Part shown: piece by piece, positions 1 through 64,000 of the stretch
Numbering within the stretch: position 1 is the first letter of the stretch
Layout of the letters: every line of letters begins with the position of its first letter
From: Flavobacterium sp. UBA7663
GTDB taxonomy: Bacteria; Bacteroidota; Bacteroidia; Flavobacteriales; Flavobacteriaceae
DNA length: 64,000 nucleotides
Assembly: GCF_002483315.1 (NCBI RefSeq)
Contig: NZ_DLHR01000001.1
Span: 1,756 to 65,755 of the forward strand
Direction of reading: 5' to 3'
Position numbers and translations under genes: made by a program
The notes under the pieces: model-generated
What the model saw: only the letters and a program-made list of their open reading frames with translations
Databases searched by the model: none
What the model was told of the DNA's origin: nothing

Positions 1-1
1 G

Positions 2-1156
2 TTAGTACGCTTACAATCAGAACATCCAGAAGCAGAAATAAAAGTGGAAAGTTCAGATATCAGAATTTTCTCTGATGACCAATATCGTAATTTAGGACTT
101 AATGTCACTACCGATTTATCAGATTGTGACGTGCTTTTTGGAGTAAAAGAAGTGCCAGTAGATGCTTTAATTCCAAATAAAAAATACTTTTTCTTTTCGC
201 ATACGATCAAAAAACAGCCATACAACCGCAAATTGTTAAAAGCTATTTTAGATAAAAATATCGAATTATACGATCATGAAACTATCGTAGATGCTACCAA
301 TCACAGATTAATTGGCTTTGGTCGTTATGCTGGTTTAGTAGGGGCTTTTAATGGATTCAGAGGATTCGGAATCAAATATGATTTATTCACTTTACCAAAA
401 GCAGAAACCTTAAGTGGTAAAGAAGATTTAATCGCACGTTTAAAACGCCAAACGCTTCCAAATATTAAAATTGTACTTACAGGTCACGGAAAAGTAGGAA
501 TGGGAGCAAAAGAAATTTTAGATGGAATTAAAATCAAGCAAGTTAATGTTGACGACTTTTTAAATAAAAACTATACAGAGCCTGTTTACACTCAAATCGA
601 CGTATTGGATTATAACAAACGTATTGATGGTCAGGTTTTAGATAATACTGATTTTTATAAAAACCCACAAGATTACATTTCTAATTTTGAACGTTTTACG
701 AAAGTTGCTGATATGTACATCGCTGGACATTTTCACGGAAACGGTTCGCCAGATATTTTAACTCGTGAAATGCTTCGTGCTGCTGATAATAAAATTCAAG
801 TAGTTGCCGATATTTCTTGTGATGTAGATGGACCAGTAGCTTGTACAATTAAAGCATCAACAATTGCAGATCCATTTTTTGGATATTTACCAAGCGAACA
901 CAAAGAAGTTTCGTATACACATCCGGCTTCTATCATGGTGATGTCAGTTGATAATTTACCTTGTGAATTACCTAAAGACGCTAGTGAAGGTTTTGGCGAA
1001 ATGTTTATGAAACATGTAATTCCAGCTTTCTTCAACGGAGATAAAGACGGAATTCTTCAAAGAGCCAAAATTACAGAAAAAGGTCAACTTACAGAACGTT
1101 TTAAATATCTACAAGATTACGTTGACGAAAAACAAGAAGCTATAGCTACTAATTAA
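2..1156 (+). CDS. saccharopine dehydrogenase / alanine dehydrogenase-PNT family protein, 5' end outside window
   Basis: The frame of ORF 44..1156 stays open back to base 2, so the GTG at 44 is not the real start. Carries the Rossmann loop [12 protein letters not shown] and an overall AlaDH/PNT-like layout. Confidence 0.7.
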
Positions 1157-1163
1157 TAAAAAG

Positions 1164-1186
1164 CCCGATGTGAATCGGGTTTTTTG
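1164..1186 (+). terminator. rho-independent terminator
   Basis: Stem CCCGAT (1164-1169) / ATCGGG (1174-1179) with loop GTGA, followed by a T-run directly after the stop codon at 1156. Confidence 0.7.
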
Positions 1187-1232
1187 TTTTTATAATAAAA
1201 CGTATATATTTGTTAAAACTAATCAAAAACTA

Positions 1233-2888
1233 ATGAGCAATCAAATCAAAACCAATTATCCTGCATTATATACACTAATTACAGTGTTTTTCTTTTGGGG
1301 ATTTATCGCAGCTGGAAACAGTATTTTTATTCCTTTTTGTAAAAGTTATTTCTCACTAGATCAATTTCAATCACAGTTGGTTGATTTTGCTTTTTATACC
1401 GCTTATTACATAGGAGCCTTATTATTGTTTGCTTTGGGTGATTTGTCTGGAAAAGATATCGTAGGAAAATGGGGTTATAAGAAAAGTATTGTTTACGGAT
1501 TATTATTTTCGGCTCTAGGAGCTGGCGCCATGATTATTGCCGTTGAAGCAAGTGTTTACGCCGGAATGTTAGTAGGATTATTTATAGTAGCTTTAGGTTT
1601 TTCATTGCAACAAACTGCAGCCAATCCTTTTGCTATTTTATTAGGTGATCCAAAAACGGGAGCGAGTAGAGTAAATCTTGGAGGCGGAATCAATTCTTTT
1701 GGAACTACGATAGGTCCTATTATTGTGGCATTAGCATTATTTGGTACAGCTGCATCCGTTTCAGACGAACAGATTAAAACATTAGAACTTAATAAAGTAG
1801 TATTACTATATGTTGGAGTAGGCTTATTATTTGTAGCTGCTGCAGCTTTATTTTGGTTTTCAAAAAAAGTACCTAGCGGAATTGCAAACGAACCAATGGA
1901 AAAGGCTAATAAAGCATTAAGAACATTAGTTATTATGACAGTTTTATTAGCTGCTTGTTTTGTGCCTATTTTTAAAACCTATCAATTAGATACAACTAAT
2001 TATTCTCCAGCTGATTTTTCAGATTTAGAACAATACAGAATGCTTTGGCTTTCAGGTGCTTTATTAGTAGTTGTAGGTGGTTTGATGTTTTCTTACACAT
2101 CCGCAAAAAAGAAATCGGAAGGTTGGGGAGCAATGCAATATCCTCAATTGGTTTTAGGAATGTTAGCGATATTTACCTATGTTGGAGTAGAAGTTGCTGT
2201 TGGAAGTAATTTAGGTGAATTATTAAAATTAGATGAATTTGGAGGTTTACAATCTTCAGAAATTGCACCTTACATTTCAATGTATTGGGGAAGTTTAATG
2301 ATTGGAAGATGGGCAGGAGCTATCAGTGTTTTCAATTTGCAAGGAATGAAGAAAACATTAGCTTTACTTATTATACCAATTATCGCATTCGGAATTATTT
2401 TAGGAGTGAATATCATTTCTGGAAAAGATATGAAACCCTTGTATTGGTATATCGTTTGTGTGATTATTCAAATTATAGCTTTCTTTTTGAGTAAAGATAA
2501 ACCGGCAAGAACCTTAATGATTTTTGGAACTTTTGGTGTAATTGCTATGTTAATTGGATTATTTAGCACAGGAACAATTGCTATTTATGCCTTTTTATCT
2601 GGTGGATTGGCTTGTAGTATTATGTGGCCTTCTATTTTTAGTTTGTCAATTATTGGATTAGGAAAATATACTTCGCAAGGTTCAGCTTTCTTGGTAATGA
2701 TGATTTTAGGTGGTGGAATTATTCCTCCCTTACAAGGAAAATTATCTGATATTATAGGAATTCACCAATCGTATATTGTAGCGGTTGTTTGTTTCGCTTA
2801 TTTGACTTTATTTGCTGTATTAGTAAAAGGTATTTTGAAAAAACAAAACATCGATGTAGATGCTATTGAAGCGGAGGGAAGTCATTAG
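1233..2888 (+). CDS. MFS transporter, FucP / glucose-galactose permease-like
   Basis: 12-TM-type hydrophobic profile and an N-terminus ([23 protein letters not shown]) typical of the FucP subfamily. The ATG at 1233 was chosen because the tracked start at 1170 lies inside the upstream terminator. Confidence 0.75.
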
Positions 2889-2915
2889 AAATATAAAGTA
2901 AAAAGAACAAAGTAT

Positions 2916-2959
2916 AGAACTCCGTCAGAATTTAAAACTCTGACGGAGTTCTGTTTTTT
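2916..2959. terminator. bidirectional terminator between convergent genes
   Basis: Perfect 14-bp stem AGAACTCCGTCAGA (2916-2929) / TCTGACGGAGTTCT (2939-2952), with A-rich sequence upstream and T6 downstream. Confidence 0.75.
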
Positions 2960-4253
2960 ATTTATTCCATTCAATCTTTCTCGAGAAATACATCACAGCA
3001 GCTAATATTAAGAACAATCCAATGCTGCCAACTAACAACGCATAATCTTCTAATTGGATAATTACATAAATAAAAGTATATAAAACACTCAACGAAGCTC
3101 CAATGAACATTGGGAATTTTTTATCCTTTAAAATGGAAATCGAATAAAGCGAAATCATAATGATTACCGATGCTCCAGCAATCAAGTAAGCAAATGAAAA
3201 CGTACTGTGTTCAGTAATCGAAATCAATAAGGTATAAAACATAATCAAAGCAATTCCAATCATTGAATATTGAAAAATATGAATGTTGATTTTACTTATC
3301 GACTGAATTAAAAAGAAAATCAAAAACGTTAATCCAATAACTAAAAAACCATATTTAGAAGCACGTTCGTTTTGTTGATATTCGTCAACTGGCGTAATGA
3401 AATCTACTGCAAAAGCGTATTTTCCTAATTCAGGTAAAACTTCAAAATAGTTTTGTGCAAACGGACGATTGAAGTGTAATATTTTCCAATTAGCTTCAAA
3501 ACCGTTATCTGTAATTTCTCTTGAAATAGGTGAGAAGTTTCCGTTAAAGTTCGGCGAATTCCAATTAGAGGTTATCTTGGCATCAGTAGTTTTTCCAATC
3601 GGAACCATTTTTACTTGCTTACTTCCATTGAACGAAATGGTAAAGTTGTATTTTGCTTCGTTTTGAATATTTTGGTAATTAAAATAATTGGTTTCTAGGC
3701 TTTCAATGCTATCATTCGAACTGCTTGCTACCGATTCAAAAGCCAAATTCTGATTCCCAATTTTCATTTTTACTTCATCTTTCAGACTTTTCAAGTTGGT
3801 AGTACGAATTAAAATTTTAGCACGATTCCAATAAATATTTTCAGCAGGAATTCCTTTTGAAGCGAAATTTGGATTGGTATAATTTCCATCAAATTGCATT
3901 TTGGTGGTAAACACATTCGATTTGTAAATACTTCTTTCCAAAGGTTTTACCATGGTAACTTCGGTTTTGTTGTTCAAGGTTTCTGGAAAGAAATAGGCAT
4001 AATTATTAGCACCCGACATTGGGTCTTTGTAAGGTACTTTTAAAATTGGTCCGTAAAAATAAACGGAATTTCCCCATTTGGAAGTGGTTTCGGTAATGAC
4101 TTCTTTTTGACGTTGACTTCTCTCTACAATTAATTCTTGCACTAAAGCAAGCGGAATGATTAATACTATGGTTAGAATCCCAACCATAATCATTTTAGCG
4201 GTTGTGGTTTGAAAGAACGGTACTTTTGGTTCTTGTTGAAATTGTGTTTCCAT
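2958..4253 (-). CDS. creD: cell envelope integrity / inner membrane protein CreD
   Basis: 431 aa. One N-terminal TM helix, a large periplasmic domain and a C-terminal cluster of TM helices. The N-terminal LALVQELIVERSQRQKEV motif is typical of the CreD family. Confidence 0.8.
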   Translation of the reverse strand: METQFQQEPKVPFFQTTTAKMIMVGILTIVLIIPLALVQELIVERSQRQKEVITETTSKWGNSVYFYGPILKVPYKDPMSGANNYAYFFPETLNNKTEVTMVKPLERSIYKSNVFTTKMQFDGNYTNPNFASKGIPAENIYWNRAKILIRTTNLKSLKDEVKMKIGNQNLAFESVASSSNDSIESLETNYFNYQNIQNEAKYNFTISFNGSKQVKMVPIGKTTDAKITSNWNSPNFNGNFSPISREITDNGFEANWKILHFNRPFAQNYFEVLPELGKYAFAVDFITPVDEYQQNERASKYGFLVIGLTFLIFFLIQSISKINIHIFQYSMIGIALIMFYTLLISITEHSTFSFAYLIAGASVIIMISLYSISILKDKKFPMFIGASLSVLYTFIYVIIQLEDYALLVGSIGLFLILAAVMYFSRKIEWNK

Positions 4254-4288
4254 GATGTTTGATTTATAATTTTATTAAGTTAATGTGT

Positions 4289-4588
4289 TTAAAGAGTTGA
4301 GATTACAATTAGAAAGTAGACGAATGAGATAGGTACATTAGCAAATAGAATTAATGCTTGTCTTTCGATTTTATGCCTACTTTGAATCTCAGTAAACCAA
4401 TCAATTATAAGTTTCAAAAACATTAATCCGTTTACAAGAAATGCAATCAATACATAATAAATTCCGATTACTATTATTATATCCGATTTTTTAAATATAA
4501 AATGAAGTAATAATAATACTGTACCAATTCCAAACGATACAATTGCCATTTGAATAGCAAGAGGAAGCTTTAAAAAATCTTTTTCCAT
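4289..4588 (-). CDS. small membrane protein (3 TM), function unknown
   Basis: 99-aa hydrophobic ORF lying between the regulator cluster and creD. Confidence 0.5.
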   Translation of the reverse strand: MEKDFLKLPLAIQMAIVSFGIGTVLLLLHFIFKKSDIIIVIGIYYVLIAFLVNGLMFLKLIIDWFTEIQSRHKIERQALILFANVPISFVYFLIVISTL

Positions 4589-4696
4589 GTGGTTTTTATT
4601 TTTGTTTTAGCCTCAGTACTGATGTTTTTTGTGATTTCAATTCCGATAAAGAATAAAATTCCGATCGTCATACTAATGTTAATGAGTTTGTTCATG

Positions 4697-5152
4697 TTAT
4701 TGAATATTAAATGTTTGTTGAATAGTTGAAAGCGGCATTGAAAGCATTTTAAAAAAGTCTAAATCATAAAACTGATGTGCTTTTTTACCTCTTTTATAAT
4801 TATTGTAAAAGCTTTTATATTCAAAAGGGTAGAAGAGTATACCAGTACCAATCACAATAAAAACAAACGGACTTCTTTTTCCATTTCCTAATAATATAAA
4901 TTGCATATCAATTTCATCTTTAACTGAAATTCCTGTATTGGTCAACACATGAAAAACATCATGTTCTTCCAAAGTAGCTTGAATATTGAAATTGTATTTT
5001 AGCAAAAAACAACCATAATGAAATCCCAAACTGTCTTGAGGAAGTTTTAGAAAATCTTGAAATGAAATATCCCAAGCTTTAGTTTGTTTAAACAAAAACT
5101 GATAAGGAACTTTGATGATTCGGTACAAGGTTTCAATTATGATTTCTTTCAT
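4697..5152 (-). CDS. Coq4-like HDxxH-motif protein
   Basis: EEHDVFHVLTNTGISVKDE fits the HDxxH-x10/11-E zinc-ligand motif of the Coq4 family. Confidence 0.45.
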   Translation of the reverse strand: MKEIIIETLYRIIKVPYQFLFKQTKAWDISFQDFLKLPQDSLGFHYGCFLLKYNFNIQATLEEHDVFHVLTNTGISVKDEIDMQFILLGNGKRSPFVFIVIGTGILFYPFEYKSFYNNYKRGKKAHQFYDLDFFKMLSMPLSTIQQTFNIQ

Positions 5153-5209
5153 TTTTTATTAAATTTAAAAGTACTTTGAATTTCAAAGTAAATAGATAAA
5201 AAAATAGAT

Positions 5210-5506
5210 TTAACTTTTTTTGATTAATTTTTCAAGCGCCTCGATGTGAGAAGTAAAAGCAATTCTTCCTTCTTTTGTAGCACTATATTTTGTGTTGGGC
5301 TTTTTGCCAATAAACTGTTTCTCAATTTGAATGTAATTTTCTAATTCTAATGCTTTAGTATGCGAAGCTAAGTTGCCATCGGTTACGCCTAAAAGTTCCT
5401 TTAGCATATTAAAATCAGCACTTTCATTGACCATCAATATCGACATAATCCCCAAACGAATTCGGTGATCAAAGGCCTTGTTAATATTTTGGATGATGTT
5501 AAGCAT
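5210..5506 (-). CDS. winged-helix transcriptional regulator (ArsR/MarR-like small wHTH)
   Basis: 98 aa. RIRLGIMSIL...FNMLKELLGVTDGNLASHTKALE is a typical HTH plus wing layout. Confidence 0.7.
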   Translation of the reverse strand: MLNIIQNINKAFDHRIRLGIMSILMVNESADFNMLKELLGVTDGNLASHTKALELENYIQIEKQFIGKKPNTKYSATKEGRIAFTSHIEALEKLIKKS

Positions 5507-5522
5507 GATTTAGTTTAAAAGG

Positions 5523-6149
5523 TTAATAGTTATCGAATATAGTTTCAACCATATTTGATTCATATAATTGAGAAGGCGCAACAACTGCCTCGTTATAAGG
5601 AATTTTATTACCATATCTTTCCTTCATAATACTTTTTACAATCGGACTATCGAGATTAAAATCCTTAAGTTTTTTGGTTTTACATAATTCAATATTAGCT
5701 CCACTTTTATAAATTTTCCAAACCAATTCAGAACAATATATTTTATCATCACTCCATTCAAAGTATAAATCATAATCTTTGTTATTCATTGATTTTCCGT
5801 AAGACTTCATTTTTAGTAAAACTTCATTAGTCAATATTTTATCTGAGTTTCTTAATCTTTTTACAGCATATTTAGCATCTTTTCCATGAGAAATCCAATC
5901 TTCAAGCAAAGTCATTTTAACAGGTTGAACCGCTTCATATACGTAAGTTTTACCATTTTCAATAAAGATGATTCCACAATGAGAAAATTTTGAATTAGTT
6001 GCAATTTTAACTGCTTCACATTGTTTAGATTGTGAAGTTTGAAAAATGATATCACCATTTTGAAAAGCAACTTCTTTACTATTGATTTCTTTACAATTAA
6101 ATGAAATAAAAATTAAACCAAAGAAAAGCGATACAATTAGATTTTTCAT
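5523..6149 (-). CDS. YiiX/YaeF family permuted papain-like amidase (secreted)
   Basis: Signal peptide; GDIIFQTS...FSHCGII and YCSELVWKIY motifs of the C92 permuted NlpC/P60 family. Confidence 0.7.
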   Translation of the reverse strand: MKNLIVSLFFGLIFISFNCKEINSKEVAFQNGDIIFQTSQSKQCEAVKIATNSKFSHCGIIFIENGKTYVYEAVQPVKMTLLEDWISHGKDAKYAVKRLRNSDKILTNEVLLKMKSYGKSMNNKDYDLYFEWSDDKIYCSELVWKIYKSGANIELCKTKKLKDFNLDSPIVKSIMKERYGNKIPYNEAVVAPSQLYESNMVETIFDNY

Positions 6150-6150
6150 C

Positions 6151-6774
6151 TTATTTTCTCTCGTATTTAAAATACATTAAACTTCCATATAAAATGTGGC
6201 AACCTCCAAAACCTAATGCCCAGAATAATAATCCATAACCTAAGAACCAAGTCGATAATAAGCCTAAAGCTATCATAGTAATTCCTAAATAACGAACATC
6301 TCCCAAAGTATATTTACTTGCATTTACGCAAGCTAATCCGTAGAATATCAAAGTTAATGGAGCAACTAAACCCAACATGTTTTTTTCGATTAAAAAGATA
6401 ATTAAAAATCCACCAGTTGCCAAAGGAATCATAAAGTTGATAACCAATCTTTTTGAAGCGGTATTCCATACATTTTCATGACTTTTTCTCGCTTTACTGA
6501 TACTTAAAACAATCCCAGTTACAATTGACAACACCAAAACGGATGTTGCTATTATCAATAATCGAATTACAGCAGCTTCAGAAATGATTAAATCACGATA
6601 AGCACCCATTGTTGAAGTATCAAAGTAAATGGTTTTATAAGCTAACCATGCTCCAATTAAAGCATAAATACCGGCTAAAATTCCCGATAAACCACTCAAA
6701 GATATGAAACGTGATGATTTGTTCATCAAATTTTTGATTTCGGTAATGTCGTTAAGATATTTCTCGTTTTTCAT
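6151..6774 (-). CDS. integral membrane protein, function unknown
   Basis: Multi-TM ORF. The start was moved to MKNEKYL (6774) because the tracked start at 6855 overlaps the divergent gene's upstream region. Confidence 0.5.
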   Translation of the reverse strand: MKNEKYLNDITEIKNLMNKSSRFISLSGLSGILAGIYALIGAWLAYKTIYFDTSTMGAYRDLIISEAAVIRLLIIATSVLVLSIVTGIVLSISKARKSHENVWNTASKRLVINFMIPLATGGFLIIFLIEKNMLGLVAPLTLIFYGLACVNASKYTLGDVRYLGITMIALGLLSTWFLGYGLLFWALGFGGCHILYGSLMYFKYERK

Positions 6775-6860
6775 TTTAAAGTACTTTGAAATACAAAGTA
6801 AATAATAAATATTTTGTTGACCAAACATTTTTTGCATTATTTTTGAAAAAATCATTTTTA

Positions 6861-7211
6861 ATGAAACCTACAGAAGCATATATACTCCGTCAACCTGAAC
6901 TATATCAATCAATGATGCTACATGTATTAGCAGTAGTAGAGCAGGAGCTTTCGCAATCTGAATTGCTTTTTAAATGGGGCATTCCGTATGTTTATTATAA
7001 CAAAAAACCATTTTGTTATTTGGCACCCAATCTTAAAAAAGGCTTTTTGGATGTTGGGTTTGCCAAAGGTTTTCAGTTAAAAAGGAATCAAGCAACTTTA
7101 ATTGATGAAAAGAGAAACACAGTAAAATCCTTGCGTTATTTTTCTATTGAAGAAATAGATAATACTGTTTTAATTGATGTTATTTCAGAAGCGAAATTAC
7201 TCTATAAATGA
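6861..7211 (+). CDS. DUF1801 domain protein
   Basis: 116 aa from the ATG at 6861. Resembles YdhG/DUF1801-type small proteins. Confidence 0.5.
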   Translation: MKPTEAYILRQPELYQSMMLHVLAVVEQELSQSELLFKWGIPYVYYNKKPFCYLAPNLKKGFLDVGFAKGFQLKRNQATLIDEKRNTVKSLRYFSIEEIDNTVLIDVISEAKLLYK

Positions 7212-7341
7212 TTTCAATTAATATCAAAGGCAAAACTATTTACTTAAAACACTTTAGTTTAAGCAAAATTTAAGAAGCAATTAAGCCATACTTAAGATAA
7301 ATTAAATCACTTAAATTCAACTTTGTATAAAATTAGTTTTT

Positions 7342-9300
7342 ATGCAAGTTGTCTCATTTTTTTCAAAAAGATATAGTCTTCTATTTGGATTTTCAAGTTG
7401 GTATTTATTGTTTTCGTTGCTACTTAGAATAATTTTTTTGGTTTGGCAATTAAATGATATAGAGCTTTCTGTATTTAGTTTAGCTAAAATTTTAGGAGTT
7501 GGATTGTTTTATGACTTTGGTGTGCTGTCGTTTTTGTTTGTGATTAGCACCTTTTATATTTTATTAATTCCTCAAAAATGGATAGGTAGTAAGCTAGATA
7601 AACTTCTAATTCATTCAGGTTTATCTTTAACATTGCTCATTTTTGTTTTTACTTTTTTTGCCGAAATCACATTTTGGGAAGAATTCAAATGCAGATTTAA
7701 TTTTGTTGCGGTAGATTATTTAATTTACACATTTGAAGTCGTACAAAACATTCACGAGTCGTATCCATTATATATATTAATTCCATCAATGCTTTTGATA
7801 ACTGGAGTTATTTTTTTCTATTTCTGGAAAAAACAGTTTTTCATTGAAACATTTAGCTCTAGAATTTCTTTCAAAAAACGAATAATTTCTTTTTGGGTAT
7901 CTATAATTGTGATGTCTTTTTACACATTATTCATTACTAATTCAAATGCAGAATGGTCAACAAATCGTTACAATAATGAAATTTCTAAAGCTGGAATTTA
8001 CTCTTTCTTTGCAGAATTAAGAAATAATAAATTAGATTTTAAAACATTCTATACCTCAATTTCCGACGAAGAAGCATTTAAAATTGTTAGAACAAACTTA
8101 CAAGAAGAAAATGCAAGATTTATAGCAAATGACTTTTCAATAAAACGAAAAATAACAGATAGTTTAGACACGAATAAAAAGCCAAACGTAGTTTTTATTT
8201 TGATTGAAAGTATGAGCGGAAGTTTTATGAGTGAATTTGGGAACGAAGAAAAAATCACACCATTTTTAGACAGCATTGCCAACGAAAGTTTATTCTTTAA
8301 AAATCTATATGCAACGGGAAATAGAACTGTTAGAGGTATGGAAGCGGTAACCTTATCAATTCCACCAACACCAGGTCAAAGTATTGTAAAAAGACCAAAT
8401 AATGCTAATTTATATACGATTTCAAATGTATTTAAAAGCAAAAATTATCAATGTAATTTCTTTTATGGTGGTGATGGTTATTTTGACAACATGAATGCCT
8501 TTTATGGCGGAAATGGTTTTGATATCTATGATAGAGGTAGAGGTAGCATTTTAAGTGATGCAATTAAAACTACACGTCATAATATTGAAGATAATGAGGT
8601 TACATTTGAAAATGCTTGGGGAATTTGTGACGAAGATATTTACAATAAAATGATTAAAGTTGCAGATGAATATCATCAAAAAAACAAACCTTTTTTAAAT
8701 TTTATCATGACAACATCAAACCACAGACCTTATACCTATCCAAATAATAAAATTGATATTCCTTCAGGAACTGGTAGAAATGGTGCTGTAAAATACTCCG
8801 ATTATGCATTGCAACAAATGTTTGCCAAAGCAAAAAACAAGCCTTGGTTTAAAAATACAATTTTTGTTTTTGTAGCAGATCATTGTGCAAGTAGCGCTGG
8901 AAAAGACGAAATTGATGTCAAAAATTATCAAATTCCAGCAATTATTTATGGACAAAATTTAATTCAACCTCAAAAGGTAACAAAATTATGTAGTCAAATA
9001 GATGTTTTTCCAACACTTTTTGGTCAATTGCATTGGAATTATACGTCAAACTTTTTTGGAACAGATGTTTTATCAAATAGTTATAAAGAAAGAGCTTTAA
9101 TGGGAACATATTTAAAATTAGCTCAAAAAAGCAATAATAATATTACCATTTTATCAAACCAAAAAAAGAGTGCAAATTATAAATGGAATCCAATTTCTAA
9201 TCAATTGTTTATATCACCTATAAGTAAATCAAAACTTTATGAAACAATTGCATGGTATGAAACTGCTGATTATCTATATTTGAATAATAAATTGAAGTAA
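7342..9300 (+). CDS. LTA synthase family / sulfatase-domain phosphoglycerol-transferase-like membrane protein
   Basis: N-terminal block of 5 TM helices followed by an alkaline-phosphatase-superfamily domain (VFILIESMS, NRTVRGMEA, ADHC). Confidence 0.75.
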   Translation: MQVVSFFSKRYSLLFGFSSWYLLFSLLLRIIFLVWQLNDIELSVFSLAKILGVGLFYDFGVLSFLFVISTFYILLIPQKWIGSKLDKLLIHSGLSLTLLIFVFTFFAEITFWEEFKCRFNFVAVDYLIYTFEVVQNIHESYPLYILIPSMLLITGVIFFYFWKKQFFIETFSSRISFKKRIISFWVSIIVMSFYTLFITNSNAEWSTNRYNNEISKAGIYSFFAELRNNKLDFKTFYTSISDEEAFKIVRTNLQEENARFIANDFSIKRKITDSLDTNKKPNVVFILIESMSGSFMSEFGNEEKITPFLDSIANESLFFKNLYATGNRTVRGMEAVTLSIPPTPGQSIVKRPNNANLYTISNVFKSKNYQCNFFYGGDGYFDNMNAFYGGNGFDIYDRGRGSILSDAIKTTRHNIEDNEVTFENAWGICDEDIYNKMIKVADEYHQKNKPFLNFIMTTSNHRPYTYPNNKIDIPSGTGRNGAVKYSDYALQQMFAKAKNKPWFKNTIFVFVADHCASSAGKDEIDVKNYQIPAIIYGQNLIQPQKVTKLCSQIDVFPTLFGQLHWNYTSNFFGTDVLSNSYKERALMGTYLKLAQKSNNNITILSNQKKSANYKWNPISNQLFISPISKSKLYETIAWYETADYLYLNNKLK

Positions 9301-9426
9301 ACTTAATTTTTACTTAAACCCGAAACACGAATGCAATATGTAATCATTTTTGCTGTTATTTTGTAATAGTATTAAAGTAAAAATTATAAAAGCTATTCTC
9401 CCTATATAGTTAATGAATTAAAAAGC

Positions 9427-9873
9427 ATGAAAAAGATGAAAAAAATCGCAATAATAACTTTCGTTTTCTTATCCAGTTTTAGTTTTGCTCAAGAATGGCA
9501 AACTAATTTTGAAGAAGCAAAAAAAATAGCAACCGAACAAGATAAAAATGTAGTAATCGTTTTTTCAGGTTCAGATTGGTGTGCTCCATGTATCAAATTA
9601 GATAAAAATATTTGGCAATCAGAAGCTTTTAAAAAAGAGGCAAAAGAAGAATGGGTTTTAGTTAAAGCCAATTTTCCAAGAAAAAAAGCCAATGAATTAC
9701 CAAAAGAGCAAACGGAACATAACAGAAAATTAGCCGAAAAATATAATGTAGAAGGCAGTTTTCCATTGGTTGTAGTTTTGGATAAAAATGGAAAAGTATT
9801 AGGAAAAATGGGATTCAAGAACGTTTCTCCTGAAGAATATATCAAAATGATTCACGCATTAGAGAAAAAATGA
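9427..9873 (+). CDS. secreted thioredoxin-fold protein
   Basis: Signal peptide plus the WCAPC active-site motif. Confidence 0.8.
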   Translation: MKKMKKIAIITFVFLSSFSFAQEWQTNFEEAKKIATEQDKNVVIVFSGSDWCAPCIKLDKNIWQSEAFKKEAKEEWVLVKANFPRKKANELPKEQTEHNRKLAEKYNVEGSFPLVVVLDKNGKVLGKMGFKNVSPEEYIKMIHALEKK

Positions 9874-10853
9874 GAGTAGTAACAATTCTTTTATTTGCTT
9901 TAGCAACAAGTAGTTCATTTGGTCAACAAATTTTTAAGAAAAAACAAAATTTGTTAGGAAGTCCATTTGAAATTACGGTTGTCGCTACAGATTCAATTCA
10001 GGGAAATCAATACACTGATTTGGCCATAGCCGAAGTAAAACGAATTGAAAATTTAATTTCTGATTGGATTCCGACGACTCAAATTTCAAAAGTGAATCAA
10101 AATGCTGGAATTACACCAGTTAAAGTAGATAAAGAAGTATATGATTTGGTTGAAAGAGCTACAAAAATTTCAAAATTAACTTCAGGAGCATTTGATATTA
10201 GCTATGCATCAATGGATAAAATTTGGAAATTTGACGGAAGCATGAAGGAAATGCCATCTCCAGAAGCTATTAAAAAATCGGTTGAAAGAGTTGGTTATCA
10301 AAACATAATTCTAAATCCAAAAGACACCACAATTTTCCTTAAAAACAAAGGAATGAAGTTAGGTCTTGGAGGAATTGGTCAAGGTTATATAGCAGATAAG
10401 ATTAAAGTTTTACTTCAAGAAAAAGGGTGTAAAAGTGGAATAGTCAATGTTTCAGGTGATATAAATACTTGGGGGAAACAACCTAATGGTGACCTTTGGA
10501 CTGTTGGAATTGTTAATCCGATGAACAAAAACAAAGTATTTGCCACGTTTCCATTAGATGATAGTGCGGTTGAAACTTCAGGAAGTTATGAAAAGTTTGT
10601 TACGTTCAACGGAAAACGCTATTCGCACATTATTGATCCAAGAACAGGTTATCCAGCAAGCGGAATTGTAAGTGTGTCTGTTTTTTCAAAACAAACTGAA
10701 TTAGCAGATGCTTTAGCCACTGGAATTTTCGTTTTAGGAGTAGAAGTTGGTTTAGATTTAATCAATCAATTAAACGGAATAGGTTGTATTATTGTTGATG
10801 ATAAAGGCACAATTCACATATCAAAAAATATAGACATTAAAAAATATCAGTAA
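9870..10853 (+). CDS. apbE: FAD:protein FMN transferase ApbE
   Basis: ApbE family motifs (AFDISYASM, GGIGQGY, TSGSYEKF). The start overlaps the thioredoxin stop by 4 nt. Confidence 0.85.
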   Translation: MRVVTILLFALATSSSFGQQIFKKKQNLLGSPFEITVVATDSIQGNQYTDLAIAEVKRIENLISDWIPTTQISKVNQNAGITPVKVDKEVYDLVERATKISKLTSGAFDISYASMDKIWKFDGSMKEMPSPEAIKKSVERVGYQNIILNPKDTTIFLKNKGMKLGLGGIGQGYIADKIKVLLQEKGCKSGIVNVSGDINTWGKQPNGDLWTVGIVNPMNKNKVFATFPLDDSAVETSGSYEKFVTFNGKRYSHIIDPRTGYPASGIVSVSVFSKQTELADALATGIFVLGVEVGLDLINQLNGIGCIIVDDKGTIHISKNIDIKKYQ

Positions 10854-11063
10854 ATGAAAAAGATAATTTTAGTTGTAATAGTTGTTTTTTCAGCTATTTC
10901 ATGCAACACCGTTAAAGAGTACGATAAACAATATATCAATGATCCAGAAATGAAACTTTCTGCCAGAAGTTCAGAGCGTTTTGAAACCACTTTTCAAGTG
11001 TATCGCGAAGCTGCTTCAGGAGCAAATGGTGGAAAAACAGGTGGTGGCTGTGGATGTAATTAA
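10854..11063 (+). CDS. DUF4266 lipoprotein
   Basis: 69 aa. Lipobox (AISC) and a C-terminal GGGCGCN tail characteristic of DUF4266. Confidence 0.7.
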   Translation: MKKIILVVIVVFSAISCNTVKEYDKQYINDPEMKLSARSSERFETTFQVYREAASGANGGKTGGGCGCN

Positions 11064-11072
11064 TTGAGAAAA

Positions 11073-12395
11073 ATGAAAAATAAAATAACCCTACTATTTG
11101 CATTTTGTTCGCTAATTGGTTTTTCTCAAGAGAAAGATTCAACTGAAGTAGCGTATAAAAAACGTGTTTTGGAATCTATCGAGGTAGATTTTTTAATGAG
11201 TTATTATAAACAAGATGGAATACACTCTGCTGTTTCTGGTGGAAAAGGTATGGAAGAATTAACAAATCTTACCCCAACATTTGTGGTAGCAATTCCATTA
11301 AATGATGATGACGTATTAACCGTTGATGCTGGAATTTCAGCTTATTCTTCAGCTTCTTCTGGAAATATTAATCCGTTTGATAGCAATACACCAAGTCCGT
11401 GGCAAGCGAGTTCTGGTGCTTCGTCACAAGATGTATTAACGTCTTTGGTTTTAAATTACAGTCACAGTTCTGATGATAGAAACACGATTTGGAACGGTCA
11501 CATCTCGGGTTCAATGGAATACGATTATTCATCCATTGGTTTTGGTGGTGGTGTTTCAAGATTATTCAACGGAAAAAATTCTGAAGTTTCAGTTGCTGCA
11601 AATGTTTATTTAGATACCTGGAAGCCTATCTACCCAAAAGAATTACAAGATTTTGTGGATTATGGCGGAATGAATGGTGGAATTTATGACGATTTCGTAA
11701 TTACACCAGGTCAAGTTTCATCAGAAGTTTATAATCCTACTAATTTCAAAGAACACGATCAAAAAAACAGAAATTCATTTGCCTTGAGTTTTGGCTTTTC
11801 GCAAGTGGTAACTAAAAAAATACAAGGTTCGTTTTTCTTAGATGTTTTATATCAAAATGGTTTGCTTTCAACACCATATCAACGTGTTTATTTTGCTGAC
11901 AAAGGCGATTTCTTTATAAATGAATTCCAATTAGCAGACGATATTGAGCGTTTACCAGATTCGAGATTTAAATTACCAATTGGTACACGATGGAATTTCT
12001 ATTTGAATGAAAAATTAACGTTGAGAACTTATTATCGTTATTATTTTGATAATTGGGATATTACATCTCACACGCTTAATATTGAATTGCCTTATAAATT
12101 AACTGAGAAATTTACCGTAATTCCAATGTACCGCTACTATTCGCAACAAAAATCAAAATATTTTGCGCCATATGAAGGTCATGTTTCAACAGATGAATAT
12201 TATACTTCTGATTATGATTTGTCGACTTTTAATGCACATCAATATGGAATTGGGATTAGTTATACTGACATTTTTACCAATGCAAAAATTTGGAAATTTG
12301 GACTAAAAAATATCGATTTACGATTTAATCATTACGACAGAAACGATGGTTTGAGTGCTAATATTGTTAGTTTTGGTATCAAATTCGTACAATAA
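11073..12395 (+). CDS. DUF3570 outer-membrane beta-barrel-like protein
   Basis: Signal peptide and a beta-strand-rich sequence ending in F-V-Q. Sits in the canonical position after DUF4266. The ATG at 11073 is preferred to the TTG at 11064. Confidence 0.65.
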   Translation: MKNKITLLFAFCSLIGFSQEKDSTEVAYKKRVLESIEVDFLMSYYKQDGIHSAVSGGKGMEELTNLTPTFVVAIPLNDDDVLTVDAGISAYSSASSGNINPFDSNTPSPWQASSGASSQDVLTSLVLNYSHSSDDRNTIWNGHISGSMEYDYSSIGFGGGVSRLFNGKNSEVSVAANVYLDTWKPIYPKELQDFVDYGGMNGGIYDDFVITPGQVSSEVYNPTNFKEHDQKNRNSFALSFGFSQVVTKKIQGSFFLDVLYQNGLLSTPYQRVYFADKGDFFINEFQLADDIERLPDSRFKLPIGTRWNFYLNEKLTLRTYYRYYFDNWDITSHTLNIELPYKLTEKFTVIPMYRYYSQQKSKYFAPYEGHVSTDEYYTSDYDLSTFNAHQYGIGISYTDIFTNAKIWKFGLKNIDLRFNHYDRNDGLSANIVSFGIKFVQ

Positions 12396-12406
12396 CAATA
12401 CAAACT

Positions 12407-13072
12407 ATGCATATTCTAATTATTGAAGATGAAAAAGGAATTGTAGATTTTCTAAAACAAGGTTTAGAAGAGGAGAATTATACCGTTTCTACAGCTTTGG
12501 ATGGTGCTGAAGGTTTAAAAAAAGCATTAGAACTTCCGGTAGATTTAGTCTTATTAGATTGGATGCTACCAAAAATGCAAGGAATCGAAGTATGCAAAAA
12601 TATTCGAAATGAAAAATCAAATTTGCCTATTATTTTTTTAACGGCTAAAGACACGGTTCAAGAAACTATCGAAGGATTAAAGGCTGGTGCAAATGATTAT
12701 ATCAAAAAACCATTTTCGTTTGAAGAACTTTTAGAACGAATTAAAATTCATTTTAGAGCAAAAGACGAAGCAAAAATATTAACTTTGGGTAATATTACAA
12801 TTGATAAATCTAAATTTCAGGTTTTAGTAGATAATAACGAAATTTCATTGACACAGCGCGAATTTGAATTATTAGAATATCTAATAAAAAACAAAGGAAC
12901 CGTTTGTACAAGAAATAAAATCATTGAAGATGTTTGGGACATTCATTTTGAATACGACACAGGTGTTATCGATGTTTTTATGAATGCAATTCGAAAAAAA
13001 CTAAACTTAACCAAAGATCAAGACTTAATTAAAACCATTAGAGGAGTAGGATATATCGCAAACGATAATTAG
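12407..13072 (+). CDS. OmpR-family response regulator (receiver + winged-helix)
   Basis: DLVLLDWMLP receiver motif and a C-terminal trans_reg_C domain ending in IRGVGY. Confidence 0.9.
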   Translation: MHILIIEDEKGIVDFLKQGLEEENYTVSTALDGAEGLKKALELPVDLVLLDWMLPKMQGIEVCKNIRNEKSNLPIIFLTAKDTVQETIEGLKAGANDYIKKPFSFEELLERIKIHFRAKDEAKILTLGNITIDKSKFQVLVDNNEISLTQREFELLEYLIKNKGTVCTRNKIIEDVWDIHFEYDTGVIDVFMNAIRKKLNLTKDQDLIKTIRGVGYIANDN

Positions 13073-13073
13073 C

Positions 13074-13958
13074 ATGTCAAAAACCGAAACAGCTGTAAAA
13101 GCCACTTATTTTAGCATTATTGGAAACACTTTATTAGCTTTAATAAAAGGAATTACAGGCTATTTTGGAAATTCATACGCAATGATTGCTGATGCAATTG
13201 AATCAACTGCTGATATTTTTGCTTCGTTTTTAGTGCTTTTCGGTATCAAATATTCTAATCGCCCTGCAGATGAAAATCATCCGTATGGTCATGGTAGAGC
13301 AGAACCTTTAATTACATTTTTAGTTGTTGGGTTTTTAATCACTTCGGCAACAGTTATTGCTTACGAAAGTTTTCATAACATTGGAACACCACACGAATTA
13401 CCAAAACCATTCACACTTTTTGTTTTAGGAGCTATTATTTTGTGGAAAGAAATTTCGTTTCAAATTGTAATGAAAAAAAGCATTGAAACCAATAGTAGTT
13501 CGTTAAAAGCAGATGCTTGGCATCATAGAAGTGACGCTATTACATCGGTTGCAGCGTTCATAGGAATTTCTATTGCGTTGTATTTTGGAAAAGGCTACGA
13601 ATCTGCCGATGATTGGGCGGCTTTGTTGGCTTCATTTTTAATTTTGTATAATTCCTATAAAATTTTCAGACCCGCATTAGGTGAAATTATGGACGAACAT
13701 TTGTATCATGATTTAGAAGCCGAAATAAAAAGAATTTCTCAAACAGTTTCGGGTGTAATTTGCATAGAAAAATGCTTTATCAGAAAAGCCGGAATGAAAT
13801 ACCACGTGGATTTGCATGTAATGGTTGATGGTAATAAATCAGTAAAAGAAGGTCATGATATTGCACATATTTTGAAAGATACACTACGAGAACAATTAAT
13901 GGAATTAGGCCATGTTTTAATACATATTGAACCTAATTTTGAATCTATCGAACGCTAA
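13074..13958 (+). CDS. cation diffusion facilitator (CDF) family metal efflux transporter
   Basis: 6 TM helices with HxxxD/DxxxD-type motifs (IADAIESTAD, WHHRSDAITS) and a C-terminal cytoplasmic domain. Confidence 0.85.
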   Translation: MSKTETAVKATYFSIIGNTLLALIKGITGYFGNSYAMIADAIESTADIFASFLVLFGIKYSNRPADENHPYGHGRAEPLITFLVVGFLITSATVIAYESFHNIGTPHELPKPFTLFVLGAIILWKEISFQIVMKKSIETNSSSLKADAWHHRSDAITSVAAFIGISIALYFGKGYESADDWAALLASFLILYNSYKIFRPALGEIMDEHLYHDLEAEIKRISQTVSGVICIEKCFIRKAGMKYHVDLHVMVDGNKSVKEGHDIAHILKDTLREQLMELGHVLIHIEPNFESIER

Positions 13959-13960
13959 TT

Positions 13961-15349
13961 ATGTTATCTTTTTCATTTAAAAATAGAATTGCTTTTAACT
14001 ACATTGTAAGTGGTTCAATTCTTATTGCTATAGTTTTTCTGTTTATTTATAATATTGTAAAATTTAGCGTTAATAAGCACGTTAATGAAGAAATTCAAGA
14101 AGAATTATATAAACATTTAGATGATGTCTCTACCGATTCTAATGATACCTATTTAATTCAGGTGGATCAATGGCGAGCAAGAGAACACAATTCTATCAGT
14201 GTGAATCCTGTTTTTGTTGAATTTTATGATAATAACAAAGAAATAATTGATAAATCGCCAAATCTAAAAAGTTCGAACCTAAAACTTTTTCCAGATAGTA
14301 ACAACGAATTTATCGATACCAAGTTAAATAATATTCCAGTTAGACAAATTCAAACTGCAATTATAAATAACAATCAAATTGTTGGTTATTTAGTAGTTGC
14401 GATGTCTTTAGAAGACTTTGAAATTGTTCAGATTTTGAAGAATATTTTATTAGTTACATTTCCAATAATACTTATTTTACTTTTCTTAATTGCTCGATTT
14501 TTCGCAGGAAGAAGTATTAAACCTGTTCGAACAATTATTGAAACTTCAAGCCAAATTACTAAAGATAATTTACAAACTCGAATTCCATTACCTCAAAACA
14601 AAGACGAGCTATACGTTTTATCCGAAAACATAAATAATCTACTAAGTCGTATCGAAAATGCTATTGACCGTGAAAAACAATTCACTTCCGATGCTTCACA
14701 TGAATTAAGAACACCGTTAGCCGTGATTAAAGGAACAATGGAAGTTCTAATTAGAAAGCCAAGAAATCAGCAAGAATATGAAGAAAAAATTCAATTTTGT
14801 ATTTCTGAAGTAAATCGATTAAATCATATGGTAGATCAATTGTTACTTTTGGCTCGTTTTGAAAATCAGAAGCAAAATGTAAAGCAAGAAACTATATATT
14901 TAAACGCTTTAATTTTAGATAATTTAACTCGTTTTTCTGAGAAATCAGAAAATAAAAAACTTAAAATAAAAGCTGAATTTACCGAAGATTATTACTTGAT
15001 TTCTGATAATTATTTGGTTTCAATCATCATTAGTAATTTAATTTCAAATGCAATAAAATACTCCAATCCTAATGGTGAAATTGCAATTGAATTAGGAAAA
15101 AAGAATGATGAAGTTACTTTTTCAATTACCGATTACGGTGTTGGAATTGCTAAAAATGATTTGGACAAAATTTTCAATTCATTCTATCGTTCTGATGTTT
15201 CTAATCATCCAGAAATTAAAGGAACGGGGTTAGGTTTGTCTATTGTAAAACGACTTTGCGATTTATTGAAACTTGAAATTGCTGTTGAAAGTAACTTAAG
15301 TCAAGGTACCACTTTTATTTTAAGTTTCCCTTTAGCCAAACTTAAGTAG
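13961..15349 (+). CDS. sensor histidine kinase (2 TM, HAMP, HisKA, HATPase_c)
   Basis: H-box SDASHELRTPL; N and G boxes (NAIKYSN, DYGVGI, GTGLGLSIV). Confidence 0.9.
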   Translation: MLSFSFKNRIAFNYIVSGSILIAIVFLFIYNIVKFSVNKHVNEEIQEELYKHLDDVSTDSNDTYLIQVDQWRAREHNSISVNPVFVEFYDNNKEIIDKSPNLKSSNLKLFPDSNNEFIDTKLNNIPVRQIQTAIINNNQIVGYLVVAMSLEDFEIVQILKNILLVTFPIILILLFLIARFFAGRSIKPVRTIIETSSQITKDNLQTRIPLPQNKDELYVLSENINNLLSRIENAIDREKQFTSDASHELRTPLAVIKGTMEVLIRKPRNQQEYEEKIQFCISEVNRLNHMVDQLLLLARFENQKQNVKQETIYLNALILDNLTRFSEKSENKKLKIKAEFTEDYYLISDNYLVSIIISNLISNAIKYSNPNGEIAIELGKKNDEVTFSITDYGVGIAKNDLDKIFNSFYRSDVSNHPEIKGTGLGLSIVKRLCDLLKLEIAVESNLSQGTTFILSFPLAKLK

Positions 15350-15431
15350 CTCTTAAGTTTTTTCCTATTTATATTCTTTACATTTGTATTGTAGTTTTTA
15401 GTATTTTTATGAACTGCTCAAATTGTATAAA

Positions 15432-15806
15432 ATGAACAAATTAATTGCCTATTTCCTAATTTCAGTATTTATGTGTGCCAACACATCGATAGGGCAATTA
15501 TTGAAAGTTCCAAACTTAATAGAACATTACAACGAGCATAAAAATGAATTAACTTCAGATTCAATTTCATTTATTGATTATATTGTTTCGCATTATTCTA
15601 AAAACGCCGAGAATAATCATGATCACGAAGATTTACCCTTTAAAACATTGGATAATTCGTCAAGTGCATTATTTGCATTTTCTATAATTACCTATCAAAT
15701 TCAAGTTGTAAAGTCTTTAATTTCTACTCAAAAGAAATTCTTTTATAATAAATCTTTTAAATCCAATTTGATTGCTTCAATTTGGTTACCGCCTAAATTA
15801 TTCTAA
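15432..15806 (+). CDS. small secreted/membrane protein upstream of the RND pump, function unknown
   Basis: Signal-like N-terminus and a His-rich stretch NNHDHEDLPF. The ATG at 15432 is preferred to the TTG at 15423. Confidence 0.45.
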   Translation: MNKLIAYFLISVFMCANTSIGQLLKVPNLIEHYNEHKNELTSDSISFIDYIVSHYSKNAENNHDHEDLPFKTLDNSSSALFAFSIITYQIQVVKSLISTQKKFFYNKSFKSNLIASIWLPPKLF

Positions 15807-15897
15807 TATTTTGTTTTAATAATTGATTCATTTATAATGATTCAGTTGTGTTTATCTAAAAAGATAAGTACTATTTTTAATTATAAAATTTACTAAA

Positions 15898-18800
15898 ATG
15901 TTAGAAAAAATTATAGCCTTTAGTTTAAAGAATAAACTTATTGTCCTTTTGTTTACGCTTGGTGTTGTAGGATTTGGTTTGTTCTCTGTTTTCCAAATTT
16001 CTATTGGAGCTGTACCAGATGTTACTAATAACCAAGTACAAGTAATTACAACGTCTCGCAATCTTTCTACACAAGATATCGAACAATACATTACCTATCC
16101 TGTTGAAATTGAAATGGCGAATTTGCCAGGTGTAACTGAAATTCGTTCAATTTCAAAATTCGGATTATCTGTGGTAACGATTGTTTTTGAAGACGAAATC
16201 GGAACCTATTTGCCAAGACAATTAATAGCTGAAAAAATTAAAACTGCTACCGAAAAAATTCCAGAAGGTTTTGGAACACCGGAAATGGGACCAATTACAA
16301 CTGGTTTAGGCGAAATCTATCAATATACTTTAGAAGTAAAACCTGAATTTAAAAATCAATACACAGTTACCGATTTGCGTACGATTCAAGATTGGGTCGT
16401 AAAAAGACAATTATCTGGAATCAAAGGTGTAGTTGAAATCAATACTTGGGGTGGCTTTTTAAAACAATATGAAATCGCTATAAATCCAGCAAGTTTAAAG
16501 GCAATGAACATTTCTACTACTGATGTGTTTACGGCTTTAGAAAAAAATAATAGTATTGCCGGTGGTTCATATATTGAAAAAACCAATCAAAGTTATTTCA
16601 TTCGTGGCGAAGGAAAAGTAAATTCCGTCCAAGATATTGAAAACATTGTCGTTAAAAACGATTCTGGTTTACCAATATACATTAAAGACATCGCCAAAGT
16701 ACAATTTGGTCATGCCAATCGTTTTGGTGCGATTACAGGAAATGGAGAAGGTGAGAAGGTTTTAGGTCAAGTAATGATGCTAAAAGGCGGAAACTCAAAA
16801 CAAGTAATTGAAGATGTAAAAGAAAGAGTTGCAGAAATTGAAAAAACATTACCAGAAGGTGTTTACATCAACGGATTTTTAGAACGAAGTGAATTAGTAG
16901 GAAAAACAACGTTTACAGTTGCAGAAAACCTAATTTTAGGTTGTTTAATCGTAATTTTTGTTGTGGTTTTATTACTCGGAAATTGGCGTTCAGGATTGGT
17001 TGTTGCATCAGTAATTCCGCTCTGTTTATTATTTGCCATTTCCTTCATGAATATTTTCGGAATTGATGCCAATTTAATGAGCTTAGGGGCGATAGATTTC
17101 GGAATCATCATCGACGGAGCCGTAATTATCGTAGAATTTATTGCTTTTCAAATTGCGCATAAATCCAGACATTTAGTCGGTTTAGCGAAAGAAGATCGTC
17201 AGTTAGAAATTGACCAAATTACCTATAAAAGTGCTTCAAAAATGATGAATTCGGCTATTTTTGGGCAGTTAATCATTCTTATTGTATTTATTCCAATTCT
17301 TTCCTTATCAGGTGTCGAAGGAAAAATGTTTAAACCTATGGCAATGACATTTAGTTTTGCTTTAGTTGGCGCGATGTTATTCTGTTTTACTTACGTTCCT
17401 GTTGCGGCTTCATTGTTTTTAAAACCGCAAGAAGAAAACCCAAAATCAATTTCAAATCGGTTAATTAATAAATTGAATTCTTGGTATTTACCTGTGATTA
17501 CTTGGGCTTTAGGCAATACTAAAAAAGTACTTTACGGAGCTGTTGGTTTATTATTTTTAGCTGTTGGATTGTTTGCAACCATGGGAGGTGAATTCATTCC
17601 AACATTAGACGAAGGTGATTTCGTAATTCAACCTGTTTTAAAAACAGGAACATCACTTTCTAAAACCATTGAAACTACTACCAAAATTGAAAAAATAATT
17701 CTTAAAAATTTTCCAGAAGTTTCTCAAGTAGTCAGTAGAATTGGTGCTGCCGAAGTGCCAACCGATCCAATGAGTATGGAAGAGAGTGATATTATCGTAA
17801 AATTAAAACCAAAATCAGAATGGGTTTCTGCCGATTCTAAAGATGAATTAGCTGATAAAATCAAAGCGGCTTTAGAAGAGAAAATTCCAAACATGGAAAT
17901 CGAATTTACGCAACCTATCGAAATGCGTTTCAACGAATTAATTTCAGGTTCTCGTTCTGATGTGGCAATTAAAATTTTTGGTGAAGATTTAGATATTTTA
18001 GCCAAAAAAGCACACGAAATCGAAAAAGCAATTAAAAATGTGGAAGGCGCATCGGATATTATCATCGAAAAAACGGAAGGTTTGCCTCAAATGTTTGTGC
18101 AATACGACCGAAGTAAAATTGCTCGTTATGGACTAAATATTGCCGATTTAAACGAAATGATTGCTTTAGGTTTCGCTGGGAAAACCGTTGGAAATGTATT
18201 TGAAGGCGAAAAACGTTTTGATATGGTCATTCGATTAGATAAAACCAACAGAACCGATATTGAAGACTTACGAAATTTATATGTTTCCACTCCAAATGGA
18301 GAGCAAATTCCGTTAAGAGAATTAGCTGCTATTGAATATACAGAAGGTCCAGCTAAAATTTCAAGAGACAATACCAATCGAAGAATTATTGTGGGAATCA
18401 ACGTAAGAAACCGCGATTTACAAAGTGTTGTGGATGATGTGCAGCAAATTATTGATGCTAAAATTGATTTACCAACAGGCTATCGCGTTACTTATGGTGG
18501 TCAATTTGAAAACTTACAAAGTGCCAAAGCCCGATTGTTAATTGCGGTACCAATTGCCTTATTTTTAATATTTATTTTGTTGCATTTTGCCTTTGGATCC
18601 ATCAAAGAAGCGTTAATGGTGTATTCTGCAATTCCTTTATCAGCAGTAGGTGGGGTGTTATTTTTGTGGATGCGAGATTTACCTTTTAGTATTTCAGCAG
18701 GCGTTGGATTTATTGCATTATTCGGAATTGCAGTGCTAAACGGAATTGTACTAATTGAACATTTTAAAGAATTGAAACACAGTGGCATGAAAGATATGAA

Positions 18801-20235
18801 TGAACTCATTTTAAAAGGAACCACCGATAGACTTCGACCAGTTTTATTAACCGCCGCTGCAGCTGCTTTAGGGTTTTTACCAATGGCAATTTCATCATCG
18901 GCTGGAGCAGAGGTACAACGCCCATTAGCTACCGTAGTTATTGGTGGATTATTCACTGCAACACTGTTAACCATGATTGTATTGCCTATTTTATTCAAAG
19001 TTTTTGATGAGAAAGAATTCAAAAAACCAAAATTCAAAAAACATGTAAGCGGAACTTATATTTTACTATTTTTATTTGCAACAAGCTTTGGTTTTGCTCA
19101 AGAAAATAATACGGAATTAGATTCAATTATGGCTAAAGCATTACAAAACAATAAATTAGTAAAAGCTGGACAATTGCAAATCGACAAAGCAAATGCAAAC
19201 GTAAAAACGGCTTATTCTTTTGATAAAACGAATGTGTATTACAGTTATGATCAAAATAATTTAGCCACAAATAACGAACCCTTAAAAGTATTTGGAGTAC
19301 AGCAATCATTTGCTTTTCCAACGGTTTATGGTGCTCAAAAAAAGGTCTATAAAGCTGAATTAGAAAGTCAAAAGGCTTCTTTCGAATTGCAAAAAAACAA
19401 ACTCAAATTTGAAGTTTCAAAAATATATCATCAAATTGTATATGTGCAACATAAAGAAAAATTGTACTGCTATTTAGATAGTTTGTACCAAAATTTCTCT
19501 AAAGCAAGCGACAGAAGATTTGAATTAGGCGAAACCAATTACTTGGAAAAAATAACCGCTGAAGCTAAATTTAGACAAATTAGAACCAAACTTTCGCAAT
19601 TAGATAAAGAGAAAAAAGCACAATTAGAATTATTGCAAGCTTTAGTGCAGTCTGAGGGAAAAATTAGTGTAAAAACAGATGAAATTAAACCAATAAATAC
19701 TATATTAAATACTTCAAGTAAAGAATTTTATAGCTCTTATTTAGAAAGTATTACAAAAAAATATAAATCTAATGAACAACTCCAGAAACAGCATTGGTTA
19801 CCCGATTTAAATGTGGAATATTTTCAAGGAAGAAATAGCGGAATTTCGCAATCTTTATATGGATTTCAAGTAGGTGTTGCTGTTCCAATATTGTTTAATG
19901 GAAATGTTGCCAAATCGAAAGTAGCTAAGTTAGAAACTCAAGCTTGGGAAGAACAAAAACAACATGAGTTAATTAAAATTGATGCACACATCAACCAGAA
20001 AAACAGCGAATTAGAGCAATATAACCAAGCCATCGATTACTATAATCAATACGGAAAGAAAGTTTCTCAGGAAATCATTAAAGTTGCTAACATGAGTTAC
20101 AAACATGGTGAAATTGATTTTTTTCAATTCATACAAAGTTTAGAAAATGCAACCACAATTCAGGTTGATTATTTAGATGCCGTAAACCAATTCAATAAGA
20201 CACAATTAGACTTACAATATATTAATTTACAATAA
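15898..20235 (+). CDS. czcA: CusA/CzcA-family heavy-metal RND efflux pump fused in frame to a TolC/CzcC-like outer membrane factor
   Basis: Residues 1 to about 1045 are a full 12-TM RND protein. An extra hydrophobic helix follows (SGTYILLFLFATSFGFAQ, nt ~19050-19100). About 375 aa of OMF-like coiled-coil/beta-barrel sequence then follow, with no intervening stop. Confidence 0.85.
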   Translation: MLEKIIAFSLKNKLIVLLFTLGVVGFGLFSVFQISIGAVPDVTNNQVQVITTSRNLSTQDIEQYITYPVEIEMANLPGVTEIRSISKFGLSVVTIVFEDEIGTYLPRQLIAEKIKTATEKIPEGFGTPEMGPITTGLGEIYQYTLEVKPEFKNQYTVTDLRTIQDWVVKRQLSGIKGVVEINTWGGFLKQYEIAINPASLKAMNISTTDVFTALEKNNSIAGGSYIEKTNQSYFIRGEGKVNSVQDIENIVVKNDSGLPIYIKDIAKVQFGHANRFGAITGNGEGEKVLGQVMMLKGGNSKQVIEDVKERVAEIEKTLPEGVYINGFLERSELVGKTTFTVAENLILGCLIVIFVVVLLLGNWRSGLVVASVIPLCLLFAISFMNIFGIDANLMSLGAIDFGIIIDGAVIIVEFIAFQIAHKSRHLVGLAKEDRQLEIDQITYKSASKMMNSAIFGQLIILIVFIPILSLSGVEGKMFKPMAMTFSFALVGAMLFCFTYVPVAASLFLKPQEENPKSISNRLINKLNSWYLPVITWALGNTKKVLYGAVGLLFLAVGLFATMGGEFIPTLDEGDFVIQPVLKTGTSLSKTIETTTKIEKIILKNFPEVSQVVSRIGAAEVPTDPMSMEESDIIVKLKPKSEWVSADSKDELADKIKAALEEKIPNMEIEFTQPIEMRFNELISGSRSDVAIKIFGEDLDILAKKAHEIEKAIKNVEGASDIIIEKTEGLPQMFVQYDRSKIARYGLNIADLNEMIALGFAGKTVGNVFEGEKRFDMVIRLDKTNRTDIEDLRNLYVSTPNGEQIPLRELAAIEYTEGPAKISRDNTNRRIIVGINVRNRDLQSVVDDVQQIIDAKIDLPTGYRVTYGGQFENLQSAKARLLIAVPIALFLIFILLHFAFGSIKEALMVYSAIPLSAVGGVLFLWMRDLPFSISAGVGFIALFGIAVLNGIVLIEHFKELKHSGMKDMNELILKGTTDRLRPVLLTAAAAALGFLPMAISSSAGAEVQRPLATVVIGGLFTATLLTMIVLPILFKVFDEKEFKKPKFKKHVSGTYILLFLFATSFGFAQENNTELDSIMAKALQNNKLVKAGQLQIDKANANVKTAYSFDKTNVYYSYDQNNLATNNEPLKVFGVQQSFAFPTVYGAQKKVYKAELESQKASFELQKNKLKFEVSKIYHQIVYVQHKEKLYCYLDSLYQNFSKASDRRFELGETNYLEKITAEAKFRQIRTKLSQLDKEKKAQLELLQALVQSEGKISVKTDEIKPINTILNTSSKEFYSSYLESITKKYKSNEQLQKQHWLPDLNVEYFQGRNSGISQSLYGFQVGVAVPILFNGNVAKSKVAKLETQAWEEQKQHELIKIDAHINQKNSELEQYNQAIDYYNQYGKKVSQEIIKVANMSYKHGEIDFFQFIQSLENATTIQVDYLDAVNQFNKTQLDLQYINLQ

Positions 20236-20242
20236 ATTAGAG

Positions 20243-21355
20243 ATGAAAAAAATATTTTACATAGCAACAATAACAACTCTTTTATTTTCATGCAAACAAG
20301 ATGTCGCAGAAGAAAAAGTAGTTGATGACGGATTGATTACGGTAACTGAAGCCCAATTTCAATCGTCAAAAATGGAAATAGGTTCACCAATGGAACAAGA
20401 TTTCGAAGTTACAGTAAAATCCTCTGGGAAAATTGATGTTCCACCACAATATAGAGCTAAAGTAACTACATTTTTAGGCGGTTATGTAAAAGCTACCAAA
20501 TTATTAGTGGGTGATAAAGTTGCAAAAGGACAAGCTCTAATTACCTTAGAAAACACCGATTATCTGGATTTACAAAAGGATTATGTAGAAGTTGCCGAAC
20601 AAATTAACTATTTGAAATCCGAATTTGAACGTCAGAAAACATTGTACAATGAAAAAATCACTTCACAAAAAAACTATCTAAAAGCAGAAAGTGATTACCG
20701 ACAAGCAAAAGGAATGTATCAAGGCTTACGCGAAAAATTAGTGTTGTTAAACATCAATCCAGCTAATGTTGAGCGTGGAAAATTTACTTCACAAATTACA
20801 ATTTCGGCACCCATTTCCGGAGATGTAACAGTGATGAATGCAAATGTTGGCATGTTTATGTCACCTTCCGATGTAATTTTAGAAATTGTGGATACCAATT
20901 ATTTACACCTGAATTTAAGCATTTTTGAAAAAGATATTTTACATGTAAAACAAGGTCAAAAAATCACTTTTAAAGTACCCGAAGCAAGTAAAGAACAATT
21001 CAGTTCTAACGTACAATTAGTCGGAAAATCGATAGAAAGTAAGGACAGAACTATTTCGGTTTTTGGTACACTATCACCAGAAATAAAAGGAAAATTGTTA
21101 TCTGGAATGTTTGTAGAAGCTAACATAATTACAGATGCTAAAAAAGGATTTGGAGTTCCATCTGATGCTATCATTACAGAAAATGACAAACATTATGTTT
21201 TGGTTTTAAACAGTAAAACAACTGAATATAAATTTAAAAAAGTTGCTGTTACGGTAGGTGAAAAATCAGAAAAATTCATTGAAATTATGCCTGATGATAA
21301 TGTTAATACTGAAACAAAATTACTAACAAAAGGAGTATTCGAATTAACTAATTAA
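20243..21355 (+). CDS. czcB: RND efflux periplasmic adaptor (membrane fusion protein, CzcB/HlyD-like)
   Basis: Lipobox (LFSC) plus biotinyl-lipoyl-like, coiled-coil and beta-barrel regions typical of MFPs. Confidence 0.85.
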   Translation: MKKIFYIATITTLLFSCKQDVAEEKVVDDGLITVTEAQFQSSKMEIGSPMEQDFEVTVKSSGKIDVPPQYRAKVTTFLGGYVKATKLLVGDKVAKGQALITLENTDYLDLQKDYVEVAEQINYLKSEFERQKTLYNEKITSQKNYLKAESDYRQAKGMYQGLREKLVLLNINPANVERGKFTSQITISAPISGDVTVMNANVGMFMSPSDVILEIVDTNYLHLNLSIFEKDILHVKQGQKITFKVPEASKEQFSSNVQLVGKSIESKDRTISVFGTLSPEIKGKLLSGMFVEANIITDAKKGFGVPSDAIITENDKHYVLVLNSKTTEYKFKKVAVTVGEKSEKFIEIMPDDNVNTETKLLTKGVFELTN

Positions 21356-21367
21356 AAAATAGAAATT

Positions 21368-21868
21368 ATGAATGACGCACATTTACACATGGTTTTCAAC
21401 CATTTTCCTATTATTGGATTATTCTTTGGAATAGGAATTTTAGCATTCGGAATCATCAAAAAACAAACAATTTTGATCAACACAGCTTATGTCATTTTTA
21501 TATTTTGCATGATTATGGCAAAAGCAACTATGATGACAGGAGAAGGAGCAGAAGAAATTGTTGAAGAATTAGGTGTTTCACACGAAATCATTCATGAACA
21601 TGAAGAAATTGCAGAAACCTTCATGAAAGTACTTTATGTTATAGGAATTCTTTCCATTTTAGGCCTAGTTGCCAATTTTAAAAAACATGCAAAAGCACCA
21701 ATTGTTTCTTATGTTGTTTTAGTTTTAGCAATTGGTGCTGCAGTTTTGTCTAAGTCAGTAGGAACTTCAGGTGGCGAAATACGTCATACCGAAATCAGAG
21801 AAAATGCCAATATTAACAATGCTTCAACTGAAAGTAATGAAGAAGGATTGGATAATGATGATCACTAA
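21368..21868 (+). CDS. 4-TM membrane protein with His/Glu-rich loops
   Basis: HLHMVFNHFP N-terminus, an HEIIHEHEE loop and an acidic C-terminal tail. Last gene of the efflux operon. Confidence 0.5.
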   Translation: MNDAHLHMVFNHFPIIGLFFGIGILAFGIIKKQTILINTAYVIFIFCMIMAKATMMTGEGAEEIVEELGVSHEIIHEHEEIAETFMKVLYVIGILSILGLVANFKKHAKAPIVSYVVLVLAIGAAVLSKSVGTSGGEIRHTEIRENANINNASTESNEEGLDNDDH

Positions 21869-21893
21869 ACAAAATATAATTTTTTAAAAAGTT

Positions 21894-21925
21894 TTGTTTA
21901 TTCGAAAATTAAGTCGTTACATTTG
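21894..21925 (+). promoter_or_regulatory. candidate Bacteroidota sigma-A promoter of the his operon
   Basis: TTTG (21894-21897), a 20-nt spacer, then TACATTTG (21918-21925). This matches the TTTG / TAnnTTTG consensus and lies ~23 nt upstream of the leader ATG. Confidence 0.5.
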
Positions 21926-21947
21926 CATTGTTAAAATAACAGAAATT

Positions 21948-22001
21948 ATGTTTTTAAATCAATTACATCATCATCATCATACCTCCGCTCAAGCGAAGTA
22001 G
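21948..22001 (+). CDS. hisL: his operon leader peptide MFLNQLHHHHHTSAQAK
   Basis: 17-codon ORF with five consecutive CAT His codons (21966-21980). It lies between the promoter and a terminator hairpin, directly upstream of hisG. Confidence 0.75.
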   Translation: MFLNQLHHHHHTSAQAK

Positions 22002-22035
22002 TGATGCTATGTAATTATACCATATAAACTATTAA

Positions 22036-22064
22036 CCCGTTTGAGTGCATCAAGCGGGTTTTTT
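22036..22064 (+). terminator. his attenuator (rho-independent terminator)
   Basis: Stem CCCGTTTGA (22036-22044) / TCAAGCGGG (22050-22058) with one G-U pair, loop GTGCA, then T6. The leader segment GCTCAAGCG (21987-21995) duplicates the 3' arm and can pair with the 5' arm instead. Confidence 0.75.
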
Positions 22065-22121
22065 GTTGTTAAGCATTTTTTACAAATCCCTTGGTGTACT
22101 TTTTTAAAACAAAAATTAAAA

Positions 22122-22979
22122 ATGAACACATTAAAAATTGCTATTCAAAAATCAGGTCGCCTTCACGATGAAAGTATTCAAATCTTAAAAGATTGTGGAA
22201 TTTCTGTATATAATGGAAACGATCAACTCAAAGTTACTGCTTCCAATTTTCCATTAGAAGTCTATTATTTACGAAATTCTGATATTCCTCAATATTTGAT
22301 TGATGGCGTTGTTGATATTGCCATTGTTGGTGATAACTTATTGGTAGAAAAAGGGCAAAACATTCAAATTGCAGAGAAATTAGGTTTTTCCAAATGTAAA
22401 GTTTCGGTAGCGGTTCCAAAGAATTTCAACTACAATTCTATTCAAGATTTAAACGGATTACGTGTTGCCACTTCATATCCAAAAACGGTTGTGGATTACT
22501 TTTCTTCGAAAGGAATTTCTGTAGACATTCACCAAATCTCAGGTTCGGTTGAAATTGCCCCAAACATCGGACTTTCAGATGCGATTGTAGATATCGTTTC
22601 TAGTGGAAGTACTTTGTTTAAAAACGGTTTAAAAGAAGTGGAAGTGATCTTAAAAAGTGAAGCCGTTTTAGCGGTTTCACCTCAAATTTCTAATGAAGCA
22701 ACGCAACTATTAGCCAAGTTACAATTCCGAATTCAATCCGTTCTACGTTCTAGAAAATCAAAATATATTTTAATGAATGTTCCCAATGAAAAAATCGTTG
22801 ATATCAGCAAAATTCTTCCTGTTTTAAAAAGCCCAACCGTTATGCCATTAGCCGAAGAGGGATGGAGTAGTGTGCATTCTGTAATTGACGAAGATAAATT
22901 TTGGGAAGTCATTGACCAACTTAGAGAAGCTGGAGCTGAAGGTATTTTGGTTTGCCCAATTGAGAAAATGGTCCTTTAA
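22122..22979 (+). CDS. hisG: ATP phosphoribosyltransferase, long form
   Basis: 285 aa from the ATG at 22122 (MNTLKIAIQKSGRL...). The tracked TTG start at 22041 lies inside the attenuator hairpin. Confidence 0.9.
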   Translation: MNTLKIAIQKSGRLHDESIQILKDCGISVYNGNDQLKVTASNFPLEVYYLRNSDIPQYLIDGVVDIAIVGDNLLVEKGQNIQIAEKLGFSKCKVSVAVPKNFNYNSIQDLNGLRVATSYPKTVVDYFSSKGISVDIHQISGSVEIAPNIGLSDAIVDIVSSGSTLFKNGLKEVEVILKSEAVLAVSPQISNEATQLLAKLQFRIQSVLRSRKSKYILMNVPNEKIVDISKILPVLKSPTVMPLAEEGWSSVHSVIDEDKFWEVIDQLREAGAEGILVCPIEKMVL

Positions 22980-23014
22980 AAGAAAAAAGAGAATAGAATT
23001 AAGAATATAGACTT

Positions 23015-24289
23015 ATGAAAAAAATATATAACCCACAACCCGAAACTTGGTCAGAAATTTGCAAAAGACCAACCCAAACGTTCTCTGATGTAGAAGAAAC
23101 GGTTAAGCAAATCTTTAAAGAAGTACAACAAAAAGGCGACAAAGCCATAGCAAAATATGCATCTTTCTTTGATGGCGTGACTTTGGAGAACATTCAAGTG
23201 ACTTCAGAAGAAATTGAAACCGCAAAAAATGAAGTTTCTGATCAACTAAAAGAAGCAATTCAATTAGCCAAATCAAACATTGAACAATTTCATTCAGCCC
23301 AAAAAACGGATAAAATAGTTGTTGAAACTACCATCGGAGTTACCTGTTGGCAAGAAAAAAGACCGATTCAAAAAGTTGGTTTATACATTCCAGGCGGAAC
23401 AGCTCCGTTATTTTCAACGGTTTTAATGTTGGCCGTTCCAGCTAAATTAGCAGGTTGTCAAGAAATTGTTTTGTGTTCGCCATCGGATAAAAATGGAAAA
23501 ATAAATTCTGCAATTCTATATGCTGCTGATTTGTGTGGTGTAACTAAAATCTATAAAGTAGGTGGAATTCAAGCTATTGCTGGTATGACTTTTGGAACAG
23601 AAACGATTCCGCAAGTATATAAAATCTTCGGACCTGGTAATCAATTTGTAACAATTGCGAAACAATTTGCTTCTCAAAACGGTGTGGCTATTGATATGCC
23701 TGCAGGTCCAAGTGAATTACTAGTATATGCAGATGAAACCGCAATTCCAAGTTTCATAGCTTCTGATTTGCTAAGTCAAGCCGAACACGGAAAAGATAGC
23801 CAAGTGATTTTGGTTACTACGAATAAAAACATTTTAAACGATGTAGAAGAAGAAGTGTACAAACAATTAAAAGAACTGCCAAGACAAGAAATCGCTCAAG
23901 TAGCAATTAATAATTCCAAATTAATCTTCGTTGAAACCGAAAAAACTGCTTTATCGTTTATTAATGAGTACGGCCCAGAGCATTTTATTGTATGTTCTAA
24001 GAATGAAGATTATTTCGTTGACGGCATTCAAAACGCAGGTTCGATTTTCATTGGAAACTATACTCCAGAAAGCGCTGGTGATTATGCTTCTGGAACTAAC
24101 CATACGCTGCCAACAAATGGTTATTCCAAAAGTTATAGTGGTGTAAATTTAGATAGTTTCTTAAAAGCGATGACCTTTCAAAAAATATCAAATGAAGGTA
24201 TTCAAAACATCGGAAAAGCAATTGAAACAATGGCGGAAGCCGAAGGTTTACAAGCACACAAAAATGCAGTTACATTAAGATTAAAATAA
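23015..24289 (+). CDS. hisD: histidinol dehydrogenase
   Basis: 424 aa with conserved SQAEHG and GDYASGTNHTLPT motifs. Confidence 0.95.
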   Translation: MKKIYNPQPETWSEICKRPTQTFSDVEETVKQIFKEVQQKGDKAIAKYASFFDGVTLENIQVTSEEIETAKNEVSDQLKEAIQLAKSNIEQFHSAQKTDKIVVETTIGVTCWQEKRPIQKVGLYIPGGTAPLFSTVLMLAVPAKLAGCQEIVLCSPSDKNGKINSAILYAADLCGVTKIYKVGGIQAIAGMTFGTETIPQVYKIFGPGNQFVTIAKQFASQNGVAIDMPAGPSELLVYADETAIPSFIASDLLSQAEHGKDSQVILVTTNKNILNDVEEEVYKQLKELPRQEIAQVAINNSKLIFVETEKTALSFINEYGPEHFIVCSKNEDYFVDGIQNAGSIFIGNYTPESAGDYASGTNHTLPTNGYSKSYSGVNLDSFLKAMTFQKISNEGIQNIGKAIETMAEAEGLQAHKNAVTLRLK

Positions 24290-24294
24290 GAGCT

Positions 24295-25335
24295 ATGAAT
24301 TTAGAAAACCTAGTCCGAGAAAACGTAAAAAAACTGAGTCCCTATTCCTCAGCGCGCGACGAATTTGAACAGTTTACCAAACCAATGATTTATTTAGACG
24401 CTAATGAAAATCCATTTTCAAACGGAATAAATCGTTATCCTGATCCACAACAAAAAGACTTGAAAGCTGCAATTGCTGATAAAAAAGATATTTATGTGGA
24501 AAATATTTTATTAGGAAATGGTAGTGATGAAGTGTTAGATTTGATTTTCAGAGCGTTTTGTGAACCAAATCAAGATAACATCATCACATTGCCGCCAACG
24601 TATGGAATGTATGGTGTTTTAGCCAATATCAATGCAATTGAAAACCGTGAAGTGTTGCTAAATGAAGAATTTCAGCCGAATGTTGATGCTATTTTGAATA
24701 CTGTGGATAAGAATACAAAAATCATTTTTTTGTGTTCGCCCAATAATCCAACTGGAAATTCATTTGCTGACGAAACTATCATCAAAATTTTGAATAATTT
24801 CAAGGGTTTAGTTGTTCTAGATGAAGCATATATTGATTTTTCTGCTAACAAAAGTTGGTTGGATGAATTGAAAGATTTTCCAAATTTAATCATTACTCAA
24901 ACCTTATCAAAAGCTTATGCTATGGCAGGTTTACGAATTGGAATTTTGTACGCTTCAAAGCCTATTATTGCAGTACTAAACAAAATAAAGCCACCATATA
25001 ATGTAAATATTCTTTCACAAGAAACTGCTGAAAAAAAATTATTGCAAAGCACGCTGAAAGCACAAGTAAGAAAAATTTTGGTAGAAAAAGAAAAACTCAT
25101 AGTTGCTTTAAAATCAACTAAATTTATAGAAAAAATATTTCCTTCCGATGCTAATTTTATTTTGATTAAAGTAGATGATGCAAATTATCGCTATCAACAA
25201 TTTTTAGATAATGGAGTAGTGGTTCGCAACAGAAGTAATCAACCTTTATGTGAAAATTGTTTGCGTATTACGATTGGAAATAAAGAAGAAAACGAACGAG
25301 TAATTGAACTATTAAAATCTTTCAACAATGCCTAA
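24295..25335 (+). CDS. hisC: histidinol-phosphate aminotransferase
   Basis: Class-II aminotransferase with PLP lysine context [14 protein letters not shown]. Confidence 0.9.
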
Positions 25336-26464
25336 AAAAGTATTATTCATCGACCGCGATGGAACAATTATAAAAGAAACTATCGACGAACAAATTGATG
25401 GTTTTGATAAAATGATTTTTTACCCAAAATGCCTTTCCTTCTTGAGTAAAATTGCCAATGAATTAGATTATGAATTGGTGATGATTACTAATCAAGATGG
25501 TTTAGGGACTGAAAAATTTCCCGAAGAAACGTTTTGGCCAGTTCACAATTTTATCATGAAAACCTTTGAAAATGAAGGTGTCATTTTTGAAAAAGTTTTT
25601 ATAGATAAATCATTTCCAAGTGAAAATAAAAATACCAGAAAACCGGGAACAGGTTTGTTAACTTCTTATTTTTCTAATGAATATGATTTACAAAATTCAT
25701 TTGTAATTGGCGATCGACTTACCGATGTGGAATTGGCTAAAAATTTAGGTTCAAAAGCTATTTTTATAAACGATGAAACCCATTTAGGGACCACTGAAAT
25801 ATCTGTCAAACAAGAAGAATTACAATCAATAATTGCTCTGGAAACAAACGATTGGCAACAGATTTATGAGTTTTTGAAACTAAAAAACAGAACCGCTTCC
25901 ATTTCCCGAAAAACCAATGAAACAGCTATTGACATCACTTTAAATTTAGACGGAACTGGAAAAAGTAACATCAATACCGGAATTTCTTTTTTCGATCACA
26001 TGTTAGATCAAATTGCGCGTCACGGACAAATGGATTTAGATATCCAAGTCAAAGGCGATTTAGAAGTCGATGAGCACCACACAATAGAAGACACTGCGAT
26101 TGCTTTAGGAGAAGTTTTTGCAAAAGCGTTAGGCAACAAACTAGGCATCGAACGTTACGGATTTTGTTTACCAATGGATGATTGTTTGGCTCAAGTAACA
26201 ATCGATTTTGGTGGAAGAAACTGGTTAGTTTGGGAAGCTGAATTCAAACGTGAAATGATTGGTCAAATGCCTACTGAAATGTTTTTTCACTTCTTCAAAT
26301 CATTCACAGATGGTGCCAAAGCTAATCTTAATATCAAAGCAGAAGGCACAAATGAACACCATAAAATCGAAGCCATTTTCAAAGCTTTCGCCAAAGCCAT
26401 AAAAGCTGCTGTAAAACGTGATGCAGAAAAAATGATTTTACCAAGTACAAAAGGAATGTTGTAA
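25328..26464 (+). CDS. hisB: bifunctional histidinol-phosphatase / imidazoleglycerol-phosphate dehydratase
   Basis: N-terminal HAD motif FIDRDGT plus C-terminal IGPD motifs ([22 protein letters not shown]). Confidence 0.95.
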
Positions 26465-27045
26465 TGAAAATAGCTATAATTGATTACGGTGCCGGAAATG
26501 TGCAAAGTGTTTTATTCGCTTTGGAACGACTTGGTTTTGAAGGAACTGTCACCAACGATTGGAACACTATAAAATCCGCTGAAAAAGTTGTTTTTCCTGG
26601 TGTAGGTGAGGCGAGTAGTGCAATGAAAATGTTGCAAGAAAGTGGTTTAGATGTTTTGATTCCAACCTTAAAACAACCGGTTTTAGGAATTTGTTTGGGC
26701 ATGCAATTGATGTGTAAACATTCGGAAGAAGGTAACACGAATGGATTAGGAATTTTTAATGTCAATGTTGTCAAATTTTCAAACGAGGTTAAAGTGCCTC
26801 AAATGGGTTGGAATACGATTTACAATCTGCAATCGCCATTGTTTGAAGGAATTAAAGAAAACGAATTCATGTATTTGGTGCACAGTTTTTATGCACCACT
26901 GTCTGAAAACACTATTGCTACAACAAATTACCAACAAGAATATAGCACAGCATTACAACGTGATAATTTCTTTGGAGCACAATTCCACCCAGAGAAAAGC
27001 GGAACATTCGGAGCACAAATTTTGAAAAACTTTTTAAACCTTTAA
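26464..27045 (+). CDS. hisH: imidazole glycerol phosphate synthase, glutamine amidotransferase subunit
   Basis: Class-I GATase with GICLGMQ catalytic Cys and the FHPEKS motif. Confidence 0.95.
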   Translation: MKIAIIDYGAGNVQSVLFALERLGFEGTVTNDWNTIKSAEKVVFPGVGEASSAMKMLQESGLDVLIPTLKQPVLGICLGMQLMCKHSEEGNTNGLGIFNVNVVKFSNEVKVPQMGWNTIYNLQSPLFEGIKENEFMYLVHSFYAPLSENTIATTNYQQEYSTALQRDNFFGAQFHPEKSGTFGAQILKNFLNL

Positions 27046-27056
27046 TTTTAAAAATA

Positions 27057-27121
27057 GGAACACAGATTTAAGAAATAAGAAAAATTTTAATAATTTCTTC
27101 AATTTTAACTATCTGTGTTCC
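27057..27121. repeat. intergenic imperfect palindrome (hisH-hisA spacer)
   Basis: GGAACACAGAT (27057-27067) pairs with ATCTGTGTTCC (27111-27121). The inner AAGAAAT/ATTTCTT also pair. Confidence 0.7.
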
Positions 27122-27134
27122 AAAAAAATGTAAA

Positions 27135-27857
27135 ATGAGAATAATCCCAGCCATAGACATCATCGACGGAAAATGTGTCCGACTTTCCAAAGGAGATTAC
27201 GATACGAAGAAAATATACAATGAAAACCCATTAGAAGTAGCCAAATCATTTGAAGCACATGGAATTCAGTATTTGCATTTAGTCGATTTAGATGGAGCAA
27301 AATCAAGCCAAATTGTGAATTATAAAGTATTGGAACAAATTGCTTCCAAAACGAGTTTAAAAATCGACTTTGGTGGTGGTTTGAAATCAGATGCGGATTT
27401 GAAAATTGCTTTTGAAAGTGGTACCAATCAAATCACAGGAGGAAGTATTGCCATCAAAAAACCAGAAGTTTTTAAGAGTTGGATTCAGCGATACGGGGCA
27501 GATAAAATCATTTTAGGAGCCGATGCAATGAATGAAAAAGTGGCTATTTCAGGGTGGTTAGAAGAATCAAAAGAAGAAGTTATTCCTTTTATTCAAGGTT
27601 ATCAAAAGGAAGGAATCCAATATGTAATTTGTACTGATATATCTAAAGACGGTATGTTAGAAGGCCCAAGTTTTGAATTGTATCAAAGAATTTTAGAACA
27701 AACCCAAGGTTTAAAACTAATCGCTTCTGGAGGTATTTCCTCTTTCGATGAATTACCAAAATTAGCTGAATTAGGATGTGAAGGAACTATTATTGGAAAA
27801 GCCATTTATGAAGGTAGAATTACTTTGAAGCAATTGGAAAACTACATTTTGTCTTAA
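27135..27857 (+). CDS. hisA: 1-(5-phosphoribosyl)-5-[(5-phosphoribosylamino)methylideneamino]imidazole-4-carboxamide isomerase
   Basis: 240 aa; [16 protein letters not shown]-terminus and (beta/alpha)8 HisA motifs. Confidence 0.95.
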
Positions 27858-27885
27858 TACTTAATACTCAAATCTTAATACTACA

Positions 27886-28641
27886 ATGCTTACAAAAAGA
27901 ATTATTCCCTGCTTAGATATCAAAAACGGAAGGACCGTGAAAGGTGTTAATTTTGTGGATTTAAAAGATGCTGGTGATCCAGTAGAACTGGCAAAAAAAT
28001 ACGCTGAAACCGGTGCAGACGAACTAGTTTTCCTTGATATTTCAGCCACAGAAGAACGTCGCGCGACATTAATCGACTTGGTTCGAAAAGTTGCTGCTGC
28101 GATAAATATTCCGTTTACTGTTGGTGGTGGGATTTCATCTGTTGCTGATGTTGATGTTTTGCTTCGCAATGGTGCGGATAAAATTTCGATTAACTCTTCA
28201 GCCTTTAAAAATCCTGATTTGATAAACGAAATTGCTGCAAAATATGGAAGTCAGTGTATAGTAGTTGCCATTGATGCCAAACAAATCGATGGTGATTGGA
28301 TAGTTCATTTAGTTGGTGGAAAAGTTCCAACGGAATTAAATTTATTCAATTGGGCAAAAGAAGTGGAACAACGTGGTGCTGGAGAAATTCTATTCACTTC
28401 TATGAGTAATGACGGAACCAAAAACGGATTTGCCAATGAAGCCTTAGCCCAATTATCCGAAATCGTAAACATTCCAATCATCGCTTCTGGTGGCGCTGGA
28501 ACTATGGAACACTTTGCTGATACATTTATCAATGGAAAAGCTGATGCCGCTTTAGCAGCTAGTGTTTTTCACTACCAAGAAATCGAAATTCCAGAATTAA
28601 AACAGTTTTTAAAGAATCAAAATATTGCAATTAGATTGTAA
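27886..28641 (+). CDS. hisF: imidazole glycerol phosphate synthase, cyclase subunit
   Basis: 251 aa; [16 protein letters not shown] and GADKISINS motifs. Confidence 0.95.
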
Positions 28642-28645
28642 AATT

Positions 28646-28695
28646 AAACACATAGACACATAGAAATATTTAAAAAACTATGTGACTATGTGTTT
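28646..28695. repeat. 'CACATAG' palindromic intergenic repeat (hisF-hisIE spacer)
   Basis: AAACACATAGACACATAG (28646-28663) pairs with CTATGTGACTATGTGTTT (28678-28695). 18-bp stem with one mismatch. Confidence 0.8.
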
Positions 28696-28709
28696 CAAAA
28701 TCAATAACC

Positions 28710-29309
28710 ATGAAAGTAAACTTCAACAAAACCCCAGATAACCTTATCCCAGCCATCATTCAAGACAGCGAAACCAAAAATGTTTTAATGTTAGGCTATA
28801 TGAATCAAGTAGCTCTTGACCAAACATTGGCAACTAATAAAGTAACTTTTTTCAGTCGTACGAAAAACCGATTATGGACAAAAGGCGAGGAGAGTGGTAA
28901 CTTCTTAGAATTAATTTCTATTAAAGAAGATTGTGATAACGATACACTTTTAGTGAAAGTAAAACCAGCAGGCCCAACTTGTCATACAGGTTTAGATACA
29001 TGTTGGCAAGAATCTAATAATCAGGAATTTGGGTATTTATCAAAATTAGAAAATACTATTGCAAAACGTAAAGAAAATGCTGATGCGGAAAAGAGTTATG
29101 TTGCCTCATTATTTGCAAAAGGCATTAACAAAATTGCTCAAAAAGTAGGTGAAGAAGCCGTTGAAGTAGTTATTGAAGCCAAAGACAACAACGACGATTT
29201 GTTCTTATCCGAAAGTGCCGATTTATTGTTTCACTACTTAATTTTATTGCAAGCGAAAGGTTTTCAGTTGCAAGATGTAGTGGAAGTTTTGAAAGGAAGA
29301 GAGAAGTAA
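28710..29309 (+). CDS. hisI: bifunctional phosphoribosyl-AMP cyclohydrolase / phosphoribosyl-ATP pyrophosphatase
   Basis: 199 aa; N-terminal HisI (GPTCHTG, with the cysteine metal site) and C-terminal HisE domains. Confidence 0.95.
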   Translation: MKVNFNKTPDNLIPAIIQDSETKNVLMLGYMNQVALDQTLATNKVTFFSRTKNRLWTKGEESGNFLELISIKEDCDNDTLLVKVKPAGPTCHTGLDTCWQESNNQEFGYLSKLENTIAKRKENADAEKSYVASLFAKGINKIAQKVGEEAVEVVIEAKDNNDDLFLSESADLLFHYLILLQAKGFQLQDVVEVLKGREK

Positions 29310-29314
29310 GGTTC

Positions 29315-29731
29315 TTATAGTTTGGTTAAAAGCCAAATTCCTTGAGATGTGTTTTCAAAAGTACCAAATTCATCTGTTATTGTTTCAATAATAAACCAAT
29401 TTCCATAGATTGAATTATTTTGCTCATCAACAATACCTTCGTGTTCAATTTCTAAAGAACCGCTTTCATAATTGATTGTAGTTGAATGTTCAACGATGAT
29501 AGGTCTTTTCGGATATTTTTTGACAAAAGAAATAAAACCATCTTCAATAAATCCTTTTATTGTTGCTTCTAATTTTACAGAAAAAACAGAACCATCTTCT
29601 ACAATTTCTCCCGTAAAAGAACCATTTACATCAGTTATGGAAGCTTTAATATGTACACGTTGTCCAAAATAGGGTAAATCATAACCACTACCATATTCAT
29701 AAAAACCTTGCCAATTGCCCGTTAGATTCAT
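29315..29731 (-). CDS. hypothetical beta-rich protein
   Basis: 138-aa ORF with no recognisable motifs. Confidence 0.4.
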   Translation of the reverse strand: MNLTGNWQGFYEYGSGYDLPYFGQRVHIKASITDVNGSFTGEIVEDGSVFSVKLEATIKGFIEDGFISFVKKYPKRPIIVEHSTTINYESGSLEIEHEGIVDEQNNSIYGNWFIIETITDEFGTFENTSQGIWLLTKL

Positions 29732-29823
29732 TATATTTTTATTTTAGCTCTCACAAAAAATACAGTACCTCAAATATATCCAAATTTCTCCAAAAATTCT
29801 TACCTTTAAAATAAAAATTCAAG

Positions 29824-30213
29824 ATGCGATTCCATACAAGAAAATGGGTTAAACCCGAAGATTTGAATGCCAACGGAACGTTATTCGGTGGTAAATTATT
29901 GGCTTGGATAGATGAAGAAGCTGCTTTGTATTCGATTGTGCAATTGGAAAACCCTAAAGTGGTAACCAAGTTTATGAGTGAAATTAATTTCATGAGCGCC
30001 GCCAAACAAGGCGATATTGTGGAAATTGGTTTAGATGTGGCGCAATTTGGAAAATCATCGTTAGTATTGAAATGTGAAGTTCGTAATATGATGACACGTG
30101 AAAAAATCATCACGATTGATAACATTACGATGGTGAATTTAGATGAAAATGGAAAACCAAAACCACATGGTAAAACCCAAATCGAATTTATAGAAGACCG
30201 TTTAAAAAAATAA
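29824..30213 (+). CDS. acyl-CoA thioesterase (hotdog fold, YciA-like)
   Basis: PEDLNANGTLFGGKLLAWIDEEAALY is the typical hotdog thioesterase N-terminal motif. Confidence 0.8.
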   Translation: MRFHTRKWVKPEDLNANGTLFGGKLLAWIDEEAALYSIVQLENPKVVTKFMSEINFMSAAKQGDIVEIGLDVAQFGKSSLVLKCEVRNMMTREKIITIDNITMVNLDENGKPKPHGKTQIEFIEDRLKK

Positions 30214-30223
30214 TTGTTTCTAA

Positions 30224-30272
30224 AAACACATAGTCACATAGATTAAAATAAAACTATTGTGTCTATGTGTTT
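30224..30272. repeat. 'CACATAG' palindromic intergenic repeat
   Basis: AAACACATAGTCACATAG (30224-30241) pairs imperfectly with CTATTGTGTCTATGTGTTT (30254-30272). Same family as 28646-28695. Confidence 0.75.
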
Positions 30273-30286
30273 AAACCTAAAAAAAT

Positions 30287-30952
30287 ATGCTGCAAAAATC
30301 AACCTTAGAATTTTTAACAAAACTTAAAGAAAACAACGACCGCGATTGGTTTGCGGCTAATAAAAAAGCCTTTGAAACCGAACAAAAGCTAGCCAAAACA
30401 TTTTTTATATCGTTAGGCGAGCAGTTGGGAAAAATAGATAGTATTGAACGCATTCAAATTTTTAGAATTTATCGCGATGTGCGGTTTTCAAAAGATAAAG
30501 CACCTTATAAAAATCATTTCAGCGTTGGGTTTACCCGAAACAAACCCATGCTTCGTGGTGGCTACTATTTGCATATTGAACCTGGAGGAAGTTTTGTAGG
30601 TGGCGGTTTTTGGGAACCAAATGCTGCGGATTTGAATCGTATTCGTAAAGAATTTGAAATGGATGATGAAGAAATCAGAGCGATTATTGCTGATGAAACA
30701 TTCAAGAAGTTTTTTGGAGAGTTAAAAGGCGAGGAGTTAAAAACAGCTCCAAAAGGTTTCGATAAAACGCATCCAGCGATTGATTTGATTCGTAAAAAGC
30801 AATATTTACTCACTCGAAGTTTTTCGGACAAAGAAGTGTTGGCTCCTAATTTTCAAGAAGAAGTTTTAGTTACTTTTCAAGCCATGCGACCTTTCTTCGA
30901 TTATATGAGCGAAGTATTAAGCACCGATTTGAATGGAGAATCGATTTATTAA
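30287..30952 (+). CDS. DUF2461 (TIGR02453) family protein
   Basis: N-terminal LEFLTKLKENNDRDWFAANKKAFE and RIYRDVRFSKDKAPYK motifs. Confidence 0.75.
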   Translation: MLQKSTLEFLTKLKENNDRDWFAANKKAFETEQKLAKTFFISLGEQLGKIDSIERIQIFRIYRDVRFSKDKAPYKNHFSVGFTRNKPMLRGGYYLHIEPGGSFVGGGFWEPNAADLNRIRKEFEMDDEEIRAIIADETFKKFFGELKGEELKTAPKGFDKTHPAIDLIRKKQYLLTRSFSDKEVLAPNFQEEVLVTFQAMRPFFDYMSEVLSTDLNGESIY

Positions 30953-31335
30953 ATAATCTGAATTTGACTTTTTAAGCGTTCAATTAGTAAATTCATCATT
31001 CTTTTGTTTAAGTTAGATGAATTTTGAATGTATTCTTTGTATTCCGAAACGGTAAACATTCCGAAAACAATTCCTTTTAATGAATTTCGGAACTTGATAT
31101 CGCGCTGGATAGCATTTTCAATATAATTTTCTTTCTTTTCGGGAGAAAGAGTGAAATAAACGCTTTTTTGTTTGACAGCATAATTTCTAAAAACTTCAAT
31201 AAACAATTCATTTTGGAATTTCAAAATAGGTCGCAATGTCTGATTTTGAAACTTTTCTTCGGAACTCGATTGATCAGTAATCGTGCCAATACTTGCTCCT
31301 CTAATTTCTAAAAGCGATTCGTCTTTCGTTTTCAT
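30949..31335 (-). CDS. hypothetical protein
   Basis: 128-aa ORF convergent with the DUF2461 gene. Confidence 0.45.
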   Translation of the reverse strand: MKTKDESLLEIRGASIGTITDQSSSEEKFQNQTLRPILKFQNELFIEVFRNYAVKQKSVYFTLSPEKKENYIENAIQRDIKFRNSLKGIVFGMFTVSEYKEYIQNSSNLNKRMMNLLIERLKSQIQII

Positions 31336-31363
31336 AATAAAGTGAATTAGTTTGTATTAAAGT

Positions 31364-31401
31364 TAAAAAAAATAACCTCCAATTTCTTGAAGGTTATTTT
31401 A
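31364..31401 (-). terminator. rho-independent terminator after the OmpA-like gene
   Basis: AATAACCTCC (31371-31380) pairs with GAAGGTTATT (31389-31398). A T8 run follows on the minus strand. Confidence 0.7.
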
Positions 31402-31424
31402 AGTTATTAAGAATCAGTTGTTAA

Positions 31425-32663
31425 TTACTTCAATTTGAAAATTACTTTTCTTACCAATCTTCTTGCATCAGCAGAAGAAGCATCAACTGAAGCATCTTCT
31501 CCTTGACCTGCAACGGTTAATCTTGAAGCATTAATTCCTGCTTTTGTAATTACATCTTTTACGAAATTTGCTCTTGAAGCAGAAAGTGTTTTATTGTATT
31601 CAGATTTTCCAATTTCATCTGCATATCCAACGATTTCAACACTTGAATTTGGATTTGATTTTAAGTATTGTGTAACAAAATTGATTGCACTGTATGAATC
31701 AGCCGTTGGTTGAGAAGAATTAAAGTCAAATAAAACCGTAATGTAACCACCATTAATCATGTCTTCAATAGATTGACCTTGTGTAGGAGTAACTTTAGTT
31801 TTACCATCTACATAAGCTTCAACTTTGTCGTCTATACCATTATTATTTCCGTCAATAGTTCTTCCTTTTGTATCAACAATTGCATTTTGAGCTGAATTTT
31901 TTTCTTCATCTAAATAATCTGCAACACCATCTTTATCAGTATCTAAAAGTTTTGTTTCTAATTCAGTAACTCTTCTTTCTAATTCGTCTAATTTAGAGTT
32001 TGAAGTATCCCAATCTGCGTGTTTTCCATGTTTACCTAAATATATAGATAAACCAATACTAGCGTTATATATAGTACTATTAAAACCCCTGTCTTCTTTA
32101 ACAGCTGGTTCTTCAATACCATCAAAAGTATATTGTTGGTTTACATTGTTTATCATAGAGAAGTCAGCATTTAAAGCCACTCTATTAGATAATTTGAATT
32201 GTGCTGTTAATCCTAATATAAAATTAGTCATGTCATCATTTCCATCAAAATTATCATTCGTCATGAATGAAAATCCTACACCTGAATGCGCTTGAAGATT
32301 TATTGTATTAGTCCAATCTTCAAAATTTAAAACTCTACCTAAGTTTACAACACCTTGAATACTTGTTCTGTAGTATTTGCCTTCAAATTCAAAACTCTCT
32401 GAATCATTTTTAAATGAATCTAAACCAAAGTCTAGTTTTAAACCAAATTTATTATTCATCATATAACGAACACCTAAATCTCCGTGTATAAAATTGGTAT
32501 TACTTGAATAATAATTCGTTGAAAATGGAGCGGTTGGTTTGCTAAATCCCGCATTAACATCGATTGACCATTTGTTAAATTCAGAAGAAGTGGTTTTAGT
32601 TTCTTGAGCGTTAATTTCTGGTATTGCAACTAATAGTGTTGCTATAAAAATAATTTTCTTCAT
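31425..32663 (-). CDS. OmpA-family outer membrane protein with thrombospondin-type-3 Ca-binding repeats
   Basis: Signal peptide, N-terminal beta-barrel, DTDKDGVADYLDEE / DGNNNGIDD repeats, and a C-terminal OmpA domain (GYADEIGKSEYNKTLSASRA). Confidence 0.85.
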   Translation of the reverse strand: MKKIIFIATLLVAIPEINAQETKTTSSEFNKWSIDVNAGFSKPTAPFSTNYYSSNTNFIHGDLGVRYMMNNKFGLKLDFGLDSFKNDSESFEFEGKYYRTSIQGVVNLGRVLNFEDWTNTINLQAHSGVGFSFMTNDNFDGNDDMTNFILGLTAQFKLSNRVALNADFSMINNVNQQYTFDGIEEPAVKEDRGFNSTIYNASIGLSIYLGKHGKHADWDTSNSKLDELERRVTELETKLLDTDKDGVADYLDEEKNSAQNAIVDTKGRTIDGNNNGIDDKVEAYVDGKTKVTPTQGQSIEDMINGGYITVLFDFNSSQPTADSYSAINFVTQYLKSNPNSSVEIVGYADEIGKSEYNKTLSASRANFVKDVITKAGINASRLTVAGQGEDASVDASSADARRLVRKVIFKLK

Positions 32664-32743
32664 TGTTATCATTATTTGGGCGGTAAAAATAGTCTTTTAT
32701 GGATTATTTTACAATTTATGTAAGATATGTTTGTTTAAATAAA

Positions 32744-33985
32744 CTAATTATTATTTTTCTGATTGGTAATGGATTCGAAAATTTCTAAATCAAAATGTGC
32801 AACTGAAGCCATGATGTGGTCAAAAATATCTGCCATAATGTGTTCGTAATTTAGCCAAGTTTTGTCTTTTGAAAAACAGTAAATTTCTAAGGGAATTCCT
32901 TTTTCTGTGGGTTGCAAATGACGCACCATTAAATGCATATCTTTATTAATTCCTGGATGTGATTGAATGTATTGATTAATGTATTTTCTAAACAAACCTA
33001 AATTAGTTAGATTTCTTCCATTTACAATTACTGATTTATCGATTCCGTTGTTAGTGTTATATTTGTCAATATCTGCTTGTCGATGATCAATATAAGCTGT
33101 TAAATGTTGAATTTTCTTAAAGTTTTCTAATTCTTCAGATTGAATGAATCGAACTGAATTTGCTTTAATCAAAATATAGCGTTTAATTCTTCTTCCATCA
33201 GAATCTAACATACCACGCCAGTTTTTAAAACTATCCGATATTAAGCTGTAGGTTGGAATAGTAGTCGTTGTATTATCAAAATTTCGAACTTTAACAGTTG
33301 CTAAATTAATTTCAATAACATCACCATCGGCACCAAATTTATCCATTGTAATCCAATCGCCAATACGAACCATATCATTCACAGAAACCGAAATACTGGC
33401 AACAAAACCAAGAATTGTATCTTTAAAAATTAGGAAAATTAAGGCTGAAATGGCTCCGAAAGTGGTTACTAATGTTTTTACATTGGTATCAAACATTATC
33501 AATACAAAGGATGTAATTCCAAAAATCCATAAAACAATCATAATTACTTGAATGTAACTATCAATTGGTTTGTCGCTAAATCTTGGTTTTTGCTTTAAAT
33601 AATCTTTCAACGCATTGAAAATACTTCGTGTAATCCAAAGTGAAAGTATAATGATGTAAATTTTCACTCCTTTTTCAAAAAAATCTTCCCAATACGTGAA
33701 TTTTTTGAGAATTACCGGAACTGTTTTATATATAAAAAGAAGCGGCAGTAAATGAGCTAAATACTTTGCGGTTTTATTAGCAACTAAAAAATCATCAAAA
33801 GATGATTTAGTTTTTGCCGCAACAATAGCTAGAATAATAATAAATACCTTTTTGAATATAAAATCTAAAATATAGGATACAGCAACTAAAATAACAATAT
33901 TTACTCCCAAATTTAAATAAGAAGAAACATCATCACTAAAATTGAGACTTTTGAATATGTCGTATGCCCAGTTAAAAATTTTCAA
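32744..33985 (-). CDS. mechanosensitive ion channel (MscS family)
   Basis: Several TM helices followed by the MscS beta-domain motif RIGDWITM...GDVIEINL. Confidence 0.8.
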   Translation of the reverse strand: MKIFNWAYDIFKSLNFSDDVSSYLNLGVNIVILVAVSYILDFIFKKVFIIILAIVAAKTKSSFDDFLVANKTAKYLAHLLPLLFIYKTVPVILKKFTYWEDFFEKGVKIYIIILSLWITRSIFNALKDYLKQKPRFSDKPIDSYIQVIMIVLWIFGITSFVLIMFDTNVKTLVTTFGAISALIFLIFKDTILGFVASISVSVNDMVRIGDWITMDKFGADGDVIEINLATVKVRNFDNTTTTIPTYSLISDSFKNWRGMLDSDGRRIKRYILIKANSVRFIQSEELENFKKIQHLTAYIDHRQADIDKYNTNNGIDKSVIVNGRNLTNLGLFRKYINQYIQSHPGINKDMHLMVRHLQPTEKGIPLEIYCFSKDKTWLNYEHIMADIFDHIMASVAHFDLEIFESITNQKNNN

Positions 33986-33988
33986 GTT

Positions 33989-34273
33989 TTATGCTTCTTT
34001 TGGTTGTAAATATTTTTTGTCAATATAAAAAGTTGCAAATGGAAATAAAGATGCTAAACAAATGATGGCAAATTCTTTAATTGTCCATTTTTGAGAATTT
34101 TTATTCAAAATTGCAAAAGCAATATACAACATAAAAAGAACGCCGTGAGCCATTCCTATGTTTTTTACATAAATAGGATCACCAGCAATATATTTCATTG
34201 GCATTGCAAAAAAGTATAATGCAAGAGTAGAAATTCCTTCTAAAAGAGCAATTGATCTAAATGATTTCATCAT
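33989..34273 (-). CDS. DUF3817 membrane protein
   Basis: 94 aa, 3 TM; LLEGISTLALYFFAMPMKY motif. Confidence 0.65.
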   Translation of the reverse strand: MMKSFRSIALLEGISTLALYFFAMPMKYIAGDPIYVKNIGMAHGVLFMLYIAFAILNKNSQKWTIKEFAIICLASLFPFATFYIDKKYLQPKEA

Positions 34274-34878
34274 GATAAAGCAGAATATATTACAAATCCA
34301 TAAATTATGAATCGGAAGAAACGTAGTAAAGCAAACAAAAAGAAATGTTTTCTTGAAAAGTTAATCATTCCAGCCGCTAAACAAGCAATAGCAAAAGGCA
34401 ATGGAAGTAAAGCACCAACGGCAATTAAAAATCCTCCCCATTTTTGCATATTAATAATGTGTTTCGACATTTTTCCATATAAATACTTATTAATTGAAGG
34501 AATTGCCACGATTGCCATTCCCATAAAATAAGCAATTACACCACCTAAATAGGATAGAAAAGCTAAAATAGATAAGTAGAGTAGTGGTGATTCGGTATTT
34601 TTTGTCCAGGCAATAAAAATATCGGGTGGAATTAATCCTAAAACACTTTCAGAGGCAAGAAATATACCAAATATGAATAAATCACTGAAGTTTTGCGTTA
34701 TATATAGCAAGGCTTCATTCAGATTAATAACTTTATAATTAACATAGAAAAGTATAGCAACAATAATAGCTGTTGGCAATATAGCGCCTTTAACACCTTG
34801 CCAAATGAAAGAATAGAAACCAGTATATTTATAGTATTGATGTAGTAGTTTTACTCTTGATTTTTTTACTTTAGACAT
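34270..34878 (-). CDS. membrane protein, DedA/YqaA (VTT-domain)-like
   Basis: 5-6 TM helices with an LGLIPPDIFIAW-type motif. The stop overlaps the next gene's start by 4 nt. Confidence 0.5.
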   Translation of the reverse strand: MSKVKKSRVKLLHQYYKYTGFYSFIWQGVKGAILPTAIIVAILFYVNYKVINLNEALLYITQNFSDLFIFGIFLASESVLGLIPPDIFIAWTKNTESPLLYLSILAFLSYLGGVIAYFMGMAIVAIPSINKYLYGKMSKHIINMQKWGGFLIAVGALLPLPFAIACLAAGMINFSRKHFFLFALLRFFRFIIYGFVIYSALS

Positions 34879-34996
34879 TGGGAATTTTAATTTTAAACAA
34901 AATTAGTTGGTTTGTTGTAATAATAGCGTTAAGAAAAACAAAAAAATCGGTAAAAAATATCTACCGATTTGCATTATGTAAAATAGAATTTAGAAC

Positions 34997-35365
34997 TTAG
35001 TAAGCTAAAAACGCTTTGTTATATTCTTTTAAGTCTAAAACATTATTTTTCTTTTCTAAATCAGTTAATAATGAAAGGAAATAATTGAAACTTTCTACAT
35101 TATTTTCGTCTGAAATTTTCACTTCTAATTCAGTATCTTTACTGTCAATTGGTTCATCATCTGGAATACCAATAAAAAATCCATTGTTATTTTCTAAATG
35201 TTCGTAGGCTAAACGTAAAGCTTTAGTTTCAACTGGATTATTTAGTTCTAAGGTAATCTCTCTAAGTTTTTTTAAATCTGTTACAATTTCAGAAACTTCA
35301 AAATTATCTTTAAATAATTCTTTCTGAATCTTTTCGATTAATTTAAGGGCTTGTCTATTTTCCAT
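34997..35365 (-). CDS. hypothetical acidic protein
   Basis: 122-aa ORF. Last chromosomal gene before the left dif-like site. Confidence 0.45.
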   Translation of the reverse strand: MENRQALKLIEKIQKELFKDNFEVSEIVTDLKKLREITLELNNPVETKALRLAYEHLENNNGFFIGIPDDEPIDSKDTELEVKISDENNVESFNYFLSLLTDLEKKNNVLDLKEYNKAFLAY

Positions 35366-35460
35366 GATTCATAATAATATAGTTAGCAAAACTAAACTTT
35401 TTCATAGTTTTACACAAACGTTTTGAGTAGTATTTTAACAAATTTTGAAGTAATTTAAAT

Positions 35461-35488
35461 TTGACCTATAATATACAACATGTAAAAT
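35461..35488. other. dif-like Xer recombination site, left junction (degenerate right arm)
   Basis: TTGACCTATAA-TATACA-ACATGTAAAAT. 11-6-11 layout, 25/28 identical to the site at 41659-41686. Confidence 0.65.
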
Positions 35489-35521
35489 TGTATAGTTAGA
35501 AAAATGTATTATATTTGCACT

Positions 35522-35589
35522 CATATATCTGAATTATATACAGCGAATAGGGAGGTGCGACTAACACCGATGAACTATTCGCTTTTTTT
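35522..35589 (+). ncRNA. candidate small RNA (plus strand) inside the element
   Basis: TATATTTG -7 box at 35510-35517. Conserved blocks CATATATCTGAA (35522-35533) and GAGGTGCGACTAACACCG (35552-35569). Terminator stem AGCGAATAG (35542-35550) / CTATTCGCT (35575-35583) followed by T7. Confidence 0.3.
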
Positions 35590-35590
35590 A

Positions 35591-36016
35591 TTAATTTACT
35601 TTTGCAGTTGCTTTATAAACTTCATCTTTATTAACGTAAATCCAGTATGTACAATCTTCAACGTTGCATGATGATATAGTTAAAAATTTGTTTGAACCGT
35701 TAATTTTTAAAGTTCCTGTAGTTGTGTACTCAATATTAGCAATGTTATTATTAATAATATATTCAATTGTTGAAGTAGGATAAATTATAATAGTAACGGT
35801 TTTATTACCAATAGTAAAGTTTGAAAGAGAATAAGAGGTAGAACTATTTTTCTCATAGTATCTAACAATGTTTTCAGTAAAAACAAAGTCTTCATCTAAT
35901 GACTGAATATACTTTAAATTGTCATATTCTGAAAAAGAAATTTTTTCATTTTTAACAGAAGTTTGCGAAAATGAAAATGAAGTTAGAAAAATAAAAATAA
36001 AAGAATAAATTTTCAT
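35591..36016 (-). CDS. secreted beta-rich protein (cargo/moron-like)
   Basis: 141 aa with signal peptide MKIYSFIFIFLTSFSFSQ. Separated from the main element operon by a terminator. Confidence 0.5.
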   Translation of the reverse strand: MKIYSFIFIFLTSFSFSQTSVKNEKISFSEYDNLKYIQSLDEDFVFTENIVRYYEKNSSTSYSLSNFTIGNKTVTIIIYPTSTIEYIINNNIANIEYTTTGTLKINGSNKFLTISSCNVEDCTYWIYVNKDEVYKATAKVN

Positions 36017-36190
36017 AATAATTTAAATTAAAATTAGCAATCGCCTACCGGGCTCCTTTGCGGAAATAAATTAAAAAGGACAATTTTTAATTTATTTAAG
36101 GAACGCCTATCGGCTGTTTTTTTTTATTTTGCCTGTCACGAACCAGCTACAAAATTATCATTTTGCTTAACGCTGGAGGCTTGATAGAGT

Positions 36191-36227
36191 AGAAAAAGGA
36201 AAACCTATACAATTTCTCGTATAGGTT
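36191..36227 (-). terminator. rho-independent terminator ending the element's late operon
   Basis: AACCTATAC (36202-36210) pairs with GTATAGGTT (36219-36227). TTCCTTTTTCT follows on the minus strand. Confidence 0.6.
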
Positions 36228-36336
36228 CTTTATTGTGGATTGTATATAAAATTAAAGGCTTGCATATATCTGAACTCTATTTTGAGAGGTGCGACTAACA
36301 CCGTTTCATCGACAAATATACATAAATTTTTAAATT

Positions 36337-36714
36337 TTATGGAATTATGTAAAAATAACTATCTTTTTTTCTAAAATCGCCCTCATACAACCAATCCAAA
36401 TCGTGCATTTCTTTACCGTAAAAATACACTTCTTTTAAACTTAAATTTGTGAAAAACAAACTTTCAGCATTAACTTGATGCAATTGATTTTTTTCGTTGA
36501 AAATAGCCAATACAAATAAGTCATCTGGAAGAATAGCACTATGAATAGTGTAAACTTGTTTTTCTAAATAAACCAATTCAAATTTAGTAAGTTCAACAAA
36601 AACAATTTTTTTGTTTCTGTTGATCGCCATTAATTTAAAAGTATTTTTAGTTAAATCTAATTTAGGTAAATACTTTAATGTTTCATAGCTTAATTGAACT
36701 AATCGCTTACTCAT
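36337..36714 (-). CDS. element protein, function unknown
   Basis: 125-aa ORF, 4 nt downstream of the preceding stop. Confidence 0.5.
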   Translation of the reverse strand: MSKRLVQLSYETLKYLPKLDLTKNTFKLMAINRNKKIVFVELTKFELVYLEKQVYTIHSAILPDDLFVLAIFNEKNQLHQVNAESLFFTNLSLKEVYFYGKEMHDLDWLYEGDFRKKDSYFYIIP

Positions 36715-36718
36715 ATGA

Positions 36719-37240
36719 TTAATTTAAAGTTAATTTAGCTTGTACTCTTTTAAGTTCGGCTTCATCTAACAACGCAAATAAATCATCTGTTAAAACTCTG
36801 TTGTTTGTGTAAACTTCGTTATACAGGCGTTTTAGATAATTGAAATTGTAACGTTGATAAATAAGTGTATCCGCTACTTTTTTGTCATTCTCTGTCCAAC
36901 CTCGTGGGTCTAACCAGCTCCACCAAGAATTCTTATCGCTGTATTTTGTACCCAAATCATGAGCCAATTGTTTAGCTGCACTTTGAACATCTTTACGAGT
37001 AGTAATTTTGTCCGCTTTATTCTGTGCAATAACAGGATTTTGATTTTGAATATAATTTACATTGTTTTGGTTTTCTTGATTTTCTACATCTATTTCAGTT
37101 TCTAAACCTTTGAATTTATTATACTGGCGAATAATGAAACGAGCCAAAGGGAAGAATAAAATAATGCCTATAATAATATAAAGCCACTTTTTCCAATTGA
37201 ATGGAGTAGTGGCTTTTTTTGTGATTTTCTTTTTGTACAT
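36719..37240 (-). CDS. element membrane-anchored protein
   Basis: 173 aa with one N-terminal TM helix (WLYIIIGIILFFPLARFII). The start overlaps the upstream stop as TAATG. Confidence 0.55.
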   Translation of the reverse strand: MYKKKITKKATTPFNWKKWLYIIIGIILFFPLARFIIRQYNKFKGLETEIDVENQENQNNVNYIQNQNPVIAQNKADKITTRKDVQSAAKQLAHDLGTKYSDKNSWWSWLDPRGWTENDKKVADTLIYQRYNFNYLKRLYNEVYTNNRVLTDDLFALLDEAELKRVQAKLTLN

Positions 37241-37344
37241 TATTTTTTGTATTTTTTATACAAGAAAAATGCGCCAGTAATAGAAACTAAACCAACTAAA
37301 CCAATAATGATTTTAGTTTTGTGTTTTGTCCAAAATTCTTTCAT
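37240..37344 (-). CDS. 34-aa single-TM protein (holin-like position)
   Basis: MKEFWTKHKTKIIIGLVGLVSITGAFFLYKKYKK. Not in the ORF track because it is too short. It starts 2 nt after the transglycosylase stop and ends in a TAATG overlap. Confidence 0.4.
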   Translation of the reverse strand: MKEFWTKHKTKIIIGLVGLVSITGAFFLYKKYKK

Positions 37345-37346
37345 TT

Positions 37347-37976
37347 TTAAAAATATTTTTTGCAATGTGGACACTGCGTTAGAACTTTTTTTTTTACATC
37401 GATTTCAGAGAAAATTGAACCGTACCACTTTTTAAACATGTCAATAACATATTTCTTTTTTACTACACCGTCTTTTGCAAAGATTGGATTTTGTTTAGCA
37501 ATTAGTGACGCGCTTAAACCTTTAGTCTGAAAAATAAAGTCATCATCTTTACCGACAGCAAGCGGAAAGAATGTTACCAAATAAGTATCTACAAAACTTT
37601 CAGGAACTTTTTTAGTAGTTCTTATGACTTCTCTGTAGTATTCCTTAACTACGTTCATTTGTTCTGAAAATGACATTTTTGCCAAATCAGAAAGTAAGTA
37701 ACGTTTACCGTTAATAGTTTTGTAGTTTACACCAGCTTTATCCCTTGTAAATTGAATAAGACCGACAGAACCAATACTATTAGTTTTTGAAGGACTAAAT
37801 GTTTTACCACTTTCAAAGTACATAACCGCAAGTAACCAGTTTGGGTTAATATCCAAATCATTACAAACTTCTATTACTTTGTCAATTTGTGCTTGAGATA
37901 GTAATTTTGTGAATTTACTACTTATCATTGTTGACTTCCTTGTTTTGTTTGTTTTCGATTTTTTCAAATTGCTCAA
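37347..37976 (-). CDS. lytic transglycosylase-like peptidoglycan hydrolase
   Basis: LLAVMYFESGKTFSP...SVGLIQFT matches the catalytic Glu-Ser and GLxQ blocks of SLT-type transglycosylases. An alternative start at 37928 (MISSKF) is possible. Confidence 0.65.
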   Translation of the reverse strand: MSNLKKSKTNKTRKSTMISSKFTKLLSQAQIDKVIEVCNDLDINPNWLLAVMYFESGKTFSPSKTNSIGSVGLIQFTRDKAGVNYKTINGKRYLLSDLAKMSFSEQMNVVKEYYREVIRTTKKVPESFVDTYLVTFFPLAVGKDDDFIFQTKGLSASLIAKQNPIFAKDGVVKKKYVIDMFKKWYGSIFSEIDVKKKVLTQCPHCKKYF

Positions 37977-38061
37977 TAGAGTAACCGATAATATCGAAAA
38001 TAACCGTTAAATATGCGCCATATTTCAACGCAAATCGTAATCCGTTTAAAAATCCTTTCAT
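37918..38061 (-). CDS. 47-aa small hydrophobic protein
   Basis: MKGFLNGLRFALKYGAYLTVIFDIIGYSIEQFEKIENKQNKEVNNDK. It fills an otherwise non-coding gap in a very compact operon and overlaps the alternative transglycosylase start. Confidence 0.3.
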   Translation of the reverse strand: MKGFLNGLRFALKYGAYLTVIFDIIGYSIEQFEKIENKQNKEVNNDK

Positions 38062-38107
38062 AATAATAAAAGTGTTTTAAAACGCCTAAAATAATAGGCG
38101 TTTGATT

Positions 38108-38323
38108 TTACATTGAAGAGTGAGATGGTTTTTTCTTTACTAATGTAATTTTAACCCAAAATTCAACTCCGTCTTTTTGTGCCTGTGATGGTTCAACTTT
38201 ATAAAGTTTACCGCCTAATTCAACATAACCGCTTGAAAATCCTGTACCTTTTTTGTCTTTACAGCCAATTAACTGATAAGGGTTACCAAATTTATCTGTT
38301 GAAATTCTACTTTGTCCAGCCAT
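38108..38323 (-). CDS. 71-aa basic protein, function unknown
   Basis: ORF whose start overlaps the upstream stop as TAATG. Confidence 0.5.
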   Translation of the reverse strand: MAGQSRISTDKFGNPYQLIGCKDKKGTGFSSGYVELGGKLYKVEPSQAQKDGVEFWVKITLVKKKPSHSSM

Positions 38324-38526
38324 TACTCTTGTGTGTTTTGATTAGATAATACTTCTTTTTGCTCTTGTGGTGCTTTTGGTTTTTTTAACATTTTGAACAA
38401 TGTTACCACACCGATTACTAATTGAATTAGTAATTTACCGACCTCAATCATTGGAGTCCCGTCGGTTGGAACTTGACTGACACCTTCAACAAAGCCGATG
38501 CCAGTCAATCCTATTACTGCTTTCAT
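38323..38526 (-). CDS. 67-aa membrane protein
   Basis: Internal start MKAVIGLTGIGF... at 38526 gives a TAATG overlap with the upstream stop. The longer tracked version (to 38640) overlaps the preceding gene out of frame. Confidence 0.45.
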   Translation of the reverse strand: MKAVIGLTGIGFVEGVSQVPTDGTPMIEVGKLLIQLVIGVVTLFKMLKKPKAPQEQKEVLSNQNTQE

Positions 38527-38978
38527 TATCTTCTGCGGTAAGTAGGTCTTTTTGAACCTAACATTTTTACGAAAACAAAAACTACAGTAACTGTACCTAA
38601 AATACCGCCTACAAGTTTTAACCAATTTTTTTTCAACCAAGCGTTAGCAGTATTATCTACTAAAGTTGAACCAATTTGACCAGCTTGTGGAGTTCCAGCA
38701 AGAACGTTTCCAGCACCTGTAAGTGCACCGCCTAATGCACCGTTAGCAATATCCTTGATACCAACGTTTGCACGTTGTAATGTAGCATTGTATTCTGCTT
38801 GTGCTTGTGCATCTGCTTGTGCTTGTGCTTTTTCTTGCTTTTGTGCTTCATGGCTTGCTTGCATACCGCTTACAATACCTGTGGGGTCGAACGCTGCACC
38901 AACTTTAACCAAGTTTTTAAAACTGATTTGTTTTGTTGCTTTCTTTACGAAACCGCCAATTTTTTTGAAAAATCCCAT
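38526..38978 (-). CDS. 150-aa Ala/Gln-rich protein with C-terminal TM helix and basic tail
   Basis: Amphipathic N-terminus MGFFKKIGGFVKK, an AQAQADAQAQAE repeat, a TM helix LVGGILGTVTVVFVFV, then RPTYRRR. Confidence 0.55.
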   Translation of the reverse strand: MGFFKKIGGFVKKATKQISFKNLVKVGAAFDPTGIVSGMQASHEAQKQEKAQAQADAQAQAEYNATLQRANVGIKDIANGALGGALTGAGNVLAGTPQAGQIGSTLVDNTANAWLKKNWLKLVGGILGTVTVVFVFVKMLGSKRPTYRRR

Positions 38979-38992
38979 TTCTTAAATAAAGA

Positions 38993-39748
38993 TTATTTGA
39001 TTAAACCCATAGCAAGTAATTCAACATCTTTACGCATAAAGAATTTGACTACACTGCCTTCATTTTTTCTCACGTTGATATTTACAATACCTTTCAATGG
39101 TAATTGAATAAAACCAACAAAATTTGGTAAAACTTTACCGTCATTACGAACGTATGCAACTGGGTCAATGTCTTGTGAAATTGCTCTAATTTCACGCATT
39201 GAATGTTTAGTTACTACTCCGTTATCGTGTGTAAAATTTAATTCTGTAATAGTTGCATCATCATCGATAATAGCAATATCAAAATTTCTTACATTGACAT
39301 CGTAGTTTGTTTGTTCGTCCGCAATGCTTTTTTCTTCATACATGTAGACATCATCAGAAGTAACTGGACTTTCAATACCGTCAAAAATGTATTTTTTCAT
39401 AGGGTCAAGATTTTTCAAAGCAAGTTTTAACTTGTCATTTGGACCCATAACTAATGCTCCCATTTCAGTTAATTCAATAACTGCAACTGTTTTGAAGCTT
39501 TCAGGATTTGTAGCAGGAAAAGAACCAATAGCGTCATCTCCATAAGTTGAAGCTAATAGGAATCTTTTTAAACTTACAAAACCCTGTGTGATTTCAAGAT
39601 TAGAACCGCCGTTTCTTTCGACTTGAATACTAATCAATTCGTCGCCGATTTCGTCTACGGTCTTGTCAGAAAAGAAAGCTAAACTTTCAATCCCTTTTTG
39701 TAATTCCGCTTTAGCATCTGCAACGCCTGTGGTTTCAATAATGTTCAT
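38993..39748 (-). CDS. candidate major capsid / structural protein
   Basis: 251-aa acidic protein that looks beta-strand-rich. It is the largest non-Rep ORF and the first gene of the late operon. Confidence 0.4.
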   Translation of the reverse strand: MNIIETTGVADAKAELQKGIESLAFFSDKTVDEIGDELISIQVERNGGSNLEITQGFVSLKRFLLASTYGDDAIGSFPATNPESFKTVAVIELTEMGALVMGPNDKLKLALKNLDPMKKYIFDGIESPVTSDDVYMYEEKSIADEQTNYDVNVRNFDIAIIDDDATITELNFTHDNGVVTKHSMREIRAISQDIDPVAYVRNDGKVLPNFVGFIQLPLKGIVNINVRKNEGSVVKFFMRKDVELLAMGLIK

Positions 39749-39794
39749 ACTATTTTTTATTTAATTAAAAATTTATATGGCAAATGTGAGAAAT

Positions 39795-39823
39795 GAAAAA
39801 AGGCACAATTATTGAATTGTACC
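39795..39823 (-). terminator. terminator separating the early (Rep/regulatory) and late (structural) modules
   Basis: On the minus strand: GGTACAATT-caat-AATTGTGCC followed by TTTTTT. Confidence 0.55.
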
Positions 39824-39858
39824 TTATATGTAGTATTTTTGTATAGAATATGTAGTAT

Positions 39859-40026
39859 TTATGCTATTTTGAAATACTTTTTAAAATGACAAAATAGGAC
39901 TTTTGGAGCACCCGTACTTTCTTTAATATCTTGTAAGTACTTTTTAGCGGTTCTGTCGTCTGAAACGTCTAACAAAGTCTTAATGTCTTTGTATGTTAAA
40001 ATTCTAAATTCTGAAATTGTTGCCAT
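39859..40026 (-). CDS. 55-aa putative HTH DNA-binding protein
   Basis: MATISEFRILTYKDIKTLLDVSDDRTAKKYLQDIKESTGAPKVLFCHFKKYFKIA (hand-translated; below the track cutoff). The LTYKDIKTLLDVSDDRTAKKYL stretch looks like a helix-turn-helix. Confidence 0.35.
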   Translation of the reverse strand: MATISEFRILTYKDIKTLLDVSDDRTAKKYLQDIKESTGAPKVLFCHFKKYFKIA

Positions 40027-40078
40027 AACATGGAAGTTTTTAGGTTAGAATAGAGGGGGTGCAACCCCTCTATTTGTT

Positions 40079-40258
40079 TTAAAAAATTAGTAATTGTCCG
40101 TTGTTTTCTATTCGTGGTTCTTTTACTGGAAATTCTTTGTTTTTGAATATTAGTTCTTGGCCATTAGAAAGGACATAAACATAATCAGTAATTTTTTGGG
40201 ATTTTGCTGAATGACTAACAATTAAACCCCTGTCTTTTTTTGCTTTTTTTGTACTCAT
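40079..40258 (-). CDS. 59-aa basic protein
   Basis: MSTKKAKKDRGLIVSHSAKSQKITDYVYVLSNGQELIFKNKEFPVKEPRIENNGQLLIF (hand-translated; below the track cutoff). Confidence 0.3.
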   Translation of the reverse strand: MSTKKAKKDRGLIVSHSAKSQKITDYVYVLSNGQELIFKNKEFPVKEPRIENNGQLLIF

Positions 40259-40303
40259 TTTTTTGTGCTTTGGTTAAAGTTTTTTTTAACTGGGGTGGGG
40301 GTA

Positions 40304-40504
40304 TCAGTAACCCCCACCGAGACCTTTAGAAATTTCGATAGAATTTTTTAGATTTTTTATTTGTAGTTCTAATAAATTTACTTTTAATGTGTAAGACCAA
40401 GGTTTAAAATTTGTAGGATTATTCCTAAACTCTAAACGTAGTAATTTTAATTCAGCTTTAAGAAATTTTAAACGTGCTTTTGGAATTTTAAGATATTTTA
40501 CCAT
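40304..40504 (-). CDS. 66-aa basic coiled-coil-like protein
   Basis: The start overlaps the Rep stop by 7 nt. Confidence 0.4.
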   Translation of the reverse strand: MVKYLKIPKARLKFLKAELKLLRLEFRNNPTNFKPWSYTLKVNLLELQIKNLKNSIEISKGLGGGY

Positions 40505-41625
40505 AAATTTTGCATTTTAATAAATTGGTTAGTAATTGAATTTTGTTCTAATTGTTTGGTTAAATATTCAGTATCAAAAGTGATATCTATTAAATTTAAA
40601 ATCTTCTTTTTAGAGAGTGCTTTTTGAACTTTGCAATCAAATAAAGTAAGTGGTTCCTGAAGCGTTAATTTATCTGCACCAAGTTCTACGAGTTTATGCA
40701 TATAATAACTAATAATTTTATCTGTAGGACTTAAATCGGTAGATACAGAAAATTGCTTTTTTTCGTAATAATATTTTAACTGAACGTTGCAAATAGTAGT
40801 TAATTCAGTTTGTGAAATTGAAAGGATATCATTTAAAGTTGATAATTGATTTTCAGGATTTACAAGTTTCTTTTTGCGCAAATTTTGTTTTACTGCATTG
40901 TTTTTTATTGTGATTTCTTTTCTAATAATATTGTCAATAGATAGACCGTAACGTAATTGAGGGAATAAATACTTATTATAAAAATCAGCGGAATTAGTGA
41001 GCAATTCTTCTGTTTTGTTGTAAAATTTACAAAAGGGAGAGCCAATTTTCGCAGAATCTCTATTACTGAATTCGATACCATAATTTTTGTCGTTTTTGAA
41101 TGTTTCTTTACGTGGATAGAGTGTAACTTCATGTTGTTTTGAAGCTTTAACCATTTTTTTTAAGTATTGTAAACTTTGTTTATATGGTTCAAAATCAAGG
41201 TTGTAATTTATACAAATATCAATATCATTACATATAGAATTTAATGCAGTATCAAGGTCAAAACGTATGATTTGACGAGTATTGATATAATCGACAATCA
41301 TTTGTAAATTGTCAATGTTGATGCCTTCAAAGTATCTACCGAATAACATTTTTGAGGTCAATGTTAAACGTATTAGTTCTGTAGTTTCTTTTTTGATTAT
41401 ATTTGGCGGAAATACGACACGATTAAAACGAAAATTAATGCCATTATCTTTGATTAAAATTGGCTTTGGTGGGTTTAAATCTTCGATAATTTGGCCAGTT
41501 TCAGGATAATAAACTTGATATTCTGAAATTAAACGCTCATCAATAACCTGAATTTTATCTAATGGTAGATAAATAGTTAAAGAATCTATTAACCCGACAT
41601 TTAAGGGTATTGGGTTAAACTTCAT
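40498..41625 (-). CDS. rolling-circle replication initiator (Rep_trans / phage gene-II-CRI-like)
   Basis: 375 aa. SPFCKFYNKTEEL (Tyr202) resembles the R-I-Y-N/D-K active-site tyrosine context of pT181-type and filamentous-phage initiators. The start lies 33 nt from the right dif site. Confidence 0.55.
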   Translation of the reverse strand: MKFNPIPLNVGLIDSLTIYLPLDKIQVIDERLISEYQVYYPETGQIIEDLNPPKPILIKDNGINFRFNRVVFPPNIIKKETTELIRLTLTSKMLFGRYFEGINIDNLQMIVDYINTRQIIRFDLDTALNSICNDIDICINYNLDFEPYKQSLQYLKKMVKASKQHEVTLYPRKETFKNDKNYGIEFSNRDSAKIGSPFCKFYNKTEELLTNSADFYNKYLFPQLRYGLSIDNIIRKEITIKNNAVKQNLRKKKLVNPENQLSTLNDILSISQTELTTICNVQLKYYYEKKQFSVSTDLSPTDKIISYYMHKLVELGADKLTLQEPLTLFDCKVQKALSKKKILNLIDITFDTEYLTKQLEQNSITNQFIKMQNLW

Positions 41626-41658
41626 AACTAATTGGTTTTAAATTAGTTGATAAAGTGT

Positions 41659-41686
41659 TTGAACTATAATATACATTATGTAAAAT
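41659..41686. other. dif: dif (Xer recombination) site, right junction
   Basis: TTGAACTATAA-TATACA-TTATGTAAAAT. The right arm is 10/11 identical to the E. coli XerD arm TTATGTTAAAT, and the inner arms ATAA/TTAT are palindromic. Confidence 0.65.
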
Positions 41687-41757
41687 AGAAAATTTAAACA
41701 ATTACTTCTATAAGCCAAACAAACTTTGTATCTTCGTTTAATAAATTAACAGAGTTT

Positions 41758-43677
41758 ATGAAAAACCCTATTGCCGAACGCATCACCGATTTTTTAAAGC
41801 ATTATCCGCCCTTTTCAAGTTTATCCTATCTAAACTTGTTAGAGATTGCTAAAACTTGTCAAGTAATTTACTTAGAAAAAAATCAAACTCTATTTAAAAT
41901 TAATGATGCAACCCATTCTTTTTTTTATGTAGTGGCTTCTGGTGCTGTTGGTTTATCTGTAACTTCAGATGCAGATGATGTTTTAATTGATAAATGTGAT
42001 GAAGGCGATATTTTAGGTTTACGTCCATTTTTTGCTAAGAATAATTATTTAATGACAGCAAAAGCTCGTGAAGAAAGTATTATTTATGCTATTCCTATAG
42101 AAACATTTAAACCTTATGTAATTGCAAATCCAGAGGTTTTAAGCTTCTTATTAGAAAGTTTTGCATCCAATACTAGAAATCCTTATGATAAAAACAACAA
42201 AGGAAAATTAGTTTCTGAAAACGTTATTTACAATGATCAGAGCTCAGAAATTCAGTATTATCAGCCTATAAAATATACTTCAAATCCGATAACGGCTTCT
42301 CCTAATGATATTGTGAAATTTGTAGCACAAACTATGTCGAGTAGCAAAATTGGTAGTATGATTATTCATGAAAATAGAAAACCAATCGGAATTGTTACTG
42401 ATAAAGATTTGCGATCTAAAATAGCAACCGGACTTTATTCTATAGATGTAACGATTGATAAAATCATGTCTTCTCCAGTAATTACTGTAGCTGACAACTT
42501 ATCCATTGCTGAAGCTCAAATTATCATGCTAAAGAATAATGTATCGCATTTATGTGTTACAAAAGATGGTTCTACCGATTCTGAAATTACTGGAATTATT
42601 ACCGAACACGATATTGTGGTGGCTCAGGCAAACAATCCAGGTGTGCTTTTAAAACAATCAAAACGTGCTCAAAAATCAGCTGATTTAAAAGAAGTTAGAG
42701 AGAAATTAGCTGATTTGATTCAGCATTCGTTAGATAAGAATGTACCTATTAATCATATTGGTTCTATTGTTGGCGAAATTAATTTAGCAATTACCAAACG
42801 CGCTATCGAATTAGCTATTGAGAAAATAGGAACTCCTCCTCCAGCCCAGTTTGCTTGGATGAACATTGGAAGTCAAGGCAGAAAAGAACAACTTTTACTA
42901 ACAGATCAAGACAATGCTATTGTTTTTGAAGATGTTCCAGAAGATAAATACGATACTGTTAAACAATATTTTATCGAATTAGCTGAAAAAGTAACCAAAA
43001 CGCTTAATAAAGTTGGTTACGAATATTGTCCTGCCGAAATGATGGCTAGCAATCCGCTTTGGTGTAAATCGGTTAGCGATTGGCAAAACCAATTTAAAGG
43101 TTGGATTACAGCTCCTGGAGAAAAAGGGATTCTGATGTGTACCATTTTCTTCGATTACGATTTTGTGTACGGAAATGAAACTTTAGTAGATGCTATTACC
43201 AAAACAATTCACGAAGAAACTCATGAAAATCAGTTGTTTTTTGCCTATTTAGGTGCTGATGCATTGAAAAATCCGCCACCATTAGGGTTTTTCCGTCAGT
43301 TTTTAGTAGAAAGCGATGGTGAACACAAAGATACTTTTGATTTAAAAGGAAGAGCTTTAATGCCTTTGATTGACGCTGCTCGAATTTTATCCTTGAGCAA
43401 AGGAATTAAAAATACAGCCAATACCATTTCGAGATATGCAAAATTAGCTGAATTAGAACCACAAAACGCTCCTATTTATGAAGCTTGTGGCGACGCTTTT
43501 GCTGAATTATTAAAGTTTAGAACTGAAGAAGGTTTGAAAAACGAATCAGACGGTAGGTATTTGAATTTAAGTGAGTTATCAAAGTTAGATAAAGTAAAAC
43601 TTAAAAACGATTTCCAACCAATTAACGATATTCAAGAAGTTATTAAAAACCGATTCCAATTAACTTATTTTACGTAA
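41758..43677 (+). CDS. cNMP-binding / tandem CBS / DUF294 putative nucleotidyltransferase signalling protein
   Basis: 639 aa. N-terminal cyclic-nucleotide-binding-like domain, CBS pair (IGIVTDKDL, GIITEHDI), then the DUF294 and DUF294_C regions (GSQGRKEQLLLTDQDNAIVF). Confidence 0.8.
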   Translation: MKNPIAERITDFLKHYPPFSSLSYLNLLEIAKTCQVIYLEKNQTLFKINDATHSFFYVVASGAVGLSVTSDADDVLIDKCDEGDILGLRPFFAKNNYLMTAKAREESIIYAIPIETFKPYVIANPEVLSFLLESFASNTRNPYDKNNKGKLVSENVIYNDQSSEIQYYQPIKYTSNPITASPNDIVKFVAQTMSSSKIGSMIIHENRKPIGIVTDKDLRSKIATGLYSIDVTIDKIMSSPVITVADNLSIAEAQIIMLKNNVSHLCVTKDGSTDSEITGIITEHDIVVAQANNPGVLLKQSKRAQKSADLKEVREKLADLIQHSLDKNVPINHIGSIVGEINLAITKRAIELAIEKIGTPPPAQFAWMNIGSQGRKEQLLLTDQDNAIVFEDVPEDKYDTVKQYFIELAEKVTKTLNKVGYEYCPAEMMASNPLWCKSVSDWQNQFKGWITAPGEKGILMCTIFFDYDFVYGNETLVDAITKTIHEETHENQLFFAYLGADALKNPPPLGFFRQFLVESDGEHKDTFDLKGRALMPLIDAARILSLSKGIKNTANTISRYAKLAELEPQNAPIYEACGDAFAELLKFRTEEGLKNESDGRYLNLSELSKLDKVKLKNDFQPINDIQEVIKNRFQLTYFT

Positions 43678-43678
43678 T

Positions 43679-44287
43679 ATGAAGTTCAATTGGTTTAAAA
43701 AAATAGTAAAAGATTATCCTAAATTTTGGGAAACTTACCTAAATTACTTTAATGAAAATCAAAGTAAAGAAAAGCGTTATGTAGTTTTTGATTGCGAAAC
43801 CACAGGATTGGATTATAAATCGGATAGAATTTTATCTATCGGTGCAGTTGCTATCCAAAACAACCAAATTATTGTAGGCGATTTTATGGAAGTCTTTTTG
43901 CAACAAGACGTTTTCAAACCAGAATCGGTGCCAATTCATGGTATTTTAAGAGAAGGAAAAGAAGAAAAAATCGTAGAAGCCGAAGCTGTAATACGTTTTT
44001 TAGATTTTATTAAAGATGCAACATTAGTTGGACATCATGTAGATTTTGATATTGAAATGATTAATCAAGCATTGAATCGTTTGGATGTTGGAAAATTACA
44101 AAATCAAGCTATGGATACTGATATTATGTATCAGAAATTAAAATACTTACCACAAGAACAACACAGCTCGTTAGATGAATTATGTGATATTTATAAAATA
44201 AAAAAATCAGATCGACACACCGCTAGTGGCGATGCGTTTATAACAGGTTTACTATTTTTAAAGTTGAAGAGAAAATTAGAGATTTAA
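43679..44287 (+). CDS. DEDDh 3'-5' exonuclease (DNA pol III epsilon-like)
   Basis: Exo I VVFDCETTGL, Exo II GHHVDFD and Exo III HTASGDA motifs. Confidence 0.85.
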   Translation: MKFNWFKKIVKDYPKFWETYLNYFNENQSKEKRYVVFDCETTGLDYKSDRILSIGAVAIQNNQIIVGDFMEVFLQQDVFKPESVPIHGILREGKEEKIVEAEAVIRFLDFIKDATLVGHHVDFDIEMINQALNRLDVGKLQNQAMDTDIMYQKLKYLPQEQHSSLDELCDIYKIKKSDRHTASGDAFITGLLFLKLKRKLEI

Positions 44288-44298
44288 TCAAATTAAAC

Positions 44299-44329
44299 AA
44301 AAAACTGCTCCATTGCTGAAGCAGTTTTT
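44299..44329. terminator. bidirectional terminator
   Basis: AAAAACTGCT pairs with AGCAGTTTTT around the loop CCATTGCTGA, between convergent genes. Confidence 0.65.
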
Positions 44330-44348
44330 AACCAATAAAACTAAAAAA

Positions 44349-46256
44349 CTAAAGTTTGCCATTTTTAATTTCTTCCACTATTTCAGGATTTAATAAAGTT
44401 GAGATGTCTCCAAAGTTAGAGAAGTCTCCTTCAGCAATCTTTCTTAATATTCTGCGCATGATTTTACCCGAACGCGTTTTTGGTAAACCACTCACAAACT
44501 GAATTTTATCTAATTTTGCAATAGGGCCAATTTGGTCAGAAATCTGTTGATTAATCTCTTTTGCAAGATTATTTTTATCACGACTTTCTCCTGTTTCTTT
44601 CAGAATTACAAATCCATATAATGCATTTCCTTTGATATCATGTGGGAAGCCTACAATTGCACTTTCTGCTACTGCTGGATGTTCATTGATGGCATCTTCA
44701 ATTGGAGCCGTTCCTAAATTATGTCCAGAAACAATTATTACATCATCTACTCTACCCGTAATTCTATAATACCCTACTTCATCGCGTAAAGCTCCATCTC
44801 CTGTGAAATATTTTCCAGGAAAAGCGGTGAAATAAGTTTCTTTATAACGTTGGTGATCACCCCAAATGGTTCTCGCCATGGATGGCCATGGGAATTTAAT
44901 ACACAAAGCTCCCGTAACTTGATTTCCTTCAATTTCATTTCGCAATTCATCCATTAAAACTGGCTGAATTCCTGGCAATGGTAATGAAGCATACGTAGGT
45001 TTTGTAGGTGTTACAAACGGAATTGGTGAAATCATAATTCCTCCTGTTTCAGTTTGCCACCATGTGTCTACTAATGGACAGCGCTTTCCTCCTACGTGGT
45101 CGTTATACCAGTGCCAAGCTTCTTCATTAATTGGCTCACCTACAGAACCAATTACTTTTAGAGAACTTAGTGGGAATTTTTGAACATAATCCAAACTCTC
45201 TTTTGCTAAAGCACGAATGGCTGTTGGAGCTGTATAAAATTGTGTAACTTTATGTTTTTCAATTACTTCCCAAAAACGACTAAAATCTGGGTAAGATGGA
45301 ACACCTTCAAAAATTACGGTTGTAGCACCGTTTAAAAGTGGCCCGTATAAAATATAAGAGTGACCTGTAATCCAACCAATATCTGCTGTACACCAATACA
45401 CATCATTTTCTTCATAATTGAAAACGTTTTTAAAGGTGTAAGCTGTGTAAACCATGTAACCAGCGGTTGAATGAACCATTCCTTTTGGTTTTCCAGTTGA
45501 ACCCGAAGTGTATAAAATAAATAATGGATCTTCTGCATCCATTATTTCAGCGACATTGTTTCCAATAGCAGCATCCATTAAAGGTTGTAACCACAAATCT
45601 CTGCCTTCTTTCATGGTAACTTCCGTATTGGTTCTATTAACTACTAAAACAGTCTCAACACAAGGACATTTTTCTAAAGCTTCATCAACAATTCCTTTCA
45701 AATCAATTGATTTATTACCTCTATAACTTCCGTCAGAAGTAATTACCATTTTGCATTCACTATCATTAATACGACTAGCAACCGCTGAAGATGAAAAACC
45801 AGCGAAAACAACTGAATGTATAGCTCCAATTCGAGCACAAGCTAAAACGGCTACCGCTAATTCTGGAATCATTGGCAAATAAATACAAACTCTATCGCCT
45901 TTTTTAATGCCTTGTTCACGCAAAACATTTGCCATTTTAGACACACGAACGTATAATTCGTTATATGTAATATGTTGCGCTTCTTCGCCCGGATTGTTTG
46001 GTTCGAAAATAATAGCGGTTTTATCACCTCTTTTTGCTAAATGTCTGTCGATGCAGTTTTTAGTGATGTTTACTTTTGCGTTTAAAAACCATTTAAAGTT
46101 GGCTTCTTGCATATCTACTTCAAAAACTTTGTCCCATTTTTGGTACCAAGTAAAGTTTTCATCGGCAATACGATCCCAAAATTTTCTTGGTTCGCGTACC
46201 GATTTCTTATACATTTTAAAGTAGTTTTCTAAATCGTGTATTTTATAATAACTCAT
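44349..46256 (-). CDS. acs: acetyl-CoA synthetase
   Basis: 635 aa. YTSGSTGKPKG AMP motif, WWQTETGG, and PKTRSGKIMRR containing the acetylatable Lys. Confidence 0.95.
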   Translation of the reverse strand: MSYYKIHDLENYFKMYKKSVREPRKFWDRIADENFTWYQKWDKVFEVDMQEANFKWFLNAKVNITKNCIDRHLAKRGDKTAIIFEPNNPGEEAQHITYNELYVRVSKMANVLREQGIKKGDRVCIYLPMIPELAVAVLACARIGAIHSVVFAGFSSSAVASRINDSECKMVITSDGSYRGNKSIDLKGIVDEALEKCPCVETVLVVNRTNTEVTMKEGRDLWLQPLMDAAIGNNVAEIMDAEDPLFILYTSGSTGKPKGMVHSTAGYMVYTAYTFKNVFNYEENDVYWCTADIGWITGHSYILYGPLLNGATTVIFEGVPSYPDFSRFWEVIEKHKVTQFYTAPTAIRALAKESLDYVQKFPLSSLKVIGSVGEPINEEAWHWYNDHVGGKRCPLVDTWWQTETGGIMISPIPFVTPTKPTYASLPLPGIQPVLMDELRNEIEGNQVTGALCIKFPWPSMARTIWGDHQRYKETYFTAFPGKYFTGDGALRDEVGYYRITGRVDDVIIVSGHNLGTAPIEDAINEHPAVAESAIVGFPHDIKGNALYGFVILKETGESRDKNNLAKEINQQISDQIGPIAKLDKIQFVSGLPKTRSGKIMRRILRKIAEGDFSNFGDISTLLNPEIVEEIKNGKL

Positions 46257-46358
46257 TTTTTAGTTTATTTTTAATTGATAGTGTAAATATAACCAATCTA
46301 TTTTTTGAATTTCATATTATTTTGCTAAATTACTATATATAGTGTATTCCAAAAAATT

Positions 46359-46400
46359 AAACACATAGGCACATAGATTTAAGATAAACAAATGTGTAGG
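46359..46400. repeat. degenerate member of the CACATAG/CACAGAT repeat family
   Basis: AAACACATAGGCACATAGATTTAAGATAAACAAATGTGTAGG. The left arm matches 28646-28663 and the tail matches 27061-27080. The right arm is decayed. Confidence 0.5.
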
Positions 46401-46481
46401 CGTTACACTAAATTTAGTTAACATAGGAAATCTGTAAGTATCAGCGTTTCGATTTATCGAATCTGTATTATCCGCGTGCTT

Positions 46482-48377
46482 TTACTTAAAACACCCAATT
46501 TTATCGTGTTGTAAAACGTCTCGGATTTCATCGATAATTGCCTCATCGTCGATAGTAGAAGGAACTTGAAAGTTTTCACCATCGGCAATGCTTCGCATCA
46601 TTTTACGAAGTATTTTACCTGAACGGGTTTTAGGTAAGCGTTGTACCAAAACTACATCACGTAACGATGCTACAGCTCCAATTTGTTCTCTTACTAATTT
46701 AACAACTTCGTGTTGCAGTTGGAAATGTTCAATATCTTCTCCCGATTTTGCAACAACCAATGCTAATGGAATTTGACCTTTTAATTCGTCATTAATTCCG
46801 ATTACAGCACATTCTGCAACGGAGTGATGTGAAGCTACAATTTCTTCCATTTCAGCAGTTGAAAGGCGGTGACCAGCAACGTTTATGACATCATCTACTC
46901 TACCTGTAATGAAAATATAATCTTCATCATCTTTAAATCCACCATCTCCAGAGAAATAGTAGCCTGGAAATTTATTCAAATAACCCGCTTTGAAACGTTC
47001 GTTATCTTTCCATAAATCCAATAAAGTTCCAGGAGGTAATGGCAATTTGATCACCACATAACCTTCTTCATTTGGACCTAATTCTTGTCCGTTTTCTCCA
47101 AAAATTCTGATATCGTAACCCGTAACAGCTTTTCCTGCCGAACCTGGTTTTATAGGTAAATACTCCACTCCCATCATATTTGCAATCATGGGCCAACCCG
47201 ATTCGGTTTGCCACCAATGGTCGATTGCTGGAACTGGAATATGTTCGCGATACCATTCTAAAGTTGCTACATCACAACGTTCTCCTGCTAAGAATTGAAT
47301 TCGTAAACAAGATAAATCATATTGTTTGATGAATTCGCCATTTGGATCTTCTTTTTTAATAGCTCTGATGGCTGTTGGTGCGGTAAACATTACGCTAACT
47401 TTATGTTCGGCAATTACGCGCCAAAAGGTACTTGCATCTGGTGTACGAATTGGTTTTCCTTCAAAAAGAATGGTTGTGTTTCGATTTATTAATGGTCCAT
47501 AAACGATATAACTATGTCCTACAACCCAACCCACATCGGAAGCAGCCCAAAATACTTCACCTTCTTTTGCATCGTAAATATGTTGCATTGAAAATTTAAG
47601 TGCCGTAGCATAACCTCCTGTATCTCTGACGATTCCTTTTGGTTTTCCTGTTGTACCTGAAGTGTATAAAATATACAAAGGATGTGTTGAATTCACAGAA
47701 ACGCATTCAGCTTCCTCGGAACCATAAACTAAGGCATCATAATCAACATCGTATTTTTTAAAGGGTACTCTTGCCCCTAATTTTCTATTGAAAACGATTA
47801 CCTTTTCTGGTTTGTGATTGGCTAATTCAATAGCTTCATCAACTAAAGGTTTGTAAGCAATTAATCGATCGATTTCAATTCCTGAAGAAGCGGTAATAAT
47901 GGCTTTAGGTTCGCAATCATCAATACGAATAGCTAATTCATGCGGTGCAAAACCTCCAAAAACTACCGAATGTGTTACTCCTATTCGCGCACAAGCCAAC
48001 ATAGCAAAGGCTGCTTGTGGAATCATTGGCATATAAATTACAGCAGTATCGCCTTTTTCTAATCCAAGCGAAAGTAAACCGCCAGCTAATTTGGCAACTT
48101 CGGTTTTAACTTCGTTAAATGTATACTTTTTTACAGTTTGTGTAACGGGTGAGTCATAAATAATAGCAACTTGCTCTCCAAAGCCATCTTCTATGTGTTT
48201 ATCAACTGCTAGATAACATGCATTAAGCTCTCCGTCTGCAAACCACAATGGATAATCGTTCGAATCGTTAGACAAAATAGTTTTTGGGTTTGAAAACCAA
48301 GCAATGTTTTGTGATTGCTCTTTCCAGAAATCTACTGCGGATTCGTTACTTTTTTTATAAAATTCGTAATAATTCAT
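46482..48377 (-). CDS. prpE: propionate--CoA ligase (PrpE-like acyl-CoA synthetase)
   Basis: 631 aa, collinear with enterobacterial PrpE (YEFYKKS...FWKEQ, HSVVFGGFA, YTSGTTGKPKG, PKTRSGKILR). Confidence 0.8.
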   Translation of the reverse strand: MNYYEFYKKSNESAVDFWKEQSQNIAWFSNPKTILSNDSNDYPLWFADGELNACYLAVDKHIEDGFGEQVAIIYDSPVTQTVKKYTFNEVKTEVAKLAGGLLSLGLEKGDTAVIYMPMIPQAAFAMLACARIGVTHSVVFGGFAPHELAIRIDDCEPKAIITASSGIEIDRLIAYKPLVDEAIELANHKPEKVIVFNRKLGARVPFKKYDVDYDALVYGSEEAECVSVNSTHPLYILYTSGTTGKPKGIVRDTGGYATALKFSMQHIYDAKEGEVFWAASDVGWVVGHSYIVYGPLINRNTTILFEGKPIRTPDASTFWRVIAEHKVSVMFTAPTAIRAIKKEDPNGEFIKQYDLSCLRIQFLAGERCDVATLEWYREHIPVPAIDHWWQTESGWPMIANMMGVEYLPIKPGSAGKAVTGYDIRIFGENGQELGPNEEGYVVIKLPLPPGTLLDLWKDNERFKAGYLNKFPGYYFSGDGGFKDDEDYIFITGRVDDVINVAGHRLSTAEMEEIVASHHSVAECAVIGINDELKGQIPLALVVAKSGEDIEHFQLQHEVVKLVREQIGAVASLRDVVLVQRLPKTRSGKILRKMMRSIADGENFQVPSTIDDEAIIDEIRDVLQHDKIGCFK

Positions 48378-48533
48378 TTGAATAATTCGGTTTGTGTTAT
48401 TTTTTCTTTAGTAAATTTAAAGAATAAAATAATGCCAAATGAATTAATCTTGCTAAATAGGTATAGATAAAGAAATAAGAATTTAGAACATAGAAATTAG
48501 AAAAATAACAGATATCTAATTGAAAACAGATTT

Positions 48534-48628
48534 GCGTTAGGGATTGAAGCTTTGTTTGAGCTCTTAATTAAAATTTTTAAGAATTTTAATTAAAGCGAGT
48601 GCGTAAAGCCCGACCCTTGTGGTAACGC
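48534..48628. repeat. composite inverted repeat with relatively GC-rich outer arms and an AT palindrome core
   Basis: GCGTTAGGGATTGAAGCTTT (48534-48553) versus AAAGCCCGACCCTTGTGGTAACGC (48605-48628). Core CTTAATTAAAATT / AATTTTAATTAAAG. Confidence 0.45.
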
Positions 48629-48636
48629 TCAAATAT

Positions 48637-48999
48637 TTACCCAAACAACTCCTCCACTTTCTCTACCACTTTCTTAATTGAAAATGGCTTGGTCATGTAG
48701 GCATCGGCACCAAGAGCCATCCCTTTTTCAATGTCACTTTCTTTGTTTTTAGCGGATAAGAACAAGACTTTAGTGTGTTTTAGATTTTCGTCTTTTCTAA
48801 TTTGTTCTAAAGTGGCAAATCCGTCTACCATGGGCATCATGATATCTAAAATAATCACATCAGGAAAATTACTTTTTAAAATATCCAATGCTTCTTGCCC
48901 GTCACGAGCTATAAATACTTCGTAATTGCTTTTTTTGAAGGTATATTCAAGCGTCATTACAATGTTTGGTTCGTCGTCTACAATTAAAATCTTCTTCAT
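48637..48999 (-). CDS. single-domain (CheY-like) response regulator
   Basis: 120 aa with a receiver domain only (DVIILDIMMP, K at LSAK). No output domain. Confidence 0.9.
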   Translation of the reverse strand: MKKILIVDDEPNIVMTLEYTFKKSNYEVFIARDGQEALDILKSNFPDVIILDIMMPMVDGFATLEQIRKDENLKHTKVLFLSAKNKESDIEKGMALGADAYMTKPFSIKKVVEKVEELFG

Positions 49000-51698
49000 A
49001 AATCTGTATTTTCAATATTTTTTATCGGTAAAGTAAAAGAAATACATGCGCCTTTTATACTTGGTTCTACCCAAATTTTACCTTTGTGATGTTCTATAAT
49101 TTGTTTGCAAATTGCCAATCCTAATCCGCTACCAACGGGTTTTTTGAAATTCTGATTGGAAGCTTGATAAAATTTGTCAAATATAACTTCAAAATCGTTA
49201 GGATTAATGCCTTTTCCGTTATCTTGAACAGAAGTTATTACAAAATTATCCTTCTTTTTTACTTGAATCGTTATTAAACCTTCACTTTCGGGGCAAAATT
49301 TAATGGCATTTGACAACAAATTCGTAACTACTTGAATGATTCGATCTTCATCATAATATGCAAAAATAGTATCTTTACTTTCTACATAAATACTGATTTT
49401 CTTGTTTTTAATCAATTGTTGTAAAGGTTCAATCGAATGTTCAATGGTAGCAATTAAGTTGTTTAGACTTGGATGAATGGTTTGTTTCCCTGTTTCAAAT
49501 TTTTCTAAATCTAAAATTTTATCAATCAAACGATTCAAACGATCAGATTCGGAAATGATATTTTGTAGAAATTGTTTTTTTAACTCTTCCGGAATTTCGT
49601 CGTCATCGTGCAAAATTTCGCTTGCAGCACGAATAGCGGTAATTGGTGTACGAAGTTCGTGTGTAACAGTGTCTAAAAATTCGTCTTTTTGGATGTCTTT
49701 TCGAACCAAGGTTTCATTTGCTTTTTGAAGTTGCGAAGTAATTTCTTTTAACTCATTAGAAGTTTCCAGCAGCTTTTTATTGGTTATAATGTTTTCTTTG
49801 GATTCTTCTAAGATTTTCAGTACTTCAGGAAGCGTTACTTTTTCTTCTTTTACCACACTTGAAATTAAAATTCTAGCCGAAGCTGTTCCAATGTGTCCCG
49901 TTAATAAATTTTCGGCAAATTTAACTAACCGAGCATCTGCAAGCTCTTGATTTTTATCCACATTATATTTTACGTTGAAAATATTTAAAGCCCGTTTGGT
50001 TCGTTCTTCACCTAAAAACCGAACTAAAACTTTTTCAATATCACTAGTATAAGCGGTTCCTTTCCAAACGAATGCATTTTCATGATTGGTGCTATATTTT
50101 TCGATGTCAACGTACATTTCGGCATAATTGCGTTCGCGGTAATTTCCTTTAAAGCTCACAGAAACCGCAAAATAAGTTAATGAATTAAACAACATACTCC
50201 AAAACAAAGCATGTGGCACAGGTTGCAAATAATCCAAACCAAAAAGTTGGAAGGGTTTTAATAAGCCAATTTTCATAAAACCTTCCGAAATAAAAGAACT
50301 TTCGTTGTTGGTTAGTCCAATAGCATATGGCAATAATAAGGTATAAATACAGATTAGAAATCCAATTAAAATTCCATAAATAGCTCCCATTCTTGAACCT
50401 CTGCGCCAGAAAATTGCTCCGAAAAATGCTGGTGCTAATTGGGCAATAATTACAAACGAAATTAATCCGATGGAAACCAAACTGTAATCTAATGCGAAGA
50501 ATCTGTAAATAAAATAGGCAACAATAATTAATGAAAAAATTCCTATTTTACGAATATTGACAATTTTTTTGTTATTGATAACTTGTTCCTCACTACGTAA
50601 TTTTCCTAAAAAAGTATATGGAATTAATAAGTTGTTACTCAACATGGTAGATAAACTTATGCTCGAAACTACAATCATGGAAATGGCTGCCGAAAATCCG
50701 CCTAAAAACACTAAAACAGTTAATGTGGTATTATTGAAATATTGAGGGATTAGTAACGAATACGTGTCGGCATTAGCGTCAGTTCCTTCAAATAAGACAT
50801 TTCCGCCCCAAGCAATTGGATAAACAAAAATATTAAAAAGCAATAAGTACAAAGGAAACAACCAAATAGCAGTTTTTATGTGACGTTCTCTATTGTTTTC
50901 AACCACTGACATTTGAAATTGTCTTGGTAACAAAAAGATTGCAAAAAGTGAAACCATACTTAGAAAAAACCAATTTAGACCTTGTTCTAATCCGCCAATG
51001 GTATTTTTCTCTTTAAAATTCTCTAAAAGAGAAGCTTTTGCATATATATCATCGTAACCATCGAAAACAAAGTAGGTTACATAAACTCCAATAATGATAA
51101 AAAAGACTAATTTTAGTACGCTTTCTAGGGCAACAGCGGTAACAATCCCTTTTCTTTTTTCGGATGCGTCTACATAACGCGTTCCGTAATAAGATGCAAA
51201 AAGTGCTAAAGCAATCGCAACATAAGTTGTGGTATCATCAAAAATGTAAGAACTTGTATTTGTTTGAGTTACAATATGAAACGTTTCCGAAATTGCTTTT
51301 AGTTGCAATGCAATATAGGGTAAAACTCCTGCCAAGCAAACAACAGTTACAATAGCTCCTAAAAAACGACTATTACCGTAACGAAGCGAAATAAAATCGG
51401 CAATACTTGAAATTTTATTCACACGAGAAATGCGAATGATTTTATTCAAAATAATAATCCAAGCCGGTATAATGATTATTGGTCCGATGTAAATAGGCAA
51501 ATATCCTAAACCAGAATTCGCTGCAACACCTATACTTCCATAATACGTCCAAGCAGTACAATACACGGCTAATGATAAAGAATAGATGTATGAATTATTA
51601 GTCCATTTGACATTTTCTTTTTTTTCTGCCCAATGTGCTATAAAAAAAAGAATACCCAAATAGCCTAATAAAATAAGTAAAAGAACTGCACTATTCAT
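48996..51698 (-). CDS. sensor histidine kinase with N-terminal sodium:solute-symporter (SLC5-like) domain (CbrA/CrbS-like)
   Basis: About 500 aa with 13 TM helices of SSS type, then a coiled coil, H-box VTHELRTPITAI and an HATPase (NAIKF, DNGKGI, GSGLGLAI). Confidence 0.85.
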   Translation of the reverse strand: MNSAVLLLILLGYLGILFFIAHWAEKKENVKWTNNSYIYSLSLAVYCTAWTYYGSIGVAANSGLGYLPIYIGPIIIIPAWIIILNKIIRISRVNKISSIADFISLRYGNSRFLGAIVTVVCLAGVLPYIALQLKAISETFHIVTQTNTSSYIFDDTTTYVAIALALFASYYGTRYVDASEKRKGIVTAVALESVLKLVFFIIIGVYVTYFVFDGYDDIYAKASLLENFKEKNTIGGLEQGLNWFFLSMVSLFAIFLLPRQFQMSVVENNRERHIKTAIWLFPLYLLLFNIFVYPIAWGGNVLFEGTDANADTYSLLIPQYFNNTTLTVLVFLGGFSAAISMIVVSSISLSTMLSNNLLIPYTFLGKLRSEEQVINNKKIVNIRKIGIFSLIIVAYFIYRFFALDYSLVSIGLISFVIIAQLAPAFFGAIFWRRGSRMGAIYGILIGFLICIYTLLLPYAIGLTNNESSFISEGFMKIGLLKPFQLFGLDYLQPVPHALFWSMLFNSLTYFAVSVSFKGNYRERNYAEMYVDIEKYSTNHENAFVWKGTAYTSDIEKVLVRFLGEERTKRALNIFNVKYNVDKNQELADARLVKFAENLLTGHIGTASARILISSVVKEEKVTLPEVLKILEESKENIITNKKLLETSNELKEITSQLQKANETLVRKDIQKDEFLDTVTHELRTPITAIRAASEILHDDDEIPEELKKQFLQNIISESDRLNRLIDKILDLEKFETGKQTIHPSLNNLIATIEHSIEPLQQLIKNKKISIYVESKDTIFAYYDEDRIIQVVTNLLSNAIKFCPESEGLITIQVKKKDNFVITSVQDNGKGINPNDFEVIFDKFYQASNQNFKKPVGSGLGLAICKQIIEHHKGKIWVEPSIKGACISFTLPIKNIENTDL

Positions 51699-51885
51699 AA
51701 TAACGTTGTACTACAATCCAAGACATTAAAATCGAAAATAACCAAGCCGAAAAGACATAAATATAAATGATAGGAAATCCTAAAAAACTTTCGGAACTAT
51801 CAAATAATAATACTATTGGCAAGTTGAGAGCCAAAAGCAATAGAAATGATAAAACTACTAATTTTTGTTGATGTCTTTTTTTCAT
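51691..51885 (-). CDS. small 2-TM protein (DUF3311-like) coupled to the SSS-kinase
   Basis: 64 aa. The stop overlaps the kinase start by 8 nt. Confidence 0.45.
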   Translation of the reverse strand: MKKRHQQKLVVLSFLLLLALNLPIVLLFDSSESFLGFPIIYIYVFSAWLFSILMSWIVVQRYYE

Positions 51886-51928
51886 TGAGAATTGTAGGTA
51901 TATTTTATATTAACTTTTTAAAAATACA

Positions 51929-51959
51929 AACTCTGTTCTTGAAAAACAAGAACAGAGTT
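51929..51959 (-). terminator. rho-independent terminator after the SSS transporter gene
   Basis: Perfect 13-bp stem AACTCTGTTCTTG / CAAGAACAGAGTT with loop AAAAA. T-rich sequence follows on the minus strand. Confidence 0.7.
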
Positions 51960-51984
51960 GTAAAATAATTTATTTTCTATGAAA

Positions 51985-53733
51985 TTAGTGAGCAGCTCCT
52001 GCTTCTGCAGCACCAGAAGGTATACGGATATTTTCTACAATATCTTGCACTTCTTGTGGTGGCGCTGGTGTAAACTTACTTACTAATAAAGCAACAATAA
52101 AGTTTGCAATCATAGCAACTGTTCCAAATCCTTCTGGAGAAATTCCAAACCACCATTCCGATTTGTCTGGCATATCACCAATCCAACCTAGTTTGAATTT
52201 CGCCATATAGTATAACATTAATGCCATACCAACAACCATACCTGCAACAGCTCCTTCTTTGTTCATTTTTTTATTGAAAATACCCAAAATAATAGCAGGG
52301 AAGAATGAAGCAGCGGCTAATCCGAAAGCCAATGCTACAACGGCGGCCACGAAACCTGGAGGATTAATTCCGAAATATCCTGCAATAATTACAGCTACAG
52401 CGGCAGAAATACGAGCAGTCCATAATTCTCCTTTTTCAGAAATATTTGGGTTAACCATTTTCTTGATTAAATCGTGAGAAACAGCCGCAGAAATTACTAA
52501 CAATAAACCAGCAGCAGTTGAAAGTGCAGCAGCTAAAGCTCCAGCAGCAACCAATGCAATAACCCAGTTAGGTAATTTTGCAATTTCAGGATTTGCTAAT
52601 ACCATGATATCATTATCGATATACAATTCGTTAGCACTTTCAGCATTTGGTTGGTCTTTTTGTGGTTTACCATCTTTCAATACAAAAGCATCTCCTTTTA
52701 CATATTGAATTTTTCCATCAGCATTTTTATCATTATAGATTAAAAGACCAGTTTTTTCCCAGTTTTTAAACCATTGAGGCATGTCTGCATAATTTTTATT
52801 ACTAACTGTTTCGATTAAGTTAGTTCTTGCAAAAACAGATACTGCAGGAGCTGTTGTATATAAAATCACAATAAATACTAATGCTAATCCAGCAGATTTA
52901 CGTGCGTCTTTTACATTTTTAACGGTAAAGAAACGAACAATTACGTGAGGTAATCCAGCAGTTCCAACCATTAAAGCTAAGGTAATTGCTAAAACGTCAA
53001 TCATCGATTTTGAACCATCTGTATATTCAGTAAAACCTAATTCTGTAGACAAACCATTTAACTTATCAAGTAAATAAGTATCTGTTCCGACTACAGTTCC
53101 TCCCATTCCTAATTGTGGAATTGGATTACCTGTCATTTGTATTGAAATGAAGATTGCTGGCACCATGAAAGCGAAAATCAATACACAGTATTGTGCTACT
53201 TGCGTATAAGTAATACCTTTCATCCCTCCTAAAACCGCGTAGAATAAAACGATTACCATTCCAATGATTACACCGGTGTTAATTTCAACTTCTAAGAATC
53301 TTGAAAATACAACTCCTACTCCACGCATTTGACCCGCTACATATGTAAATGATACAATCAAAGCACAGAAAACAGCTACCGAACGTGCAGTTTTTGAGTA
53401 GTATCGATCTCCAATAAAATCAGGCACCGTGAATTTTCCGAATTTTCTTAAATAAGGAGCTAAAAGTAATGCTAAAAGTACATAACCTCCGGTCCAACCC
53501 ATTAAGTAAACCGCTCCATCATAACCTGCAAAAGAAATAATTCCTGCCATTGAAATAAACGATGCGGCAGACATCCAATCGGCAGCAGTTGCCATACCAT
53601 TAGCTAATGGAGAAACTCCTCCACCAGCTACATAAAACTCTTTAGTAGAACCCGCTCTTGTCCAAATAGCAATTCCAATGTAGATTGCAAACGTAATTCC
53701 TACAATAATATATGTCCAAATTTTTACATCCAT
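51985..53733 (-). CDS. sodium:solute symporter, acetate-permease-like (DUF4212-partnered subfamily)
   Basis: 582 aa with 13-14 TM helices of the SSS family. Preceded by its DUF4212 small subunit. Confidence 0.85.
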   Translation of the reverse strand: MDVKIWTYIIVGITFAIYIGIAIWTRAGSTKEFYVAGGGVSPLANGMATAADWMSAASFISMAGIISFAGYDGAVYLMGWTGGYVLLALLLAPYLRKFGKFTVPDFIGDRYYSKTARSVAVFCALIVSFTYVAGQMRGVGVVFSRFLEVEINTGVIIGMVIVLFYAVLGGMKGITYTQVAQYCVLIFAFMVPAIFISIQMTGNPIPQLGMGGTVVGTDTYLLDKLNGLSTELGFTEYTDGSKSMIDVLAITLALMVGTAGLPHVIVRFFTVKNVKDARKSAGLALVFIVILYTTAPAVSVFARTNLIETVSNKNYADMPQWFKNWEKTGLLIYNDKNADGKIQYVKGDAFVLKDGKPQKDQPNAESANELYIDNDIMVLANPEIAKLPNWVIALVAAGALAAALSTAAGLLLVISAAVSHDLIKKMVNPNISEKGELWTARISAAVAVIIAGYFGINPPGFVAAVVALAFGLAAASFFPAIILGIFNKKMNKEGAVAGMVVGMALMLYYMAKFKLGWIGDMPDKSEWWFGISPEGFGTVAMIANFIVALLVSKFTPAPPQEVQDIVENIRIPSGAAEAGAAH

Positions 53734-53757
53734 GATTATAAATTTTTATCTTATTAA

Positions 53758-54018
53758 TTAATCGTTATCAAAACCATATTTTTTATCTAATTTGTTCATT
53801 AAACGAACGTAGACAAAAATTAAGATTACGAAAACATACATTGATCCTTGTTGGGCAAACCAAAATCCAAGTGGAAATCCACCTAATTTGATTGTGTTTA
53901 ATTGGTCTACAAATAGAATTCCTGCTCCATACGAGCATAGAAACCAAATGCTTAAAAGAATTAGAAGGTATCTTAAATTTTCCTTCCAATAAGCCGTAGC
54001 GTGTTTTTGATCACTCAT
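53758..54018 (-). CDS. DUF4212 small subunit of solute:sodium symporter
   Basis: 86 aa, 2 TM. YWKENLRYLLILL and FPLGFWFAQQGS motifs. Confidence 0.8.
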   Translation of the reverse strand: MSDQKHATAYWKENLRYLLILLSIWFLCSYGAGILFVDQLNTIKLGGFPLGFWFAQQGSMYVFVILIFVYVRLMNKLDKKYGFDND

Positions 54019-54042
54019 TGTTTATTAGTTTTTGATTGTTTG

Positions 54043-55290
54043 TTAAAATGAATAGGCACATGAAATCATTGCTCTAAAATTACCAACATCTGTAGTGTTT
54101 CCACCAATCGATGCATCTGATTCTAAATCACCCCATGTAGCAGCAGTATACTCTAACTCTGGTGTAATTCTAAATTTATTTTGTTTGAAATCAACTCTTG
54201 CTGCAGCTCTCCAAACATTATCAACACCTCTTGTTCCAGAAGTTCCTCTCATGTATAATGCAGTTGCACCATCTTTTCCTGTTCCATCGTTTTTAGTATA
54301 TCCAAAAAAGAATCCAGGTGCAGTTTTCGCATTATTACTAGCAATATCTAACCACAATGATGTTGTTTTTGTTGCTTCATATTTTTCAACTTGTCCTGGT
54401 GTTGTATATCCAGCAAAACCACCAAGCATTACTAAATTATACATATTTTCACCTGTAATTCCGTAAGCCTTGATGTGAAATTTATCATTATTGTATTTGA
54501 AATATCCTACAAATGATAAACTATTTACTTTTTCATCTGACACTAAACCATTAGAAACCGTTAAAGGTTGTAAAGATTTAAATTCAGCTCCTAAACCTGC
54601 AATCCAATTTTTGTTTTTGAATTGAAATTGTCCGTGAAATGTTGGAATTGATGAATTAATTGAAGCAGAATTTTGGGTTCCCCCAGTTGCGGTTGCGGTT
54701 GTAAATTCTCTTTCTTTGTACGCGGTTAACGCAAATGAAATATTATTTGAAAGACTATGTTTAACTCTAATTTGTGATGCCCAACCAAATGGGTTAAATA
54801 AAATACCTGTACTAAAGTTTGCTACTCCAGGAAAAACTTCAGGAATAAACGTTGGATACCAAGTTTGTCCCATTGTAACAGTAGTTTTAGACCATTCTAA
54901 ACTTGCAAAAGCATGTCTTAATCTAAATTGACCAATAGAACCTTCCGTATTACCAAAGAAATCGCCCTCTAATGTACCTGAAGTTTTAGCTCCCCAAACA
55001 TTTGGTCCTTTTGCTTTAACACCTAATCTTGAAACTACAGATAAAAAATTTGAAGCACCTGCATCGTTAATATCTTTTCCGTTAGCATCTAAAACTTCAT
55101 CTAAAGGATATAGGTTTAAATTATATTCCCTTACTTGAGCTGATTTTCTTGTATCCCAAATATAATCAGTTCGAACGAAACCATAAAGATTTACGTCCCA
55201 CTCCTTTTCTGCAGGTGCAGTTGCTGGAGTTGTTTGAGAATATCCCGAAAAGGATAAAGCTACAAACGATGCAATTAATACTTTTTTCAT
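54043..55290 (-). CDS. outer membrane porin (beta-barrel)
   Basis: Signal peptide, alternating-residue beta-strand pattern, C-terminal aromatic residue (YSF). Confidence 0.6.
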   Translation of the reverse strand: MKKVLIASFVALSFSGYSQTTPATAPAEKEWDVNLYGFVRTDYIWDTRKSAQVREYNLNLYPLDEVLDANGKDINDAGASNFLSVVSRLGVKAKGPNVWGAKTSGTLEGDFFGNTEGSIGQFRLRHAFASLEWSKTTVTMGQTWYPTFIPEVFPGVANFSTGILFNPFGWASQIRVKHSLSNNISFALTAYKEREFTTATATGGTQNSASINSSIPTFHGQFQFKNKNWIAGLGAEFKSLQPLTVSNGLVSDEKVNSLSFVGYFKYNNDKFHIKAYGITGENMYNLVMLGGFAGYTTPGQVEKYEATKTTSLWLDIASNNAKTAPGFFFGYTKNDGTGKDGATALYMRGTSGTRGVDNVWRAAARVDFKQNKFRITPELEYTAATWGDLESDASIGGNTTDVGNFRAMISCAYSF

Positions 55291-55388
55291 AATTTAAGTT
55301 TTGGTTAGTTGTGCATTTCTGCATGACCAAATTCTAAAATTATGTTAACGAAAAAAATTGTAATATATAATTTTGTAAAATGGTATAG

Positions 55389-55808
55389 TTAATCTTTAAA
55401 ACGTTCCCATTTAATAAGCATAAACTTATCACCAAGCTCTGTTATAATCATACCTGCACCAGACAATCTATCTTTATTTTGAAGGTATTCAACCAGCTCA
55501 TTGTGCTTGAAAATCTTATAAGTTGGATGATAATTTGGATGTGGCGGTTTTTTGATTTTAAACTCTTTCACCCAATTGCTAATCGATACGTGCGAAACTC
55601 CTAAAATACGCTCAATTTCTCTAAAACTTAAACCTTCTAAATACAGTTGTAATGCTTTAGTTACATAGTAATCATCTATCTTTTTACCTAATTTGTTGAC
55701 AGTGAAATAATAATTACAAGATTTACACAAATACCTTTGTCTATCTTTGATTACACCACTTTTTACAATTGAATCGCTTTGGCATTTGGGACATGCTAAA
55801 ATCTCCAT
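55389..55808 (-). CDS. orphan IS1 InsA-like zinc-ribbon + HTH protein
   Basis: CPKCQS...CKSCNYYFT zinc ribbon and the HTH SFREIERILGVSHVSISNWV. No adjacent DDE transposase ORF or terminal inverted repeats. Confidence 0.6.
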   Translation of the reverse strand: MEILACPKCQSDSIVKSGVIKDRQRYLCKSCNYYFTVNKLGKKIDDYYVTKALQLYLEGLSFREIERILGVSHVSISNWVKEFKIKKPPHPNYHPTYKIFKHNELVEYLQNKDRLSGAGMIITELGDKFMLIKWERFKD

Positions 55809-56053
55809 ATATATAATTTTTGCATAAATATACTAATTTTGCAAAATATACAAAAATATTGTTCGTAATTTTTCAAATATATTTTTTTACATATCACAAT
55901 TATTTTGAATAAAAATTACACATAATGCAATAATAATCAAATACTAGCTTTTTTATGATTTTTAGAATGTTCATAAAAATATTCAATTTTATCAAAAAAG
56001 TATAGTTATGACTTTAAATTATTTTACTTAATTTGTAGAAACAACACTAAACT

Positions 56054-56659
56054 ATGCAATTCGATATTCAACATACCGAATCTTCCGCTTTATACAAGCT
56101 TTTAACTGGAACCGTAATTCCAAGACCTATTGGTTGGATTTCAACAGTTGATGCTAATGGAATTAATAACCTTGCTCCTTTTTCCTTTTTTAATGTAGTA
56201 AGTGAAGATCCACCACACATTATGTTTTCAACTGTTAGAACTGGAAACAAAAACAAAGACACCTTAAATAATATATTAGATAACAAACAATTCGTTGTCA
56301 ATTTAGTTACGGAAGAAGTTGTAGAACAAATGAATACCACTTCTCAAAGCGTAGCTTCTGATATTGATGAATTTGAATTAGCTGGAGTTACTCCTATTGA
56401 TGCTATTTATATCAAGCCAAAACGTGTCAAAGAAAGCTTAGTTCATTTTGAATGTGAAATGGTACATCATTATTTTATTGAAAAGCATCAAAATGGTGGC
56501 GCTTGCATTATCATCGGTAAAATAATCACAATGCATATTGATGATTCAATTCTTATGGAAAATAATAAAATAAACTTAGAAATATATAAGCCTGTTGCTC
56601 GTTTAGCAGGTTCGAATTATAGTAAACTCGGAGAAATTTTCTCTATAAAAAGACAATAA
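56054..56659 (+). CDS. flavin reductase (FMN-binding split-barrel) family protein
   Basis: LLTGTVIPRPIGWISTVDANGINNLAPFSFFN motif. Confidence 0.8.
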   Translation: MQFDIQHTESSALYKLLTGTVIPRPIGWISTVDANGINNLAPFSFFNVVSEDPPHIMFSTVRTGNKNKDTLNNILDNKQFVVNLVTEEVVEQMNTTSQSVASDIDEFELAGVTPIDAIYIKPKRVKESLVHFECEMVHHYFIEKHQNGGACIIIGKIITMHIDDSILMENNKINLEIYKPVARLAGSNYSKLGEIFSIKRQ

Positions 56660-56699
56660 CTAATTATCAATTATCCATTGTTAATTATCAATTAAAAAC

Positions 56700-58994
56700 A
56701 TGAAAATAACAGTTATAGGTGGTGGTCCAGGCGGACTTTACTTTTCGATATTAACCAAAAAAGCAATGCCTCATTGCCAAATTGATATTTACGAGCGCAA
56801 TAAACCTGATGATAGTTTTGGTTTTGGTGTCGTATTTTCAGACGAAACCTTAGGGGAATTCCTAAAACGCGACATGCAATCATATGAACTCATTCGAAGT
56901 AAATTTGCGTATTGGGATGATATTATTGTGGCTCGTGATGGTGAATCAGTAAACATTGCCGGAAATGGATTCTGTGGTTGTTCCAGAAAAACATTGTTGC
57001 AATTATTACAACAAAGATGTGTTGAAGAAGGCGTAAATCTGCATTTCGAACAAAATGTAGATGATTTATCTCGATTTGCGGATTCGGATATTATATTAGC
57101 TTCTGACGGAATTGCAAGTGCCATCCGAACAAAACATGAGAATGAATTTGGAACTAAAATCGAATTAAAGAAAAACCGCTTCGTTTGGTTAGGCTCCACA
57201 AAACCTTTAGATGCCTTCACTTATTTCTTTAGAAGTACACCTCACGGAACCATTGTTGCGCACTCCTATCAATATGAAGAAGGCATGAGTACGTGGATTT
57301 TTGAATGTAGCGATGAAACGTGGCAAAAACACGGTTTTGAAGTTACAAATGAAGAAGATACCATGGCAAAAATCGCCGAAATCTTCAAAGAGGAACTAGA
57401 CGGACATCCACTAATCTCAAACAAATCACATTGGCGTCAATTTCCACATGTAACGAATGAAAAATGGAGTCATAATAATATTGTTTTGTTAGGCGATGCT
57501 AAAGCTACTGCCCACTACTCTATTGGTTCAGGAACAAAATTAGCCATGGATTGTGCGATTGGTTTATCTGATGCCGTAATTGCAAATCCAAACAACGTGC
57601 AAGCTGCCTTTGAACAATATGATAAAACCCGAAGAAATACGGTAGAAATGATTCAGTATGCGGCCGTAGTTTCTTTAGATTGGTTCGAAAATATGGACCG
57701 TCACATGCAACACCCATTTCAGCAATTTGCATTTGGATGTATGACACGTTCGAAAAAAGTAACGTATGAAAATTTACGTTTAAGAGATAGCTCGTTCACG
57801 GATAAAGTTTTAGAAGAGTTCAATGACAATTACAATGTTAATATCAAAAATCAATCAGCAGCCTTTTCAAAATTCAAATTAAGAAATTTAGAACTGCAAA
57901 ACCGAATTGTGATGTCATCGATGGGACAATATTCCGCTGTTGATGGTGTAGTTTCAGATTGGCATTTGGTGCATTATGGAAGTCGTGCTACGGGTGGTAT
58001 AGGATTAATCATTACAGAAATGACGGCTATTTCAGAAACTGGAAGAATTACAGAAGGTTGCGCGGGAATTTATAATGCAGAGCAATTGAATCAATGGAAA
58101 AAAATTACAGATTTCATTCATAATAATACTTCTACTAAAATAGGAATTCAATTAGGACATTCGGGACGAAAAGGTGCTACCAAAAAACCTTGGGAAGGCA
58201 ACGAACCAATTGAAACACCTTGGAATTTAATTTCCGCTTCTCCTATTCCATTCAATGAAAATTTCGCAACACCAAAAGAAATGTCTTTGGAAGATATGGA
58301 AGAAATAAAAACACAATTGATTCAAGCGACCAAAAATGCAGATGAAGCTGGGTTTGATATGATTGAATTACAAGCGCATCATGGCTTTTTATTGGCTTCT
58401 TTCTTATCGCCATTAACTAATATTCGTTCGGATGAATTTGGTGGAAGTATCGAAAATCGTTTAAAATATCCTTTGGAAGTATTTAAAGCAATTCGTGAAG
58501 TATTTCCAACTGAAAAACCAATCTCGGTGCGAATTTCAGCAACTGATTGGGTAGAAAACGGAATTTCAGAACAAGAAGTAATTACAATCGCAACTGCTTT
58601 TAAAAATGCAGGAGCTGACATCATTAATGTTTCAACAGGAAATACTGTAGCAGGTCAAAAACCATTAACAGGTAGAATGTGGCAAACGCCTTTTTCGGAT
58701 GCCGTTCGAAATACCATTCATATTCCAACCATTACTGCGGGCTATATTCAGGATATCGACCAAATTAATACCATAATTCTTAACGGAAGAGCCGATTTAG
58801 TTGCTTTAGGACGTCCTTTATTGTTGGATGCAAATTTTGTGAGAAATGCACAAGCTTACGAACAATTTCAAGCAAATGACATCCCAAATCCATATAAAAT
58901 GGGCGTTTCACATTTGTATCCGCTAAAAGCTTCGGAAAGAAAACAAGTGGAAGGAATGAAAAAAGCATTAAAACCGAAAAGTAATAAGAAGTAA
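56700..58994 (+). CDS. bifunctional salicylyl-CoA 5-hydroxylase / OYE-type oxidoreductase (2-aminobenzoyl-CoA monooxygenase-reductase family)
   Basis: 764 aa. N-terminal FAD monooxygenase (VIGGGPGGLY, LLGDAKATAHYSIGSG) fused to an Old-Yellow-Enzyme-like domain (NRIVMSSMGQY, HGFLLASFLSP). Confidence 0.75.
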   Translation: MKITVIGGGPGGLYFSILTKKAMPHCQIDIYERNKPDDSFGFGVVFSDETLGEFLKRDMQSYELIRSKFAYWDDIIVARDGESVNIAGNGFCGCSRKTLLQLLQQRCVEEGVNLHFEQNVDDLSRFADSDIILASDGIASAIRTKHENEFGTKIELKKNRFVWLGSTKPLDAFTYFFRSTPHGTIVAHSYQYEEGMSTWIFECSDETWQKHGFEVTNEEDTMAKIAEIFKEELDGHPLISNKSHWRQFPHVTNEKWSHNNIVLLGDAKATAHYSIGSGTKLAMDCAIGLSDAVIANPNNVQAAFEQYDKTRRNTVEMIQYAAVVSLDWFENMDRHMQHPFQQFAFGCMTRSKKVTYENLRLRDSSFTDKVLEEFNDNYNVNIKNQSAAFSKFKLRNLELQNRIVMSSMGQYSAVDGVVSDWHLVHYGSRATGGIGLIITEMTAISETGRITEGCAGIYNAEQLNQWKKITDFIHNNTSTKIGIQLGHSGRKGATKKPWEGNEPIETPWNLISASPIPFNENFATPKEMSLEDMEEIKTQLIQATKNADEAGFDMIELQAHHGFLLASFLSPLTNIRSDEFGGSIENRLKYPLEVFKAIREVFPTEKPISVRISATDWVENGISEQEVITIATAFKNAGADIINVSTGNTVAGQKPLTGRMWQTPFSDAVRNTIHIPTITAGYIQDIDQINTIILNGRADLVALGRPLLLDANFVRNAQAYEQFQANDIPNPYKMGVSHLYPLKASERKQVEGMKKALKPKSNKK

Positions 58995-59003
58995 TTAGGG
59001 ATT

Positions 59004-60593
59004 ATGAAACATTACGAAGATAATTTCGCTCACAATAGCTTACCTGCTCTGGAATTACAACCAGAATATACCTTTTTGGATTTACTGCAATTCCAACATC
59101 CAGAAATGCTGAATTGTGTAGATAGATTGTTAGATAGCCATATTCGAGAAGGTCGTGGAAATAACATTTGTATTCGCACGTTTGAGGAAACTTGGACCTA
59201 TCAAGATTTGTTTGAAAAAGCCAATCAAATAGCTCACGTTTTGGTAGATGATTTAGGTTTAAAATCGGGTAATCGCGTTTTGATTCGTTCAGCAAATAAT
59301 CCAATGATGGTAGCGTGTTGGTTTGCTATTTTAAAAGTAGGTGGAATTGTTGTTGCAACCATGCCCTTGCTTCGTTCTAAAGAATTAACGACTATTATCG
59401 ATTGTGCTCAAATTTCTCATGTATTGTGCGATAAAGAATTGGAAGAAGAAATCCATTTGGTTAAGTCTGATTTCTTAAAACAAACGTGTTTTTATGGAAA
59501 TTCGCAATTGGAAGAATTAATGGCTTCTAAATCGAAAACTTTCGACAATTATCATTCCAAATCCGATTCCGTTGCATTGATTGGATTTACTTCAGGAACA
59601 ACAGGTTTGCCAAAAATGACAGCTCATTATCACAAAGATATTTTGAATATTTGTGAGGCGTTTCCACAATATTCGCTTCAACCTACTCCAAAGGATATTT
59701 TCACAGGAAGTCCACCATTAGGATTTACCTTTGGTTTAGGTGGATTAGTTTTGTTTCCGATGTATTTTGGCGCTTCGACATTTTTAATCGAAAAACCGAG
59801 TCCAGATTTGTTGTTAAAAGCGATTCAAGACTTTAAAATTACGATTTGTTTTACCGCTCCAACCGCTTGGCGAATTATCACCACAAAAGTAAATGATTAT
59901 GATATTTCGAGTTTGAGAAAATGTGTATCTGCTGGCGAAACTTTACCATTGAAAGTTTGGCAAGACTGGTATAATGCTACAAGTTTAAAAATTATTGACG
60001 GAATCGGAGCTACAGAAATGTTGCATATTTTTATTTCATCCAACGAAGAAAACATGAAACCTGGCGCTACTGGAAAAGCGATTACAGGTTACGAAGCTAA
60101 AATTATTGACAAAGAAGACAACGAGTTACCAAGAAACGATGCCGGAAGACTAGCCGTTCGAGGAATTACAGGTTGCAAATACCTAAACCGAGAAGAAAAA
60201 CAAAGAGAATACGTAGAAAAAGGTTGGAACATCACAGGTGATATTTTCCGTCAAGATGAAGAAGGTTATTTTTATTTTGTGGCGCGTGGTGATGATATGA
60301 TTATTTCTTCTGGGTATAATATTGCGGCAATTGAAGTAGAATCCGTACTTTTAACCCACGAAGATATTTTGGAATGTGCTGTAGTAGGTTTACCCGATGA
60401 AGAACGAGGCATGTTAGTTTGTGCGCATATTGTGTTACACGATACCACTAAAGCATCAGATGTAATGAAGAATCGTATTCAGCACTGGTTCAAAGAAGTA
60501 GCTGCTCCATATAAATATCCAAGAGTAATTAATTTTGTGGAATGTTTGCCGAAAACGGAGACTGGAAAAATACAGCGATTTAAGTTGAAATAA
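59004..60593 (+). CDS. aryl-CoA ligase (benzoate/2-aminobenzoate/salicylate-CoA ligase family)
   Basis: AMP-binding motifs GFTSGTTGLPK, GDIFRQDEEGYFYF and PKTETGKIQR. Confidence 0.8.
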   Translation: MKHYEDNFAHNSLPALELQPEYTFLDLLQFQHPEMLNCVDRLLDSHIREGRGNNICIRTFEETWTYQDLFEKANQIAHVLVDDLGLKSGNRVLIRSANNPMMVACWFAILKVGGIVVATMPLLRSKELTTIIDCAQISHVLCDKELEEEIHLVKSDFLKQTCFYGNSQLEELMASKSKTFDNYHSKSDSVALIGFTSGTTGLPKMTAHYHKDILNICEAFPQYSLQPTPKDIFTGSPPLGFTFGLGGLVLFPMYFGASTFLIEKPSPDLLLKAIQDFKITICFTAPTAWRIITTKVNDYDISSLRKCVSAGETLPLKVWQDWYNATSLKIIDGIGATEMLHIFISSNEENMKPGATGKAITGYEAKIIDKEDNELPRNDAGRLAVRGITGCKYLNREEKQREYVEKGWNITGDIFRQDEEGYFYFVARGDDMIISSGYNIAAIEVESVLLTHEDILECAVVGLPDEERGMLVCAHIVLHDTTKASDVMKNRIQHWFKEVAAPYKYPRVINFVECLPKTETGKIQRFKLK

Positions 60594-60631
60594 GTATAAA
60601 GATTTTAGTATTAAGTATCAAGACATATATA

Positions 60632-61051
60632 ATGAGTCAATTTACAAAACAAGAAAAAGTACGTTTCCAACATGTTGATTATGCAGGAATTGTCTTCTAT
60701 CCCCGATTTTTAGAAATGCTAAATTGTTTAGTAGAAGATTGGTTTGAAGAAGCCTTAGATCGTCCTTTTTCAAAAATGCACGAAACCAACGGTATTCCAA
60801 CGGTTGATTTAAAAATTCAATTCAAAAACGCTGCTAGATTAGGCGAAATCTTAACCAAAAAATTGTGGGTAAAAGAATTAAAAAATTCGTCAATTCTATG
60901 CGGATTTCAGTTTGTAAATGAAGCAGAAAATACCGTTTTAGAAGGCGAAGTCACTTTAGTAAACGTAGCTTTCAACCCAGAAAGAAACGGCATCAAAGCC
61001 GAACCTTTCACAGAAGAAATGAAGAAAAAAATTATGAATTACCAATTATGA
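60632..61051 (+). CDS. 4HBT/YbgC-type hotdog thioesterase
   Basis: 139 aa. VRFQHVDYAGIVFYPRFLEM motif with catalytic Asp. Confidence 0.75.
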   Translation: MSQFTKQEKVRFQHVDYAGIVFYPRFLEMLNCLVEDWFEEALDRPFSKMHETNGIPTVDLKIQFKNAARLGEILTKKLWVKELKNSSILCGFQFVNEAENTVLEGEVTLVNVAFNPERNGIKAEPFTEEMKKKIMNYQL

Positions 61052-61112
61052 ATTACGATTTAATCTCGTTTCAATTCATAATTCTTAATTTTAAATTCGT
61101 AATTATATAACT

Positions 61113-62093
61113 ATGGAATTCAAAAAATTTAAAGCTGCTACCGTTCAAACCTCACCTGTATTTCTAAATGTAGAAAAAACAGTTGATAAAGCCATTTCTT
61201 TCATTAAAGAAGCCAGTAGCAACGGAGCAAAATTAATCGCTTTTCCAGAGGTTTTTATCGCTGGATATCCGTATTGGAATTGGATTATGACGCCTGTTCA
61301 AGGGAGTAAATGGTATGAAGAATTGTATAAAAATTCGGTTGACGTATCAGGTCCTGAAATCAAAAAATTGTGCTTAGCGACAAAAGACAATGACATTCAT
61401 ATTGTAATGGGAATCAACGAACGAGGTAAAAGCTATGGCGAAATTTACAATACCAATTTAATCATTGACAACAAAGGTGTTATCGTTGGAAAACACAGAA
61501 AGTTAGTTCCTACATGGGCTGAAAAACTAACTTGGTCTTCAGGTGATGGCTCTTCGCTAAAAGTGTATGATACTGAAATTGGACCGATTGGAACCTTAGC
61601 TTGTGGTGAAAATACAAATACTCTAGCGCGTTTTACACTACTTTCTCAAGGTGAATTGATTCATATTGCCAATTATATTTCACTTCCTGTGGCTCCACCC
61701 GATTACGATATGGCGGAGGCGATTAAAATTCGTGCCGCAGCGCATTCGTTTGAAGGGAAATTGTTTACAATTGTTTCGTGTTCAACTGTTTCGCAAGAAA
61801 TTAAAGATGCCTTACGTGCCGATGTTCCGAATGTAGATGAATTGTTAGATAGAAAAAGTTCAGCTTTTTCAGGATTTATAGGTCCAAATGGCGCTGTTAT
61901 TGGGCAACCGCTAATCGATGAAGAAGGTATGGTGTATGCCGAAATTGATTTAGCAAAATGCATCCAACCGAAGCAAATGCACGATATTTTAGGACATTAT
62001 AATAGATTTGATATTTTTGATTTGCGTGTAAACACTGCTCCTACTCGAAAAATTACGTTTATTGATAATCACGAAGAGTTTAATAAGAGATAA
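61113..62093 (+). CDS. nitrilase (carbon-nitrogen hydrolase superfamily, branch 1)
   Basis: Glu-Lys-Cys triad contexts FPEVFIAGYP, HRKLVPT and LACGEN. Confidence 0.85.
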   Translation: MEFKKFKAATVQTSPVFLNVEKTVDKAISFIKEASSNGAKLIAFPEVFIAGYPYWNWIMTPVQGSKWYEELYKNSVDVSGPEIKKLCLATKDNDIHIVMGINERGKSYGEIYNTNLIIDNKGVIVGKHRKLVPTWAEKLTWSSGDGSSLKVYDTEIGPIGTLACGENTNTLARFTLLSQGELIHIANYISLPVAPPDYDMAEAIKIRAAAHSFEGKLFTIVSCSTVSQEIKDALRADVPNVDELLDRKSSAFSGFIGPNGAVIGQPLIDEEGMVYAEIDLAKCIQPKQMHDILGHYNRFDIFDLRVNTAPTRKITFIDNHEEFNKR

Positions 62094-62096
62094 AAA

Positions 62097-63347
62097 ATGA
62101 AAAAAATAATCATATTTTTATTTTCGTTGCTTCTATATTCTTGTACTAAGAAGGAAAAAACACATTCTTCTGAATTTCTTTTAGCTCAAAAGGAACTTAC
62201 AGAGCAATTGACAAAAATTAGTACGCAAACCGATTTCAATGGTTTTGGAGTAGCTATTTCAAACGAAAATGAAGTGTTATATCAAAATGGCTTTGGAATA
62301 GCTAATTTGGAACCCAAACAAAAATATGACGAAAATACGGTTCAAAATATTGCATCTGTATCGAAAACTTTTATTGGTATTGCCATACTTAAGGCACAAG
62401 AATTAGGAAAATTGCAATTGGATGACCCAATTAACAAATACCTTTCTTTCAAAGTCACCAATCCATATTATCCAAATATTCCAATTACCATTAGACAATT
62501 AACCACACATACTTCTTCAATAAATGATAATGAAGTTTATATGAAAAAAACAATCGTATTAAACGACACTATTAATCTTAAACAAAATCTTGATATTGAT
62601 ATTTCACCAACAAAATTTAATCCACCAAAGGCTAAAATAACTATAGAAGAATTTTTGAAAAACACATTGGATAATAGAGGTAAATGGTATTTAAAAGATG
62701 TATTTCTTAACAAAAAACCTGGTAAAATTTACAACTATTCTAACGTTGGAGCAACGCTTGCAGCTTTAGTATTAGAAAAAGCAACTGGTATTTCTTATGA
62801 TAAATTCACAACAGAACATATATTAAAACCACTTCAAATGAATTCATCTGGATGGAGCTTTGATTCGGTTAATTTTTCGAAATGCACAAACACCTTTCAA
62901 GACAAAAGAACTCCCTATCCATTTTATTCCTTAAATACCTATCCAGATGGTGGAATGCTAACAACTTCTAAGGATATGGGAAATTATATTAGTGAACTTT
63001 TGAAGGGATTTTTAGGAAAAGGTACTTTATTGAATAAAGAAAGTTATCAAGAATATTTTAGACCACAACTTCAAGCTAAAAACTTCATAGATAGAGATAC
63101 AAGCGAATATGGAGATTATAATATTGGTATTACCATGACTATTTTTCCATCGGGTAATTTTGGGCATTTTGGAGGAGATCCTGGACTTTTTTCCGTTATT
63201 CAATTTGATAAAAAGAAAAAAACAGCCAGATATTATATTATAAATACCAATCCAAGTGGACCAGAAACAAATAAATATCATAAGCAAATTAATGATGCTT
63301 TAGACATATATACAGAAAAACTAAATACATTAAGCAAATTAGAATAG
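62097..63347 (+). CDS. beta-lactamase-fold serine hydrolase (lipoprotein)
   Basis: Lipobox LYSC, SxxK motif SVSKTF and a YSN motif. Confidence 0.75.
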   Translation: MKKIIIFLFSLLLYSCTKKEKTHSSEFLLAQKELTEQLTKISTQTDFNGFGVAISNENEVLYQNGFGIANLEPKQKYDENTVQNIASVSKTFIGIAILKAQELGKLQLDDPINKYLSFKVTNPYYPNIPITIRQLTTHTSSINDNEVYMKKTIVLNDTINLKQNLDIDISPTKFNPPKAKITIEEFLKNTLDNRGKWYLKDVFLNKKPGKIYNYSNVGATLAALVLEKATGISYDKFTTEHILKPLQMNSSGWSFDSVNFSKCTNTFQDKRTPYPFYSLNTYPDGGMLTTSKDMGNYISELLKGFLGKGTLLNKESYQEYFRPQLQAKNFIDRDTSEYGDYNIGITMTIFPSGNFGHFGGDPGLFSVIQFDKKKKTARYYIINTNPSGPETNKYHKQINDALDIYTEKLNTLSKLE

Positions 63348-63371
63348 TTGTATACAATTTAAAATAATATT

Positions 63372-64000
63372 ATGGAAGAAAATAATTATTCAGACGATGT
63401 TTACGGAAGAGCTCGAGTTCAAGACTCTCCCGAATTAATTGCGTACTACAAAGAATTAGAGACACTTGGCGCTGGTGCCTTATGGACAGTGGCCAATGAT
63501 ATAGAACCTTGGGAACCACGCTCTTCTTCTGTTCCAATGCTTTGGAAATATGATGATTTACGCGAATTAGTCCTAAAATCATCCGAATTAGTAACTCCTG
63601 AACAAGCCGGAAGACGCGTAGTGTATTTGGTTAACGATAAACGAAAAGATGTTTCTGCTGCTGTGGGTTGGTTATACACCGGAATTCAAGTCACGCGTCC
63701 TGGAGAAAGTACTTCGGCGCATCGTCATCGTGCTTCTGCCCTACGTTTTATTATGGAAGGTGAAAAAGGATACACAGTTGTAGATGGCAATAAAATCATG
63801 TTAGAAGTCAATGATTTTGTAATTACACCGAATTCCACTTGGCACGAACATGGTGTTGAGGAAGGTGGAAAAACTTGTATTTGGCAAGATGGTTTGGATA
63901 TTCCGTTAGTCAATGCTTTAGAAGCGAATGATTATGCGGTTTATGATGGGAAACAACCCTTAACAGCGCCACTTAATTTTTCACCAATAACATATGGTTG
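63372..64000 (+). CDS. gentisate 1,2-dioxygenase, 3' end outside window
   Basis: Hand-translated from the ATG at 63372: MEENNYSDDVYGRARVQDSPELIAYYKELETLGAGALWTV...HRHRASALRFIMEGEKGY...WHEHG. These are cupin His motifs of gentisate dioxygenases. The ORF has no stop in the window and is therefore absent from the track. Confidence 0.8.
   Translation, partial: MEENNYSDDVYGRARVQDSPELIAYYKELETLGAGALWTVANDIEPWEPRSSSVPMLWKYDDLRELVLKSSELVTPEQAGRRVVYLVNDKRKDVSAAVGWLYTGIQVTRPGESTSAHRHRASALRFIMEGEKGYTVVDGNKIMLEVNDFVITPNSTWHEHGVEEGGKTCIWQDGLDIPLVNALEANDYAVYDGKQPLTAPLNFSPITYG

Follow-up and report, generated by a model that had tools for sequence, protein, structure and literature searches.

The 6.2-kb interval studied here, part of a 64-kb stretch of DNA analysed as a whole (64,000 nucleotides; hereafter, the window), is very probably an intact-looking prophage of the ΦCjT23 group, hosted by a close relative of Flavobacterium cheniae and located at the dif site of the chromosome. 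Phages of the ΦCjT23 group are small and icosahedral, with an internal membrane and a circular ssDNA genome, and infect Flavobacteriia. Reading the interval as a ΦCjT23-like prophage inserted by the host Xer system is right, yet this lifestyle is already known for the group: Kejzar et al. 2022 (Nat Commun; PMC9719478) described, in Flavobacterium genomes, 57 ΦCjT23-like prophages bounded by 28-nt dif motifs, with XerC/XerD integration deduced from bioinformatics only, and the first-pass annotation, which was not aware of any characterization of dif/Xer lysogeny in these phages, was out of date on this point.

Table 1. Coordinates of the features of the prophage and its attachment sites (positions in the window).
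Feature	Position	Strand	Description
attL	35461..35488	+	Host XerC-side arm, central TATACA, phage-derived variant XerD-side arm (ACATGTAAAAT)
-7 promoter box TATATTTG, Bacteroidetes type	35510..35517	+ (opposite genes)	Candidate promoter of ~68-nt antisense RNA
Structured element R1 (copy 1)	35535..35592	+	9-bp outer stem, conserved interior, inner hairpin GGTG/CACC, then T-run
w14, 141 aa	35591..36016	-	Hydrophobic, signal-peptide-like N-terminus; lineage-specific cargo inside control region
Control region	36017..36336	.	Non-coding, conserved; several hairpins and conserved block CCTGTCACGAAC
Copy 2 of inner hairpin (GAGAGGTGCGACTAACACCG)	36284..36303	+	Preceded by copy of CATATATCTGAA block; lacks outer stem and T-run
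-7 box TATATTTG	36313..36320	- (coding)	Candidate main promoter; invariant in 10/10 lineages
w13, 125 aa	36337..36714	-	Candidate vertex/penton protein; slot of ΦCjT23 spike gene gp13
w12, 173 aa	36719..37240	-	Membrane protein; homolog of ΦCjT23 gp12 and phi12a:1 gp9 structural protein
w11, 44 aa	37240..37374	-	Single-TM protein
Lytic transglycosylase-like enzyme	37347..37976	-	ORF 209 aa; start of metagenome gene callers gives 193 aa
w9, 47 aa	37918..38061	-	Weak homolog of phi12a:1 gp7 structural protein (blastp E 0.005)
w8, 71 aa	38108..38323	-	Conserved in L096
w7	38323..38640	-	Small TM protein; probably 67-aa form, start near 38526
w6, 150 aa	38526..38978	-	ΦCjT23 gp06 homolog (blastp E 3e-12); C-terminal TM helix 122-140
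Major capsid protein (MCP), 251 aa	38993..39748	-	Double jelly-roll; ΦCjT23 P5 homolog
w4, 55 aa	39859..40026	-	Conserved protein; slot of ΦCjT23 gp04
w3, 59 aa	40079..40258	-	ORF
w2, 66 aa	40304..40504	-	ORF
Rep, 375 aa	40498..41625	-	Putative divergent Rep_trans-type rolling-circle initiator; candidate catalytic Tyr202 in PFCKFYNKTEEL
attR	41659..41686	+	Reconstituted canonical chromosomal dif: phage XerC-side arm, host XerD-side arm

The element is bracketed by two 28-bp sites in direct orientation, attL (TTGACCTATAA TATACA ACATGTAAAAT) and attR (TTGAACTATAA TATACA TTATGTAAAAT), which are identical at 25 of 28 positions, exactly as first annotated. They were the only two matches to the 28-mer in the window when up to three mismatches were allowed, and 100 dinucleotide-preserving shuffles yielded no chance match. 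More than 50 Flavobacterium loci conserve the same 28-mer between the syntenic genes, attR shows 0 mismatches to the dif of many species of the genus (L006, L017, L022, L024, L025, L027, L051, and others), and the cumulative GC skew peaks near it, which for a 64-kb window is suggestive at best. The closest genome, that of F. cheniae DSM 22462, has flanks ~93% identical and an empty site; there and in about 25 other Flavobacterium species the left-flank gene, a single dif, and the right-flank gene follow one another, i.e., relatives join position 35460 to 41687 by one dif, as the first-pass annotation had anticipated. Upon alignment with the empty site, attL is collinear up to the core (the match to F. 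cheniae runs up to and including TTGACCTATAATATACA, with phage sequence to the right), while attR and the right flank are collinear from the core onward, which are the junction sequences predicted for a crossover inside the dif core. The canonical dif lies 33 nt from the rep start codon, and in five integrated relatives (L083, L093/L095, L097, L100, and L102) it likewise adjoins rep, with the variant site distal. The central hexamer of the phage site is always that of its own host's dif (TATACA or TTTATA types), and the XerD-side deviation is concentrated in one or two bases abutting this central region. The first base of the phage-derived XerD-side arm was never T (13 of 13 sites), at a place where host dif always reads TT.

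We propose that a replicative dsDNA circle with one dif-like attP, reconstructed as TTGAACTATAA-TATACA-ACATGTAAAAT, would recombine with the chromosomal dif (TTGAC[T/C]TATAA-TATACA-TTATGTAAAAT) by exchange in the common TATAA-TATACA core, catalyzed presumably by host XerC/XerD; we infer both the Xer dependence and the order of strand exchange. This exchange would account for both ends of the prophage: attL, distal to rep, is the variant site, and attR, adjoining rep, is a perfect dif that would remain usable for chromosome dimer resolution. Integration by XerC/D had been put forward as the simplest explanation, and the empty sites, the hybrid junctions, and closed circles of close relatives with one attP each (L091/L092, 6,061 nt; L098, 5,979 nt; L104/L105, 5,797 nt) support it. 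The best-known IMEX, CTXφ (PMC5357621), follows a different route, whereby a pair of inverted dif-like sites in the ssDNA genome forms a hairpin, attP(+), that XerC alone integrates, and the phage cannot excise. While the genome here is also of an ssDNA phage type, the element, unlike CTXφ, has no second inverted site: each circle carries one dif-like site, counting either strand, even at 7-9 mismatches, and the prophage is bracketed by two full direct sites with both arms each, as expected from a dsDNA attP × dif reaction (VGJφ-, TLCφ-, or GGI-like) and not from CTXφ, whose route is thus very improbable here.

Like the Vibrio and Neisseria IMEX classes (TLCφ/GGI-, VGJφ-, and CTXφ-type; PMC5357621), the element has no recombinase of its own and integrates at the chromosomal dif, and a canonical dif is regenerated on one side; with TLCφ and GGI it shares a duplex attP with a good XerC-side arm, a host-identical central region, and a deviant XerD-side arm. 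The non-T bases beside the central region could just as well play the part of the XerD-side overlap mismatch in VGJφ. Unlike the Vibrio and Neisseria IMEXs, the element belongs to a different phylum and to an icosahedral, membrane-containing rather than filamentous virion type; no XafT-like factor was identifiable in it.

Between the two sites lie 14 ORFs, all on the minus strand, a count that reproduces the earlier one, and independent metagenome gene calls for the same prophage gave nearly the same gene set. Searches of Pfam and PHROGs linked none of the ORFs to families of recombinases, transposases, terminases, or tail proteins, in agreement with the first-pass annotation, and a motif scan of the whole window found no tyrosine-recombinase box, host xerC/xerD being located outside the window. 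The beta-rich protein that had been singled out for its capsid-like size is a homolog of the ΦCjT23 MCP (tblastn, 35.6% identity, E 3e-29; blastp, E 6e-43; phrog_20547, 4e-28), with residues 2-239 matching PDB 7ZZZ chain J at E 1.8e-40. The gene order is that of ΦCjT23, with homologs of gp06 and of gp12; the latter, w12, matches ΦCjT23 gp12 (blastp E 8e-10), phi12a:1 gp9 (2e-9), and the virion structural protein family phrog_19410 (1e-7) and has a TM helix at 19-37. The putative vertex protein w13 is short compared to that of ΦCjT23 (125 versus 283 aa) and has no sequence-level similarity to it, but its predicted model (pLDDT 67, medium confidence) had as its best Foldseek match among 350,542 chains the ΦCjT23 penton domain (7zzz_P; prob 0.99, TM 0.69 on target, E 0.14), making w13 a candidate penton-like protein.

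The Rep of the window is too divergent from ΦCjT23 gp03 for BLAST or Pfam to connect the two, and it falls below every Pfam threshold. Profile alignment with hhalign, however, linked it to the ΦCjT23 and Cellulophaga Rep_trans proteins (E 4e-5) across the DxD and RxYNKT motifs, and for its AlphaFold model (pLDDT 89) the only Foldseek matches below 1e-3 were four chains of 4CIJ (RepSTK1), at low TM-scores of 0.24-0.38. These comparisons support a divergent Rep_trans-type rolling-circle initiator, and with it the first labeling of this ORF as a Rep, and both Rep and the structural candidates fall in phage rather than chromosomal families. It is scarcely credible that we are dealing with a non-viral rolling-circle plasmid or IMEX whose capsid likeness is incidental: Distant Rep homologs do occur on 2-4.8-kb circles that lack a capsid gene and dif, and L061 carries a different Rep-bearing element without recognizable capsid genes at the same dif, but the MCP homology here is full-length and extends to a solved virion structure, and the gp06 and gp12 homologs, the penton-like protein, and the lysis enzyme stand in ΦCjT23 order.

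The first-pass annotation, which pointed to the small ssDNA phages with a membrane from Flavobacteriia (FLiP and the Cellulophaga phi48:2 group), came close; the directly matched relatives are ΦCjT23 and the Cellulophaga phages phi12a:1, phi18:4, phi48:1, phi12:2, and Omtje. With ΦCjT23 and the 57 prophages the element shares a homologous double jelly-roll MCP (35% identity), the gene order (rep, then a small ORF, MCP, gp06, small membrane proteins, the lysis enzyme, gp12, and the vertex protein), a size within 6.0-8.4 kb, 28-nt dif flanks, the lack of an integrase, and the host genus Flavobacterium. The Rep of one of them, the 6,021-bp prophage of F. croceum DSM 17960 (in Kejzar et al. 2022, PMC9719478), is 51% identical to that of the window, whose host lineage is, however, absent from the list; the F. 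cheniae type strain is empty. Also unlike ΦCjT23, the element has an SLT-like lysis enzyme and the extra cargo gene w14. The Cellulophaga phages (phi12a:1, phi12:2, phi18:4, phi48:1, and Omtje_1-5) have MCPs at 28-32% identity (E 1e-16 to 1e-19), counterparts homologous to w6, w9, and w12, a Rep_trans-type Rep upstream of the MCP, and genomes of ~6.5 kb, but are lytic isolates of a marine genus, with a glucosaminidase in place of the transglycosylase and a further -7 box immediately ahead of the MCP gene. They are filed under Microviridae in GenBank, and they carry dif-like sites, which the phi18:4 paper does not mention (PMC11946311). FLiP (Finnlakeviridae), too, is an ssDNA phage of Flavobacterium and contains an internal membrane; according to PMC9719478, the MCP of ΦCjT23 has its nearest structural counterpart in the double jelly-roll MCP of FLiP. 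The FLiP genome is reported as non-integrating (PMC13269007), and our phage searches gave no sequence match between FLiP and the element's proteins.

The lytic enzyme stands where ΦCjT23 has gp10 and the Cellulophaga phages have their glucosaminidase, and its first labeling as an SLT-type lytic transglycosylase is supported by lysozyme-containing PHROG families (phrog_196/4928/13530; 3e-19 to 5e-13), with Pfam SLT at E 0.002, below the curated cut-off. Other early labels fared less well: a clear TM helix is found in four proteins only, where five or six tiny membrane proteins had been counted, and the HTH ascribed to w4 (32-95% identity among relatives) is a sequence pattern that no profile search supported. 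The cargo protein w14 is absent from every related element compared, and has no match in Pfam or PHROGs; of 1.84 billion representative proteins, just 9 are related to it.

This extra gene, absent from the free circles, could mark a domesticated or defective ΦCjT23-like remnant at dif that can neither excise nor form virions, and the variant XerD-side arm of attL may limit excision. The circular junction with one hybrid-type site foreseen by the first-pass annotation indeed exists in the relatives' free circles, but this exact sequence yielded neither an attP junction nor a free circle, and its sole short contig (L087) ends within the element. Still, we consider such a remnant unlikely, as all 14 of 14 ORFs are intact and syntenic with those of free circular relatives (identity 86% for MCP and 80% for Rep), at least four independent metagenome samples contain the same prophage with an identical MCP, and the variant arm is found on free circles too, and is hence the normal attP state and not decay. 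We infer that this ΦCjT23-like copy is active. Upon excision, it would replicate by the rolling-circle mechanism through its Rep_trans-type initiator, and virions would be built and released by the capsid protein, the penton-like protein, the membrane proteins, and the transglycosylase.

The non-coding control region, with blocks common to L088, L091, and L093, is a candidate replication origin and promoter region. A covariance model of the structured element R1 found one match per lineage in all 11 lineages of this Rep type (50-68 bits) and none in ΦCjT23, the Cellulophaga phages, or L069, i.e., the hairpin is confined to the Rep lineage of the window. In the R1 alignment, which had no match in Rfam, 86% of cells pair and covariation amounts to 0.594 versus 0.176 in shuffles (0/500). 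In 11 of 11 lineages, a T-run closes copy 1 on the antisense strand, and a -7 box precedes copy 1 at a fixed distance; the box is canonical at the equivalent position in nine of them (Bacteroidetes consensus TANNTTTG/TAHHTTTG, G at -5; PMC6847099). The antisense RNA is predicted to start near 35522, and the block duplicated at copy 2 begins in the window at this predicted +1. By its shape, R1, which lies antisense to the phage genes, is a candidate small RNA or intrinsic terminator. Copy 2 was found in 10 of 11 lineages and is closer to copy 1 of its own genome than to that of others (mean score 38.6 versus 20.0).

RNA-based replicon control is exemplified by the countertranscript RNAs of pT181 and pMV158, the CI RNA of phage P4, and the c4 RNA of P1/P7. 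The layout predicted here resembles these in that a small terminator-ended RNA would be antisense to a replication or early leader, with a target that co-varies with it between related elements; it differs in that the predicted target is a directly repeated second copy, located 300-730 nt away where the main transcript would begin, and that attP lies inside the predicted regulated leader. We found no description of this regulatory layout in the literature. It is possible, though on balance doubtful, that the two copies instead act as DNA-level replication signals, such as Rep-binding iterons, a nick site, or a complementary-strand origin. R1 follows the Rep lineage (11/11) and not the capsid module, its match within and divergence between genomes is typical of Rep-specific iterons, the fold is equally good on both strands, and rolling-circle origins are mostly hairpins with a conserved loop. 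Two directly repeated working nick sites would, however, split the genome during rolling-circle replication, and the antisense-strand T-runs and fixed-distance -7 box, the onset of the duplicated block at the predicted transcription start, and one T·G wobble (L100) tolerated on the antisense strand only argue for an RNA.

From the candidate main promoter, the transcript would start near 36308, have the copy-2 hairpin as its 5'-terminal structure, and run toward attP and rep in the circular form. Seven of eight genomes have a sole intergenic -7 box on the coding strand; the window has two, both in the control region. All such boxes lie just upstream of attP, in 8/8 genomes and, in the same arrangement, in ΦCjT23. 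These predicted promoters suggest that integration would cut the phage genes off from their own promoter, with the antisense RNA as an added control.

Two 28-bp dif-like sites, attL and attR, flank the element in direct orientation and are identical at 25 of 28 positions, which bears out the pair of sites noted by the first-pass annotation: at up to three mismatches, the window holds no further match to them, and no match arose in 100 dinucleotide-preserving shuffles. The element measures 6,226 bp including both sites. With the gene next to the right site as a query, which encodes a 639-aa cNMP-binding/CBS/DUF294 protein, 80 Flavobacterium loci were retrieved. The best of these, in F. cheniae DSM 22462, has flanking DNA that is ~93% identical to the window and carries the left-flank gene, a single dif (TTGACTTATAATATACATTATGTAAAAT), and the right-flank gene, without an insert between them. 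This empty arrangement was also observed in about 25 further species, so that the first test proposed for the element, an unoccupied site with one dif in relatives, came out positive, as did the alignment of the junctions. The dif 28-mer is kept at the same intergenic position in more than 50 loci, and attR is identical to the genus consensus dif. In the junction alignment, attL tracks the empty site through TATAA-TATACA and diverges thereafter, while attR diverges before the core and is identical to the empty site from the core on. Accordingly, attL combines the host XerC-side arm with the phage XerD-side arm, and attR the phage XerC-side arm with the host XerD-side arm, where the arms are assigned by analogy with E. 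coli dif and the labelling in PMC9719478. The phage site attP reconstructs as TTGAACTATAA-TATACA-ACATGTAAAAT, with the junction sequence TTGAACTATAATATACAACATGTAAAAT. We also considered that an unseen recombinase had produced a target-site duplication, but discarded this reading: the repeated sequence is dif itself, conserved across the genus, and its two copies differ in the arm-swapped way that recombination predicts. The element is very probably a ΦCjT23-like prophage that was inserted at dif through site-specific recombination in the dif core, and the architecture of the sites points to host XerC/XerD as the catalysts of integration and excision. The cumulative GC skew peaks at ~30-44 kb, which supports a terminus location only loosely, a 64-kb window not being decisive.

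Coordinates of the features discussed, in the window and in the compared loci (L-numbers)
Feature	Sequence	Position	Strand	Detail
attL	window	35461-35488		TTGACCTATAA TATACA ACATGTAAAAT
attR	window	41659-41686		TTGAACTATAA TATACA TTATGTAAAAT
Control element	window; also L083, L088, L091, L093, L097, L098, L100, L102, L103, L104	35505-35595 (window)	+	11 lineages
Predicted antisense RNA	window	~35522-35590		~68 nt, plus strand
Hairpin copy 1	window	35535-35592	+	
w14 gene	window	35591-36016	-	141 aa
Further hairpins	window	36040-36230, e.g. 36200-36229		several
Candidate origin block	window	within 35489-36336		CCTGTCACGAAC
Hairpin copy 2	window	36284-36303		partial
Promoter box	window	36313-36320	coding	TATATTTG
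w13 gene	window	36337-36714	-	125 aa
Major capsid protein (MCP) gene	window	38993-39748	-	251 aa
Interval between w4 and MCP genes	window	39800-39860		
Terminator-like hairpin	window	39825-39800	coding	
Tandem 22-nt repeat	window	39817-39838, 39839-39860		TTGTAnnnnATATGTAGTATTT
rep	window	40498-41625	-	375 aa
Map of -7 boxes upstream of attP	window element; also L091, L098, L104, L097, L100, L102, L083, ΦCjT23	35489-41658 (window)		
Intergenic boxes of ΦCjT23	L001	6788, 6896	coding	
Host dif hexamers	L004-L083	around 9900		
dif-like site and nearby promoter box, Omtje_1	L002	1091-1148	antisense	
dif-like site and nearby promoter box, phi12a:1	L003	5136-5193	antisense	TTGTACTATAA TCTATA GTATGTAAATT
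Unrelated element between dif sites	L061	4000-9954		5.9 kb
Paired rep copies	L101	1-1672		one canonical dif
Inserts at the dif locus	L030	about 5707-10000		
	L077	about 4870-9288		
	L059	about 8960-10000		
	L112	5812-12963		

Relatives of the element also occur in a circular form. Many homologs of its Rep protein lie on contigs of ~6 kb, two of which (L091 and L092) are one genome with different assembly starts, whose 141-bp terminal overlaps yield a closed circle of 6,061 nt; further closed circles measure 5,979 nt (L098) and 5,797 nt (L104/L105). Each closed circle carries, ~33 nt upstream of rep, a single dif-like site that is on the opposite strand to the genes and has a non-canonical XerD-side arm, and it is in these circles that the anticipated circular form with a single hybrid-type site was found. 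Unlike CTXφ-type IMEXs (elements that exploit the host Xer system), which have two inverted dif-like sites, the present group has one; the CTXφ-type hairpin route, in which two such sites fold into attP(+), was excluded because each circle holds one site and none that is inverted, even at 7-9 mismatches and on both strands.

In all integrated relatives (L083, L093/L095, L097, L100, and L102), the canonical dif adjoins rep and the variant site is distal. The XerC arm and the hexamer of attP match those of the host, and the central hexamer of the phage site is always that of the host dif, for both host types (TATACA and TTTATA). The XerD-side arm starts with G or A (GT, AC, GC, or AT) in 13 out of 13 phage-derived sites, including those of ΦCjT23 and phi12a:1, and always with TT in host dif; in ΦCjT23 and L102, it deviates further out as well. 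The deviant arm would make attL a poor substrate for FtsK-activated excision and leave attR as the working dif, and the universal change of its first base offers a testable handle on how these prophages escape excision at each cell division. Across Flavobacterium, dif hexamers partition by host clade into at least the two types mentioned, with TTTACA, GTACA, and GTATA occurring rarely. The same types recur among the attP hexamers of the phages, which would make the hexamer a determinant of host range.

All 14 ORFs of the element lie on the minus strand, as first called, and gene calls made independently on metagenome copies of the same prophage, which is present in the public runs SRR5322588, SRR845265, and SRR30924197 and in JGI 3300000271, give nearly the same set. 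None of the 14 matched an integrase, resolvase, or transposase in Pfam or PHROGs, and a motif scan of the window found no tyrosine-recombinase box, in line with the claim that the element encodes no recombinase. The 251-aa protein taken for a capsid protein from its size is indeed homologous to the double jelly-roll MCP P5 of ΦCjT23 (35.6% identity, tblastn E = 3e-29; blastp E = 6e-43) and matches the PDB entry 7ZZZ, "Major capsid protein P5", over its full length (E = 1.8e-40). A further match is with the structural protein of ssDNA phages that infect Cellulophaga, namely Omtje_1-5, phi18:4, phi48:1, phi12a:1, and phi12:2, so that the suspected kinship to the small membrane-containing ssDNA phages of Flavobacteriia is supported, for ΦCjT23 and the Cellulophaga phages alike, by MCP homology. 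One and the same window protein matches the structural proteins of the Cellulophaga relatives and the ΦCjT23 capsid protein of solved structure, a homology at odds with the "Microviridae" label that these relatives bear in GenBank. Placement outside both Microviridae and Inoviridae held up, as PHROGs and Pfam returned no match to an F-type capsid protein of more than 400 aa (Microviridae) or to a Zot-type assembly ATPase and filamentous coat proteins (Inoviridae); the sole "Zot-like" line, for w12, had E = 0.05.

The genes follow the ΦCjT23 order throughout: after rep come small ORFs, the MCP gene, a homolog of gp06 (E = 3e-12), genes for small membrane proteins, one for a lysis enzyme, a homolog of gp12 (E = 8e-10), and finally the gene that fills the spike slot. 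In the gp10 slot, the lysis enzyme resembles SLT proteins (Pfam E = 0.002; PHROG families down to 3e-19), which supports its reading as an SLT-type lytic transglycosylase. Membrane proteins are present as well, though in smaller number than the five or six initially counted, with a clear transmembrane helix in four proteins. The spike-slot protein w13 showed no sequence similarity to the ΦCjT23 spike gp13 (blastp; no signal in hhalign), but the top Foldseek hit of its AlphaFold model (pLDDT 67) among 350,542 PDB chains was 7zzz_P, the 91-residue penton domain of that very spike (probability 0.99; TM-scores 0.52/0.69, with 0.69 on the target; E = 0.14), and w13 is probably a short vertex protein. 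The 55-aa protein w4 is conserved and has a suggestive HTH pattern; its designation as an HTH protein found no support in Pfam, PHROGs, or a PDB profile search. Between the w4 and MCP genes, the coding strand has a hairpin that resembles a terminator, and a 22-nt sequence is repeated in tandem; these features may form an attenuator or operator for late-gene expression.

The Rep protein matched nothing in Pfam, PHROGs, or, by tblastn, 50,697 phage records, and a PDB sequence-profile search gave only noise; its identity as a Rep_trans protein therefore had to come from profile-profile and fold comparison. We found 40 homologs, which come from metagenomes as well as from genomes such as those of F. 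fontis and F. croceum, and no homolog carries a functional name or a Pfam domain. A profile of 25 Rep sequences aligned with the Rep_trans proteins of ΦCjT23, phi12a:1, and Omtje (hhalign E = 4e-5), where NDIDICINY paired with NRLDLAVDY and PFCKFYNKTEEL with RxYNKTLEM; residues D134, D136, K200, Y202, K204, and E207 are invariant in the 25 homologs. The structural model (pLDDT 89) had Foldseek hits below 1e-3 to the four chains of 4CIJ alone, i.e., to the Rep_trans-family initiator RepSTK1, with probabilities of 0.99-1.0 but low TM-scores. Neither the window Rep nor the 25 family members reached the gathering threshold of Rep_trans (PF02486), for which the reference phage Reps score only 24-30 bits at a cut-off of 29.6, and two family members matched Phage_CRI (PF05144, the G2P N-terminal domain; E = 0.003). 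The protein has the catalytic core of Rep_trans, with an acidic DxD-type motif and an R/K-x-Y-N/D-K tyrosine motif, as well as its fold. The hhalign and 4CIJ matches thus support the original call of a Rep with an F-Y-N-K tyrosine motif: Y202 in this motif is very likely the catalytic residue of a divergent Rep_trans enzyme.

More distant Rep homologs (23-32%) occur on closed circles of ~2.1-6.5 kb from freshwater and marine metagenomes (L107, L108, L114, L117, L127-L130, L134, L136, L138, L140, L141, and L147-L150). No dif-like site and no MCP homolog was detected on these circles, which may represent satellites, small plasmids, or phages of other lineages. One further contig, L101, holds two diverged rep copies (54% and 35% identical to that of the window) that are divergently oriented around one canonical dif, which may mean that one site holds two distinct prophages or has been rearranged.

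The group to which the prophage belongs has been described. In their characterization of ΦCjT23, Kejzar et al. (2022) described a temperate ssDNA phage that contains lipid. They listed 57 ΦCjT23-like prophages (6,021-8,407 bp) from Flavobacterium and from a few members of the Flavobacteriaceae outside that genus, reported 28-nt dif motifs at both prophage ends, and concluded that XerC/XerD are used (PMC9719478); a 2026 paper takes such prophages as established (PMC13269007). The assumption that dif/Xer lysogeny was uncharacterized in this group is therefore out of date, as it was published in 2022 (PMC9719478), and what is new here is a further host lineage. The published list includes F. cerinum 1E403 (L069 in our comparison) and lacks F. 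cheniae, and its smallest entry is the prophage of F. croceum DSM 17960 (PMC9719478), whose Rep (P0032) is 51% identical to the window Rep. ΦCjT23 itself is still unclassified in the NCBI taxonomy. Like the listed prophages, the window element has an MCP homologous to P5, a Rep_trans gene near the start with the MCP gene soon after, and a length within 6.0-8.4 kb with 28-nt dif motifs at its ends. An ssDNA genome and an internal lipid membrane in the virion find indirect support in the rolling-circle Rep, the four small transmembrane proteins, and the 5.8-6.1-kb circles of relatives. Typical IMEX traits are likewise present, namely the absence of an own recombinase, the location at the chromosomal dif, hybrid junction sites, and a single dif in empty genomes. 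With the arms assigned by analogy, the architecture is closest to the TLCφ/GGI class, in which the XerC arm and center are dif-like and the XerD arm is divergent, as in the window attP (PMC5357621); should the deviant bases be part of the overlap region, VGJφ would be the nearer match. The relatives used here were obtained from GTDB genomes, JGI metagenomes, and exact-protein look-ups, whereas IMG/VR yielded none, whether it was scanned with the MCP or with the Rep alignment. Together, empty sites, hybrid junctions, and closed circles of relatives are clean comparative evidence that the published inference of Xer lysogeny is sound.

The ssDNA phages of Cellulophaga were isolated as lytic phages. 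Their antisense strand carries dif-like sites, as tabulated for phi12a:1 and Omtje_1, and on the coding strand a TATATTTG box is found 22 nt upstream. A 2025 paper on phi18:4 reports turbid plaques and "no identifiable lysogeny genes", with Xer unmentioned (PMC11946311). These phages may be temperate IMEX phages, and the sites suggest a possible temperate life for these "lytic" model phages too. Other elements were observed at the same chromosomal locus. A Bacteroidia MAG (L061) has an unrelated element between two dif sites, with an ORF2/G2P-type Rep (PF23343), an HNH endonuclease, and a DUF5675 protein encoded on the dif strand and no recognizable capsid gene; its distal site reads GT in place of TT, the same change as in phage-derived sites. 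Other Flavobacterium genomes have 1-7 kb of inserted DNA that separates the right-flank gene from dif or from the left-flank gene, and the four tabulated inserts show no similarity to the window element except for a 28% Rep in L112. The dif locus thus has the appearance of a hotspot that attracts elements of several types.

Directly past attL/attP, 11 diverged lineages share a control element on the strand antisense to the genes. In it, a TAnnTTTG box is followed after 19-27 nt by an outer stem of 5-9 bp that encloses a conserved interior, and a run of 6-10 T comes after the 3' half of this stem. The outer stem differs in sequence in every lineage, and the inner helix covaries too (GGTG/CACC, GGTA/TACC, GCTG/CAGC). 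RNAalifold recovered both helices, and a covariance model gave one hit per lineage at 50-68 bits and none in ΦCjT23, the Cellulophaga phages, or F. cerinum; the element is confined to genomes with this Rep type. In the model-based alignment, 86% of the cells pair versus 63% in shuffles, both sides change in 10 of 13 pairs, and the covariation score was 0.594 versus 0.176 (0/500 shuffles; slid controls 0.08-0.30). Weak model hits occurred in L136, L117, and L059 (E = 0.2-0.9), no Rfam family was recovered from 35300-41900 under a permissive threshold, and a GAGGTG...CACC motif in two 4.4-4.5-kb circles (L120/L121) was dismissed as a coincidental simple hairpin in a plasmid-like replicon with a resolvase-like ORF.

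A partial second copy, comprising the inner hairpin and a 12-20-nt block, lies in direct orientation 300-730 nt away in 10 of the 11 lineages; alone, it shows no significant fold. It matches copy 1 of its own genome better than those of other genomes (mean 38.6 versus 20.0; own best in 8/10), and the loops differ between lineages, e.g., GCGACTAA versus GTTCCAA. In all 10 lineages, an invariant TATATTTG directly precedes copy 2 on the coding strand. Since it fits the Bacteroidota -7 promoter element, TANNTTTG/TAHHTTTG with G at -5 (PMC6847099), we read it as such; we used this consensus because a sigma-70 promoter scan is uninformative for Bacteroidota. When canonical -7 boxes were mapped in eight genomes, TATATTTG was the sole intergenic coding-strand box in each, except for one more in the same region of the window, and it lies 430-830 nt before attP round the circle. 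The only two such boxes of ΦCjT23 precede gp15 and attP, with the remaining genes beyond attP. Inserted between the hairpin copies in the window is w14, a protein with a signal-peptide-like N-terminus that occurs in this phage lineage only, with nine relatives among 1.84 billion representative proteins; w14 is a candidate lysogenic-conversion gene. The region also contains several further hairpins and the block GCCTGTCACGAACCAGCTA, kept in L088, L091, and L093, and is a candidate double-strand origin or nick site for Rep; a CCTGTCACGAAC block in it may act as an origin or at the RNA level. The ΦCjT23 paper mentions no promoters, transcription, or repressors (PMC9719478), and we found no published description of this control architecture.

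These observations suggest a tentative model, which we regard as possible rather than probable, of lysogeny without a repressor, achieved by disconnecting a promoter and by antisense RNA control. When the element is circular, synthesis of the main transcript would begin at TATATTTG, near position 36308, so that this transcript would carry the copy-2 hairpin at its 5' terminus and run across attP into rep and the structural genes. As the promoter lies upstream of attP, Xer integration would separate these genes from it: rep through w13 would be cut off, and excision would rejoin them. In the lysogen, expression would be left only between the promoter and attP, which in the window would comprise w14 and the antisense element. 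By way of copy 2, the main transcript would begin with sequence complementary to the loop and 5' tail of the predicted antisense RNA, and co-evolution of the copies would set a lineage-specific control of copy number or superinfection immunity. Comparable logic is known from the transfer genes of Tn916, whose expression depends on circularization, and from lambda sib retroregulation, while pT181 countertranscripts, P4 CI RNA, and P1 c4 RNA are analogues of the proposed antisense RNA. The main rival explanation is that the hairpin copies act at the DNA level, as Rep iterons or an origin, rather than as an RNA regulator, which would fit the association of the hairpin element with the Rep lineage and the equal folding of both strands; folding cannot assign the functional strand (z = -3.4 versus -4.3). 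If promoter disconnection with antisense control is true, it would explain how 6-kb phages maintain a stable, reversible lysogeny without a repressor or an integrase, and would provide a simple model system in Bacteroidota, whose phage regulation is little studied.
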